Assembly: GCF_025147765.1 (NCBI RefSeq) | Contig: NZ_CP102265.1 | Location: 2,020,296 to 2,052,295, forward strand | Direction of reading: 5' to 3' | Source: Blautia obeum ATCC 29174 | GTDB lineage: Bacteria > Bacillota > Clostridia > Lachnospirales > Lachnospiraceae | Length of the DNA stretch: 32,000 nucleotides | Shown: positions 1-32,000 of the stretch, piece after piece | How positions within the stretch are numbered: the stretch's first letter is position 1 | Layout of the letters: every line of letters begins with the position of its first letter | The notes under the pieces: model-generated | The model's input: the letters and a program-made list of their open reading frames with translations, nothing else | Told to the model about the DNA's origin: nothing | Databases searched by the model: none | Position numbers and translations under genes: made by a program

Positions 1-180
1 AAACCCTTTTTCTCTTCAATATGCCTATTATAGCAAATCAAAAAGAAAAAGGGTAGTCCTGTTTTATATTCATCAAAGCGGACACATCAGAGAATCAGCA
101 TGGCATCCCGGATATTTATGAATTGTAACCAAAATCCAACATTTGTTGGGTATTTATATAGGAAGTAATTTGATTTTTCC

Positions 181-630
181 TTAATGAAATGGTAATCCTT
201 CATCATCAGCGCTCATAAAGCCATCAGGACTTGTCTGTGGTTTGGGCTGCTGTGCCTGCTGGTTGTTTGAAGCATTCTGAGCATTTCCTGAATTATTCTG
301 CTGACTGGCAGCTTTGCTCTCTGCAAAATCCTGTTCCTCGATCACTATATCTGTTGTATATACCTTCTGTCCATCTTTATTCGTATAGCTTCCTGTTTGA
401 ATCCTTCCAGCAATTGCAATCTTTGTACCTTTATGGAAATACTTTTCTGCGAACTCTGCTGATCTTCCAAATGATACGCAATTAATATAATCTACGGATG
501 CTTCGTTGTCTCGCTTGATTCTCCTATCTACAGCAAGTGTAAATCTGGCAACAGCTGTTGCGTTTTCTCCCTGAGAATATCGCACTTCTGGGTCACGTGT
601 AAGGCGGCCCATTAAAATAACTTTATTCAT
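181..630 (-). CDS. ssb: Single-stranded DNA-binding protein
   Basis: 149-aa ORF with an N-terminal OB-fold signature (MNKVILMGRLTRDPEVRY...), a Gln/Asn-rich tail and the acidic tip DDEGLPF typical of SSB. GGAGG lies about 10 nt upstream of the ATG. Confidence 0.9.
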   Translation of the reverse strand: MNKVILMGRLTRDPEVRYSQGENATAVARFTLAVDRRIKRDNEASVDYINCVSFGRSAEFAEKYFHKGTKIAIAGRIQTGSYTNKDGQKVYTTDIVIEEQDFAESKAASQQNNSGNAQNASNNQQAQQPKPQTSPDGFMSADDEGLPFH

Positions 631-696
631 AGAATTGATTCCTCCTCAAAACCTTTGTTTTGCTTCATATTCCGCAGAATTATTATATTCTGCCTT

Positions 697-855
697 TCAT
701 TCAATAACTTTTGTACCTGAATAATCCGGGCAATTTTCGGTGTACTCATACTTATCCAGATCGCCACATTGTGTTTTGCATTCTTCTTTCTTCGGACAGC
801 ATATGCAGCAATAGTCCAGACCTTCTGTGCAATCTAATTTACAGTGTCCAATCAT
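697..855 (-). CDS. Small Cys-rich protein (52 aa, 10 Cys), hypothetical
   Basis: Hand translation gives MIGHCKLDCTEGLDYCCICCPKKEECKTQCGDLDKYEYTENCPDYSGTKVIE*. It is below the 60-aa ORF-track cutoff and fills the otherwise empty 631-838 gap. The ATG overlaps the end of the upstream gene by 17 nt, and the SD is weak. Confidence 0.35.
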   Translation of the reverse strand: MIGHCKLDCTEGLDYCCICCPKKEECKTQCGDLDKYEYTENCPDYSGTKVIE

Positions 856-1480
856 CTTCGTATTCAGCTCCATATCTAATCGGCCCTTGCTCTCCTAAAG
901 GTCTTCTCCTTTCCGTTGATCGTTTCATTCGCTTTCTTTTTTTCTGTTCTTGATAGCGTTCATATCTTCTTTTCATAACTTCTACACTATCGCTCTTGAA
1001 ATGACACCAGAATCTGTCTCCATCCTCATCTTCTGCACAAATTCCCACGTCCAGCAATTCACCTGAAAACATTGCGTGTTTCTTGGGAATGTCATAGCAG
1101 CTTCCAATAATTGTCAGATTTTTCTTCACACATGCCTGTGCCATTTCCCATGGATCAGATGATAACCAAGAATTAAACATCTCGTGATAACCAATTTCGT
1201 AATTTTCAAGGCGATTCTGGATTGCTTTCACAACTGTTCCTGCCATTTGGTTGTATTTTTCTTTGATCTCTTCCTCTGTCATTTCTATTCCGAACAGTGT
1301 TTCTTCCGATGGAAACCGTTCTTCTGGTCCTCCTGGATTCCATAATTTGAGAATTACATAAGCCGCATTCACCTCTTTTACATATCCTTTAAAACTATGC
1401 CAAGAATTTCCCTGCTTGGCTCCAGATATTTCTTGGTCTTTCTTCAAGTGTCTGTATGTAACATACTTTTCTTCGGTCAT
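839..1480 (-). CDS. Hypothetical protein
   Basis: Long minus-strand ORF. I prefer the start at ATG 1480 (MTEEKY...) because the longer version would begin inside the hairpin at 1496-1515. AAAGGA lies upstream. Confidence 0.6.
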   Translation of the reverse strand: MTEEKYVTYRHLKKDQEISGAKQGNSWHSFKGYVKEVNAAYVILKLWNPGGPEERFPSEETLFGIEMTEEEIKEKYNQMAGTVVKAIQNRLENYEIGYHEMFNSWLSSDPWEMAQACVKKNLTIIGSCYDIPKKHAMFSGELLDVGICAEDEDGDRFWCHFKSDSVEVMKRRYERYQEQKKRKRMKRSTERRRPLGEQGPIRYGAEYEDDWTL

Positions 1481-1495
1481 TTTTTTTATCCTTTC

Positions 1496-1515
1496 TGCCC
1501 TGTTTCCACAGGGCA
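1496..1515 (-). promoter_or_regulatory. GC-rich hairpin 34 nt downstream of VR2 (DGR target-recognition hairpin candidate)
   Basis: tgccctg-tttcca-cagggca forms a 7-bp stem with a 6-nt loop. The stem core (TGCCCT/AGGGCA) and its spacing match the hairpin after VR1 at 18501-18522. No such hairpin follows the TR. Confidence 0.6.
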
Positions 1516-1525
1516 ATACAGTTTA

Positions 1526-2686
1526 TCAGTTATCCAGTTTCCCATAATAAGCGGAGCGGAAGCCGATGCTCGTGGACGAGTAGGAACGTGGATCGCCCAG
1601 GTTCACGCCGAACACACCAGCACCCGAGGTGTCGTTCCAGTAGCCACCACAGATCGGCAAATATTCTCCGTCTGTACAATCCATATAACAATACGCATCT
1701 GGTTCCCCTGCGAATAATGCCAATTCTTTGAGCTGCTCGCTATTGCAGTTAATCTGTACATCGCTCCATCGTGTTCCAGTATAATCCTGTTCAATCTCTG
1801 GATCCGTTGTAATGCAGATGTTATCATCATCAACTGAAATTCTGATGATTTTTCCCTCATCATCTCTGATTGCTTCCCAGCAGTCCCCTTCCAGCGTCAG
1901 GTCAATATCCATAGCAGCATCATTATTCTTTGCCGTCTCCAGTACACCATTTCTGATTCGCAATCCTCTTACCATTTCCCATACGTTACCGCAAAGGTCA
2001 TGCACTCCGGTTACTTTATGATTATGTGTCCATGTTGCCGGCCCTGATCCTGTCTTTGTTTTTCCGCTCTCTTCAATCGGTTCGCCTTTTTCTTCCAAAT
2101 CTGCATGGTACTTTCCGTAATTCGTATTTCCATGTGGCAAGGTTCCATCTCTCAGGCTGAGATTTGCAAGCAGTCCCCATTCAGCCCTTGTCATCATGTG
2201 CCAGCCTTCACCTTTAGAGAAGCAAACCTCTGCTGCTTCATCATTCGTAATGTTTGTCCAAGGTTTCTGGTATGGAAGGCTATATGGTTTACCGTTGATC
2301 TCGCAGTTTGGGTAAACTGAAATATAAATCGAATCGTACTCTTTTCCTCCAACAATAAATGCCGGATGGACTTTATCACTTCCACCGAATAATTCTTTAT
2401 TTGTCACTTTACGGAACCGGTGCATAAATGATGGGATTCCTGCGTTATCGTAAATTGCTACAACTTCATGCTCCACGCCATTCTCCACCTGATCTGTTGG
2501 TGTTATCTGTTCTTCTGTACCACTTTTTTTCGGTTTAATAACCGCAGCAAATACAGACATAGATTCCGCTTCTTTCTTTTTTCTTGCAGCAAACAGCTTT
2601 GCTCTCACCATTTCTTCTGAAACAAATTCCTTAGAGCCTTTCGCTTTTACTGTAAATTCCCTTGCTTTAAAAACTGCTTTTGCCAT
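1526..2686 (-). CDS. DGR target protein 2 (FGE-sulfatase / C-type-lectin-fold, variable C-terminus)
   Basis: 386-aa ORF, paralogous to the 18544-19590 product (shared HPAF.., ..GWHMMTRAEWGLLA.., ..GNVWEMV.. motifs). The C-terminal ...LPICGGYWNDTSGAGVFGVNLGDPRSYSSTSIGFRSAYYGKLDN is encoded by VR2. Confidence 0.85.
   Translation of the reverse strand: MAKAVFKAREFTVKAKGSKEFVSEEMVRAKLFAARKKKEAESMSVFAAVIKPKKSGTEEQITPTDQVENGVEHEVVAIYDNAGIPSFMHRFRKVTNKELFGGSDKVHPAFIVGGKEYDSIYISVYPNCEINGKPYSLPYQKPWTNITNDEAAEVCFSKGEGWHMMTRAEWGLLANLSLRDGTLPHGNTNYGKYHADLEEKGEPIEESGKTKTGSGPATWTHNHKVTGVHDLCGNVWEMVRGLRIRNGVLETAKNNDAAMDIDLTLEGDCWEAIRDDEGKIIRISVDDDNICITTDPEIEQDYTGTRWSDVQINCNSEQLKELALFAGEPDAYCYMDCTDGEYLPICGGYWNDTSGAGVFGVNLGDPRSYSSTSIGFRSAYYGKLDN
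1550..1661 (-). repeat. DGR variable repeat VR2
   Basis: 112 nt align without gaps to TR 17884-17995. By my hand count there are 13 mismatches, all at plus-strand T of the TR, which is A on the coding strand. Confidence 0.9.
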
Positions 2687-2700
2687 TTTTGTTTCCTCCT

Positions 2701-2976
2701 CTATTTTCTTGTAAGTTCATCAACACAATCGTTCCAGCCGACTTTATAACTCGGCATCTTGCCTCCTTTTTGAAAGTATTCCTGATTGTATCTTCCTGTT
2801 ACTTTCATTTTTTTCGGCAATTCTCTTAACGGGCACCCTTTCATTAACTCATCCCACGAATCCGAAGCATTAAAGTTTGCATCATCATCCTGTACTGTAC
2901 ATTCGTCTGAACCGTTAAGTAAGGGACATTCCGAACAGTGTTTTGGTGTATCTATCACTAATATTGATTTGCTCAT
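2701..2976 (-). CDS. Hypothetical Cys-rich small protein
   Basis: The table start at 2991 is GTG. The first ATG is at 2976 (MSKSILV...), preceded by GGAAGG. The protein contains HCSECPLL...C motifs. Confidence 0.6.
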   Translation of the reverse strand: MSKSILVIDTPKHCSECPLLNGSDECTVQDDDANFNASDSWDELMKGCPLRELPKKMKVTGRYNQEYFQKGGKMPSYKVGWNDCVDELTRK

Positions 2977-2991
2977 TTCGTCGCCTTCCAC

Positions 2992-3306
2992 TTATGGTCT
3001 GTACATAAATGCATCAAAATCCAGATCTTTTTCTCTGGTTCTTCCTTTCTCAAACGGATAGCTACCATCCATCATTGCTTTTACATCTTGCAATTCTGCG
3101 ATAAGAGCATCTATGCTATCTGCTTTTGAGAATGTCAGAATAACTTCTGCCTGAACTGGATCCCATTCATCTTCGACAGGAACTTTTTCACCTATTTCAT
3201 GTGGCTCCTGCGTAATACAACATAGTGCCCCAACGCCATTGCTTAAGGCTCCTGTCATTCTGATATCTCCTGAACCAAATTCCATTTTTGCTTTGCCTTT
3301 TATCAT
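2992..3306 (-). CDS. Hypothetical protein
   Basis: 104-aa ORF with AGGAG upstream, tightly packed in the co-directional operon. Confidence 0.6.
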   Translation of the reverse strand: MIKGKAKMEFGSGDIRMTGALSNGVGALCCITQEPHEIGEKVPVEDEWDPVQAEVILTFSKADSIDALIAELQDVKAMMDGSYPFEKGRTREKDLDFDAFMYRP

Positions 3307-3326
3307 CTTCTAATTTCTCCTGTTCT

Positions 3327-3884
3327 CTAAATATTGAATAAATCAAATATTGATAATTGCCCTTCTGGTAAAGACTTCTCTATTTCTGCAACCGGTGTAA
3401 TATCTCTCAGTTCTTCTTTTATGGATTGCATCATTCCTGAAAAATCCCAATGTATAAATCTTCGCATTGCAACAAGATCATCTTCTGAAATACTCTGGCT
3501 ATATCCAGAAATGTATTTGATTATTTCTACTTCTTTCTGGCTCTTTTCGCTTTTTCCGAATAATCCTATGTAATCCGGATTTTCCTTTATATTTCGCATA
3601 AGCTCAGATGTCTTTCGCCTGATCTCATCGCCTTTTACCATGTAATTTGGTGGTACCTTTTCTGGAAGCGGCAAATAGTATTCTTCCGGGTAATCCCCTT
3701 CCTGCAGTTCTTCCTCGCACAGCCTACGTCCATATATGATGTGATTCCTTACCAGGTTCAGGTTTACTCCATCAGTCCAAAATGGATCGTTGCCTCCGTT
3801 TTCCCGGAGCCTTTTCCATTGTTCATGAGATTCCCTGATAACCTCAGCAAGCTGTTCCTTTCTGTTCCTCTGCCTTTTTGCCAT
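3327..3884 (-). CDS. Hypothetical protein
   Basis: 185-aa ORF in operon context. GGGAG lies upstream of the ATG. Confidence 0.65.
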   Translation of the reverse strand: MAKRQRNRKEQLAEVIRESHEQWKRLRENGGNDPFWTDGVNLNLVRNHIIYGRRLCEEELQEGDYPEEYYLPLPEKVPPNYMVKGDEIRRKTSELMRNIKENPDYIGLFGKSEKSQKEVEIIKYISGYSQSISEDDLVAMRRFIHWDFSGMMQSIKEELRDITPVAEIEKSLPEGQLSIFDLFNI

Positions 3885-4152
3885 TTCCTATGCTCCCAAA
3901 CTTCGCTTCGATTGCCTCTTTGATCTTTCCTCTCAGCGCCGGTCCTACGCCTTTGACCTCTCCGATCACTTCCATAAGCTGTTCATCTGTAATTGTTCTG
4001 ACCGGTTTTTCTGTTACTGATTTTTTACCATCATTGAAACCGTTTGTATAAACACGTGTGCAAAACGCATCAAACTGCTGATGATCATATTTCTTTACTG
4101 TCTTATACACCTCTCTAGTGGTTGTGTACCCTCCCATGCATCTTTTCGCCAT
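3844..4152 (-). CDS. Hypothetical protein (possible helix-hairpin-helix segment)
   Basis: I prefer the start at ATG 4152 (MAKRCMGG...), which has AGGAGGAG upstream and sits just after the stop of the upstream gene. The segment ..VIGEVKGVGPALRGKIKEAI.. looks HhH-like. Confidence 0.55.
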   Translation of the reverse strand: MAKRCMGGYTTTREVYKTVKKYDHQQFDAFCTRVYTNGFNDGKKSVTEKPVRTITDEQLMEVIGEVKGVGPALRGKIKEAIEAKFGSIGNGKKAEEQKGTAC

Positions 4153-4154
4153 TA

Positions 4155-4358
4155 TTACTCCTCCTGTGCTTGTAGCCATTCTCTGACGTTCTTTTCTCTC
4201 TTTTCTATCGGACACTCAGCAGCGCAACCGCTTTCATAGTCCTCGCATCCTTCATCGCAACTCGGTACTTTCAATCCTTCTGCGTAGACCTCGCCCCACG
4301 CCAGCAGATCAACAAGTTCCTCGTCAGATAAATTCCGGATTTTATCAGCATTTGTCAT
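4155..4358 (-). CDS. Hypothetical small acidic Cys-containing protein
   Basis: 67-aa ORF that begins 2 nt after the stop of the upstream gene. Confidence 0.55.
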   Translation of the reverse strand: MTNADKIRNLSDEELVDLLAWGEVYAEGLKVPSCDEGCEDYESGCAAECPIEKREKNVREWLQAQEE

Positions 4359-4359
4359 T

Positions 4360-5268
4360 TCAACTCCTCCAACTCTTTTTTACTCTTTCCAGTGAATATC
4401 TGGCATTATCTGTAAGCTGTCTCTGCCAGCAATTATTTTTCCGGCTCCATCTAAAGCCATTCTTTTTAAGAATATCTCTTACTTCCGCTTCCGGTTTACC
4501 ATCAAAGAAAAGCTGTAAACGCATGATTTCCGTATTTTCTACGATGCGGAAATACTCATTTTCACTTTCTGTATTTCCTTCCGTTTTAGCCGCTCTGAGC
4601 TTCTTGAGTCTGCCTTCTATCCGGTGAATCTCTGCATTATTGTTTGAAAGCTGGTATGTGGCAAAAGGCTTGTCCTCATAATGCCAGTCCTTCTGCATTT
4701 TCTCTTTCAGGCTATCGATCTGTTCCTGTGTCAATACAGGGCATCCATCTAATGTTTTATTCTTTCTGTAGTAGGCATTTGCAGCTTTCATCTTCTCCTG
4801 CAATTCCTTTAATCCGTTCAGCTTCTTTTCCAAACGTTCTACTGCATCCACATCACCAGATTTAATAATGCCCTTCCCGTTTCCAATGCTCCGGATCCGG
4901 TTAAGCATCTTCTGGATTTCCTGAAATTCTTGATAGTTTCTATCAGATGCAGCATTCTGTTTTTCTTTCTTCTTTACTGGAAAGTTCGCTGGTCCACAGA
5001 TCATAACTGATGGACACATACAACCAATGCGGCTTCGATCATTCAAATTGGCTGCCATCTTTTTGGAATATCTATCTGCAATACCGTATACCCTGTCAGC
5101 TTCCTTTGGTCTGCTCTCAGCAACCTTGTCTGCCAGATCATACGCTTCGTCAACATATCCTTTGTATTCTGCTGTCAGGCTGCCTTCCTTATAATCCCGG
5201 AATGACATCATCTCATGAGCAGACCTTGCGGACTGCTCATTGATCTCGTAATAGATTCGTTCTCTCAT
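4360..5268 (-). CDS. Hypothetical protein, DUF3560-like C-terminus (tentative)
   Basis: 302-aa ORF with an ATGA overlap onto the upstream ATPase gene. The C-terminal ..LFFDGKPEAEVRDILKKNGFRWSRKNNCWQRQ.. resembles a module I recall from DUF3560-type phage/ICE proteins. This is memory-based and needs an HMM check. Confidence 0.55.
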   Translation of the reverse strand: MRERIYYEINEQSARSAHEMMSFRDYKEGSLTAEYKGYVDEAYDLADKVAESRPKEADRVYGIADRYSKKMAANLNDRSRIGCMCPSVMICGPANFPVKKKEKQNAASDRNYQEFQEIQKMLNRIRSIGNGKGIIKSGDVDAVERLEKKLNGLKELQEKMKAANAYYRKNKTLDGCPVLTQEQIDSLKEKMQKDWHYEDKPFATYQLSNNNAEIHRIEGRLKKLRAAKTEGNTESENEYFRIVENTEIMRLQLFFDGKPEAEVRDILKKNGFRWSRKNNCWQRQLTDNARYSLERVKKSWRS

Positions 5269-6395
5269 TCTTCTTTTTCCTCCTCTTCGTCTGATAATTC
5301 ATCCAAGAATCCGTACAGCTCAATGATTTCGTCCTCATTCAGCTTAGATTCTATTCTTTCTGCAAAATCGCAAAATCTTTCACATAATGGTTTCTGGGAT
5401 TCTCTGATCTTTTTGTTTTCTTCCTCCACGTCCTCAAAATATGTAGAGGCAAGAATGACTTTCTTCTTCGCCTCAGAAACAATGACCGGCTTATAACCTC
5501 GCTTTTTTAAGGCTTCCATATCTTTCTGATCTGTAACCGGTGCTGCCTTCGCACCATATTCATTGATAAAATCTTCTGCGATCTCATTTTTGAGGTCTTC
5601 CGGTACACACTCACACATAATGTACTGACCACTGTATGAATCAATAGATTTTTTCAACAGTTCTGCATTCTGAGCATTTTCAACCATTTTGGAAGCATAC
5701 CAGCAAACATCGAATGAATTTACCATGTTTCTGTCTCTTTCCAATCTCACGTAACATGGTTTGAAGTCTACTCCAATGTCAAGTCTTGGTTCTTCGCAGA
5801 TATATAATCCTCCAACAAATATCTTTCCTTTATGTTCTGGGCTTTCCAGAATATCTCCATACATTGTTTCGATTTTCTGATAATCTCCCTGCAAATGGAG
5901 ATTGGAATTTGTGACTTTCTCATATTCTTCTGGCGAAATTCCGGAAATTTCAATCATAAGGCTATGATCTGGTACTTTCTCCCATACTGCCGCAGTTTCT
6001 ACAAAAAATGTAGGTACTAAAGCACCATCATATTTTCTGGATTTTACCAGTCTCGGTCTCCAGACTTCACGCCTGCAGTAATTGTTGAATACAACTGTTT
6101 TGCCCAATCGCAGAAGAACAACCGTTGCAATTTTGTACCCTTCTCCATGATTCCCGATCATTGCATCATCATCATTTTTAGTGGTCGTTCCGAACAGAAG
6201 TGTCTTAATATCCAGCTCGCTATGCTTGTTTCCGATTATCAGTTTTTCTTCTGCCTCGTCATATTCAAATAACATTTTGTTGCTGCTGTCTCTGGTTTCC
6301 TCATCAATGGAGTTCTGGAAGAACTCTCTCACTGCTTCTGTTACGCCCCATCCCGGGACATAATCCGCACTGATACTCAATTCATATTTTCGCAT
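5265..6395 (-). CDS. GHKL/Bergerat-fold-like ATP-binding protein (tentative)
   Basis: 376-aa ORF. REFFQNSIDE (an E..N..D N-box-like motif) and the glycine-rich GNHGEGYK are consistent with an HATPase_c-type fold. The C-terminal tail is acidic. Confidence 0.55.
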   Translation of the reverse strand: MRKYELSISADYVPGWGVTEAVREFFQNSIDEETRDSSNKMLFEYDEAEEKLIIGNKHSELDIKTLLFGTTTKNDDDAMIGNHGEGYKIATVVLLRLGKTVVFNNYCRREVWRPRLVKSRKYDGALVPTFFVETAAVWEKVPDHSLMIEISGISPEEYEKVTNSNLHLQGDYQKIETMYGDILESPEHKGKIFVGGLYICEEPRLDIGVDFKPCYVRLERDRNMVNSFDVCWYASKMVENAQNAELLKKSIDSYSGQYIMCECVPEDLKNEIAEDFINEYGAKAAPVTDQKDMEALKKRGYKPVIVSEAKKKVILASTYFEDVEEENKKIRESQKPLCERFCDFAERIESKLNEDEIIELYGFLDELSDEEEEKEE

Positions 6396-6601
6396 TTTCT
6401 TCTCTCCTGTTCTCTGTACTCATTCATTGTTGGACGTTTCCCGTCCAGATCATCCCATGTATAAGGCTCTTTAGTTTCCTGCTCATAATTTGCTTTGTAG
6501 CAGTCTCGACATACGCACCGACCACTGAGCCATCTCATTTCGCCCCAGTATTCAGGTTTCTTGCATTCTTTGCAGATCACAATTTCATCATTCAATGTCA
6601 T
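6377..6601 (-). CDS. Small zinc-ribbon-like protein
   Basis: The table start is TTG. ATG at 6601 (MTLNDEIV...) is preceded by AAGGGGGG. CKECK...CVCRDC form two CxxC pairs. Confidence 0.55.
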   Translation of the reverse strand: MTLNDEIVICKECKKPEYWGEMRWLSGRCVCRDCYKANYEQETKEPYTWDDLDGKRPTMNEYREQERRKCENMN

Positions 6602-6639
6602 GCCCCCCTTGTTTTCTTCCTGCCCCTGTGTTAATATCA

Positions 6640-6674
6640 AACCGAGGCGGCGGCAGGTGAAAACCGCCCCGGTT
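6640..6674 (-). terminator. Candidate stem-loop terminator/attenuator
   Basis: aaccgaggcgg / ccgccccggtt arms (11 nt, 1 mismatch) enclose a 13-nt loop. On the minus strand only a weak U-rich tail (UGAUAUU) follows. Confidence 0.3.
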
Positions 6675-6722
6675 CATTTGGATTTTGGCTCCGGTTCTAT
6701 TTCTCAGGTAGGCTCCGGAGCC

Positions 6723-6920
6723 TTATTCTTTTTTCTCTTTCTTCTCTGCTTCTTTTTCTGGAAGTTCATTTCCTGTCATATAAGTTGCTAAGTCGTATGC
6801 TTCTTCTGCTGTATGTCCATGTGCTAAAGCCCATCGCATTGCTCTCACAACCATGTCCCCTGTATTTTTAGTTGGCATTTCAAACTCCTCCATTTTCTCA
6901 CCTGCCTTTCTCAAACTCAT
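6723..6920 (-). CDS. Hypothetical small protein
   Basis: 65-aa ORF, the first gene downstream of repeated promoter copy A. Confidence 0.55.
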   Translation of the reverse strand: MSLRKAGEKMEEFEMPTKNTGDMVVRAMRWALAHGHTAEEAYDLATYMTGNELPEKEAEKKEKKE

Positions 6921-6932
6921 TTAATTGAGTTT
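6913..6932. promoter_or_regulatory. Operator-like inverted repeat S1: AAACTCA-TTTAAT-TGAGTTT
   Basis: Perfect 7+7 inverted repeat with a 6-nt spacer. It lies downstream of promoter A and overlaps the ATG at 6920. Confidence 0.5.
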
Positions 6933-6940
6933 GTAATTAT

Positions 6941-6968
6941 AATTTAACACGCAGTTAGTAGTTGTCAA
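6941..6968 (-). promoter_or_regulatory. Repeated early promoter, copy A (TTGACA-16 nt-TAAATT on minus strand)
   Basis: Part of a ~45-bp sequence that recurs at 9304-9352 and 11641-11689. The -35 lies inside the last codons of the 6955-7320 gene. Confidence 0.5.
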
Positions 6969-7320
6969 TACCCTGTTTTACATTTTCCTCATTTTTGTGA
7001 GTTTTTAATTCCAGTGAATATCCCATTGTTGAAAACAATGCCTGAACACATTCATAGCTGACCTGTTCTTCATCTGTGCTTGCAAAGAAATCTGCAATTT
7101 CTTTTTCTCCCGGATCCGCTGCACCTTTCTTTTTCTCAACTACCAGATCATAGTCCAATGCTGCAAGAATCTTTCTTACTGTCTCGAAATTGGGTCTGGT
7201 ATTCTTATTCAGCTTCGTCCAAAGATTCTGCCGGGTTGTTCCCGCCTTTTCTGCCAATAAATCGTATGTCATTCCTCTGTTTGACATTTCCTCTTTGATA
7301 AATTCTACAATGTTCTGCAT
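6955..7320 (-). CDS. XRE-family helix-turn-helix transcriptional regulator
   Basis: 121-aa ORF. ..MTYDLLAEKAGTTRQNLWTKLNKNTRPNFETVRKILAAL.. is a typical HTH_XRE core. Confidence 0.75.
   Translation of the reverse strand: MQNIVEFIKEEMSNRGMTYDLLAEKAGTTRQNLWTKLNKNTRPNFETVRKILAALDYDLVVEKKKGAADPGEKEIADFFASTDEEQVSYECVQALFSTMGYSLELKTHKNEENVKQGIDNY
6985..7004. promoter_or_regulatory. Operator-like site S2: TTCCTCA-TTTTTG-TGAGTTT
   Basis: Same CTCA-N6-TGAG core. It lies 17 nt upstream of the promoter A -35. Confidence 0.4.
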
Positions 7321-7328
7321 TTTTCCTC

Positions 7329-7625
7329 CTATGCCACTCGATATCTGTATTCAATGCACTCCCAGTTACCGTTCCATTCTGCCGAATCAGCCATGATTCC
7401 TTTCTGTTCCTCCACTATCTCAAGCAGATCGCCTTCGTACAGTTCTTCCATCGGATAGCCCCTTTCCTTTTCAATCTCCTTGATTTCACCATCCAGGAAC
7501 AAATTGCCATTTTCGTAGATTGGTTCGTCCTCATCCCATGCACTTTTTTTTCTGAATGCCCTTGGGTTTTCCCATTCTTCTCGGCGGCGTTCCCAGTATT
7601 CATCTTCACTAGGTAGTCCACACAT
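7329..7625 (-). CDS. Hypothetical highly acidic small protein
   Basis: 98-aa ORF that is strongly Glu/Asp-rich and sits immediately upstream of the XRE HTH gene. Confidence 0.6.
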   Translation of the reverse strand: MCGLPSEDEYWERRREEWENPRAFRKKSAWDEDEPIYENGNLFLDGEIKEIEKERGYPMEELYEGDLLEIVEEQKGIMADSAEWNGNWECIEYRYRVA

Positions 7626-7646
7626 GATGTCTCGCCTCCCCTCAAA

Positions 7647-7826
7647 TCATTTTGGTATATATTCATATCTGGTATGCCAATGATACTGATACAACCCTGT
7701 CACCGGATCGATGCCTTCATACCTCTCTCGCCATTCTTCCAGCATTTCCCGATATGTAAACAATTCTCCGGTTTCTTTATTCCGGTACAGCCTTGCCGGC
7801 TGTTCTCCGGTGTTTGCCTTATCCAT
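7647..7826 (-). CDS. Hypothetical small protein
   Basis: I prefer the start at ATG 7826 (MDKANTGEQ...), which has GGGAGG 8 nt upstream and overlaps the upstream stop. The 121-aa table ORF would overlap the upstream gene by ~190 nt. Confidence 0.5.
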   Translation of the reverse strand: MDKANTGEQPARLYRNKETGELFTYREMLEEWRERYEGIDPVTGLYQYHWHTRYEYIPK

Positions 7827-8265
7827 CTTGCTCGCCTCCCTCTTCTGGTAAATACTCAACTTTAATGTGAGCCGCCATGAAACAATCGGGTTCTCCATCA
7901 AATTTATTTCCTGCAGCTGAGTTGAGCGTATCTCCTCTTTCCTCACAGCACTCTCTCGGGCTGCAACAGTCTGTGTTCTTCCAAAGCTTTCCATTTTCGT
8001 CCTCGTATACATACCGTCCCCAGTCGTCCCTGCCGATATATTTCAGATGCAGTGTTTTAATTTTTACCGCAACCAGTTCATAACCAACAACATCAAAATG
8101 TCCGAGCGGCTTTTCGTATTCAATGTAGCCCCATGCCTGGCAGCCTACTTCCTCAACAAATTTTTTATTGTCAAAATTCTCAATCTCCAAGACTTCGTTA
8201 TTTTGGGGCTTCGGGTATCCTCCCGGCATAACTGGACGCTGTGTGCTGTAATAACGATATTTCAT
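7819..8265 (-). CDS. Hypothetical protein
   Basis: 148-aa ORF in operon context (MKYRYYSTQRPVMPGGYP...). Confidence 0.6.
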   Translation of the reverse strand: MKYRYYSTQRPVMPGGYPKPQNNEVLEIENFDNKKFVEEVGCQAWGYIEYEKPLGHFDVVGYELVAVKIKTLHLKYIGRDDWGRYVYEDENGKLWKNTDCCSPRECCEERGDTLNSAAGNKFDGEPDCFMAAHIKVEYLPEEGGEQDG

Positions 8266-8324
8266 TGTTTTTGCTTCCTCCTCTTATTTTTTTCTGCCCC
8301 AGGTTTCTGAGGCAGATCACTTTA

Positions 8325-8840
8325 TTAATCAAGCAGGCATTCCTGCGAGATGCTGTATTTCTCTTTCAGCTTTTCAAAAGCTCTGTTTGTTACCCGGTAT
8401 TCATTCCAACCAACTCTATGATCTTTTGAACAGAAGTCCTTTTCCTGATATTTTTTTATAAGCTCAATGCCTCTGCCTTTAAGTTCCAGTGGTGTGTCAA
8501 TGAACCAGTGTTTCCCGTAATATCCTCTGGATGCCTCCATCTGGCATTCTGGTTTCTGGCCTCCCATTTCTGGCGTATAGCAATACACTCCAGGAGCCTC
8601 AGCAACTTCTTTTTCTATCGGATCCGGTTTTGCCATCTCCAGCCGTTTTTCTCGTCCTTGCTCTGTCAGTTTTTGTGCCTCGCCGTCCAGAAGCTTTCCT
8701 GATTTCTCCAACTGCTCTATACTCTCAACATAAAAATTGAGAACCTCTTTTGTAGCTGCAACAGCAATCAGTCTGGAAAGATTATCATAACCACTGCTGG
8801 CTGCCTGCGCTTTTACTGGAAACCGAATGATCTGTGCCAT
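8325..8840 (-). CDS. Hypothetical protein
   Basis: I prefer the start at ATG 8840 (MAQIIRFPV...). The longer table ORF overlaps the small ORF at 8860-9000. Confidence 0.55.
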   Translation of the reverse strand: MAQIIRFPVKAQAASSGYDNLSRLIAVAATKEVLNFYVESIEQLEKSGKLLDGEAQKLTEQGREKRLEMAKPDPIEKEVAEAPGVYCYTPEMGGQKPECQMEASRGYYGKHWFIDTPLELKGRGIELIKKYQEKDFCSKDHRVGWNEYRVTNRAFEKLKEKYSISQECLLD

Positions 8841-8859
8841 GCCATTTGCCCTCTCTTTC

Positions 8860-9000
8860 TCATTTCTGACTGTTAATGTATTTTCTGCATCCTGCATAAG
8901 AACCGGTATAAACTACCTTACCCTGATATGCTACTGTACAGGTATCACTCCATCTGCTAATCTCGTACACTTTTCCATTTGCCAGTTCGTATCGCTCCAC
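8860..9000 (-). CDS. Hypothetical small protein (46 aa)
   Basis: Hand translation from GTG 9000 gives (M)ERYELANGKVYEISRWSDTCTVAYQGKVVYTGSYAGCRKYINSQK*. GGAGG lies 7 nt upstream. Below the ORF-track cutoff. Confidence 0.4.
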   Translation of the reverse strand: MERYELANGKVYEISRWSDTCTVAYQGKVVYTGSYAGCRKYINSQK

Positions 9001-9002
9001 TT

Positions 9003-9245
9003 CTATTCCTCCTCATTTCTCATCAGGCACTTTAACATATCAAGCTGTTCAGAATACTTATCCTTCCTGTCAATAGCCTCCTGCAGCTCTTTTACTTTTC
9101 CAGGCATGAACATTGCAATGTTTCTTGGATCGCCGTTCTGTGCCTTCTCCTTAATCTCTTTCATGCATCTTTCGATGTTTTCCTGCTCCCATTCGATTCT
9201 CATTTTTACGCTTTTGATCATGCCTTCTAATTTTCCCTGTTTCAT
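9003..9245 (-). CDS. Hypothetical coiled-coil-like small protein
   Basis: 80-aa ORF, the first gene downstream of promoter copy B. Confidence 0.6.
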   Translation of the reverse strand: MKQGKLEGMIKSVKMRIEWEQENIERCMKEIKEKAQNGDPRNIAMFMPGKVKELQEAIDRKDKYSEQLDMLKCLMRNEEE

Positions 9246-9260
9246 CTGCTTTTTCTCCTA

Positions 9261-9280
9261 TAACTCATTTTAATGTGATT
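9261..9280. promoter_or_regulatory. Operator-like site S3: TAACTCA-TTTTAA-TGTGATT
   Basis: Motif copy in the leader between promoter B and the ATG at 9245. Confidence 0.4.
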
Positions 9281-9290
9281 CCACTATTCA

Positions 9291-9310
9291 CAACTCGTTC
9301 TTATGAGTTT
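9291..9310. promoter_or_regulatory. Operator-like site S4: CAACTCG-TTCTTA-TGAGTTT
   Basis: Directly abuts the -10 of promoter B, in the +1 region. Confidence 0.5.
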
Positions 9311-9338
9311 AATATAACACGTAGGTTAGTAGTGTCAA
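9311..9338 (-). promoter_or_regulatory. Repeated early promoter, copy B (TTGACA-16 nt-TGtTATATT on minus strand)
   Basis: Consensus -35 plus an extended -10, within the ~45-bp repeat shared with copies A and C. Confidence 0.6.
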
Positions 9339-9376
9339 TACCCTCTTTTACAAAAAATGAGAAAAAAATTTAAGGA

Positions 9377-9396
9377 CAGCTCATTTTATTGAGCCA
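9377..9396. promoter_or_regulatory. Operator-like site S5: CAGCTCA-TTTTAT-TGAGCCA
   Basis: CTCA-N6-TGAG core, ~39 nt upstream of the promoter B -35. Confidence 0.35.
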
Positions 9397-9409
9397 TCCC
9401 CTTTTAGCT

Positions 9410-9667
9410 TTATTCTGTGCCCTCCTGCATATTCTTCAATAATTCCCATGCCATCTTGAACCCTGCGTAGAATCCTGTTTCCTCCGCTGCCGCTCCGTAC
9501 TGACTTACCCATAACATAATATCATCTATACCACCATTCCCGATTTGCATCTCATTTAGAACGCTGATAACTTTTTTATATGTAACTGCCATTCTTTCCG
9601 GATCCGGTTCATCGCTCTCAATCCGGTTTTCGTAATAGCCTTGGAATATCTGCTGTAATGCTGTCAT
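9410..9667 (-). CDS. Hypothetical protein
   Basis: 85-aa ORF with an ATGA overlap onto the upstream gene. Confidence 0.6.
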   Translation of the reverse strand: MTALQQIFQGYYENRIESDEPDPERMAVTYKKVISVLNEMQIGNGGIDDIMLWVSQYGAAAEETGFYAGFKMAWELLKNMQEGTE

Positions 9668-10053
9668 ACTTGTACCCCCAGGATTTTTTGTATTTCTTTT
9701 AATTCATCCAATGTGTAGCTTTCCCATTTCACACCTGATGCAAGAAATCTTACAAGTTTTCTTTTATGGTAATAATCTTTTGCTATTTCCATATCTGGAA
9801 ATAATATTGCCTTATATCCATAATCAATATTTTCTTCTAAAAAATCATCCGTATAATCTGGTTCTTTAAATCCTATCAGCAAATAGTCTGGCACAGTTTT
9901 GATGTTTACTTCTTCCCCTCTAGCTGCATACAGGTATTTCCGCCCAATTTTCGCAACGGTATACTTTTTGGGCTTCAATCCTTTTAGTAACGCTATATCC
10001 TCATACGAAAACGCATATACAACTTGTCCCACTGTAAAATCTTTTATTTTCAT
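9664..10053 (-). CDS. Hypothetical protein
   Basis: 129-aa ORF with an ATGA overlap onto the upstream gene. GGAGG lies inside the upstream gene's end. Confidence 0.6.
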   Translation of the reverse strand: MKIKDFTVGQVVYAFSYEDIALLKGLKPKKYTVAKIGRKYLYAARGEEVNIKTVPDYLLIGFKEPDYTDDFLEENIDYGYKAILFPDMEIAKDYYHKRKLVRFLASGVKWESYTLDELKEIQKILGVQV

Positions 10054-10535
10054 CCTTTAGCCTCCAATCCATGTCCGAATGCAAGAGCAATCATTTTCTG
10101 TAATCTCGCATTTTCTTCTCTCAGCTTTTCGTTCTCTTTCTCCAATGCCTCTGTTTTGGACTTCATCGCCTCCAGATTGATCCCGTCAACGTACCTTGCA
10201 TCAGTACACCATTTTGTAACAGTAGCTTTTGCTACGCCATACCGCTGTGTAATTTCATCGAAGGTCATTCCATGAATTTTATGCATATTTACAATAAATT
10301 TCTTGAAATTTGCACTATACCGTCTGGTTGTATCATGGTTCGGACCGGTAGGCTCCTCTGGAATATCATCTATTTTGCTTTTCTTCACTTCGATTTTAGG
10401 CTGTGCTTTTTCTGGCTCCTGCAGCATTTCCACCTCGCCTGTGACTTCCTCTTTCTCTAAATGGATTCCCATTTTTGCAAGATCATCAATCTCATCCATA
10501 AGAGCGAATAATCTTTTTCTGTACTCTTTATTCAT
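10050..10535 (-). CDS. HTH-containing protein with C-terminal leucine-zipper-like coiled coil
   Basis: I prefer the start at ATG 10535 (MNKEYRK...), with AAGGAGG 10 nt upstream. ..MTFDEITQRYGVAKATVTKWC.. is an HTH, followed by the heptad-like EALEKENEKLREENARLQKM. Confidence 0.6.
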   Translation of the reverse strand: MNKEYRKRLFALMDEIDDLAKMGIHLEKEEVTGEVEMLQEPEKAQPKIEVKKSKIDDIPEEPTGPNHDTTRRYSANFKKFIVNMHKIHGMTFDEITQRYGVAKATVTKWCTDARYVDGINLEAMKSKTEALEKENEKLREENARLQKMIALAFGHGLEAKG

Positions 10536-10555
10536 TGTCCATGCCCCTCCTTGAA

Positions 10556-10825
10556 TCATATAATTTCCAGAAGCCACAAAATAAACATAATTCCTGGAAC
10601 TCCTACAGAAATTGCTCCAAGAAGCGCAGCGGTGATATTCGATTCAATTTCCTCTTTTCTCTTCGCCTCTATTTTGCGGTTTCTTCTTTCTCTTTCATTG
10701 CAGTATCTTAATATTCTTTCTGATTCCTGAATGGTCCTCTCGCTTCCGTATTCTTCCACAATTGACCATTCTCCAAAATCTGCAATCGTTACATAACCGT
10801 CCATCATTCTATGCCCCTTTTTCAT
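10556..10825 (-). CDS. Hypothetical protein with C-terminal transmembrane helix
   Basis: 89-aa ORF with the hydrophobic tail ..AALLGAISVGVPGIMFILWLLEII. The start is uncertain (10825, 10807 or 10804). Confidence 0.5.
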   Translation of the reverse strand: MKKGHRMMDGYVTIADFGEWSIVEEYGSERTIQESERILRYCNERERRNRKIEAKRKEEIESNITAALLGAISVGVPGIMFILWLLEII

Positions 10826-11190
10826 TCTTTCTCAGTTCTGGCATTTCCCTGTACCGCCCAGGGCGTAGGTTTCAATCTACGAAGTGCTTTCTTTCGTGCC
10901 ATAAAAATAGGCGATTGGGTATGTGAATTTATATGGCTGCCTCATACTTTACAACCTGTGCAGTGCTTCTCCGGTGCTTCCACTCCCGTATCTAATTTCA
11001 CTTTAAAATCAGCAAACTTGTTATCTGCCATTGAGCATTTTCAGGCGTTTTCTGCTCTGTCTTGCTTACCGCCCCTGATTTTCACCTTAAAAATCAGTAA
11101 AACTTGTTGTCCAATACCAACCGCATTGACCTACCATCATCAGCACCAGGCGGTCATTCCTGGTGGACGGTCATTTCTGACCGTTTCGGC

Positions 11191-11585
11191 TTATTCTTTT
11201 TCCCAATATCCATACAGACAGCAAGATCCAGATTCCCAAGTATCGTAGTAATATCCATCCACAACTGCTATACAGTGGTTAGCAACATTCAAAAAAATAT
11301 TCCACTTTTATGATCTTTTGCAAATCGATCAACAGTTGGACGTTTTGAACCCTTTTTATTGCTGATTCCATGATATGTAAAACCATTTTCTTTTAAATAG
11401 CTTTCATAGCATTGCTTTCCGTTTGGCATGCATTGAAGTTTTTTTGCATATGAAATAAGATCATCAAATACCTGCATCCAAGTTTTGCTCATAACTTTTG
11501 TCAATGCTCTTACTACACAATCACCGTACTGATCTTTTAAATCTTTGTCATTAGGCTGATAGTATTTATAGTTTCTGCTTGCCAT
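11191..11585 (-). pseudogene. Frameshifted small Cys...His peptidase-like gene (break at an A7/T7 tract, 11291-11297)
   Basis: The 98-aa ORF stops right after a T7 run (..KSGIFF*). The -1 frame continues with no start codon as LNVANHCIAVVDGYYYDTWESGSCCLYGYWEKE* down to 11191. Joined, the product is ~131 aa with GDCVVRA near the N-terminus and NHC..DTW near the C-terminus. Confidence 0.55.
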
Positions 11586-11627
11586 TCTTTTTCTCCTTTT
11601 TCGTTATGTTGAGTTTTCTATTTTTTC

Positions 11628-11647
11628 AAACTCGTTTTATTGAGTTT
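11628..11647. promoter_or_regulatory. Operator-like site S6: AAACTCG-TTTTAT-TGAGTTT
   Basis: Directly abuts the -10 of promoter C. A partial extra copy (CGTTATGTTGAGTTT) lies at 11602-11616. Confidence 0.5.
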
Positions 11648-11675
11648 AATATAACACGTAGTAGGTAGGTGTCAA
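11648..11675 (-). promoter_or_regulatory. Repeated early promoter, copy C (TTGACA-16 nt-TGtTATATT on minus strand)
   Basis: Same ~45-bp repeat as copies A and B. It heads the minus-strand early block. Confidence 0.6.
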
Positions 11676-11718
11676 TACCCTATTTTACATAATTTGAGTT
11701 TTTTCTTAGTGAAGCTCA

Positions 11719-11738
11719 TAACTCATTTTATTGTGGTT
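11719..11738. promoter_or_regulatory. Operator-like site S7: TAACTCA-TTTTAT-TGTGGTT
   Basis: Lies between the divergent promoters and overlaps the -35 of the plus-strand lipoprotein promoter by 2 nt. Confidence 0.4.
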
Positions 11739-11765
11739 GTTGCCTTTTATTAACAGTGGTATCAT
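11737..11765 (+). promoter_or_regulatory. Candidate promoter of the lipoprotein gene (TTGTTG-17 nt-TGgTATCAT)
   Basis: Extended -10 with a weak -35, positioned 25 nt upstream of the AAGGAG SD. Confidence 0.4.
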
Positions 11766-11789
11766 TAAAATAAAAAAGGAGATTTTTCT

Positions 11790-12815
11790 ATGAAAAAGAG
11801 AACATTTTTTACCCCCCCCCCGAAAAAATCTGACAATTTAGTAGTCACTTCTTTTCGTAAGATTCTTTGTTTATCTTCCTGTGCCATAATCGGACTTATT
11901 TCTTTAGGCTGCTCCAATGTCACTGCGCAAGAACAAACGTCTACATCTGAAAAAGCTGCTCAGATTTCTTCTTTTTCGGATTACTCTTGGGGTACTTCCT
12001 ACGATGATATTTATTCAGATCAAATAACCTCAGACATGAAAGAGACTGTTGATTATCAATGTGATGAATCTAATGATATTTCTGCATTAACGCTTCTACA
12101 TCAAGAAGTTGCAGGCTATTCAGATGTTTCTTCCTCCTATCTTTTTTCAGATAATAAGCTCATTGCTGGAAGCTACGATCTTGACATTGATGATACGGCA
12201 TTTGATGATTTATCAAAAAAAATCGCTCAAACATATGAAAAGCCTTATCTTGAAAAGGAATCTACTGGTTGGGGAAAATTATCCATCTGGATTGATGATT
12301 CCAAGGATGTAATAACATTATCAGAAATGCTTGGTATTACTTTTTTTGAGGCAGACAGTCCTTGCCTTGAATTTTTAAATGATCAATTTATCGAATTTCA
12401 TGACGTTGATCTCGTGTCAGAAATAAAAAAATATAATAACTTGGATGGACTTTCAGAATCGGCTTCTGATTCTTCCAACCCCCTACTGAATGCGCAAGTT
12501 GTTACTGCTCCGGTAAAAAGTGGAGATAATTCTAAAACGCTTGGAACCTATGCATATATCAGCATTGCTAAGGACATTTTAAAAACGGTTACTTTAGAAC
12601 AATTCACTGAATTTGCACAAACAGTGGTTGATAACAGTGGTTATAACTGGTTCTCCATCATCTGTGAAGATGGAACTGGTATCTGTTTTTCTGGATCAGA
12701 TATCTACTATCCTTCATACGGAAAATTAGATACAGATGGAGCAATTACAGACGGATATGGTGATATTACATGGGATTTTAATACAAACTCATACACGTAT
12801 ACACCACGACAATAA
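11790..12815 (+). CDS. Secreted lipoprotein, hypothetical (moron-like; only plus-strand gene)
   Basis: 341-aa ORF with AGGAG 8 nt upstream. The signal peptide carries the lipobox ..IIGLISLGC|S. It is oriented opposite to every other gene. Confidence 0.8.
   Translation: MKKRTFFTPPPKKSDNLVVTSFRKILCLSSCAIIGLISLGCSNVTAQEQTSTSEKAAQISSFSDYSWGTSYDDIYSDQITSDMKETVDYQCDESNDISALTLLHQEVAGYSDVSSSYLFSDNKLIAGSYDLDIDDTAFDDLSKKIAQTYEKPYLEKESTGWGKLSIWIDDSKDVITLSEMLGITFFEADSPCLEFLNDQFIEFHDVDLVSEIKKYNNLDGLSESASDSSNPLLNAQVVTAPVKSGDNSKTLGTYAYISIAKDILKTVTLEQFTEFAQTVVDNSGYNWFSIICEDGTGICFSGSDIYYPSYGKLDTDGAITDGYGDITWDFNTNSYTYTPRQ
11812..11821 (+). repeat. C10 homopolymer inside codons 8-11 of the lipoprotein gene
   Basis: The sequence is ttttttaCCCCCCCCCCgaaaaaa. 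The tract is currently in frame (TPPPK). Confidence 0.95.
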
Positions 12816-13132
12816 TTTTTCTTTTTATTGGATTTTCACAAAATTTAAGTCTGGGTTTTATAAATATCTCACGAAAATGAGCCGATTTTCCAACATTTGT
12901 TGGCTTTAATTTGTCAGCCGCTTTTCAGCCTTTGGCTGACTGAGACTTAGGTTTAGAATAAGATTAAGAGAAAAGATAAAGATATATGCTCATTTGCACC
13001 AGCTTTTCCTCCAACAATGTCAGGGACAAATTGGCTTACAAGCGGCTTGACGAGATTTAAGCTTAGTATTTGAGTATATAAATATAGTTATTACATATGC
13101 TCTGTTTGCACCGGGATTATCCCGGGACAAAT

Positions 13133-13163
13133 AAAAAAAATCCCGACACCATCAGGCATCGGG
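13133..13163 (-). terminator. Rho-independent terminator (minus strand)
   Basis: In minus-sense RNA there is a 9-bp stem (two G.U pairs) with a tetraloop, followed by A and U8. On the plus strand the same stem would carry two C-A mismatches and has no U tail. Confidence 0.6.
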
Positions 13164-13173
13164 GAAGGGTAGT

Positions 13174-13193
13174 AAACTCAATATTTTGAAGTT
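13174..13193. promoter_or_regulatory. Weak operator-like site S9: AAACTCA-ATATTT-TGAAGTT
   Basis: The left half is perfect and the right half degenerate. It overlaps the -35 of the candidate antitoxin RNA promoter. Confidence 0.25.
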
Positions 13194-13220
13194 GACATTT
13201 TACTCGCAACAGCATATGAT
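13192..13220 (+). promoter_or_regulatory. Promoter of candidate antitoxin sRNA (TTGACA-17 nt-TATGAT)
   Basis: Near-consensus sigma-70/sigA hexamers with 17-nt spacing in an ORF-free region. It points at the bidirectional terminator ~45 nt away. Confidence 0.6.
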
Positions 13221-13226
13221 AATAAC

Positions 13227-13305
13227 AGCTAAGCAAGCTGATGAAATTGCATTAGGCAAAATGAAAACCCCTGAAAGTGGTCCAGACTTTCAGGGGTTTT
13301 CTATT
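13227..13305 (+). ncRNA. Candidate antisense antitoxin RNA (RNA II-like) of an Fst/par-type type I TA
   Basis: Predicted ~75-nt transcript from the 13192-13220 promoter to the 13264-13300 terminator. It contains two direct repeats of the toxin translation-initiation region: 13231-13245 vs 13413-13427 (14/15) and 13247-13256 vs 13434-13443 (10/10). Convergent transcription makes these repeats complementary at the RNA level. Confidence 0.55.
13264..13300. terminator. Bidirectional rho-independent terminator
   Basis: aaaacccctgaaagt-ggtccag-actttcaggggtttt forms a perfect 15-bp stem with a 7-nt loop. An A-run on one side and a T-run on the other allow it to function on both strands. Confidence 0.8.
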
Positions 13306-13349
13306 CCGTTTATGTAAGGTGGCTTATGCCTTTAGGCTGTCTGCGCTGC

Positions 13350-13439
13350 TTATTCATCTCCATCCAGCCATTTGCAAATGTAGTAGCTAATTACACCTGC
13401 TACGATAGAGACAAGCAAACTGATGAATAAATCTTGCAT
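13350..13439 (-). CDS. Fst-like type I toxin (29-aa hydrophobic peptide)
   Basis: Hand translation gives MQDLFISLLVSIVAGVISYYICKWLDGDE*. GGAAGGAGGTGA lies 6 nt upstream of the ATG. It has a single TM-like helix and an acidic tail, similar in layout to pAD1 Fst (MKDLMSLVIAPIFVGLVLEMISRVLDEEDDSRK, recalled from memory). Confidence 0.65.
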   Translation of the reverse strand: MQDLFISLLVSIVAGVISYYICKWLDGDE

Positions 13440-13446
13440 TAGGTTT

Positions 13447-13468
13447 CACCTCCTTCCTGCCGGAGGTG
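13447..13468 (-). promoter_or_regulatory. SD-sequestering hairpin in the toxin 5' leader
   Basis: In minus-sense RNA, CACCUCC-ggcaggaa-GGAGGUG forms a hairpin whose 3' arm is the toxin Shine-Dalgarno sequence. Confidence 0.55.
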
Positions 13469-13480
13469 CGCAGCAAAATT

Positions 13481-13509
13481 ATGTTATCACATTACACATA
13501 TTTCTACAA
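13481..13509 (-). promoter_or_regulatory. Candidate toxin mRNA promoter (TTGTAG-17 nt-TGaTAACAT)
   Basis: Extended -10 with a partial -35, immediately after the endolysin stop codon. It predicts a ~210-nt mRNA ending at the bidirectional terminator. Confidence 0.4.
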
Positions 13510-13518
13510 TCAGATTTT

Positions 13519-15024
13519 TCATCTGAGCAGAATGCTTTTCCAAGTTGCTGGCCCTGCGCATCCATCTACACTCAGGCCTTTCTTGGTCTGGTATGTCTTG
13601 ATCGCATATACTGTATTGGTTCCGCATTCTCCATCAATGGTCAGGTTCTTTCCGTCCTTCCCTTTGAATCCATTACTTTTCAGTAATCTCTGTAATAGCT
13701 TAACATCGTTTCCTTTGCTTCCGTTCTGAACGTTTCCTACGCTAAACATATATCCGCTGCCTCCTGTCGTTGTTGTGGTGGTATTTGTCGTGCTTCCTTT
13801 TCCTGTATTGGAACCATTATCAACAGTTACGTTTACATGGTGTCCTGTGTTCAGGTTGATATCTCCTCTCTTTGCAAGGCTTGAATCTTTCAGGTACCGT
13901 CCCTGCAGAACTGTAAAATATTTCTTTCCCTTTGCAGAATTGAAATAATCCATCATGTTACCGGTATATGTAGCATTACATTCCTGCAACTCTTTGATGC
14001 CTTTCAGGTGCCCTACCGCCTGAATAAGTACAATTGTTTCCTCGCTACAATCGCATTCGCAAGGCTTTGCGATTTTGGAAGGGCGATACCCTACCGCTTT
14101 CATCTGCTGTCGGAACGTATAACGATCAGTGGAATTTCCTGCTGTTCCCTGGTCGTAACCGATCATATCATTCAGTGCTGCTTCGATGGCCAGATCAGCA
14201 AACAGATTTCCAAGACTTTCATCCTTCCATCGAAGAATATAATTCCATCCACCAGTTGGATATGCATACCAGGAGCGCAGATACCATTCTGTTCCGGTCT
14301 GGTCCCCTGCTTTTCCTCCTGCATATCTCCCGTTTTCGTCATGCCCACAATTTGACATTCTTACTGCCACTGTAGTTCCTCCCTTCTGTTCTGTGCCTCC
14401 ATCAGCATATTTTGTAATAAACTCATACACTTTTTTCTGGCGTGTAGTGTAATCCCCGACCTGATTCGGCTTCGGGTCGGCAGGATCCGTATTCAATGCT
14501 GCATAAATTCCTTTTGCCGTGTATGGTTTTGCTGTTTTTGCCAGAATCCGTTTTAATGCGGATGCACCGCCTTGATGATAGATGTTAATGCACTCCATCA
14601 TAGCTGCATCTGGCATGGCTCCGTACATCTTGCCAAGGCTGACAGCATATTCTTTGATCTGCGTTTCCATCAATTCATCCTGACATTTAATACCAACCGC
14701 CGAGGAAATAATTGCAATGATGCATTTCCCTTTGGCTGATGCGGAAGATACTCCATATCTGTCCCAGCTCTTTTTCAGATCAGCAGCAATACCGGCAGTG
14801 TCAAGTTTGGAAAAATCCTTCGGATATTTCTTCTGGATATTCTGCAATAGCAGTCTCGCTTCGCCTGCATACCACTGACCGGCTCCAATCGTGATTGCTT
14901 TTTCATTTGGAGTATTTGCTCCTACTCCTGCAAATGCAGAATAATTTTGGCGGCCATATACCTGACCGCCACTTTCCACAGCATATAGAATTTTTCTCAA
15001 TACAGTAATGTTTTGCTGTTTCAT
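13519..15024 (-). CDS. Multidomain cell-wall hydrolase (endolysin) with C-terminal PG_binding_1 domain
   Basis: The table start is TTG. ATG at 15024 has GGAGGTGA upstream. The N-terminus looks lysozyme-like (..YAVESGGQVYG..), the central segment is ..SNCGHDENGRYAGGKAGDQTGTEW.., and the C-terminal ..LLQRLLKSNGFKGKDGKNLTIDGECGTNTVYAIKTYQTKKGLSVDGCAGPATW.. is a peptidoglycan-binding repeat. It sits after the holin genes. Confidence 0.8.
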   Translation of the reverse strand: MKQQNITVLRKILYAVESGGQVYGRQNYSAFAGVGANTPNEKAITIGAGQWYAGEARLLLQNIQKKYPKDFSKLDTAGIAADLKKSWDRYGVSSASAKGKCIIAIISSAVGIKCQDELMETQIKEYAVSLGKMYGAMPDAAMMECINIYHQGGASALKRILAKTAKPYTAKGIYAALNTDPADPKPNQVGDYTTRQKKVYEFITKYADGGTEQKGGTTVAVRMSNCGHDENGRYAGGKAGDQTGTEWYLRSWYAYPTGGWNYILRWKDESLGNLFADLAIEAALNDMIGYDQGTAGNSTDRYTFRQQMKAVGYRPSKIAKPCECDCSEETIVLIQAVGHLKGIKELQECNATYTGNMMDYFNSAKGKKYFTVLQGRYLKDSSLAKRGDINLNTGHHVNVTVDNGSNTGKGSTTNTTTTTTGGSGYMFSVGNVQNGSKGNDVKLLQRLLKSNGFKGKDGKNLTIDGECGTNTVYAIKTYQTKKGLSVDGCAGPATWKSILLR

Positions 15025-15176
15025 CTCCAATCACCTCCGGTCTCGTCCAATTCATCCATAAAACCGCAGACATCTTCAAACCATCTTCCGGTTTCTCTTG
15101 CCAGTGCAACCAGAAAGCAAACGCCCCCAAACGCTGCAACGCCTGCAACAGTAATCGCAATACTTTTAATTGTCAT
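15021..15176 (-). CDS. Small single-pass membrane protein (51 aa), lysis-cassette component
   Basis: Hand translation gives MTIKSIAITVAGVAAFGGVCFLVALARETGRWFEDVCGFMDELDETGGDWR*. GGGAGGG lies 9 nt upstream and its stop overlaps the endolysin ATG (ATGA). Below the ORF-track cutoff. Confidence 0.55.
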   Translation of the reverse strand: MTIKSIAITVAGVAAFGGVCFLVALARETGRWFEDVCGFMDELDETGGDWR

Positions 15177-15230
15177 TTTGACAAGCCCTCCCATCTTGTA
15201 AAATAAAAAAGCGCCTTACCTCCGGGATAA

Positions 15231-15545
15231 CTATTCGGAAGTATGCACTTTGAACTGAGAAATTGCCTGAATCACTTTATCATATCCGACCATTGCACAC
15301 AGCCATGACAACAACACTAACGCAATTAAAATCACTGCCATTTTTTCATTCATAAGTGTTTCAGTCAGAATCATATATCCGGTATCTACTGCAATGGACA
15401 GAATCACCGCAACAACACCAGCAAGTAGATTTGACCGATACGGTTTCTTTGCCTCGTCCAGTAGCTTCTTGATTCCTTCCGTCACTAGCCCGGTCAGTAC
15501 AGACACGATCATCAGTAACAGTAAAAATGTTTCAAAATTCATCAT
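15231..15545 (-). CDS. Putative holin
   Basis: 104-aa ORF with three hydrophobic helices and a charged C-terminus, in the lysis cassette upstream of the endolysin. Its start overlaps the upstream stop. Confidence 0.65.
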   Translation of the reverse strand: MMNFETFLLLLMIVSVLTGLVTEGIKKLLDEAKKPYRSNLLAGVVAVILSIAVDTGYMILTETLMNEKMAVILIALVLLSWLCAMVGYDKVIQAISQFKVHTSE

Positions 15546-15916
15546 TGTTCTTCGTCCTCCATTTCTTCATTATCGCCTGCATCCCCCTGATATTCTCCAC
15601 CAGGATCAGCCGGCTCATTATAATCTTGTTTTCTCCTGTGCTTTTCCTTACTGGTCTTAATCCATCCACAGATGCCACATTCACCCAGCAGTGCTGCAAT
15701 TAAAGCACACCACGCGGATTCCGGAGCGGAACCACACTGGGAGAATACTGCAAGCATTTTCCAGTTTATATACATCATGTAAATGAATACACATATAAGC
15801 ACAATGTTCAATGTACCAAGCTTTTTAATCAGCTCTTGCACTTTTCTTTTTTTCTGCCTTTTGCGGTGAGAATTTCTTCTGCTCAACTTCTTTACTTCCT
15901 CCCTACCTCTTAACAC
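15542..15916 (-). CDS. Membrane protein (basic N-terminus, 2 TM helices, acidic tail), holin/antiholin-like
   Basis: 124-aa ORF. The start is uncertain: the table start is GTG, and TTG at 15886 lies 11 nt after GGGAGG. Confidence 0.5.
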   Translation of the reverse strand: MLRGREEVKKLSRRNSHRKRQKKRKVQELIKKLGTLNIVLICVFIYMMYINWKMLAVFSQCGSAPESAWCALIAALLGECGICGWIKTSKEKHRRKQDYNEPADPGGEYQGDAGDNEEMEDEEQ

Positions 15917-16031
15917 GCCGTATAATCATTCTGACAGGCTCAGGCGCAGCTTCAAAATGCTTTGATAAACATTTCCTCACATAAGAATAAAAATCCGTTA
16001 AAACAGCAAATAAACGAGCCTTATTTATTTT

Positions 16032-16051
16032 TAACTCATTTATGTGAGTTT
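16032..16051. promoter_or_regulatory. Operator-like site S8: TAACTCA-TTTATG-TGAGTTT
   Basis: Same 20-bp motif, in the 157-bp gap between the XhlA-like gene and the next lysis gene. A weak TTGGCT-17 nt-TTTTAT promoter-like sequence lies just upstream on the minus strand. Confidence 0.45.
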
Positions 16052-16073
16052 GTGGATAAAAATGTGGAAAACT

Positions 16074-16382
16074 TTAAAAGCCAATCTGCTTTGCCAGGAA
16101 TCCGATTGCAATTCCTATGATAGTTGTCAGGACGTATCCTGTAACCTTCCTCCACATTTCTCCGTCTCGGTTTTCCAAGGCTTCCAATCTGTCACCCTGA
16201 CGGCCTTGTTCCTTTACCATGTTTTCAACTGACATTGCAAGTTTCTGTACGGAAGTTGTCAGCTCTGAAATTTGTTTTGTCGTGCCCTCCAGAATTTCAA
16301 TCCTACGATTCTGCCGATTGTTTTCAGCATCTAATCTGGCACAGAACTCTGCATGTTCGGCACGAGTGATATACTCATCCAT
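16074..16382 (-). CDS. XhlA-like protein (coiled coil + C-terminal TM helix)
   Basis: I prefer the start at ATG 16382 (MDEYITRAEH...), with GGAGGTGA upstream. The coiled-coil region and the C-terminal ..VTGYVLTTIIGIAIGFLAKQIGF resemble phage XhlA-family lysis-associated proteins. Confidence 0.6.
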   Translation of the reverse strand: MDEYITRAEHAEFCARLDAENNRQNRRIEILEGTTKQISELTTSVQKLAMSVENMVKEQGRQGDRLEALENRDGEMWRKVTGYVLTTIIGIAIGFLAKQIGF

Positions 16383-16578
16383 TGTTCTCACCTCCTTCCC
16401 ATCCTGACGTTTCTTCTTGCCATTCCACATCGTCTGCATCTGCATACGGGCGGCACATGGCCTCTATGACATCCAGATCATTGTGTATCTGGTCAAGACT
16501 TTTGTTTGATTTTCCGTCAATATAGAACAGGAGGTCATAAACCGCAGACCATAGCTTCGCTATAATTTTCAACTTCAT
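16375..16578 (-). CDS. Hypothetical small protein
   Basis: 67-aa ORF. Its start overlaps the RT 3' end by 44 nt (AGGAG upstream) and its stop overlaps the XhlA-like ATG. Confidence 0.4.
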   Translation of the reverse strand: MKLKIIAKLWSAVYDLLFYIDGKSNKSLDQIHNDLDVIEAMCRPYADADDVEWQEETSGWEGGENNG

Positions 16579-17674
16579 AGGCTATTTCTCCTACAACCTT
16601 GTTTCTATCAAGAACCACTGAATCTATCAGTTCTTTTCGGAACTCTTTGCAATCGCAGTGATCCAGCATGCCCAAATAAGATTTTAATGTGGCAGTTACC
16701 ACTTCCATCTCGATCAGTCCGGCGTTGTATTCCTCTACTTTTCTTCTGAGATGGCGCTTCATCTCCAATGTGGTGCTTTTCCTGATAGTTACATAATGCG
16801 GCCATATCCGATAGCCTACGAACTCTATGCCCTGCGATATCGGGCGTATGCAAGTCTTTTGGTTCAGAGATAACCGTAACGTTGTTTCCACAAACTTCTG
16901 GATTTCATCTTTCCACATGTGAAGCTGCTCTTTGCTGTCCGACAGAATGATAATATCATCCATGTATCTGACATAAAAATGGATGCACAGTGTCCTTTTA
17001 CAGAACTGATCCAGTGCATCCAAGTAAATATTTGCAAATACCTGCGATAGCAGATTTCCTACCGGCATACCTACATCGTAAAGCCTTTCCTCCAAAGGCA
17101 CCTCTCCAGGACCTTTACCAGGCGGTAATCCAAATGGCGTATACTGGCAATCTATAATGTTATACAGGACTTGCAAAAGCTGTTGATCTTTGATTTTCCT
17201 TGCCAGAATCTCCTTCAATACTTCGTGAGATATCCGGTAAAAATATTTGCTGATATCCAGTTTAAGGTAATACCATGTGCCAGGCTTATGTTCTACGGAT
17301 TTTATCCAATATCGCAGTCTTTGCATGGCAGCAAGCGAACCTCTTCCTGGAATACAGCCGTAAGTATCTTTGATATATCCTTTTACCAACAGGGGATTTA
17401 TGACACGATATATCGCCCATTGCACAATGCGGTGATAAAACGTGATTGACATGATCATTCTCTTTTTAGGTTCATAAACATAAAAGATATAATACTTATC
17501 AATCGTGTATTTACCAGAGCGTACATCCTGTTGTATCTGTTCAATGACATTCCAAATATCGTGCTGGACGCGAAGAACATCTTTGTTGTATCTTCTGCCT
17601 TTTGACGCATCTTGGATTGCCTCATACAGATTGTCGTCAGAGAATATCAAGTCAAAAACATGCTTGATTTTCAT
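16535..17674 (-). CDS. DGR reverse transcriptase
   Basis: 379-aa ORF with the YMDD catalytic box (..VRYMDDIIILSD..) and the VGNLLSQ motif, the [LIV]GxxxSQ signature typical of DGR RTs. It is adjacent to the TR and avd. Confidence 0.9.
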   Translation of the reverse strand: MKIKHVFDLIFSDDNLYEAIQDASKGRRYNKDVLRVQHDIWNVIEQIQQDVRSGKYTIDKYYIFYVYEPKKRMIMSITFYHRIVQWAIYRVINPLLVKGYIKDTYGCIPGRGSLAAMQRLRYWIKSVEHKPGTWYYLKLDISKYFYRISHEVLKEILARKIKDQQLLQVLYNIIDCQYTPFGLPPGKGPGEVPLEERLYDVGMPVGNLLSQVFANIYLDALDQFCKRTLCIHFYVRYMDDIIILSDSKEQLHMWKDEIQKFVETTLRLSLNQKTCIRPISQGIEFVGYRIWPHYVTIRKSTTLEMKRHLRRKVEEYNAGLIEMEVVTATLKSYLGMLDHCDCKEFRKELIDSVVLDRNKVVGEIAYEVENYSEAMVCGL

Positions 17675-17883
17675 TGATTTTCCCTCTGTTTTTCATTATT
17701 TCGTTGTGTTTGGCGGTTTTCTCATAGGTACTGGCAGCCTCCACAACCGATGCCACATCTGCAGAACGCCATCAACATAGCACCATTTTTCTCCTGCTTT
17801 TCAGCCGGAGTGGAAACAGGTTCCTTTATCCCCTCGCACTGTCGGTAGTCCTTGGAGTTTCCGATTCTGGCATATGAGGGTAG

Positions 17884-17999
17884 AGCGGAGCGGAAGCCGA
17901 TGTTCGTGTTCGAGTTGGAACGTGGATTGTTCAGGTTCACGTTGAACACACCAGCATTCGAGGTGTTGTTCCAGTTGCCACCACAGATCGGCAAACGCT
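17884..17999 (-). repeat. DGR template repeat (TR)
   Basis: 116 nt homologous to VR1 (112 nt to VR2). Read in the VR frame it encodes ..CGGNWNNTSNAGVFNVNLNNPRSNSNTNIGFRSA with 11 Asn codons (9 AAC, 2 AAT). It is non-coding and lies between avd and the RT. Confidence 0.9.
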
Positions 18000-18023
18000 A
18001 TAACCCATTCCCTACGAAAATAC

Positions 18024-18476
18024 TCAATGTCTTTTATATCGACTGTTTCCATATCTGGAGGATTTCTGCTGCTGAGTAGCCGTATTGTCAGCATCAGAGT
18101 TTGCTCCATTCACCGTATTAATAAAACCACCTATCATTCTGCCTATTTCTTCTGAACGTCTAGTCCATTCTTTGTAGCTGGACAGTCCTTTCAGAATATT
18201 CAGATCATATGCTACTTTGATAAATTCTTGCAGAGTTTTATTCTCTCTGTCAAAATCTCCAAGAGTGGTTTTCTTGTAGTATTTCTCCCTGATATCTACT
18301 GATAATCGAAGCAATTTCTTCATGCAATCCATCAGATCGTTTCCGATGGCGTATTTATCTGCAATGCTCCATTTCTTTATAAGCGGATATGCATAGTCTA
18401 TCATGTCTTCGACCTTCTGAAGAATCTGGAAGGAATCATCTTTTGTGACAGTTCCGGTGTTCTGGCTTTCCTCCAT
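18024..18476 (-). CDS. avd: DGR accessory variability determinant (Avd-like four-helix-bundle protein)
   Basis: 150-aa ORF between the target gene and the TR. ..YAYPLIKKWSIADKYAIGNDLMDCMKKLLRLSV..EIGRMIGGFI.. matches the Avd / 23S-rRNA-IVS-protein family pattern. Confidence 0.8.
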   Translation of the reverse strand: MEESQNTGTVTKDDSFQILQKVEDMIDYAYPLIKKWSIADKYAIGNDLMDCMKKLLRLSVDIREKYYKKTTLGDFDRENKTLQEFIKVAYDLNILKGLSSYKEWTRRSEEIGRMIGGFINTVNGANSDADNTATQQQKSSRYGNSRYKRH

Positions 18477-18500
18477 ACTTTCGCAGCCTCCATTTTTCTA

Positions 18501-18522
18501 CTGCCCTACTACCGTAGGGCAG
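18501..18522 (-). promoter_or_regulatory. GC-rich hairpin 36 nt downstream of VR1 (DGR target-recognition hairpin candidate)
   Basis: ctgcccta-ctaccg-tagggcag forms an 8-bp stem with a 6-nt loop. Its counterpart follows VR2 at 1496-1515. Confidence 0.6.
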
Positions 18523-18543
18523 AACAGTACACAGTTCTCAGTT

Positions 18544-19590
18544 TTACAGTTCACAGTAAGCGGAGCGGAAGCCGATGCTCGCGTCCGAGCTGGAACGCGG
18601 ATTGCCCAGGTACACGCTGAACACACCAGCACTCGAGGTGCTGAGCCAGCGGCCACCACAGATCGGCAAACGCTCGCCAGAGTTATTCATATAATGACCA
18701 TCACCACCGTAATCACCACCCGGTTCATCAGGATAAATTAACAAAGCTTTAGCAATCTCAGGAACCGTTAATGCAGAATCAAGTGTCATATTCTGATATG
18801 TGTCACCTCTCCAAGTGTCTTCTGGCGTAATATCACCAGATGTAAGCTGGATATGTCCGCTCACATAGTTATATTTCAGAGTACCGGCAGTTCCAGGCTC
18901 AACCAGTGTGCCATCTGCTGCAATGGCTTTCCAAAGGGTGGAGCTTGCACCCATGCTTGCATCAGCGGCCATGCAGTTTGCATATGGAATGATCTGGATT
19001 TCCCCATTCATCAGTCGCATACCTGCACACCATTCCCAAACATTACCGTTCAGGTCTGCAATTCCATCAGGCATCCAGTTATGGTTCCATGTATTCGGTC
19101 CGGATCCGGTTGCGCATCTGGCAATTTTCCCACTCTCGTAATAAGTCGGAACGCCTTTTTCATGTCCATATGCGTGATCGGCTCCGTAATTGTTATTGCC
19201 TCTCGGCATGGTTCCGTTTTTACGACACCATAAAGCAATAGCAGACCACAGGGAATAAGGTGTAAGGCTCCATCCTTTCCCTTTATTTCGACAATATGTA
19301 ACTGCCTGATCGAAATTAAGGCTTGCTCTTGGGTCACGCATCGGGAGGGAATATCCACGTTCATTCAGGACAATGTTCTGATATTTTGAAACATAGATAA
19401 CGCTCTTTTCTACTCCGTCCACACTGAATGCCGGGTGAATGTTTTCACTTCCTCCTGCAATCAGGTCAGACATTTTCAGTTTCGGGAATGGAACCATTAC
19501 AGAAGGCATTCCCAGATCATCAAATAATACGGTGTTTTTCCCACCGGACAGTGCTTCAATAGATAACTTTAAATCGTCAAAATTCGGCAT
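18544..19590 (-). CDS. DGR target protein 1 (FGE-sulfatase / C-type-lectin-fold; likely receptor-binding tail-fibre tip)
   Basis: 348-aa ORF, the last gene of the tail-fibre region. It carries ..GWSLTPYSLWSAIALW.. and ..GNVWEWCAG.. motifs. The C-terminal ..LPICGGRWLSTSSAGVFSVYLGNPRSSSDASIGFRSAYCEL is encoded by VR1. Confidence 0.88.
   Translation of the reverse strand: MPNFDDLKLSIEALSGGKNTVLFDDLGMPSVMVPFPKLKMSDLIAGGSENIHPAFSVDGVEKSVIYVSKYQNIVLNERGYSLPMRDPRASLNFDQAVTYCRNKGKGWSLTPYSLWSAIALWCRKNGTMPRGNNNYGADHAYGHEKGVPTYYESGKIARCATGSGPNTWNHNWMPDGIADLNGNVWEWCAGMRLMNGEIQIIPYANCMAADASMGASSTLWKAIAADGTLVEPGTAGTLKYNYVSGHIQLTSGDITPEDTWRGDTYQNMTLDSALTVPEIAKALLIYPDEPGGDYGGDGHYMNNSGERLPICGGRWLSTSSAGVFSVYLGNPRSSSDASIGFRSAYCEL
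18559..18674 (-). repeat. DGR variable repeat VR1
   Basis: 116 nt align without gaps to TR 17884-17999. By my hand count there are 15 mismatches, all at plus-strand T of the TR, which is A on the coding strand. Confidence 0.9.
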
Positions 19591-19593
19591 TGT

Positions 19594-19959
19594 TTACTCC
19601 TCCATTTCCCATAATGTCAGTATGCATTTGTCCATAGAAAAAGGAACCGGTTTGCGTTCCATAATGGTTGGCTGTTCGGTTCCCACTTCTGCATCCGGAT
19701 TATAATTCGGATTTTCTTTCTCTGTTTCTGTATATTCCCTTGCCGGGATAGTAAGCTGAGCTACATATTTGTCACCGGCGCTGGCTCCCATCACAAGACC
19801 ACCGGTATAATCCTGGCAGATATCAATAGTCACTTCGTAGTCTCTTTCTTTTTTGTCAACCCGGAAAGACATTTCTCCATCACCAAAATCAATGGATTTT
19901 CCACTGATTTCATAATCTACAAAATTTGTACCGTTTTCAGGTAATTTGATAACTTTCAT
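19594..19959 (-). CDS. Hypothetical tail-fibre-region protein
   Basis: 121-aa ORF immediately upstream of DGR target 1. Its ATG overlaps the upstream stop. Confidence 0.6.
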   Translation of the reverse strand: MKVIKLPENGTNFVDYEISGKSIDFGDGEMSFRVDKKERDYEVTIDICQDYTGGLVMGASAGDKYVAQLTIPAREYTETEKENPNYNPDAEVGTEQPTIMERKPVPFSMDKCILTLWEMEE

Positions 19960-20129
19960 CAGTAATACTTCCTCCTGTTCTCTGCTGATCTGACTGCTTC
20001 GTTAGTTCTTGCCGCTGCCACTTCCGCAGCTTCTCTCATTGCAGAATTATTTCTATCCACACCGTAAGATTTCATGATAAATTCTGCATCCGCTCTTCTT
20101 TCCTGATTCGGAATGATCACATTCGCCAT
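19959..20129 (-). CDS. Hypothetical small protein (56 aa)
   Basis: Hand translation gives MANVIIPNQERRADAEFIMKSYGVDRNNSAMREAAEVAAARTNEAVRSAENRRKYY*. GAGGAGG lies 8 nt upstream. It fills the 19960-20130 gap and is below the ORF-track cutoff. Confidence 0.5.
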   Translation of the reverse strand: MANVIIPNQERRADAEFIMKSYGVDRNNSAMREAAEVAAARTNEAVRSAENRRKYY

Positions 20130-20130
20130 T

Positions 20131-20619
20131 TTAGATGCCTCCTCTCACATAACACCGAACTGCAACGCTTGAAGCAGAACCGGTATATTTGATTTTGAAT
20201 CCATTCAGTAATTTGTCGCTGATTTCAAATTCACCAGCCGCACCACCGGTAACGCTTACAACCTCAACAGTGATCGTATAATCCTTGGTATTTCTTGGAG
20301 TAACAATCTGTAAGGTTTTGATGGAATTGTTATGTGGATATACCTGGCTGTTCGTCAGAGTGGCTTCGATTACCTCTCCAGTAATTCCTTTCAGCTCCTC
20401 ATTCTGTCTCAGCAACATTCTCATTGCTTCGGAAGACATCAGCATAGCTTCCAGTGCTGCCAAATCCATAATATTGAAATTTGTTGCATTCTGCGGAGTT
20501 CCCTGTGTTCTTACTGTTCCAGGTGATCTCTGCAAGGTAACCTTGTCCCCCTCAACAGTCTGTGCGAATCTATTTGGAAATTCGCATACCATGTCTTTCC
20601 AGTTTACAAGACTTCTCAT
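20131..20619 (-). CDS. Putative tail-fibre / receptor-binding module protein
   Basis: 162-aa ORF after the baseplate genes. The N-terminal ..EFPNRF..V.L...PGTV.Q.GTP.NA.N.N.. pattern recalls fibre N-termini of Firmicutes phages. This call is memory-based. Confidence 0.5.
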   Translation of the reverse strand: MRSLVNWKDMVCEFPNRFAQTVEGDKVTLQRSPGTVRTQGTPQNATNFNIMDLAALEAMLMSSEAMRMLLRQNEELKGITGEVIEATLTNSQVYPHNNSIKTLQIVTPRNTKDYTITVEVVSVTGGAAGEFEISDKLLNGFKIKYTGSASSVAVRCYVRGGI

Positions 20620-20637
20620 TTTCTCACCTTCTTTCCG

Positions 20638-20958
20638 TTATGATGTTTTCAGGACTTCTGATATTTCCAACTGCACGATATAAGAAAAGCCCTCTGCAAC
20701 AGAATCCATTTTCAATCGTTCTGCCTTAGAGAGCCATAACTGGTTATCTGTATCATACAGCTGCACTTCTGACACTTCACCGGATCCGGAAGATAACTCA
20801 ATCTTGAAAGCTATCTCCAGCATTCCATCGGAAGTAGTTGTTACCGATTCAATCGGCACCTTGTAATAGGTTGAGCCTACTTTGTACTTTGCGTATGCAA
20901 TCCGGCGTTTCGTATAATCACGATACCCCTGAATAGCTGCACTTGTAAGTAATGCCAT
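20638..20958 (-). CDS. Hypothetical tail protein
   Basis: 106-aa ORF in the structural operon. Confidence 0.55.
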   Translation of the reverse strand: MALLTSAAIQGYRDYTKRRIAYAKYKVGSTYYKVPIESVTTTSDGMLEIAFKIELSSGSGEVSEVQLYDTDNQLWLSKAERLKMDSVAEGFSYIVQLEISEVLKTS

Positions 20959-20976
20959 TCTGGAACCTCCTTCTTT

Positions 20977-21756
20977 TTATATTCCTAATGCATCACCGCA
21001 GATAGGATATACCACTTTCCAGCTTTCGGTTTTTACCTTCGGAAGTACATTTCCTCCTGCTGTCTGCAATTCGGTACTAATTATTGGATATATACCGGCA
21101 TTTCCAGAATCACCGGCTACTGGGTATACTGTTTTTACAGCCTGTACCGCTGTTTTTACAGTAATTCCGTCATAGGCTATGCCTAATCCCATATTTACGT
21201 CTGGAAGCAAGCCTGCCTGTATAAAACGTTTCTCCCACGCTTCTGTTTCTATGCTTAACCCAAGACTTACTTTACATGTGCATTTCGTCTGGAAAGGAAT
21301 GTGTGCCGGTATTCTCCTACTGATGATTTTCTGCAGTATTCCTAAAGAAATAAAGCCACTATCGTTGTTGTTAAATTCAACACACAGAGTGTCTCCATCC
21401 CAGTACACTTTTCCTTCGTGTCCGGTATATGCCTTGATGAGCTGCAAAATAACGCTGCCACTCAAATGACCGGTTCCAGAATAATATATTTCAACTATTC
21501 TTCGCCGTTCTTCAATGGTAAGCTCTGCATCGTGTTCAATTCCAAGCATCCTTTCATACGCAAGTAAAGTTGGAAGATCGGCCTGTGAAGGAAACAGGTT
21601 CTTAACCTCCTGCTCCATCTTCTTTGCCAGAATATCCAGAAGCCACCCTTCAAACATATAGACGGCATTCATTTCTCTGTACTCTGTCCACCACTTTGGA
21701 CCGTAGCTGACAATTTCTTCATATCCAGGTGAAGATGAATTATAAAATATTTCCAT
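20977..21756 (-). CDS. XkdU/YmfQ-like (DUF2313) baseplate/tail protein
   Basis: 259-aa ORF following the baseplate J gene. ..YERMLGIEHDAELTIEERRRIV.. is typical of this family. Confidence 0.6.
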   Translation of the reverse strand: MEIFYNSSSPGYEEIVSYGPKWWTEYREMNAVYMFEGWLLDILAKKMEQEVKNLFPSQADLPTLLAYERMLGIEHDAELTIEERRRIVEIYYSGTGHLSGSVILQLIKAYTGHEGKVYWDGDTLCVEFNNNDSGFISLGILQKIISRRIPAHIPFQTKCTCKVSLGLSIETEAWEKRFIQAGLLPDVNMGLGIAYDGITVKTAVQAVKTVYPVAGDSGNAGIYPIISTELQTAGGNVLPKVKTESWKVVYPICGDALGI

Positions 21757-22942
21757 CGACAGTCACCTCCCCCAGTATAGGAATCTGCAAAATAGAAAAG
21801 GTAATATTTGCTGAGTTCCCATTCAGTTTCAGTTCGTCATAATCAATAACCTCGTCCATATTTTCAAGTATGGAGCCAACATGTGCGTATCGGATTGCCA
21901 TACCGTTTGTATATTCTTCCAGTGACATTTCGACAAAATATTTCTGTAAAAGGTTTTTGAACGCTTCCTGTATTCCTGAATATGTCGCATCACTTTTTTT
22001 CAACACAGAAACTGTAATGTCAATCTTCACTGCTTCAACAGCTACGGCAGTAAAGAACTGTCCTATATTTGCAACTCCTTCACCCATTCCTGTACATCCA
22101 GGATCGATATAATTCTGGACATTATCTATAACTGTCTGTGATGGTACTCCTCCAACCGCTGAAATGATAACGCCCTTTACTGTATATGGTCCTTTCCATA
22201 AGGGAATGATTCGTGCTGCTCCTACACCTTCCACAGATTCGCACCATGTACGCACCTGAGATTTATTTCCATTCTCGTCTGGCCCTGAGATTCGGTTTAT
22301 TAAACGTTCCCTTGCCGAATCATCACTTTCTGCATCAATTGCAGGAATAGCCAGCTCTCCGAGGGTTGCGCTGATAAGTCCGTCTACATCCAGTTCAGGA
22401 ATAACCTTAGTTCCAGATACCAGATTATTCATGTCGGTTCCCATATCTTCGGATATAAGAATGTATCTTCCCTCTGAATCACTGGATAAGGTAAAAAAAT
22501 AATCGTCTACTGACATTTTAGAATCCATTTCTGGAACCATGCCAACAAATGAGACGTAATATGTAGCTGGCGTAGGATTCGCTGGATTCCTCGTCAATCC
22601 TCGCTCCATCATTTTTTCATCTAGTACATCACCTGTACATGTGAAAATAGATATGATCTCTTTTACCATTTTCAACTGTTCAAGGAATGTACTGGTTCGG
22701 ATAATGCTTCCCATAGATGCATCCCAGTAAATGCTTCCCTGTCTCGTGTCTACATTCAGATATTCTCCCATGTCATAGAACTGTTCAATCAGAACATCCT
22801 GTGTGATCTCATTCAAAGGTAAATCTTCAATGTTTTTCAGCTTCTGCACGAGTTCTGTATCAACTTCCAACGGGGCATTTGCAAGCATTGCTGCCATCGC
22901 TGTTTTAAAATCCTGTATTTTTTTCTCCATCGTATCAGCCAT
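21740..22942 (-). CDS. Baseplate J-like protein (XkdT-like)
   Basis: 400-aa ORF in the canonical position between the XkdS-like and XkdU-like genes. Confidence 0.65.
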   Translation of the reverse strand: MADTMEKKIQDFKTAMAAMLANAPLEVDTELVQKLKNIEDLPLNEITQDVLIEQFYDMGEYLNVDTRQGSIYWDASMGSIIRTSTFLEQLKMVKEIISIFTCTGDVLDEKMMERGLTRNPANPTPATYYVSFVGMVPEMDSKMSVDDYFFTLSSDSEGRYILISEDMGTDMNNLVSGTKVIPELDVDGLISATLGELAIPAIDAESDDSARERLINRISGPDENGNKSQVRTWCESVEGVGAARIIPLWKGPYTVKGVIISAVGGVPSQTVIDNVQNYIDPGCTGMGEGVANIGQFFTAVAVEAVKIDITVSVLKKSDATYSGIQEAFKNLLQKYFVEMSLEEYTNGMAIRYAHVGSILENMDEVIDYDELKLNGNSANITFSILQIPILGEVTVDGNIL

Positions 22943-23360
22943 TGCTTATATCCCCCTCTATTATGGTATCGCCAAATATGGTCGATGCTGCAAATGAAAC
23001 ATAGATGGAATCCACATCTAATATTTCAAACTGTAAATCGTCAATTTCTAAGATTTCCTCCATGTTCAAAAAGGCATCTGATATCATTACTGGCATATCA
23101 GCTTCCAGATAATCAGGAGATAAATCAATGTTGCCTAATTTATTCATAATGTCACTGCCATATTGATCATCGTATATTTCATAGGCATATCTTCTCGTCT
23201 GCAATGCCTTAAACATTCCCTGACCGGCGGCTTCTAATCCATCAATCATACCGATGATCCGCTTATTCTGAAAATCCATTCGGTATGTTCGATATATTAT
23301 GCTTTCTTCCAGATCATCTTCCTCATTGGAAACAAAATCAACATTTTCGTCTTCATCCAT
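22935..23360 (-). CDS. XkdS-like (DUF2634 / gp25-like) baseplate wedge protein
   Basis: 141-aa ORF with ..YRMDFQNKRIIGMIDGLEA..ALQTRRY.YEIY.. and the conserved gene order. Confidence 0.55.
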   Translation of the reverse strand: MDEDENVDFVSNEEDDLEESIIYRTYRMDFQNKRIIGMIDGLEAAGQGMFKALQTRRYAYEIYDDQYGSDIMNKLGNIDLSPDYLEADMPVMISDAFLNMEEILEIDDLQFEILDVDSIYVSFAASTIFGDTIIEGDISNG

Positions 23361-23376
23361 GTTTCATGTCCTCCCT

Positions 23377-23619
23377 TCATATTTTGTCTAGGAAATAGTA
23401 TATTTTGTTTCTATTCACTGCCAGCAGGTACCACTGATCGCCTGCTTGCAACGGCTGTTTTCCGGAAGGAACAATAACAGACTGATCTGACAGACTAATG
23501 TTTATATCATCAATGAGTATAACTTCCAGCGGTTCCACTGTTTGTATATATCCAATAACGATATGGGGCATACTCTGCTCTGCAATCGCTCTTATGATTT
23601 CTGTAATGTTTTGTGCCAT
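23377..23619 (-). CDS. XkdR-like small baseplate protein (tentative)
   Basis: 80-aa ORF. The call rests on its position between the XkdQ-like and XkdS-like genes. Confidence 0.4.
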   Translation of the reverse strand: MAQNITEIIRAIAEQSMPHIVIGYIQTVEPLEVILIDDINISLSDQSVIVPSGKQPLQAGDQWYLLAVNRNKIYYFLDKI

Positions 23620-23640
23620 ATTTCACCCCTCTGTCCTCAT

Positions 23641-24609
23641 TTATTTAATTTTTTCATAGCTGAGTTTCAGGTTCATTTTATGATGTCCATTTTCAAAAGT
23701 ATGTGTATCTTCCTCAATGAACATAATCCTTTTAGCTCCAATAGGTGAAATTTGAACATAGGCGCATTTTCCAGATACGCACCTCGTGTCACCGGTAGCG
23801 GTAACGCTTAACTCCTGATCTACAATACTGGTATCTTTTTTGAACGTAGATATTTTCTGGTTAAGTTCTGTTTTCGTAACGTCCTCATCTACCGTCTGAA
23901 TATCTGCAAATTTGCCTATCTTCTTTTCAAGGGAAGAATTGACAAAGCTGCCTTTCTTGGCATTTTTTGAAGTAACCAATATCAGTCTGGTTCTCGTCTT
24001 ATAAATTGATCTGGACATATCGTAGCTTTGGATATTGCTATCTAAGGATAATATCGGCATGGACGTTTGTTCCTGCCGTTTCCTCAGATATATTTTTCCC
24101 TTCTCGGACGAAACATAATAGCGTATTCCAGTAGCGTAATATGTCTGGCTCAATGCATCCTCAATCACATCCCAATATGTTGTGTTTTTCTTTACCAGTT
24201 CCCCTATGATGTGACCGGTATTTACCGCTGAACCTAAAGGAAGTCCCAGCTTCTTTAAGCAATACTTAAAAATATATGTTGCAGATTTCTTCTTAAAAGA
24301 AAAACTGCCTTTGTTATTGCAAAGATAAACACAGTTATCATATGCCTTTATGGTCAATGTTCTTTTACTACTTCTGCTATCTGTCATAAGCAGGCCACGA
24401 AATATTTCGCTTTTGTCACAATAAAAAAACACCTGCTGTCCTTCACCAGAATTTGCAGATGCTCTTGCAAACTGTTCCGAATCAAAAAGGGTGGCGCTCA
24501 ACGTTCTTGGAGCATCACCTCTCCGACCAGTAACAGAAACTTTCTGTATTAATTCTGAGATATTCTTATATGTGCCATTCTTCCCGATTTTTAACGTGAT
24601 TTTGTTCAT
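23641..24609 (-). CDS. XkdQ/gpD-like tail/baseplate hub protein
   Basis: 322-aa ORF whose position and size match XkdQ/YqbQ-family proteins. Confidence 0.55.
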   Translation of the reverse strand: MNKITLKIGKNGTYKNISELIQKVSVTGRRGDAPRTLSATLFDSEQFARASANSGEGQQVFFYCDKSEIFRGLLMTDSRSSKRTLTIKAYDNCVYLCNNKGSFSFKKKSATYIFKYCLKKLGLPLGSAVNTGHIIGELVKKNTTYWDVIEDALSQTYYATGIRYYVSSEKGKIYLRKRQEQTSMPILSLDSNIQSYDMSRSIYKTRTRLILVTSKNAKKGSFVNSSLEKKIGKFADIQTVDEDVTKTELNQKISTFKKDTSIVDQELSVTATGDTRCVSGKCAYVQISPIGAKRIMFIEEDTHTFENGHHKMNLKLSYEKIK

Positions 24610-24622
24610 TTCGGCACCTCCA

Positions 24623-25351
24623 TTACATTTTCTTTAGCCATGTATTATAAGCATATCCCCACTTGCTACCATACTTCACATGATACCAGTTTCCCTTCTT
24701 TTTTCCATCCGAAGTAACCGTTTTGCCATATGGCATTAGTCCCAGTATTGTTGAATTTGGTCCTTTTCTTAAATGCAGGCCACTTTTTGCGGTGACTTTA
24801 TATTTAATAGTTTTTTTATTGCTTGGTCGCTTACCTGTACTTGTCTTTTTGGGCTTTTTGTTTGCTTTTTTCTTGTATGTACTGACAGAGACTTTTCGGT
24901 GTTCTCTTATCTTCACTTTATAATAGACTGTTCCAACATCTCCACCCTGTTCATATGGAACATATGATGCAAGATCAGCATACATATTTATTGCAAACGG
25001 GCCTCCCACCAGTACAAAATGAAATGGGTTCTTTGCATTCGTAAGAGCCAGCATCCACTTGTGCCATACGGAAGGCTTTTTAAACTCTTTCTGCATACAA
25101 GCACAGTAGTTTTTTCCATACTGCGAAGGGAAAATAGATTCAAATTCAATGGTTATAGCATCTCTTTTCCCTCTATGCAGTATTTCTCCAAAAGTATCAA
25201 TATCTACGGAAGTCAGTTTTCCATTAACTGTGAGGGCAATCTTTGCCGGAAGCATCGGAGCAACATATACCTTTTTGTCATTATCATAATTGAAAAACAT
25301 TCGGTATTTTGTTGGATTGTTCACATTTTGCTTGAACATATTAGAACTCAT
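24623..25351 (-). CDS. XkdP-position tail protein with C-terminal SH3b-like domain
   Basis: The first ATG at 25351 (MSSNMFK...) has GGAGGTGA 8 nt upstream and overlaps the TMP end. The C-terminal ..YKVTAKSGLHLRKGPNSTILGLMPYGKTVTSDGKKKGNWYHVKYGSKWGYAYNTWL is SH3b-like. Confidence 0.6.
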   Translation of the reverse strand: MSSNMFKQNVNNPTKYRMFFNYDNDKKVYVAPMLPAKIALTVNGKLTSVDIDTFGEILHRGKRDAITIEFESIFPSQYGKNYCACMQKEFKKPSVWHKWMLALTNAKNPFHFVLVGGPFAINMYADLASYVPYEQGGDVGTVYYKVKIREHRKVSVSTYKKKANKKPKKTSTGKRPSNKKTIKYKVTAKSGLHLRKGPNSTILGLMPYGKTVTSDGKKKGNWYHVKYGSKWGYAYNTWLKKM

Positions 25352-28300
25352 ACGATGCGTCACCTCCTACCAGAGCTTCCTCTGTAACAATATTTACAAA
25401 TACATCTCGCACCTTTTCCATAAGTACCTGCACGATATCATCTTTGGAAACGCCCTTGCCGGCAGTAATGCTACCATTTCCATTGATATTGATATCAATG
25501 GTCCGGTTACTGCTTGCTTTTGTTTCCTGTCCATTTCCGTCAGTATTCTTTCCTCCGGAATACATTGACGGTGCTATCTGAATAGGCCCATCTTCCAATG
25601 CTCCAAGACGTTTTCCTGCTTCCTGCCATAATTCCATAGCATTTCCAGAACCATCCAACGGAATAATTGCCTCTGGTCCTGCTTCTGCAACCATACCAAG
25701 ATGAGGCTCATCGAAAATACCGCCAGCCGCATGAAGAGCAGCTGTTACTGTTGCGGATCCGGTTGCTCCTCCACCAAAGCTAATTGTCTTTGTTGGATTT
25801 GCCAAAGAATAATTCGCTGTCAGTGTTACGTGTACAGTGCCAGATGCAGAATACGGATTCGCCCACGCACTGCGAACAAGTCCTCCTACATAATCATATA
25901 CAGACGCAATGTTGTCGTTACCTTTTGCCAGGGTAACATCTACTGTACCATCGGCAGGAAGGGCTGCTGAAAACGCACTGATCACATCACTCTGTGTAGT
26001 TGCTACAGCTTGAGATGAATCAACATTTCCTGCTGTCAGCGTTATATTCGCTGGGACATTTACAGGAACTGCACTCTGTTCTCCTAGCTTTCCGGTAATC
26101 TCAGATGATAACTGAGTATCATCAATCGCACCAGCTTTAATAGTTACATTCGCTGGAACCTCAACCGGAACAGCTTCACCCTGCTGTAATTTCTCAGAAA
26201 TTGCAGATGCAAGTTCACTATCATCCAGGCTCGCAACCTCAAATTTAATGGTTGTTGGAACATCAGTTTCTTTCGGCTCTGCCTGTGTTTCCTGCTCCTG
26301 TGCAGCCTGCGTTACCTGAGAATCATCTACACCAGCATTTGTCATGTTTGTTTTTACCGGCTGTTCTCTTTCTACGGTCTCTGCTGTTTGGCTCTTTGCT
26401 TCCTCCTCAGCTGCCTGTGCAGTCTGAGAACCGTCTACGCCTTCATCCGTAAGTGTAGTCTTTACTCCCTGCTCAGTTTCTATGGTTTCCCCTGTCTCAC
26501 TTTTTGCCGCTTCCTCAGCTGCTTCTCCCACACCGGAAGCATCTGTATCAACCTTTTCTTTTGGAATCTTTAATTCCATATCAGGATAAATTGTGTATGG
26601 GTCTTCGATACCGTTATACTCAGCTATTTCATGCCAGTCTATTCCAAGGGCTTCTCCGATCTGTGAAAGGCAGTTACCTTTTTCAACTTTGATCTGAATG
26701 TCTCCATCCACTTCGCCCTCTACGGTTCCAAGATCACCAAGGGCATCCTGAATAAGCTGATCTACATGGTCCTGATTTACCTCAACATCATCTACTTCGG
26801 CCTGCATGCCTTCAATAGTTACTGGATCCGGGTCTATATCTGTCGTTGCTCTATCAATGGCGGTTTTTAATTCTTCCGGAACGCTTACGGTTCCATCCTG
26901 AATTGCCTGTACCAACGCTTCACTCGCAGGATCAGCAATCATCTGATTTGCAAACACCTGCCATGCAGCATCGGCATCTCCAGCCGCAGCTCCTACCTGC
27001 ACAGCATCATTAAAGGCAGTCATTACATCCTGCGGAACTGCCTGCCCCATTTCTCTGTACTCATCAATAAGACCTGCCATGCTTTCTACGTCAGGCTTCA
27101 TTGAATCATAAATTTTTGACAATGCTTTCTGGTCTTTGTCACTGAATATGCTCGTACCAGTCATAGCACTGGAAAATCCGCTCTGCATTGAATTGACTAA
27201 GGACATATAATCCTGGTTTGCCAGATATGAATTGGCATTATTCAGGAAATTTCCTGTCTGTTCCTGAATTGCAGAATAATTTGAATCAAGTTTTTCTCCG
27301 TAAGCATCTGAAAGAGTATTTTTTTCAAATTCCAGGCTATTTCCAAGCATACTGGCCTGATCATTCCTTACGGCATATCCTGCCTGCTGCTTATAATTAA
27401 CAAGTTCTTCATCTGAAATTCTCTGCACTCCATTTTCATCAGCTTTGTTCAGAGCATTCAATGTAGTGTACAGCTTCTTTTCTGATGTTTCCAATGCCGC
27501 AGTAGCAGTTTCTCTCTGTTCGCCAAGTTCCTCCACTACCTTTGTAAATGTATCTGCTGTCAGATCTTTTCCTGAAAGTCTGCCATATTTCTGCGTCAGA
27601 ACATCCATCTGAGCTTGTGCTTCCGCTTCCTGCCAGCCTTCCATAATGTTATTGATCTTACCCTGCAACTGGTCAATCGCTGCCTGTTCATCAACATCTA
27701 TGATGCCATCTTCCAATGCAGTCTGAACCAAGTTTGTGAGACCTGCCGACAAAGATTGCATCTCACCCAGATCCTGTTCAGCCCATTTCTCAATCTGAGA
27801 GCCAAGGCTGGAACCATCAGCCATTTTTATGTCGAACTCATTTACCGTCATTTTTGCGGCAAGAGTTTGTTCCGTAAGAGCCTGTTCAATATTCTCTTTG
27901 AATGTCTCTATATTCTGCATATATGAGGACTGTTCATCCTCAGTAAGCTGAATGCCGACACGTGCTTTCCATTCCAGAGCATCGTTTGCAGCAAGGGCTT
28001 CTTCTGCCTGCTGATTAAATTCTTCTGCATTCTCAAAATGACCTATTGCCGCATTGATATTCACAAGCCATTGTGCATCTATTACACGTGATGCGAAATC
28101 CTCAATTTGAGAATCATCCAGCTCTACGCTGCCAAAATGCGCACTTAGGCTGTCTTCTACCTGAATATCATTATATTTCTTTACGGCCAAGCCTACGGCT
28201 GTTATCGCTGCTACAGCCGCCGCTGCTCCTGCTGCCCATGGTGAACCGAATAAACTTGTACCTAATTTTCCTAATGCACTCGCCATTCCACCGGCTTCTG

Positions 28301-29978
28301 AAACCATTCCTGCAATTTTTATACCAGTGTTTACAGTTTTCATTGCCGCAAACCCAGCACCGATAGATGCAAACGCACTTGCGACAGCTTTTGGATTCTG
28401 CAATACAGTCTTGATCATCGGAGACAGTGCATTTCCTACTTTGGAGATTCCACTCGCCAAGGTTCCAAATGCATCAGGAACCCAGGATGTAAGTGTTGGA
28501 ATAATATCACTGGTAATCCACTGCGCACCTTCTCGCAACGGTCCTTCCATTGCTTCAAATGCCTGTAACTGCATTTCTTCATAGGCGCTATTCATATTTG
28601 CCATATCACCAGAAAGATTGTCATTCATCGTTTCTGCCATATCTTCTGATGCTCCGGTGGCGCTTCTCAGAGCTTCCTCATATCCAGCAACCTTGTCCAT
28701 TCCTTCGGCTAGAACCATATTTACGCCCTTAATGGAATCATCGGTAAATACAGAGCTTAATGCAGCGGCTCTCTGAGCACTTCCCATTCCTTCTGTAGCT
28801 TCTCCTACTTCCATTAAGATATCTGTCATATCTCGGAAGTTTCCAGAAGCGTCTTGGACAGCAATAGACGTTTCGCCAATCTTAATTGCTCCATCGTCCA
28901 TTTTGGCTGTAATGTCTCGCATCATAGCTCCCAATGTCGTACCAGCTTCAGAACCCTTTCGACCTTGATTTGCCATAGCCTCCAACAGAGATGTGGTTGT
29001 CTCAACGTCTTGCCCTGCGGCGTGCATATTCGCAGCTGAGTTTTTATATGCTTCTCCCAACTGTGCCGCTGTGGTATTACTGTTAGACTGAGCGTACGCC
29101 AACATATCAGCAAAATATGTAGATTTATTTGCCTCCATGCCAAATGCAGACAAATAATCTGTAACCATGTCTGATGCTTCACCTAATCCCATGCTAGATG
29201 CCGCGGCAAGGTTCAGGACGCCGCCCAAAGCATCCGTAGACTGCTGTGCATCCCATCCTGCCAAACTCATATATTTCAATGCTTCGGCTGCCTCTGATGC
29301 ACTGAAAACTGTGGTTGCACCATATTGTCTTGCAGTATCTTCCATCATCGCAAGATCACTGGATGATGCGCCTGAAATAGCAGCTACTTCTGACATTACA
29401 GATGTATAATTTTTTCCAAGTTCTATGGAATCTGCCGTAAAATCTTTTACCTGTCCAATAATCGCTGCTGCTGAAACAACAGCAAACAATGTTTTTAAAG
29501 CTCCACTGAGATTTATAGCTTTCGATGATGCTTCCTCCATAGAACTCCCTGCATCATCAACCTGCCCTGCAAGCGAATCCATACCATCGGCACCATCTCC
29601 CAGATCACCAGTGGCATCAGCAAGATCATCTACGCTTTCAGAAGCCCTGGATGCACTGTCAGATAAATCATCTGCATTGTCTGCCGCTTCGGAAAAAGCA
29701 GAGCCCATCCCTCTGGTATCTCCTGCTGAAAAACTTTCAAGACCGCTTACAGCATCATCAATGGCATTTCCAAGTGCCTCCGCATCACTTTCAACTGAAT
29801 TGAAGGCACTTCCTGCCTGACTTGCAAATGAAGTGGCGGCACTGGAACGAAAAGCACTGTCCATAGCTCTACCGGCATTACTGAACTGCGTAGCTGCTGT
29901 TCTTGCAGAAGCAGTTATCCTTTGCATTTTCGCACTTACATCATCCTGCAACGTCATTCTTACAGACACATCGCTCAT
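25341..29978 (-). CDS. Tail tape measure protein (with internal LysM-like domain and tandem repeats)
   Basis: 1545-aa ORF after the chaperone pair, Ala/Gly-rich and helical. The LysM-like segment is ..GNCLSQIGEALGIDWHEIAEYNGIEDPYTIYPDMELKIP.. (~26565-26700). Confidence 0.85.
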   Translation of the reverse strand: MSDVSVRMTLQDDVSAKMQRITASARTAATQFSNAGRAMDSAFRSSAATSFASQAGSAFNSVESDAEALGNAIDDAVSGLESFSAGDTRGMGSAFSEAADNADDLSDSASRASESVDDLADATGDLGDGADGMDSLAGQVDDAGSSMEEASSKAINLSGALKTLFAVVSAAAIIGQVKDFTADSIELGKNYTSVMSEVAAISGASSSDLAMMEDTARQYGATTVFSASEAAEALKYMSLAGWDAQQSTDALGGVLNLAAASSMGLGEASDMVTDYLSAFGMEANKSTYFADMLAYAQSNSNTTAAQLGEAYKNSAANMHAAGQDVETTTSLLEAMANQGRKGSEAGTTLGAMMRDITAKMDDGAIKIGETSIAVQDASGNFRDMTDILMEVGEATEGMGSAQRAAALSSVFTDDSIKGVNMVLAEGMDKVAGYEEALRSATGASEDMAETMNDNLSGDMANMNSAYEEMQLQAFEAMEGPLREGAQWITSDIIPTLTSWVPDAFGTLASGISKVGNALSPMIKTVLQNPKAVASAFASIGAGFAAMKTVNTGIKIAGMVSEAGGMASALGKLGTSLFGSPWAAGAAAAVAAITAVGLAVKKYNDIQVEDSLSAHFGSVELDDSQIEDFASRVIDAQWLVNINAAIGHFENAEEFNQQAEEALAANDALEWKARVGIQLTEDEQSSYMQNIETFKENIEQALTEQTLAAKMTVNEFDIKMADGSSLGSQIEKWAEQDLGEMQSLSAGLTNLVQTALEDGIIDVDEQAAIDQLQGKINNIMEGWQEAEAQAQMDVLTQKYGRLSGKDLTADTFTKVVEELGEQRETATAALETSEKKLYTTLNALNKADENGVQRISDEELVNYKQQAGYAVRNDQASMLGNSLEFEKNTLSDAYGEKLDSNYSAIQEQTGNFLNNANSYLANQDYMSLVNSMQSGFSSAMTGTSIFSDKDQKALSKIYDSMKPDVESMAGLIDEYREMGQAVPQDVMTAFNDAVQVGAAAGDADAAWQVFANQMIADPASEALVQAIQDGTVSVPEELKTAIDRATTDIDPDPVTIEGMQAEVDDVEVNQDHVDQLIQDALGDLGTVEGEVDGDIQIKVEKGNCLSQIGEALGIDWHEIAEYNGIEDPYTIYPDMELKIPKEKVDTDASGVGEAAEEAAKSETGETIETEQGVKTTLTDEGVDGSQTAQAAEEEAKSQTAETVEREQPVKTNMTNAGVDDSQVTQAAQEQETQAEPKETDVPTTIKFEVASLDDSELASAISEKLQQGEAVPVEVPANVTIKAGAIDDTQLSSEITGKLGEQSAVPVNVPANITLTAGNVDSSQAVATTQSDVISAFSAALPADGTVDVTLAKGNDNIASVYDYVGGLVRSAWANPYSASGTVHVTLTANYSLANPTKTISFGGGATGSATVTAALHAAGGIFDEPHLGMVAEAGPEAIIPLDGSGNAMELWQEAGKRLGALEDGPIQIAPSMYSGGKNTDGNGQETKASSNRTIDININGNGSITAGKGVSKDDIVQVLMEKVRDVFVNIVTEEALVGGDASYEF

Positions 29979-29995
29979 TTTCCATCACCGTCCTT

Positions 29996-30202
29996 TCATT
30001 TCTTTTTTAAAAATCCTCGTGCCAATCTTTCATCGGCATTTAAAGGTGCTTTTATTGCCAGTTCTTCCGAGGCAATATAGGCAAGACGAACATTCCTTTC
30101 CATCATGGCGTATTCCTCCATGCGAAGTCCTTTCTTCTGCCATAGAACATGAGCCCACATCCAGTCAAAGGAATTTTCGTCATCGCCTTCCCCGGACATC
30201 AT
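29996..30202 (-). CDS. Tail assembly chaperone frameshift extension (GT-type C-terminal part)
   Basis: 68-aa ORF in the -1 frame relative to 30199-30675. It begins at the slippery A7 tract and sits between the chaperone and the TMP. Confidence 0.6.
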   Translation of the reverse strand: MMSGEGDDENSFDWMWAHVLWQKKGLRMEEYAMMERNVRLAYIASEELAIKAPLNADERLARGFLKKK

Positions 30203-30675
30203 TTTTTTAATTCTTCAACCGTCTCTTTATCATTTTTCTTTGAAGCAAGTCCACACGCTTCCATCAGACAATCATCAGCATACTTGAAATCGTCCTTATC
30301 CGGGAAGATAATGTTCGGCATATCCAGACGATCGTGCACTCCGTAATATTCCATCAGTTCAGGATCGTCCAGCTTCGGCTGTACGAATGCTTCCACCATA
30401 ATCTCAAGACCTGCAGAATCTCCATCATAATCATTAATAACTGCAACCTGACCGTTGTTTCCAATAATCGGGCGATCACCATTTCTTTTGTCTCGATATA
30501 CTTCTTTGGTCTTGTAGTTGTTTCTGATCTCTTTAATTTCCTTCATGGAAAGTCTTTTGATGATAAAAGGAATAACATTCCCTTTGGCATCCTTGTATCT
30601 TTCAATGCCTGGAAACTCCATTGTTCCACGATCTTTCAGTTCCGGTTTCATAAACGCTTTCATGTCGATACCCAT
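30199..30675 (-). CDS. Tail assembly chaperone (XkdN-like)
   Basis: I prefer the start at ATG 30675 (MGIDMKAFMK...), with GGAGG 8 nt upstream. It occupies the canonical position between the tube and TMP genes. Confidence 0.7.
   Translation of the reverse strand: MGIDMKAFMKPELKDRGTMEFPGIERYKDAKGNVIPFIIKRLSMKEIKEIRNNYKTKEVYRDKRNGDRPIIGNNGQVAVINDYDGDSAGLEIMVEAFVQPKLDDPELMEYYGVHDRLDMPNIIFPDKDDFKYADDCLMEACGLASKKNDKETVEELKK
30202..30208 (-). promoter_or_regulatory. Programmed -1 ribosomal frameshift slippery heptamer A_AAA_AAA
   Basis: The minus strand reads GAA GAA TTA AAA AAA TGA. A -1 slip on A AAA AAA puts the ribosome onto ATG ATG TCC..., which is the downstream ORF frame. Confidence 0.6.
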
Positions 30676-30755
30676 TCTTTTTTCCTCCATTTTTTCAAAA
30701 TTATAGGGAGGGTTGTCCCCTCCCATTTATTCAGTCATTTGTTTGTTTTGTACTT

Positions 30756-31193
30756 TTACGCTAATCTCTTTGCGCCAAATTTAATGGATTCTTTAACTAC
30801 ATCACCATCAGTATCCATGTCAATAAGGTTGATATCATCAGTCGGTACGCATCCAACACATGTGACTGTCTCACTCTTATTCGTTGCATAGAAATCAGAG
30901 TTTTTGTCTGTCTGAACTCCCTGAATAGTCAACTCAGGTGTTTTTCCGTCCTTTAAGTAGGAATCGATCATATTGCGATATCTTCTGGTTGTTTTCCATT
31001 CCTCAATGGTGACCTCAATATCGTAACCAATCCAGCGACGGTTGGTTCCTGGCTCAGAAAGCTGTTTTCCCGACCATACATCCGGCTTAAATACAACCTG
31101 GAATTTGCAAGTGTCAGCAATCAGCGCTCCATCCAGATATACCTTACCTTCTCTTGCAGATAAGGGGCTTCTGTTTACACGTTCATTTGCCAT
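30756..31193 (-). CDS. Tail tube protein (XkdM-like)
   Basis: 145-aa ORF directly after the sheath gene, with the size and position of contractile-tail tube proteins. Confidence 0.7.
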   Translation of the reverse strand: MANERVNRSPLSAREGKVYLDGALIADTCKFQVVFKPDVWSGKQLSEPGTNRRWIGYDIEVTIEEWKTTRRYRNMIDSYLKDGKTPELTIQGVQTDKNSDFYATNKSETVTCVGCVPTDDINLIDMDTDGDVVKESIKFGAKRLA

Positions 31194-31211
31194 AGTATTT
31201 TATCCTCCTTC

Positions 31212-32000
31212 CTATCGTGCTACGATGCTAATATAGAATTTTTCAGCACTATCTACTGCCTGTAATCCTATATTCAGATACATACTATCCCCAACAGACC
31301 TACCGGTATCAACCAGGAAATCCTCGTCAAGAACTACGTTTGTGAGTGCTCCATCGTCAGAGTAATTCTGAAGCATGGAACGTCCAAGGCCTTCCACTAC
31401 AGCCCATCCATCTTCGTCATTATCAAACTTTCCAGGACGGAATGTAATCAGGCAGTCATTTTCAAAAGAATCATATACACGAAGTGGACGGTTCTTTTTG
31501 ATGTCCTGTGGTGTTTCAGAATCAATATGGACTTTGCTATTAATGTCATATTCAAGGATGACATTTCCTTCATCGTCCACACTGAAAAATGTCTGTCCAG
31601 CTTCAATGGCTGCGATTGAAGCTTCGTTGTTCATTTCTCCAACTACGGATGTAGCATTTGTCACCTGGGCATATGTAAGAGAGGTTACATAATCTGCCCC
31701 TGCAGTAGCTCCTGCCAGCCATGCACACGCTTCTGCAGTTGTCAGTGATCTGTCTCCATACAGAAAAGAGTTCACCAGATTAATGATTCCTTCATAATCT
31801 GCTGCAAAATTCGGAGCTACTGCCTGGCATTTCCAACCGATACTCTCACGAATATACTTGATCTTAGTGAGAAGTGCTGTCTGCAAGGAACTCTCTGTGC
31901 TTGGGAAGCACATACAGTTGAAACGTACTTTCTCTGACTTATCCAGGAAATCGGAGATACCTGAATTTCCAGAGCCGTCTACAGTATCGGTTCCGCCTTC
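31212..32000 (-). CDS. Tail sheath protein (XkdK-like), C-terminal part; 5' end outside window
   Basis: The frame stays open upstream of the tabulated ATG to the window edge (..EGGTDTVDGSGNSGISDFLDKSEKVRFNCMCFPS..). It is followed by the tube and chaperone genes. Confidence 0.75.
   Translation of the reverse strand, partial: EGGTDTVDGSGNSGISDFLDKSEKVRFNCMCFPSTESSLQTALLTKIKYIRESIGWKCQAVAPNFAADYEGIINLVNSFLYGDRSLTTAEACAWLAGATAGADYVTSLTYAQVTNATSVVGEMNNEASIAAIEAGQTFFSVDDEGNVILEYDINSKVHIDSETPQDIKKNRPLRVYDSFENDCLITFRPGKFDNDEDGWAVVEGLGRSMLQNYSDDGALTNVVLDEDFLVDTGRSVGDSMYLNIGLQAVDSAEKFYISIVAR

Follow-up and report, generated by a model that had tools for sequence, protein, structure and literature searches.

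The gene T2 (1526..2686, minus strand) is very probably an active second target of the single DGR cassette of a prophage in the analyzed window, a stretch of 32,000 nt of the Blautia obeum ATCC 29174 genome (NZ_CP102265.1, positions 2,020,296 to 2,052,295). Population evidence indicates that this one cassette maintains the hypervariability of two paralogous binding proteins in a prophage whose host is a common commensal of the human gut. According to the list of open reading frames and its translation, T2 encodes 386 aa from an ATG preceded by a GGAGGA ribosome-binding site, and an exact-sequence look-up found it identical to RUMOBE_01114 / WP_005424448.1 of B. obeum ATCC 29174.

The reverse transcriptase (RT) of the cassette (16535..17674, minus strand; 379 aa) was assigned to PF00078 (RVT_1) with an E-value of 4.5e-22 and carries a YMDD-type motif inside HFYVRYMDD. 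The accessory protein Avd (18024..18476, minus strand; 150 aa) was assigned to PF22296 (bAvd) with an E-value of 1.8e-19, and both genes are intact. The single template repeat (TR; 17884..17999, minus strand) is situated between avd and the RT gene and was 100% identical across three related IMG/VR contigs. The adjacent target T1 (18544..19590, minus strand; 348 aa) is located at the end of the baseplate/tail module and contains VR1 (18559..18674, minus strand), which differs from the TR at 15 positions, every one an adenine, and is variable in the same genomes as VR2, the repeat of T2. Baseplate or fibre proteins are encoded at 20131-21756. The hairpin of VR1 (18501..18522, minus strand) folds into a stem of 9 bp closed by the loop GGTA. 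The replicon of T2 holds the cognate RT, Avd and TR, and cassette and T2 were contiguous in the window as well as in two pairs of IMG/VR contigs.

A repeat search of the window returned a single three-copy family at 1543-1661, 17877-17995, and 18552-18670. The preliminary description had recognized a copy of the TR in the last ~37 codons of T2 (1550-1661), and the alignment bears this out, as the analysis does for its other factual points. VR2 (1550..1661, minus strand) spans 112 nt and codons 343-379 at the 3' end of T2, and differs from the TR (17884-17995) by 13 mismatches over the 112 nt in an ungapped register. Re-alignment placed none of the 13 outside TR adenines, of which these 112 nt hold 27 (hypergeometric P = 6e-10). 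The homology to the TR breaks off sharply at both ends of VR2, and 15 codons are diversifiable, 11 of them being AAY in the TR.

The elements expected downstream of a DGR target were found at VR2. Its GC-rich 3' end (1550..1568, minus strand; CATCGGCTTCCGCTCCGCT, 19 nt) occupies an IMH-like position and is the same in the TR, VR1, and VR2, with TR and VRs diverging directly after it. A spacer of 34 nt (1516..1549, minus strand) follows, which contains ACTG three times as well as the stop codon; the ACTG-repeat motif also occurs behind VR1 and behind the VRs of relatives, and never behind a TR. The hairpin at 1496..1515 (minus strand), TGCCCTGT-GGAA-ACAGGGCA, has an 8-bp GC-rich stem and a 4-nt loop, and its DNA fold reached a centroid energy of -9.2 kcal/mol with a z-score of -2.6. 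Guo et al. 2011 (PMC3240598) described such hairpins as GC-rich stems of 7-10 bp whose 4-nt loop reads 5'-GRNA, at a distance of 4-34 bp from the VR. The GGAA loop fits the 5'-GRNA consensus, and the hairpins lie 34 nt past VR2 and 36 nt past VR1. By its sequence, the structure at 1496-1515 is the predicted DGR target-recognition hairpin or cruciform. Neither a GRNA hairpin nor an ACTG spacer was found downstream of the TR.

Thirteen copies of VR2 were compared (the window, L002, L003, L101-L109, and L110), with one of them, L108, being a chimera. The preliminary description had proposed adenine-specific polymorphism as a check beforehand, which was run between assemblies, and the window TR was taken as the reference for short metagenome contigs whose own TRs were not recovered. 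The VR2 sequence differed in every one of the twelve further copies, which come from other assemblies. All 27 TR-adenine columns were variable, compared to 5 of the 85 non-adenine columns. Because VR2 differs from copy to copy in this way, T2 is a genuine and repeatedly diversified target. The mean pairwise difference was 15.3% in VR2, 2.5-3.4% in the remaining T2 gene, and 1.2% downstream. Each copy had between 0 and 2 differences outside adenines, among which AT->CG at codon 345 recurred. Such differences appeared at a similar rate in VR1.

The T2 clade numbers 937 homologues, and the 90%-identity cluster of T2 comprises 4071 distinct sequences. No two of 15 cluster members compared had the same VR peptide, and variation was seen at each of the 15 codons predicted to vary. 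The corresponding T1 cluster was left out as a control, being small (19 members) and made up in large part of fragments. In the VR2-type targets of three more distant relatives and of the phage Lagaffe, differences from the own TR fell on adenines only or almost only (12/1, 12/0, 9/0, and 11/0, adenines over other positions). Exact T2 sequences occurred on 23 contigs, compared to 392-443 for SSB, Avd, and orf376. These 23 contigs are probably re-assemblies of ATCC 29174, and for that reason no within-strain heterogeneity of T2 was seen.

T2 and T1 share 39% identity across aa 78-380. Both match phrog_2889 strongly (T2 with an E-value of 8e-104) and PF03781 weakly, under the curated cut-off in either case (22.9 bits for T2 with the cut-off at 23.3), in agreement with the proposal that they are paralogues with a common FGE/CLec core. 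The core of T2 (aa ~78-380) has a TaqVP-like C-type-lectin fold of the FGE subtype with the VR at its C-terminus, as indicated by the profile of PDB 5VF4 (E 8e-57, aa 69-373) and by the predicted structure, an AF2 model with a pLDDT of 77.8 that Foldseek aligned to 5VF4 at a TM of 0.68-0.70 and E 1e-25. The N-terminal extension (2456..2686, minus strand) covers codons 1-77 without a T1 counterpart, and its residues 1-55 have a pI of 10.3 and a net charge of +8.5, as expected from the ~75-aa basic extension described earlier. AF2 predicted a long helix at aa 19-47, its confidence being low to moderate, and the extension is little conserved across orthologues. A helical N-terminal region of comparable length is also present in the tail-module target VHML ORF35. 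Sequence inspection of T2 returned no signal peptide and no membrane segment, and no effector domain was found. A likeness between the T2 N-terminus and orf104 (repeat D6, 73% over 40 nt) was taken as chance because the match at the protein level was unconvincing.

T2 lies between a primase-like gene (4360..5268) and ssb (181..630, minus strand), directly before orf225 and ssb, and is the third gene from the prophage end. The distance from the TR to VR2 is 16.2 kb, which fits the earlier placement in the early-gene block just upstream of ssb and ~16 kb from the TR. T2 is oriented as the early genes are and has no late or structural neighbour. The synteny comparison suggested for related phages showed that orthologues sharing 50-66% identity with T2 keep this position, as does the Lagaffe counterpart (38%). 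An extended -10 promoter at 6941..6968 (minus strand) is the nearest to T2 of three repeated near-consensus copies (family D2), the other two beginning at 9338 and 11675; the promoter scan gave 10-11 of 12 matches, with TG. Since no strong terminator was predicted between this promoter and T2, it likely drives the T2-containing operon. No informative Pfam or PHROG family was assigned to orf225, orf185, orf96, orf341 (plus strand), or orf145 (plus strand).

Homology among the relatives stops ~80-100 nt beyond the ssb stop, at ~94-100 in the window, with host DNA past that point. The flanks beyond ssb are of three kinds. Blautia sp. MSJ-19 has host genes there, L105 a serine recombinase, and L002 another element, and because all three kinds diverge at one point the prophage end was placed ~80-100 nt after ssb. 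In L002, ssb is followed by a tail terminator, a major tail protein, a tape measure, and a tail protein. This second tail module was rejected as part of the same phage on account of the common point of divergence.

Among known systems, FP_Lagaffe/Lagaffe_CP (PMC5883640, PMC11792537) is likewise a small temperate myovirus of gut Firmicutes with a two-target DGR (gp26 and gp40), and Lagaffe is known to produce virions. As in the window, its first target lies behind the baseplate genes, and avd, the TR, and the RT gene come next. Its second target, a paralogue with ~40% identity to the first, is located ~9 kb further downstream and heads a recombination/replication module of exonuclease, Gam, Erf, and SSB. 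T2 matches gp40 at 38.5% identity, and both Lagaffe VRs differ from the TR at adenines only and vary across cognate genomes. Lagaffe differs from the window in its host family and in its spacer repeats, (A/C)TCTG instead of ACTG, and it carries an IS30-type transposase-integrase, compared to the large serine recombinase adjoining the att site in L105. The closest annotated relative of T2 is XCD04237 of Dulem virus 37 (PP511443.1) with 65.7% identity. This phage shares the T1-avd-TR-RT cassette, a second target that lies in a stretch of non-structural genes 8-10 kb downstream, and an identical hairpin and ACTG spacer behind both VRs. In contrast to the window, its T2 is situated between the lysis cassette and the integrase and not beside ssb, adjoining genes for a methyltransferase, an SprT-like protein, and Lar, and its VR2 differs at several positions other than adenines. 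The annotation of both Dulem virus 37 targets as a calicheamicin (CalU17) biosynthetic pathway protein is erroneous.

TaqVP of a Thermus aquaticus prophage (PDB 5VF4, PMC6328139) aligns with the whole T2 core (aa ~69-380) at 28-29% identity and is likewise a single FGE-subtype C-type-lectin domain with a C-terminal VR. On the TaqVP side the alignment covers residues 26-383, and the ~75-residue basic extension is without an aligned TaqVP counterpart. Unlike T2, TaqVP is the sole target of its own DGR and adjacent to the cassette. Mtd of Bordetella phage BPP-1, the single target of its DGR and the receptor-binding protein on the tail fibres, shares with T2 a DGR-diversified C-type-lectin domain with a C-terminal VR, and retrohoming in BPP-1 needs a GC-rich IMH and a GRNA hairpin. 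The structural match of T2 to Mtd (1YU0-1YU4) was weak, however, with a TM of 0.29-0.31, E 3.5e-3, and an rmsd >13 A in Foldseek, and in place of the N-terminal beta-prism/beta-sandwich trimer of the Mtd type a long helix is predicted.

One TR and RT serving several VRs in trans is a feature shared with Treponema denticola and with surveyed DGRs. According to Wu et al. 2018 (PMC5758913), non-adjacent second targets within one prophage are common, the extra target of a phage DGR typically being located in the same prophage and <50 kb away. A 2025 Nature study (PMC12629997) reported a second distal VR in each of four gut prophages and noted that second VRs lie outside tail regions, at a distance from the RT cassette and close to counter-defence genes. 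In view of these precedents and of Lagaffe (PMC11792537), the preliminary description overstated the case in calling a second target in a non-structural region unusual. The two-target arrangement is already published in related gut phages, and the finding is confirmatory since this class of arrangement is in the literature. The reports on remote targets are surveys or concern other phage groups, those of PMC12629997 being mostly Bacteroidota, and among those found neither the B. obeum prophage nor a conserved primase-T2-ssb position appeared. Nothing specific to a B. obeum DGR was found in the literature covered. The point of interest is the fixed place of T2 in the replication/recombination operon across phages as far as Lagaffe.

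As inferred from mutagenic retrohoming in BPP-1, TR RNA would be reverse transcribed with misincorporation opposite adenines. The cDNA would then replace either VR, in trans across 16 kb of one phage genome. In the TaqVP-like C-type-lectin domain, 15 codons of the ligand-binding face, of which 11 are AAY, would thereby be rewritten. The earlier claim of diversification in trans by the cassette at 16535-19590 was upheld by the adenine-only mismatches, the cis elements, the intact RT and Avd, and the twelve varying copies. If VR2 were instead a decayed or fossil paralogue that had kept its TR-like 3' end after rewriting ceased, an alternative raised in the preliminary description, neutral decay would be expected across all four bases and the flanks. 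In the 13 copies, all 27 adenine columns vary and 80 of the 85 others are invariant, VR2 has diverged 5-6 times more than the gene body next to near-invariant 3' cis elements (1.2%), and 4071 distinct sequences fall inside one 90%-identity cluster. The several non-adenine differences in the VR2 counterpart of Dulem virus 37 speak for decay and indicate that a second target can decay in some lineages, but for T2 this explanation is extremely unlikely and already contradicted at the lineage level. An origin of VR2 by decay or chance was ruled out by the adenine-only pattern and the population comparison. As between-sample data, the pattern proves repeated past diversification of VR2 in the lineage and not activity in this particular lysogen.

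The diversity of VR2 could also derive from VR1, either swapped in by assemblers or transferred by gene conversion between VR1 and VR2 without direct action of cDNA. L108, a 1.1-kb contig with ~2x coverage in which the T1 5' flank is joined to the T2 3' flank via the repeat, would agree with this and was rejected as a thirteenth VR2, and L102 and L107 carry the TR/VR1-like GCG and not ATA just 5' of VR2. Against this, 11 of the 12 other copies are flanked on both sides of the 112-nt VR by T2-specific sequence, so that a double switch would be needed per copy. The same pattern is present in long contigs (47-151 kb) and in an isolate genome, the VR2 copies are all mutually different and unlike any of the four VR1 copies, and VR2 has a hairpin and spacer of its own. 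The GCG of L102 and L107 equals the TR and is expected from the variable 5' boundary of cDNA integration reported by Wu 2018 (PMC5758913), leaving an origin from VR1 with a minimal probability. It is highly unlikely, too, that T2 resides on a mobile element of its own, for instance a satellite or a neighbouring prophage, which makes use of the DGR of the myophage. The mosaic lysogeny region would agree with a separate element, as would Blautia sp. MSJ-19 (L110), in which nucleotide homology extends only from ~11852 to just past ssb. The L110 locus sequence stopped 10 kb upstream, however, so that the early block of ~11.7 kb is visible there and the DGR region is not. From the baseplate genes through ssb, the window and the contig pairs L023+L002 and L022+L003 run collinear with 94-98% identity, interrupted by two short replaced segments, and the complete genomes of Lagaffe and Dulem virus 37 hold both targets in one phage. 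A satellite-like element was rejected on this collinearity and these complete genomes.

With regard to its role, T2 is tentatively taken to be a second ligand-binding protein that acts outside the cell, in the virion or released by lysis, as a receptor-binding protein or adhesin. We infer this role for a protein that has no signal peptide or membrane segment, a basic helical N-terminal extension, and a conserved position in the early/replication operon. Close behind, at a somewhat lower probability, T2 would be an early cytoplasmic binder and no part of the virion. Its hypervariable face would then follow an intracellular target that itself varies, which might be a host defence protein (counter-defence) or some component of a competing phage (superinfection exclusion). 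A virion receptor-binding protein would be looked for in a late structural module. T2 is flanked by primase and ssb, reads in the direction of the early genes, and has the repeated early promoters upstream of it. None of its neighbours is late or structural, it has no signal peptide, and its position is kept in the orthologues (50-66% identity) and in Lagaffe (38%). The neighbours of T2 in Dulem virus 37 include a methyltransferase and Lar, the second distal VRs of PMC12629997 are close to counter-defence genes, and PMC10907252 describes bacterial DGR targets of the C-type-lectin kind that are cytoplasmic, all of which is consistent with an intracellular function. In contrast, T2 is without an effector domain, its closest homologues with known context (T1, VHML ORF35, and the 'antireceptor' proteins of Pseudoalteromonas phages) are located in tail modules, and its viral structural neighbours are mostly C-termini of tail fibres. 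As the TR is common to T1 and T2, both draw on the same binding-surface repertoire, which again speaks against an intracellular binder.

It is rather unlikely that T2 is the founding case of a conserved early cytoplasmic DGR-diversified binder in Lagaffe-like gut myophages, in which one TR would feed a tail receptor-binding T1 and an intracellular T2 that tracks defence proteins or competing phages. A T2 outside the virion would represent a second, intracellular job for phage DGRs, and if it is cytoplasmic, phage DGRs would serve counter-defence or superinfection exclusion besides host-range switching. As ATCC 29174 is a cultured strain, the question is directly testable.

A repeat search over the whole window found one three-copy repeat family at 1543-1661, 17877-17995, and 18552-18670. 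The middle copy sits between the bAvd gene (18024-18476, minus strand, family match) and the RVT_1 reverse transcriptase gene (16535-17674, minus strand, family match) and is therefore the template repeat (TR). All genes and targets of the diversity-generating retroelement (DGR) lie on the minus strand. Aligned in ungapped register over 112 nt, the variable repeat VR2 (1550-1661) differed from the TR (17884-17995) at 13 positions, all of them among the 27 TR adenines; the probability of 13 random mismatches landing solely on adenines is 6e-10. VR1 (18559-18674), belonging to the cassette-adjacent target T1, had 15 mismatches to the TR, 15 of 15 at adenines. TR similarity ended sharply at both edges of VR2. 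The observation of VR2 as a second TR copy with adenine-only mismatches, made in the preliminary description, was thereby confirmed. The T2 gene (1526-2686, minus strand) encodes 386 aa behind a GGAGGA ribosome-binding site, and in its frame the TR provides 15 diversifiable codons, including 11 AAY, at aa 345-374.

Further copies of the VR2 site were recruited by sequence outside the VR only, to keep the test unbiased: two IMG/VR contigs from a protein-based search (L002 and L003), nine metagenome contigs picked by an exact match to 42 nt downstream of the VR (L101-L109), and one copy in the prophage of Blautia sp. MSJ-19 (L110). VR2 was distinct in each copy, with 10-16 adenine differences to the TR and 0-2 elsewhere. 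The adenine-only polymorphism check proposed earlier, run here between assemblies, gave variation in 27 of 27 TR-adenine columns versus 5 of 85 other columns among 13 sequences. The mean pairwise difference was 15.3% in VR2, 2.5-3.4% in the remainder of the T2 gene, and 1.2% in the 120 nt downstream, which hold spacer and hairpin. The TR was identical (100%) among the three closest contigs, and VR1 also varied in genomes with an identical TR. The T2 90%-identity protein cluster holds 4071 distinct sequences; the VR peptide differed among all 15 members compared, with variation at each of the 15 predicted codons. Exact T2 sequences occurred in 23 contigs, and exact SSB, Avd, and orf376 sequences in 392-443. 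Since the variation among copies is adenine-specific, a decayed paralogue is rejected at the level of the lineage. Read from these between-assembly sequences, VR2 is repeatedly rewritten in the lineage, current activity in the ATCC 29174 lysogen being a separate matter.

One of the recruited copies, L108 (ENA OZEB01021167, 1115 nt, coverage 1.9), has the T1 5' flank fused to the T2 3' flank. It is probably an assembly chimera through the 112-nt repeat and to be discounted among the 13; such chimeras are a warning for metagenome-based DGR surveys. A recurrent AT to CG change (Ile to Arg) at codon 345 (1653-1654), where the TR reads AT, includes a non-adenine T to G exchange and was carried by VR2 of L003, L102, L107, and L109, and at the equivalent position by VR1 of the related contig L023. 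The site is close to the VR 5' end, and the change could therefore be an old, seldom-overwritten polymorphism or a dinucleotide misincorporation. Just 5' of VR2 (1662-1664), L102 and L107 read GCG, as do TR and VR1, instead of ATA, changing Tyr342 to Arg. Position 342 was variable among T2 cluster members too, and the GCG fits a cDNA integration whose 5' boundary varies.

VR1 and VR2 share the 19-mer CATCGGCTTCCGCTCCGCT as their 3' end, and past it they are alike and both unlike the TR. Each VR is followed by a spacer of 3-5 ACTG repeats with a 7-8 nt period (1516-1549 for VR2, 18523-18558 for VR1) and by a GC-rich hairpin with a 4-nt loop. The VR2 hairpin, TGCCCTGT-GGAA-ACAGGGCA (1496-1515), lies 34 nt past VR2, and the VR1 hairpin (18501-18522), with a 9-bp stem and a GGTA loop, lies 36 nt past VR1. 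A hairpin/cruciform is needed for BPP-1 retrohoming, and phage DGR targets have 7-10 bp GC-rich stems with 5'-GRNA loops 4-34 bp from the VR (Guo et al. 2011, PMC3240598). Both window hairpins match this description, and the TR has neither spacer repeats nor hairpin. VR2 therefore has the complete known cis requirements. In relatives (L001, L007-L010, L024, L026, L032, L113-L118), ACTG repeats were likewise seen behind T1-type and T2-type VRs, and never behind any TR there or in the window; Faecalibacterium phage Lagaffe has (A/C)TCTG spacer repeats in their place. The repeats may be an extra target-recognition element; no discussion of them was found in the DGR literature examined.

A single TR very probably serves both VRs by mutagenic retrohoming, acting in trans across 16 kb. 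The earlier proposal that the cassette diversifies VR2 in trans is supported by the adenine-specific variation, the cis elements, and the presence of RT and avd genes.

Proteins nearer T2 than T1 (50-66% identity) occurred in many gut phage contigs and Clostridia MAGs, never with an avd or RT gene beside them. Where the context was visible, ssb lay 1-4 kb downstream, and a primase gene was often present upstream. In three of these contigs for which the RT locus was retrieved as well, and in Lagaffe, VR2 had adenine/other differences to the local TR of 12/1, 12/0, 9/0, and 11/0. The two-target plan recurs in Dulem virus 37, where T2 (66% identical) has methyltransferase, SprT-like, and Lar genes around it. 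In Lagaffe, T1 (gp26) adjoins avd and RT and T2 (gp40) heads an exonuclease-Gam-Erf-SSB module. The T1/T2 split is thus old and conserved, and so is the place of T2 outside the structural genes. In the Dulem virus 37 record (PP511443.1), both targets (13203-14282 and 24248-25393) are labelled "CalU17 biosynthetic pathway protein" and the TR region (14808-15023) "enediyne biosynthetic pathway protein"; these are evidently mis-annotated DGR components.

Non-adjacent targets within 50 kb, presumably of the same prophage, were described by Wu et al. (PMC5758913). In a 2024 study of Faecalibacterium prophages, the second VR of Lagaffe_CP was found; both VRs showed adenine-specific variation among cognate genomes, and the two Mtd-like targets, 40% identical, had their function termed intriguing (PMC11792537). 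Tentaclin-carrying phages are another two-target case (PMC10743442). A literature search found no paper on the B. obeum prophage itself, which is therefore a fresh, well-supported case of a known arrangement. Its significance rests mainly on the conserved non-structural location of T2 and on the cultured, testable host.

T2 and T1 share 39% identity over T2 aa 78-380 and are members of phrog_2889, which bears out their description as paralogues. A 48-homologue profile matched PDB 5VF4 over the entire core (E 8e-57). This is TaqVP, the DGR variable protein of a Thermus aquaticus prophage, a monomeric, single-domain C-type lectin of the FGE subtype (PMC6328139). The AlphaFold2 model of T2 (pLDDT 77.8) gave TM scores of 0.68-0.70 to 5VF4 and ~0.3 to Mtd. 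The basic N-terminal extension of ~75 aa noted before also held up, as aa 1-77 are absent from T1 and aa 1-55 have a pI of 10.3. A helix was predicted at aa 19-47 with modest confidence, and orthologues have an extension of about this length with diverged sequence. VHML ORF35, a single target behind a tail-fibre gene, likewise has a helical N-terminus of like length, and the extension is therefore not restricted to the remote paralogue.

A role of T2 in the virion or outside the cell is tentatively preferred. Homologues with context were found in tail modules, the viral structural neighbours are chiefly tail-fibre C-termini, the TR is common to T2 and its tail-module paralogue, and the helical N-terminal extension resembles that of VHML ORF35. 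An early intracellular role is somewhat less likely, with the conserved place in the early/replication operon, counter-defence genes nearby in some relatives, and the lack of a secretion signal (neither signal peptide nor hydrophobic segment was found in T2) speaking for it.

Window proteins were exact matches to Blautia obeum ATCC 29174, with T2 as RUMOBE_01114 (WP_005424448.1) and T1 as RUMOBE_01076. The gene order, read with transcription, starts with tail sheath, tube, XkdN-type chaperone, tape measure, and baseplate W/J/I-like genes; T1, avd, TR, and the RT gene come after them, then endolysin and a divergent region. Three near-consensus extended -10 promoters (starts 11675, 9338, and 6968) come next, and then small early genes, orf376, a primase-like gene (4360-5268), small genes, T2, orf225, and ssb (181-630). 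Homology to relatives stops 80-100 nt past ssb, and the flank beyond varies. In MSJ-19 (L110 13518-21158) it is host DNA (DUF6553, M16 peptidase, Era-like GTPase with GTPase and KH domains, RecO, class II tRNA synthetase), which the first ~100 nt of the window match. L105, possibly a circular form, has a convergent 580-aa large serine recombinase (1968-3710), and L002 an unrelated siphovirus-type tail module (12653-20114). The element is thus an integrated prophage ending at ~94-100, with T2 as third gene from the end; no tRNA genes were found in the window. Just upstream of T2, all relatives examined have unrelated sequence in place of segment 2701-3313, which holds orf96 and orf104, and homology returns 14 nt ahead of the T2 start codon. 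This mosaic junction leaves T2 without a conserved promoter of its own, and T2 would most simply be transcribed by read-through from the early operon.

The early promoters lie in repeats of ~44-75 nt on the minus strand (11647-11690, 9310-9353, and 6940-6983; also 11616-11661 and 9279-9324), spaced ~2.3 kb apart, each with TTGACA-16-TG-TATATT/TAAATT. They are probably co-regulated and share a common operator sequence. Pfam and PHROG gave no informative function for two conserved neighbours of T2: orf225 (839-1516), whose product has a C-terminal tail that is very basic and which directly follows T2 in several relatives (52-98% identity), and orf376 (5265-6395, phrog_6077), which precedes the primase-like gene. 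The lysis genes are separated from the early region by a 341-aa plus-strand ORF (11790-12815) without family match and, after it, ~700 nt (12816-13518) without a long ORF. This stretch (11790-13518) is the mosaic lysogeny region; the MSJ-19 prophage shows nucleotide homology only from ~11852 on. A full-length type II hammerhead ribozyme match (Rfam RF02276, 11125-11191, minus strand; 50.2 bits versus gathering 37, E 1.2e-7) is located downstream of the 11675 promoter in the early region, antisense to a plus-strand ORF (10811-11248). The tape-measure gene (25341-29978, 1545 aa) contains three diverged direct repeats of ~44 nt at 25921-26174, 102-108 nt apart.

Follow-up and report, generated by a model that had tools for sequence, protein, structure and literature searches.

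The 32,000-nt stretch of Blautia obeum ATCC 29174 DNA analyzed here (the window) very probably carries a self-contained toxin-antitoxin cassette of type I, built like par (Fst/RNA I-RNA II) and added as an accessory module to the end of the lysis operon of a temperate gut phage. On the sequence evidence, the cassette is an unannotated member of the Fst/par family, a well-known group of "addiction" toxins under RNA control. The par-like reading, which had been put forward in a preliminary description of this DNA, is supported by all of the in silico tests that were run, and every element listed in that description (ORF, Shine-Dalgarno [SD] sequence, SD hairpin, plus-strand promoter, terminator and repeats) was found in place (Table 1). 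Furthermore, comparison with approximately 130 related loci shows these predicted features to be under selection rather than accidental. The ORF had been called unannotated, which holds only in part: the exact window peptide is already deposited in GenBank as DAJ29349.1, with the title 'MAG TPA: toxin [Caudoviricetes sp.]'. The same exact peptide occurs on at least 1000 assembled contigs, and the element is therefore common.

Table 1. Predicted features of the cassette (positions count from the first letter of the window).
Feature	Position	Strand	Basis or remark
Toxin ORF, 29 aa, MQDLFISLLVSIVAGVISYYICKWLDGDE	13350..13439	-	Translation; helix with SxxxG, Trp at helix end, acidic tail
Toxin promoter: -35 TTGTAG (13509-13504), 17-nt spacer ending TGa, -10 TAACAT (13486-13481)	13481..13509	-	Homology
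Predicted toxin mRNA (RNA I equivalent), ~220 nt	13255..13474	-	Ends inferred
SD-sequestering hairpin: CACCUCC (13468-13462), 8-nt loop, GGAGGUG (13453-13447)	13447..13468	-	Minimum-free-energy and centroid folds
5' arm CUGCGC of long-range helix sequestering mRNA 5' end	13468..13473	-	Pairs with 13346-13341 in minimum-free-energy and centroid folds
3' arm GCGCAG of long-range helix, begins 4 nt past stop codon	13341..13346	-	Corresponds to par 'upstream helix'
Bidirectional intrinsic terminator common to both RNAs, 16-bp stem, 7-nt loop	13263..13301	both	U-tracts on both strands
Antitoxin promoter TTGACA-17-TATGAT	13192..13220	+	11/12 positions
Predicted antitoxin small RNA (RNA II equivalent), ~80 nt	13227..13308	+	Ends inferred; 36-nt 5' targeting region, then terminator hairpin
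Interaction block 1 on small RNA, UUGCAUUAGG	13247..13256	+	Complements toxin mRNA 13443-13434 including AUG; repeat 10/10
Interaction block 2 on small RNA	13230..13245	+	Complements codons 5-9, mRNA 13427-13412; repeat 14/15 (13231-13245 vs 13413-13427)
Second terminator, just beyond cassette	13142..13163	-	Same flank after allelic cassette in L147

The 29-codon ORF was confirmed as encoding one hydrophobic helix with an acidic tail, with a hydropathy of +2.3 over residues 4-22 and a net charge of -3. Its length of 29 aa (27-32 aa in relatives) and single predicted transmembrane helix place it among the short peptides of the Fst/Ldr group (~27-35 aa). W24, followed by LDGDE, stands between the helix and the charged C-terminus, where a conserved Trp is an Fst/Ldr trait (Weaver 2020, PMC7472228). 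This residue was forced by the search pattern in the 133 loci found with it; KWLD and a charged tail are also present in the plasmid relatives derived by tblastn and in the endolysin-linked relatives, all of which were found independently of the pattern. The helix itself contains S11-IVA-G15, a form of the P/D/S/TxxxG(C) motif whose serine version is given for one S. aureus clade only (Weaver 2020, PMC7472228). Elsewhere in the family the motif reads SxxxS or SxxxG in most relatives, DxxxG in S. mitis and PVAVN in the phage locus L147.

Relatives were collected with a degenerate DNA pattern, CKWLDG[DEKN]E-stop, and by tblastn. The pattern returned 21 viral and at least 120 genomic loci and, among the matches listed, nearly all were from Lachnospiraceae or other Clostridia, joined by a 6.8-kb Ihubacter plasmid and Streptococcus mitis. 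The tblastn relatives, each with the full layout, lie on 2.4-37 kb plasmids of Ligilactobacillus, Streptococcus, Aerococcus, Waltera and Mediterraneibacter, and the plasmid records carry no annotation under the matches. When the phage collection was searched with the cassette by blastn, one record matched, without annotation, and the CKWLDG motif was not found in print in the literature searched. These putative homologues make up a large coherent subfamily that spans the chromosomes of Lachnospiraceae and other Clostridia, gut phages, small plasmids and Lactobacillales, with a layout common to its loci: a toxin promoter with an extended -10, SD/anti-SD and 5'-end/post-stop pairings, a bidirectional terminator and, around 40 nt beyond it, a convergent promoter. 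Co-variation was assessed in a set of 55 loci less than 85% identical to one another. In these loci the pairwise identity at first, second and third codon positions is 0.63, 0.89, and 0.49, a coding signal, and 21 of the 55 begin with GUG or UUG. In the family alignment (A1) the consensus reads SFIxSVxASVVAYYICKWLDGDE, with YYICKWLD as the core motif, and an RNA helix within the ORF is conserved (95-99% paired), one of its pairs occurring as GC in 26 loci, AU in 15 and GU in 13.

The toxin promoter was placed by homology. It has a TG-extended -10 (TGaTAACAT, 13489-13481, minus strand), and TGnTAnnnT is found at the equivalent position in 48/55 homologous loci; an alternative, overlapping promoter (TAGAAA-17-CATAAT, 13506-13478, minus strand) matches 9/12 positions. 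This placement sets the mRNA 5' end near 13474, so that the RNA sizes of ~210 and ~75 nt suggested earlier are refined to ~220 nt for the toxin mRNA and ~80 nt for the small RNA, all ends being predicted. The toxin mRNA folds with an energy of -77.7 kcal/mol (z = -5.5). Its SD (GGAAGGAGGTGA, 13457-13446, minus strand) leaves a gap of 7 nt between GGAGGUG and AUG, and the proposed 7-bp hairpin around it was recovered, its arms being paired in both the minimum-free-energy and the centroid folds. Across loci, SD and anti-SD occur together as GGGGG/CCCC in 30 cases and GGAGG/CUCC in 10, with GGAGG/CCCC seen only once, and the corresponding alignment pair 17/44 is CG in 37 loci and UA in four. The predicted SD and anti-SD partners therefore co-vary, as expected of a 5' stem-loop that hides the SD in the manner of par.

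The mRNA 5' end has two candidate partners. The distal one lies past the stop codon, and the homologous 5'-end/post-stop helix, the counterpart of the 'upstream helix' of par, is 88.6% paired over the 55 loci, with compensatory changes in 6/7 pairs. The local one lies between anti-SD and SD (in the window, CUGC of the 5' end against GCAG at 13460-13457) and is 80.5% paired, with 3/6 pairs compensated. Over all of the intramolecular helices together, pairing reaches 94% of cells compared with at most 57% when the partners are slid, and 85 cells are doubly changed compared with 25.5 in shuffles, none of 500 shuffles reaching 85. RNAalifold, run on the whole-mRNA alignment, recovered the ORF helices and no others. 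Because MAFFT puts two leader classes out of register in the 5' leader and the terminator, the helices were named by eye and then counted, a count in which window-type leaders score as 'not paired'.

Both RNAs appear to end at one bidirectional terminator, which had been described as a 15-bp stem at 13264-13300; it is present there, and its limits and stem were extended slightly (Table 1). The shared terminator is also a region of complementarity between the two RNAs. By the criterion of a stem of at least seven pairs, at least four of them G-C, with no U-tract demanded, a terminator hairpin was recognized in 98 related modules (79 distinct), mostly with stems of 13-16 bp, and the region as a whole has six terminator-like sites where 0.9 are expected, which is above chance. 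The convergent promoter proposed earlier was borne out at 11/12 positions in the window, and a match of at least 9/12 is found in 74/79 distinct loci, its -10 mostly 37-54 nt away from the stem of the terminator. The two RNAs would therefore be read from convergent promoters towards a shared terminator, as in par. The small RNA has a predicted fold of -31.8 kcal/mol (z = -5.0), with its 5' part largely unpaired in the centroid.

The two direct repeats, 14/15 and 10/10, were confirmed, and their lone mismatch becomes a G·U pair at the RNA level. Between terminator and convergent promoter, related loci repeat their own start-codon region, in the manner of DRa/DRb. When the complementarity between the RNAs was computed, the 5' 36 nt of the small RNA formed a duplex of -34.8 kcal/mol with the toxin initiation region, against a mean of -17.8 for dinucleotide shuffles, none of which (0/2000) was as strong; other 36-mers of the window reach this value in 2/5266 cases. 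In a 55 x 55 test, cognate duplexes averaged -36.8 kcal/mol and non-cognate duplexes -17.2, and the own partner was the best of the 55 for 52/55 toxin mRNAs and 54/55 small RNAs. The duplex is bipartite: the start codon is paired in 53-55 of the 55 cognate duplexes, positions -9 to +5 in 40-55 of them and positions +8 to +22 in most. Where the two copies of the repeat differ, 72 differences are compatible with G·U (internal G·U pairs) and four give A·C mismatches, an asymmetry that points to selection on RNA pairing and not on DNA repeat identity. The preliminary description had staked its reading on repeats and terminator being conserved jointly in homologous loci, and they are indeed kept together and co-vary in the 55 diverged loci. 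The initiation-region repeat after the terminator is absent from one subgroup (L030, L050, L062, L077, and L105), in which the toxin gene is intact, and the mechanism is therefore not universal in the family.

These data bear directly on the possibility that repeats, promoter and hairpins are coincidental or remnants of duplication and that the short ORF is unexpressed. Promoter-like matches, of which the region has three where 3.2 are expected from shuffled sequence, are indeed no more frequent than chance when taken singly. Against this stand the RNA-RNA energy that no shuffle matched, the conservation and co-variation of the features in loci less than 85% identical, the wobble asymmetry of 72 to 4 and a codon-position pattern typical of coding sequence. 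We regard coincidence as effectively refuted by the comparative data, and give it a close to negligible probability.

Based on these comparisons, we propose a model for the cassette. In this model, a minus-strand mRNA would encode the single-helix membrane peptide of 29 residues, and would be kept stable and poorly translated by the pairing of its 5' end past the stop codon, of its SD with the anti-SD, and by folding of the ORF. The stronger convergent promoter would supply the small RNA, with both transcripts ending at the common terminator. With its free 5' 30 nt, the small RNA would then pair with the mRNA in two blocks, -4 to +6 (including the start codon) and codons 5-9, and ribosome loading would be blocked as a consequence of this placement. 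By analogy with par, the small RNA would be the less stable partner; upon loss of the prophage, plasmid or island it would not be replenished, and translation of the peptide would result in membrane inhibition or killing. With regard to the role that this serves, we lean modestly towards element maintenance. Defense against other phages, or exclusion, is a distinctly weaker candidate, and some other role, or none, is a little weaker again.

The genomic position of the cassette invites a different interpretation. The toxin -35 begins 10 nt past the endolysin stop codon and the ORF begins 80 nt past it, with no terminator between, which means that late transcripts must read into the ORF; the upstream genes include those for an XhlA-like protein and for small proteins without known function. 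It could be argued from this arrangement that the peptide acts in phage lysis (as a small holin, an antiholin or a membrane-depolarizing helper) and is made from late read-through, with the convergent RNA only timing its translation and no addiction involved. Weak holin matches point the same way (Phage_holin_3_3, E = 0.0045 and 17.5 bits for the window peptide, with matches in 10/38 relatives; PHROG phrog_785, E = 0.18), but they fall under threshold (28.4 bits for Phage_holin_3_3) and span the hydrophobic helix alone. The cassette moreover has its own promoter and terminator, and in relatives it sits in heterogeneous surroundings, beside housekeeping genes, integrases and replication genes, as well as on 2.4-9 kb plasmids without lysis genes. 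It is absent from a related phage whose endolysin is 77% identical, while another phage (L147) has an allelic version, and the closest characterized relative is a chromosomal toxin-antitoxin of pneumococci. A lysis function without addiction is therefore very unlikely, and we rejected both a holin identity, given the sub-threshold scores and heterogeneous neighbors, and a functional tie to the endolysin or lipoprotein gene, for which relatives give no consistent link. The second terminator that follows the cassette is probably a fail-safe, or the original terminator of the lysis operon.

A narrower use of the peptide by the phage can be accommodated within the par-type reading. As the cassette directly follows the endolysin with no terminator between, late read-through transcripts would have no free 5' end. 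It is conceivable, though on balance doubtful, that the two co-varying partners of the mRNA 5' end, local and distal, constitute a co-transcriptional folding switch that permits phage use of the peptide on read-through. Folding switches that operate during transcription are known for the hok and aapA1 mRNAs. If such a switch exists, read-through mRNA could fold differently, and the peptide could be used in lysis or against superinfecting phages, besides prophage addiction.

A further alternative is that the cassette, its par-like RNA layout being retained, encodes a small membrane protein that is not toxic and is controlled by antisense RNA, such as a 'moron' that acts in superinfection exclusion or modulates the host, with no killing or addiction. 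The proline of PxxxG is essential for the toxicity of Fst (Weaver 2020, PMC7472228), and the window peptide has serine in its place. In addition, the peptide falls short of the Fst models, many copies lie in apparently core chromosomal settings, and the function of chromosomal Fst homologues is itself obscure (Weaver 2020, PMC7472228). Conversely, tight repression in several layers (here a hidden SD, frequent GUG or UUG starts and a strong convergent small RNA that covers the start codon) is typical for harmful products, and degenerate loci keep the small RNA and lose the 5' part of the toxin, the pattern expected of a toxin. The cassette is also enriched on very small plasmids, and its probable pneumococcal relative is toxic on over-production. 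For these reasons we consider a harmless product unlikely, and retain the toxin-antitoxin reading.

The cassette leaves the understanding of type I systems unchanged. It is almost never annotated: the NCBI Fst model misses it, and the streptococcal toxin mRNA appears in Rfam simply as an sRNA. For gut prophages and cryptic plasmids, the cassette is a candidate module for maintenance or exclusion. The collection of at least 50 naturally diverged mRNA/small-RNA pairs, predicted to be mutually specific, represents a set of orthogonal RNA regulators as well as a data set on the evolution of RNA-RNA specificity. The cassette is also potentially usable as a counter-selection marker in Lachnospiraceae genetics; type I systems already serve this purpose in C. 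difficile.

The resemblance to Fst noted in the preliminary description holds for the RNA layout, which equals that of pAD1 par, and less well for the peptide, which falls below the curated Fst models. Against NF033608 (cut-off 26 bits) the window peptide scores 10.8 bits, the best clade member 18.9 and an Fst control 34.7, and PF13955 gave no match for the window peptide, so that the profile search proposed earlier produced no passing match. At E <= 1, five of 38 family members match NF033608 and two of 38 match PF13955, none reaching the cut-off. Likewise, hhalign against Fst of pAD1 returned a non-significant probability of 2.9%, and a profile search of the PDB found nothing relevant, the Fst and PepA1 structures themselves being missed. 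As the curated Fst models are not reached, the family is best viewed as a divergent subfamily rather than canonical Fst.

The par locus of E. faecalis pAD1 shares with the window its convergent promoters, a common bidirectional terminator, two repeat blocks over the initiation region, an SD hidden by a 5' stem-loop and an mRNA 5' end that pairs past the stop codon (PMC7472228). In a pAD1-type par locus of our collection (L143) the order of parts is identical (promoter, anti-SD/SD, ORF, 5'-end/post-stop helix, terminator, repeat, convergent promoter), and the 5'-end/post-stop pairing is formed by GCAGCU with AGCUGC. Fst of pAD1 is likewise ~30 aa long, and has a single transmembrane helix followed by an acidic tail. 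However, it has PxxxG where the window peptide has SxxxG, and Val where the window family has its conserved Trp, YYICKWLD being the core of the window family. Most relatives of the window peptide also have serine instead of the glycine of PxxxG. At the RNA level, the pAD1-type prototype has the distal pairing of the mRNA 5' end alone, without the extra local partner of the window clade. A YUNR U-turn starts RNA I-RNA II pairing in par, although some homologues are without the motif (Weaver 2020, PMC7472228). The window terminator loop, CUGGACC, includes a YUNR match (CUGG), but the motif is not enriched in the terminator loops of the clade (9/55 against 6.1 expected), and a conserved U-turn is not favored on this basis. 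The carriers differ too, par residing on a pheromone plasmid and the window cassette in a phage of gut Clostridia.

Two further systems offer partial parallels. SprA1/SprA1AS (PepA1) of S. aureus also involves an Fst-family peptide on a mobile island, and SprA1AS overlaps the mRNA 3' end yet represses translation by pairing elsewhere, at the initiation region. PepA1, which belongs to a staphylococcal clade that we compared by description, differs from the window peptide in its PxxxGC motif and basic tail, and lyses cells from outside. The prophage toxin-antitoxins of C. difficile (NF047374, CD_typeI_toxin) are likewise type I systems on prophages of Clostridia, and are reported to aid element maintenance (Peltier et al. 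2020). NF047374 is matched by 29/38 family members, at best with 24.6 bits against a cut-off of 60 and over the first half of a model of ~50 residues; we rejected membership of this family, as the scores lie far under 60 bits and the similarity is weak and at the level of the helix.

The closest match for the RNA came from Rfam. The SpF66_sRNA model (RF02442) aligns in full to 13251-13470 of the minus strand with 36.6 bits (E = 6e-7), below its gathering score of 42 bits, while a sister phage locus (L003) exceeds that score with 46.6 bits and the S. mitis locus reaches 268.7 bits. We therefore consider the predicted window toxin mRNA to be homologous to SpF66 even though it falls under the curators' threshold. 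The Rfam model also proposes a long-range pairing, of the 3' part of the SD with the 3' UTR. A literature search on 'SpF66' returned malaria-vaccine papers and nothing else. The S. mitis locus adjoins adcA and encodes a peptide with the DxxxG motif, and synteny, motif and length together suggest that SpF66, classed by Rfam as an ordinary sRNA rather than a toxin mRNA, is most likely the mRNA of the pneumococcal fst-A/B toxins. Of these, Fst-B is toxic in E. coli, and an antisense RNA of 65-75 nt has been detected (PMC2887945). By both peptide and RNA comparison, fst-A/fst-B of S. pneumoniae and S. mitis is probably the nearest relative of the window cassette. The two differ in that fst-A/fst-B has DxxxG, a longer N-terminus (32 aa) and a fixed chromosomal site beside adcA, with no phage, but they share a peptide ending in ...CKWLDG[KD]E and the same arrangement of convergent small RNA, terminator and repeat.

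All of the elements that the preliminary description had listed for the cassette (the toxin ORF, its Shine-Dalgarno (SD) sequence and hairpin, the convergent promoter, the terminator and the repeats) were found in the sequence, and their positions are collected in the table together with those of the surrounding phage genes. The predicted toxin mRNA folds with z = -5.5. The two direct repeats are identical at 14/15 and 10/10 positions, with the AUG inside the 10/10 block and the sole mismatch giving a G·U pair between the two RNAs. The complementarity claimed for these RNAs over the start region was borne out by the computed duplex. The 5' 36 nt of the small RNA and the initiation region form a duplex of -34.8 kcal/mol, an energy attained by none of 2000 dinucleotide shuffles and by only 2 of the 5266 other 36-mers taken from the window. 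A chance arrangement of these elements is an unlikely reading.

Positions of the cassette elements and of phage genes and repeats in the window
Feature	Position	Strand	Remarks
Toxin ORF	13350-13439	-	encodes MQDLFISLLVSIVAGVISYYICKWLDGDE
SD GGAAGGAGGTGA	13457-13446	-	7 nt separate GGAGGUG from AUG
SD hairpin, 7 bp	CACCUCC 13468-13462 with GGAGGUG 13453-13447	-	present in minimum-free-energy and centroid folds
Convergent promoter TTGACA-17-TATGAT	13192-13220	+	11/12 consensus positions
Terminator hairpin	13263-13301	both	16 pairs, U-tract after the stem on each strand
5'-end helix	CUGCGC 13473-13468 with GCGCAG 13346-13341	-	post-stop pairing in the window mRNA
Endolysin (ELLD + PG_binding_1)	13519-15030	-	domain matches
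1545-aa ORF, probably tail gene	25341-29978	-	putative assignment
DGR reverse transcriptase (RVT_1, phrog_1423)	16535-17674	-	domain/PHROG match
DGR TR	17884-17999	-	116-nt repeat copy
DGR VR	18559-18674	-	variable copy, 3' end of ORF 18544-19590 (-)

Relatives were sought with a back-translated DNA pattern, CKWLDG[DEKN]E-stop, which returned 21 loci from the viral collection and at least 120 from species-representative genomes; among the matches listed, nearly all came from Lachnospiraceae or other Clostridia from guts, the exceptions being one 6.8-kb Ihubacter plasmid and Streptococcus mitis. The peptides from all these loci have 27-32 residues and the consensus xxxxSFIxSVxASVVAYYICKWLDG[DE]E. 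With the pattern-forced part excluded, pairwise identity at codon positions 1, 2 and 3 was 0.63, 0.89 and 0.49, a profile that bears the signature expected of a translated hydrophobic peptide, and the start codon is GUG or UUG in 21 of 55 diverged loci. The exact window peptide occurs on at least 1000 contigs and is already in GenBank as DAJ29349.1, 'MAG TPA: toxin [Caudoviricetes sp.]'.

In each of the diverged loci, the start-codon region and codons 4-9 of the same locus recur just past the terminator. Beyond this repeat lies a convergent promoter, which in 74 of the 79 distinct loci agrees with the consensus at 9/12 positions or more; in most of them its -10 element stands 37-54 nt from the terminator stem, so that the predicted small RNAs would measure about 75-90 nt. 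When 55 toxin mRNAs were paired with 55 small RNAs, from loci less than 85% identical to one another, the mean duplex energy was -36.8 kcal/mol for cognate and -17.2 kcal/mol for non-cognate pairs. Its own small RNA was the best of 55 partners for 52 of the toxin mRNAs, and its own mRNA the best of 55 targets for 54 of the small RNAs, the duplex spanning -9 to +5 and +8 to +22, with the start codon included in at least 53 of 55. Repeats and terminator, whose joint conservation the preliminary description had made a condition of its proposal, have been kept together in these 55 loci. Furthermore, 72 transition differences between the DNA repeat copies preserve the RNA pair as G·U and 4 break it as A·C; selection has therefore acted on RNA-RNA pairing, not on repeat identity. 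The reading of the ORF as a non-toxic membrane protein is unlikely.

Conservation extends to the fold of the toxin mRNA. On the 55-sequence alignment (A2), with slid partners and 500 shuffles as controls, 94% of the cells of the named helices were paired, compared with at most 57% when partners were slid, and 85 cells were doubly changed against 25.5 in shuffles, none of the 500 reaching that number. SD and anti-SD co-vary: GGGGG+CCCC occurs at 30 loci, GGAGG+CUCC at 10 and the mismatching GGAGG+CCCC at only 1. Helices within the ORF are 95-99% paired, and one such pair, between base 1 of a Val/Ile codon and the wobble position of an Asp codon, is GC in 26 loci, AU in 15 and GU in 13. Our analysis also adds a helix absent from the preliminary description, between the mRNA 5' end and the bases immediately 3' of the stop codon, with compensatory changes in 6/7 pairs. 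The same 5' strand has a second, local partner between anti-SD and SD that co-varies too (both pairings: window 13457-13473 and 13341-13346; A2 columns 8-14, 30-35, 149-157). The local and distal pairings may act as a switch in folding while the mRNA is being transcribed, or the local one may form a pseudoknot with the SD helix. The terminator loops of the 55 loci often contain UGC/GCA (CUGCAA, UUGCGAC, CGGCAA, CUGCCA), which may be a clade-specific kissing-loop motif.

Several loci depart from the standard layout. Tandem toxin ORFs, two per locus and 0.4-1.9 kb apart, occur at comparison loci L058, L083 and L091, and L015 has an extra terminator plus a small-RNA-like copy. Seven decayed copies (L024, L085, L035, L136, L055, L060, L116) lack the 5' part of the toxin gene or its start but retain the terminator, often with the small-RNA promoter and repeat, as 'orphan antitoxins'. 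A subgroup on genome contigs (L030, L050, L062, L077, L105; peptide ..[TA]FLISVLASV[AV]GYYICKWLDGDE) retains promoter, SD hairpin, ORF and terminator; only AT-rich sequence, with no initiation-region repeat, lies beyond the terminator, and the antitoxin may differ in kind, lie elsewhere or have been lost.

The window is phage DNA, its further phage genes including those for an XhlA-like protein, a reverse transcriptase and a primase. The toxin promoter begins 10 nt past the endolysin stop with no terminator between, so that late transcripts must run on into the cassette. Despite this read-through, the cassette is autonomous. A holin-helper role for the peptide, next to the endolysin, is unlikely; the flanking genes of related modules (62 upstream and 70 downstream sides) are heterogeneous and include LeuA, epimerases, transporters, flagellin, integrases, HTH regulators, terminase and portal. 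A phage with a related endolysin (77% identity) is without the cassette. In another, whose endolysin is 70% identical, a terminator is followed by an allelic cassette that encodes MDNIVALILVPVAVNVISYCIYKWLDRKDK, carries a matching repeat of its own and shares the window's downstream flank. Just outside the window cassette (13105-13163), a further terminator on the minus strand (13163-13142) is accompanied by a palindrome (13105-13131); the flank downstream of the allelic cassette at comparison locus L147 is the same, and these elements may mark where the lysis operon ended before the cassette was inserted. Complete-layout relatives also reside on 2.4-37 kb plasmids of S. pluranimalium, Aerococcus, Waltera, M. 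gnavus and L. salivarius, plasmids being the setting where par acts as a post-segregational killer; the plasmid matches carry no annotated features.

Two neighbouring features deserve mention. The phage carries a diversity-generating retroelement (DGR; 16535-19590, minus strand), whose 116-nt repeat copies are 87% identical, with 15/15 mismatches at coding-strand adenines of the TR copy (17884-17999); the reverse transcriptase gene lies beside this repeat pair. The convergent 341-aa ORF (11790-12815, plus strand), called a lipoprotein gene in the preliminary description, gave no Pfam or PHROG match; its N-terminal hydrophobic stretch ends in LGCS, resembling a lipobox.

Layout, conservation and cognate pairing across the 55 loci support the par-like type I toxin-antitoxin interpretation, and on this analysis the best-supported mechanism is that of par. 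In this model, the toxin mRNA (RNA I in par) would be comparatively stable and structurally locked, and would be kept untranslated by the convergently transcribed small RNA (RNA II), which would pair at the shared terminator, as a first step or as an additional site, before it covers the start codon. Should the element be lost, or small-RNA synthesis stop under any condition, the presumably toxic, membrane-active peptide would be translated.

A pAD1-type par locus (L143), with an ORF annotated as Fst family toxin and an RNA II that Rfam recognises as RefA9, has its parts arranged in the same order. GCAGCU at its 5' end pairs with AGCUGC after the stop codon, and the initiation-region repeat lies beyond the terminator, although it has the distal 5'-end partner only, whereas the clade studied here has both. 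Weaver (PMC7472228) defines par-like loci by convergent promoters, a bidirectional terminator, DRa/DRb and intramolecular pairing of SD and 5' end, and Fst/Ldr peptides by a Trp between helix and charged tail and a P/D/S/TxxxG motif; all are found in the window. The window loop also contains a U-turn motif (YUNR), CUGG, which is not enriched in the clade (9/55 loops, 6.1 expected). The profile search proposed earlier was less favourable than these features: against NCBIfam NF033608 (cut-off 26 bits) the window peptide scored 10.8 bits, the top clade member 18.9 and an Fst control 34.7. Pfam Fst_toxin (PF13955) gave no match for the window peptide and 2/38 relatives at E <= 1, and hhalign against Fst-pAD1 gave a probability of 2.9%, in a register that places G15 on G15 and W24 on the Val replacing the family Trp in Fst-pAD1. 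Because its scores lie below the Fst cut-off, the clade is a divergent subfamily overlooked by current annotation pipelines.

The nearest described relative is Rfam family SpF66 (RF02442). The window aligns along the whole length of its model with 36.6 bits (E = 6e-7), short of the gathering score of 42, and 46.6 bits were obtained for a sister viral locus and 268.7 for S. mitis. In S. mitis the RNA specifies the peptide MSLIPELALTIIADVIAGIILYFVCKWLDGKE, with a DxxxG motif, and adjoins adcA. Fozo et al. (2010, PMC2887945) place the pneumococcal fst-A/B locus between fcsR and adcA and report Fst-B toxicity in E. coli and an antisense RNA of 65-75 nt, and Weaver (PMC7472228) describes a 'DxxxG S. 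pneumoniae clade'; the S. mitis locus is probably of the fst-A/B type, in keeping with its neighbour and motif. Tandem duplication of the cassette or of its small-RNA half, as at L058, L083, L091 and L015, is likewise reported for fst-A/B. RF02442 is filed as a plain Streptococcus sRNA and contains a conserved 32-codon ORF with SD (comparison locus L137, 5114-5351); as a par-type toxin mRNA is laid out in this way, the family appears to have been given the wrong type. Fst-like peptides have a precedent in Lachnospiraceae, since Fozo et al. (2010, PMC2887945) list matches in C. bolteae and C. asparagiforme. The finding is real, and the cassette is a further member, phage-borne and from a poorly annotated subfamily, of the thoroughly studied systems of the par type.

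Follow-up and report, generated by a model that had tools for sequence, protein, structure and literature searches.

A very probable two-target, recently active DGR in a PBSX-like Blautia prophage

Diversity-generating retroelements (DGRs) are abundant in the phages of the gut. In Blautia obeum ATCC 29174, a stretch of 32,000 nucleotides (the window, by which we mean this stretch at its full length) carries three copies of a repeat, one of them non-coding and placed between an avd-like gene and a gene for a reverse transcriptase (RT). The question raised by this locus is whether these pieces make up a working DGR and, if so, which genes it diversifies. Our answer is that we are very probably dealing with a complete, recently active DGR of a temperate PBSX-like, myovirus-type Blautia (Lachnospiraceae) prophage, with two targets. 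We see in it a textbook case of a well-known system, no new kind of element. The coding strand is the minus strand for all of its features:

1526-2686, minus: target 2, 386 aa, paralogous to target 1 at 39% identity
1550-1661, minus: variable repeat VR2, 112 nt homologous to the TR
16535-17674, minus: DGR RT, 379 aa; motifs YMDD (residue 237) and VGNLLSQ (residue 205)
17675-17883, minus: spacer (Sp), predicted non-coding 3' part of the DGR RNA, between TR and RT
17884-17999, minus: TR (template repeat), 116 nt, 28 adenines, non-coding
18024-18476, minus: avd (accessory variability determinant), 150 aa, Pfam PF22296 bAvd
18544-19590, minus: target 1, 348 aa, predicted C-type-lectin-fold variable protein
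18559-18674, minus: variable repeat VR1, whose 3'-terminal 17 nt (18559-18575) form a GC-rich, IMH-like segment, the same as in the TR

The repeats speak first. In ungapped alignment, read in coding sense, the TR differs from VR1 at 15 positions out of 116 and from VR2 at 13 out of 112, and each of these mismatches (15/15 and 13/13) falls on an adenine of the TR, leaving 0/28 for the other bases. The probability that all would do so by chance (hypergeometric) is 1.4e-11 for VR1 and 5.9e-10 for VR2. A sequence-only reading of this DNA had reached the same counts by hand, and our recount also agrees with it that 21 of the 28 TR adenines are substituted in at least one VR of the window. Translated in the frame of the VRs, the TR, which starts 25 nt past the avd stop codon, gives RLPICGGNWNNTSNAGVFNVNLNNPRSNSNTNIGFRSA, with 11 Asn codons (9 AAC and 2 AAT). 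These codons and the VR1 and VR2 translations are as that reading wrote them, while its figure of 15^11 (8.6e12) variants per target is arithmetically right as a theoretical ceiling only. The last 17 nt, TCGGCTTCCGCTCCGCT, GC-rich and devoid of adenine, are the same in TR, VR1 and VR2. On the plus strand the corresponding 17-mer, AGCGGAGCGGAAGCCGA, is found only at positions 1550, 17884 and 18559, and a separate repeat search also recovered the three-copy family. Homology between TR and VR stops directly after this shared end, as had been claimed, with no imperfect-homology segment beyond it. The description of this end as IMH-like needs trimming: judged from the alignment, the 17-mer corresponds to the GC-rich part of an IMH only, and because it is identical in both kinds of repeat, it is unable to tell VR from TR. 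Wu et al. (2018) noted a case where recognition must extend downstream, and the identical TR and VR ends of the window match it.

Is the system active, as the same reading had supposed? The window was compared with four IMG/VR contigs, 96-98% identical to it (96.7-98.3% overall for L001-L003), and with a prophage of Blautia sp. MSJ-19. The TR is identical at 116/116 positions in the window and the four contigs, and near-identical in MSJ-19. By contrast, VR1 and VR2 alleles differ between related genomes, almost only at TR-adenine positions, which bears out the earlier impression of activity. Nine VR alleles from five related genomes carry 119 substitutions at TR-adenine positions versus 8 elsewhere, and 26 of the 28 adenines vary among them. 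Among the 8 non-adenine changes, three are one and the same AT-to-CG replacement, recurring at TR positions 11-12, and the canonical mechanism gives no account of it. In VR2, 12-14% of positions differ from the two contigs that hold target 2, against about 2% in the remainder of that gene, and L085 and L086 each have their own VR2 allele, varying at adenine positions. Outside VR1, the body of target 1 already differs by about 8% from the closest strains; measured against this, the excess in VR1 amounts to no more than about two-fold, but its adenine-only pattern is unambiguous. Since genomes 2-3% apart have differing VR1 and VR2 alleles, VR turnover outpaces the background divergence of the phage. 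In MSJ-19, two non-adenine changes of the TR, C37T and C74T, are mirrored in its own VR1; read at the level of sequence, this copying demonstrates a flow of information from TR to VR. In some 60 related loci, TR length and architecture are the same, and mismatches fall on adenines only. Cross-strain comparison thus supports, indirectly, the occurrence of mutagenic retrohoming.

The machinery expected to do this work appears to be in place. The RT matches Pfam RVT_1 (E 4.5e-22), its best match among solved structures (PDB) is the Bordetella bRT 8ub7 (E 4.9e-40), and it is 30% identical to BPP-1 Brt over 305 aa (E 8e-46), with its YMDD and VGNLLSQ aligned with YMDD and IGSLTSQ of bRT. A copy 96% identical sits inside a 243-kb contig of Blautia sp. 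MSJ-19. The Avd assignment holds against Pfam PF22296 bAvd (E 1.8e-19, 70.6 bits for a cut-off of 40), with a match to NCBIfam DivGenRetAVD (65.1 bits) under its curated cut-off of 80, and tblastn matches are annotated Avd genes of DGR phages. Both motifs, the place of avd between target and TR, and the order target-avd-TR-RT as in BPP-1 had been recognized by the sequence-only reading, and they stand. Between TR and RT, the spacer has a structured core (around 17791-17879) with four predicted helices and a near-invariant AAAGG. Helices P1-P3 show compensatory changes (RNAalifold) in an alignment of 29 non-redundant relatives. In the four-helix model, completed by hand, 87.4% of cells are paired, versus 40-58% in slid controls, and the covariation score is 0.446 versus at most 0.176, a value reached by 0/500 shuffles. 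Covariation of all four helices argues that the spacer is a structured non-coding RNA, whose functional role we infer.

What is diversified? Target 1 is the final gene after the PBSX-like tape-measure/baseplate (tail) module, in keeping with its earlier placement at the end of a tail-fibre region. It matches PDB 5VF4 over its full length, VR included (E 1.6e-61); this structure is TaqVP, a DGR variable protein of Thermus aquaticus (bioRxiv 10.1101/432187). It further matches phrog_2889 (E 8e-135) and the tail-protein family phrog_5302 (E 8.8e-17), whereas Pfam FGE-sulfatase matches of both targets are weak, under the gathering score. Likeness to TaqVP extends to the C-terminal VR segment, ...LPI.GG.W......G.......PR.......G.R.A, although TaqVP is a chromosomal protein of a thermophile and target 1 a phage protein of the tail module. 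Target 2 lies some 15 kb away in the early/replication module, with a primase-like gene on one side and SSB on the other. Unlike target 1 and TaqVP, it carries an extra N-terminal stretch of about 55 aa, for which no family match was found. In both, the VR occupies the C-terminus, and homology indicates that both are C-type-lectin-fold relatives of TaqVP. From synteny and homology, target 1 is most likely a receptor-binding protein, and on the same grounds its diversification would drive the receptor-tropism switching proposed earlier.

The sequence specific to the VRs is found 3' of them, as an array of CTG triplets followed by a hairpin:

1496-1515, minus: VR2 hairpin, TGCCCTGT-GGAA-ACAGGGCA, 8-bp stem
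1516-1549, minus: VR2 CTG array, three CTG with 8 nt spacing
18501-18522, minus: VR1 hairpin, CTGCCCTAC-GGTA-GTAGGGCAG, 9-bp GC-rich stem and 4-nt GRNA loop
18523-18558, minus: VR1 CTG array, TACTGTGAACTGTAAAACTGAGAACTGTGTACTGTT, five CTG with 7-8 nt spacing, overlapping the final 5 codons of target 1

Neither element is present downstream of the TR. The GRNA hairpins, 34-36 nt past each VR end in the window, fit the rule of a 7-10 bp stem with a 5'-GRNA loop (Guo et al., 2011; PMC3240598), and the stem of the VR1 hairpin covaries among relatives. Between the IMH-like end and the hairpin, the array repeats a unit of roughly N-A-A-C/T-T-G in 3-5 copies, filling 26-40 nt. It is kept, as 3-5 CTG placed 7-8 nt apart, 3' of every VR and of no TR, across a wide DGR clade that spans Lachnospiraceae, Faecalibacterium, Bacillus and Vibrio/VHML-type phages. 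No description of it was found in the literature searched. It is not yet understood by what step the VR is located and replaced by DGR cDNA (PMC12875486), and the array is a candidate discriminator of VR versus TR that may help target-site recognition. That it is a previously undescribed cis-element marking DGR recipients in this large clade is a possibility that we put forward tentatively, as a conjecture that may well prove wrong. Such a mark may do the work that in BPP-1 falls to the discriminating 21-bp half of the IMH, and the array could be a platform binding the RT-Avd-RNA particle or a host factor acting on the sense strand. If true, this would explain how the system distinguishes VR from TR although their GC-rich ends are identical.

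Could a less active, or an altogether different, history account for the same data? It might be that the targets were diversified formerly and that the cassette is now inert, the VR/TR differences being relics. Published relatives (Lelie, Lagaffe_CP and CP11) indeed lack read-level variation in culture (PMC11792537). Yet the ORFs of RT, avd and both targets are intact, catalytic motifs included, conservation extends to the TR, the spacer helices, the IMH-like end and the hairpins, and close genomes already differ in their VR1 and VR2 alleles, so that a fossil DGR is quite improbable. A partial version of this view, in which target 1 is the sole live target and VR2 a decaying remnant, or the product of another DGR outside the window, draws on the distance of VR2 from the RT (about 15 kb), on its location in a non-structural module and on its homology to the TR, 4 nt shorter than that of VR1. 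We consider it a shade less probable still, and very unlikely: VR2 differs from the TR of the window at adenines alone, a CTG array and a GRNA hairpin of its own follow it, its adenine-position alleles differ in two related genomes whose copies of the gene are otherwise about 98% identical, and a syntenic second target is kept in relatives with RTs down to 42% identity, including gp40 of Lagaffe.

Two further accounts, both deserving hardly any credence, dispense with the DGR itself. Three ordinary paralogous repeats might owe their divergence to point mutation with positive selection, or to recombination, and not to reverse transcription. Targets 1 and 2 are true paralogues, to be sure, and fast evolution is common in receptor-binding tips. 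However, all 28 differences in the window, and 119/127 across strains, are on one base of one copy; this copy, which does not vary, codes for no protein and has Avd on one side and a DGR-type RT on the other; all copies share one sharp boundary; and point mutation with selection does not produce a pattern that is both base-specific and strand-specific. An RT of a group II intron, a retron or a defence system might also lie near the repeats by coincidence, and the top NCBIfam model is that of group II intron RT/maturase (E 2.3e-31), followed by weaker matches to Drt3a, Drt2 and retron models. This group II match nevertheless scores 109 bits for a cut-off of 300, in a library that appears to have no DGR-RT model. 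Among structures, bRT leads by 23 orders of magnitude, with group II intron RTs at 2.9e-17 at best and the retron Eco8 RT around 1e-4. An Rfam scan of the window found no group II intron or retron ncRNA, and in the closest phages inspected by RT (Saumur, Lagaffe, BalMu-1, VP585 and ACA1) the gene adjoins annotated Avd and target genes. By homology, then, this RT, with its catalytic motifs intact, belongs to the DGR clade rather than to group II, retron or defence RTs.

Against the prototype, the BPP-1 DGR (mtd-avd-TR-brt), the window has the same gene order and strand logic, an Avd, an RT with an SQ-type motif, a VR at the C-terminus of a C-type-lectin-fold tail protein, an AAC-rich TR, a GC-rich segment common to the ends of TR and VR, a GC hairpin with a 4-nt GRNA loop 3' of the VR only, and a structured spacer between TR and RT, of 209 nt versus 140 nt in BPP-1. 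It differs in its bearer (a Blautia prophage with PBSX-like baseplate genes versus a Bordetella podovirus, in another host phylum), in its target (TaqVP-like versus Mtd-like) and in having two targets, one of them distant. Where BPP-1 has a 21-bp IMH/IMH* with 5 mismatches, containing two CTG only, 10 nt apart, the window has no TR/VR homology past the GC-rich segment and a periodic array over 34-36 nt. A nearer parallel is FP_Lagaffe, a Faecalibacterium phage (Lagaffevirus) with the same succession of baseplate, target (gp26), Avd, TR, RT and lysis genes, then lysogeny/regulatory genes and a SUMF1-like second target (gp40) heading the recombination/replication module. Both of its VRs show adenine-only differences from one TR and have a CTG-type array 3' of them. 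Its RT, however, is only 42% identical, its host belongs to a family other than Lachnospiraceae, its array unit is AATCTG instead of AACTG, and its VR2 is internal to gp40, with a coding array and no hairpin within the 90 nt inspected 3' of it. Faecalibacterium prophages with two VRs and cross-genome adenine-specific variation, and the architecture of the window in related gut phages, distant second target included, are already published (PMC11792537). Among isolated phages, Clostridium phage Saumur (Enterocloster clostridioformis) comes closest by RT (49% identical), and it also has target-Avd-TR-RT after baseplate genes, then lysis genes. Its 111-nt TR has 14 adenine-only mismatches, and an AACTG array with a GGTA-loop hairpin follows its VR; it differs in having no DNA-level similarity to the window and only one VR within the 13 kb examined.

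Homology with Bordetella phage BPP-1 suggests the steps of a mechanism of which the window itself displays the sequence outcome. An avd-TR-spacer-RT transcript would be made, its structured spacer recruiting the RT-Avd complex and priming, in cis, the synthesis of cDNA at the 3' end of the TR. The RT would copy the 116-nt TR faithfully, save for random bases opposite the 28 adenines, and the cDNA would replace the homologous VR at the 3' end of either target gene. Only VRs would be recipients, and each has 3' of it the CTG array and the GRNA-loop GC hairpin, both missing at the TR. Two C-type-lectin-fold proteins would thereby have about 15 surface codons of their ligand-binding face diversified.

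The locus has practical value, with two targets in different modules, strain-level alleles visible in public data and a cultivable relative, Blautia sp. MSJ-19, bearing a 96%-identical element. As a conserved, periodic and VR-specific motif, the CTG array offers a concrete element to mutate in reconstituted DGR systems. Finally, a conserved second diversified lectin-fold protein located, as in Lagaffe, in the early/replication module suggests that perhaps not all targets of phage DGRs are receptor-binding proteins.

All features of the diversity-generating retroelement (DGR) are carried by the minus strand, and the template repeat (TR) was compared with the variable repeats of target 1 (VR1) and target 2 (VR2) in the coding sense, without gaps. 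The window contains exactly three plus-strand copies of the 17-mer AGCGGAGCGGAAGCCGA, at 1550, 17884 and 18559, and an independent repeat search of the window found the same three-copy family:

17884-17999 against 18559-18674, minus strand: TR against VR1, ungapped, 15 mismatches in 116 nt
17884-17999 against 1550-1661, minus strand: TR against VR2, ungapped, 13 mismatches in 112 nt

Every one of these 28 mismatches falls on an adenine of the TR. Given the 28 adenines of the TR, the probability that all mismatches lie on A by chance is 1.4e-11 for VR1 and 5.9e-10 for VR2. Altogether, 21 of the 28 adenines are altered in at least one VR, and in the VR frame the TR contains 11 Asn codons (nine AAC and two AAT). 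The final 17 nt are the same in the three repeats, and homology stops abruptly beyond them. A sequence-only reading had proposed a DGR here from a hand alignment; re-alignment returned each of its numbers. The observation is confirmed and the interpretation is supported. ORFs 17801-18109 (without a Pfam match) and 17722-17994 both overlap the non-coding TR and were treated as spurious.

The protein-coding parts are as follows:

16535-17674, minus strand: reverse transcriptase (RT), RVT_1 E 4.5e-22, with YMDD and VGNLLSQ present
18024-18476, minus strand: Avd, Pfam bAvd 70.6 bits (cut-off 40), NCBIfam Avd model 65 bits (cut-off 80)
18544-19590, minus strand: target 1, matching the Thermus aquaticus variable protein TaqVP (PDB 5VF4) with E 1.6e-61 over its full length, VR aligned
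1526-2686, minus strand: target 2, a paralogue of target 1 (39% identity) with about 55 extra N-terminal residues

Among solved structures, the best match of the RT is the reverse transcriptase of 8ub7 (328 aa), aligning as Bordetella bRT (E 4.9e-40), with group II intron RTs (2.9e-17) and the retron Eco8 RT (about 1e-4) far behind. Compared directly with Brt of Bordetella phage BPP-1, it shows 30% identity over 305 residues, VGNLLSQ being aligned to IGSLTSQ. It scores 109 bits against the NCBIfam group II RT/maturase model, where the cut-off is 300, and Rfam found no intron or retron RNA. No PDB sequence matched Avd (E up to 0.1). Both targets fall in phrog_2889, with weak matches to a tail-protein PHROG and to Pfam FGE-sulfatase; neither the N-terminal extension of target 2 nor the ORFs neighbouring this gene matched any family of Pfam or PHROGs.

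The region upstream of target 1 encodes a 1545-aa tape-measure protein, followed by a LysM-type tail protein and baseplate J-like and wedge proteins, which make up a PBSX/Xkd-like tail module. On the downstream side, the RT is followed by genes for a holin-like protein and an endolysin and then by a regulatory region, beyond which an early operon encodes an HTH regulator, a primase-like protein, target 2 and SSB. Because of this gene order, target 1 closes the tail module, as had been read from the sequence, and target 2 belongs among early or replication genes. Synteny and homology point to target 1 as a receptor-binding protein, so that the DGR would drive host-range or tropism variation. 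Target 2 (1526-2686) stands between the primase-like gene (4360-5268) and SSB (181-630), outside the structural genes, a placement conserved in Faecalibacterium phage Lagaffe, where gp40 precedes the genes for exonuclease, Gam, ERF and SSB. Target 2 may be a diversified binding protein that is not part of the virion.

A type II hammerhead ribozyme (11125-11191; Rfam RF02276, 50.2 bits against a gathering threshold of 37, full-length model match) occupies an intergenic gap on the minus strand of the regulatory region, antisense to a probably spurious ORF, 10811-11248. It is also found in two related contigs, L002 and L003, and not in Lagaffe. A repeat of about 52 nt is further present in three copies some 2.35 kb apart (6931-6982, 9301-9352 and 11638-11689), each reading on the minus strand TGTAAAA.AGGGTATTGACA-N16-17-(TG)TTATATT/TAAATT. 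These copies look like a strong sigma-A-type promoter (-35 TTGACA, extended -10), their conserved flanks may be operators, and they are probably co-regulated early promoters.

Megablast against 50,697 GenBank phages found no DNA-level relative of the cassette, and relatives were therefore found through protein search. By RT, the closest isolated phages are Clostridium phage Saumur (49% identity) and Lagaffe (42%). Three IMG/VR contigs match the window over 12-21 kb at 96.7-98.3% identity, the RT is 96% identical to one encoded on a 243-kb contig of Blautia sp. MSJ-19, and relatives also occur in other Blautia and Lachnospiraceae genomes. The DGR-bearing element is a Blautia prophage. About 60 related loci from IMG/VR and GTDB genomes have a TR of 111-118 nt and the same layout. 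A tandem multi-TR variant is seen in loci of Bacterium 1XD42-1 (L122, 2107-2976), Enterocloster aldenensis (L123) and L040-L047, whose RTs are 51-53% identical: in the gap between avd and RT, a unit of about 290 nt that contains a TR-like copy and spacer occurs three times in tandem. Only one of these copies is adenine-only against the VR (9 A, 1 non-A); the rest differ at many non-adenine sites.

To assess activity, the window was set beside four IMG/VR contigs and the MSJ-19 prophage. None of the four contigs differs from the window in the 116-nt TR; the VR1 allele differs genome by genome, and that of VR2 is distinct in both contigs reaching target 2. Nine VR alleles carry 119 substitutions at TR-adenine positions against 8 elsewhere, and 26 of the 28 TR adenines vary among them. 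In MSJ-19 the TR carries two non-adenine changes of its own, C37T and C74T, and both recur in the VR1 of this prophage, direct evidence that information passes from TR to VR. VR1 differs at about 16% of positions between strains, and VR2 at 12-14% from the two contigs reaching target 2 against about 2% for the rest of that gene, while avd-TR-spacer-RT diverges by 1.3-3.6%. Together, these comparisons between strains are strong indirect evidence that both targets are rewritten faster than the phage diverges. Target 1 outside VR1 (18675-19590) itself diverges from the three closest contigs by about 8%, which suggests either recombination or mosaicism, or a receptor-binding gene that evolves faster beyond the part written by the DGR. 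An exact-match scan of IMG/VR in which N stood for each TR adenine yielded only three contigs, overlooking several true VRs that have one or two non-adenine changes. At TR positions 11-12 (window 17988-17989) a change of AT to CG (GATC to GCGC, Ile to Arg) recurs in three independent alleles covering both targets (VR1 of L003 and of L082, VR2 of L086); the T is never altered without the adjacent A. Dinucleotide misincorporation, selection or conversion between VRs could account for it.

Past each VR there is a GC-rich hairpin with a 4-nt loop:

36 nt after VR1, minus strand: CTGCCCTAC-GGTA-GTAGGGCAG
34 nt after VR2, minus strand: TGCCCTGT-GGAA-ACAGGGCA

Both conform to the rule of Guo et al. 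(2011; PMC3240598), by which efficient homing needs a GC stem of 7-10 bp, closed by a 5'-GRNA loop and located 4-34 bp from the VR. Their stems covary among relatives, and no comparable hairpin follows the TR. From VR end to hairpin, CTG motifs recur every 7-8 nt, with five copies behind VR1 and three behind VR2. Of 26 non-redundant relatives, 21 have a chain of three or more (17 have four or more); with shuffled sequences, 0.1% of trials gave a chain of three. Behind the TR, the first 50 nt never contain a chain longer than one (25 of 25 cases examined), and no other trinucleotide behaves in this way. The array also lies 3' of second-target VRs in relatives and of both Lagaffe VRs; that of Lagaffe VR2 is within coding sequence, with no hairpin seen in the 90 nt inspected. 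Bacillus phage BalMu-1 and Vibrio phage VP58.5 have it, Pseudoalteromonas phage ACA1 has a TTG variant, and archaeal virus ANMV-1 lacks it. By contrast, the 21-bp IMH element of BPP-1 contains just two CTG, with a spacing of 10 nt, and IMH* has lost the second. Text searches of Guo et al. (2011) and Wu et al. (2018) turned up no reference to such an array. The hairpins were also considered as plain intrinsic terminators, and this was rejected: since the VR1 hairpin runs into TAGAAAAAT, with no T-run, and the Lagaffe VR2 array is inside coding sequence, termination is not a general explanation.

The 209-nt spacer between TR and RT begins with a conserved structured core. In helix P1, CCCTC, 4 nt past the end of TR/VR homology, pairs with GAGGG about 45 nt downstream; P2 is nested within it, and P3, P4 and an A-run follow. 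Across 29 non-redundant relatives the paired fraction of cells is 87%, compared with 40-58% for slid partners, 16 of 23 spacer pairs show double-sided changes, and none of 500 shuffles reached the covariation score. The BPP-1 spacer gives the priming adenosine and makes a duplex with the TR 3' end (bioRxiv 10.1101/2023.10.23.563531), and the geometry here is analogous. We predict priming at a near-invariant adenine of GAGGGGAUAAAGG, just 3' of P1, whence cDNA would start 3-4 nt past the end of homology. A possible base-pairing of the CTG array with a conserved single-stranded CAGU of the spacer RNA was examined: ACTG units tend to go with CAGU and TCTG units with CAGA, a correlation drawn from about two lineages, with BalMu-1 and two related loci (L127 and L130) as exceptions.

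In some DGRs IMH and IMH* are identical, so that recognition must reach downstream (Wu et al., 2018). This situation applies here, as the shared end does not distinguish TR from VRs, and for this reason we propose that array and hairpin mark the recipient. By analogy with BPP-1 biochemistry, RT-Avd would make a cis-primed, adenine-mutagenic cDNA on the avd-TR-spacer RNA, which would then substitute for the VR. As judged from sequence comparison, the locus has the parts list of a DGR, with adenine-specific, directional transfer from TR to VR at two targets, recent turnover, and conserved VR-specific and spacer elements.

Apart from the IMH/IMH* pair, where the 17-nt end is the same in TR and VRs, the element shows all the defining features of DGRs that could be examined. 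Phage DGRs commonly have several targets, non-adjacent ones included (Wu et al., 2018). The synteny is the same in Lagaffe, whose second SUMF1-like target, gp40, heads the recombination module; the second VR of Lagaffe and cross-genome adenine-specific variation are already published (PMC11792537). The DGR belongs to a known, well-populated kind and is itself low in newness; what is added here is evidence of activity at the population level, the identity of the host and the observation of the CTG array.
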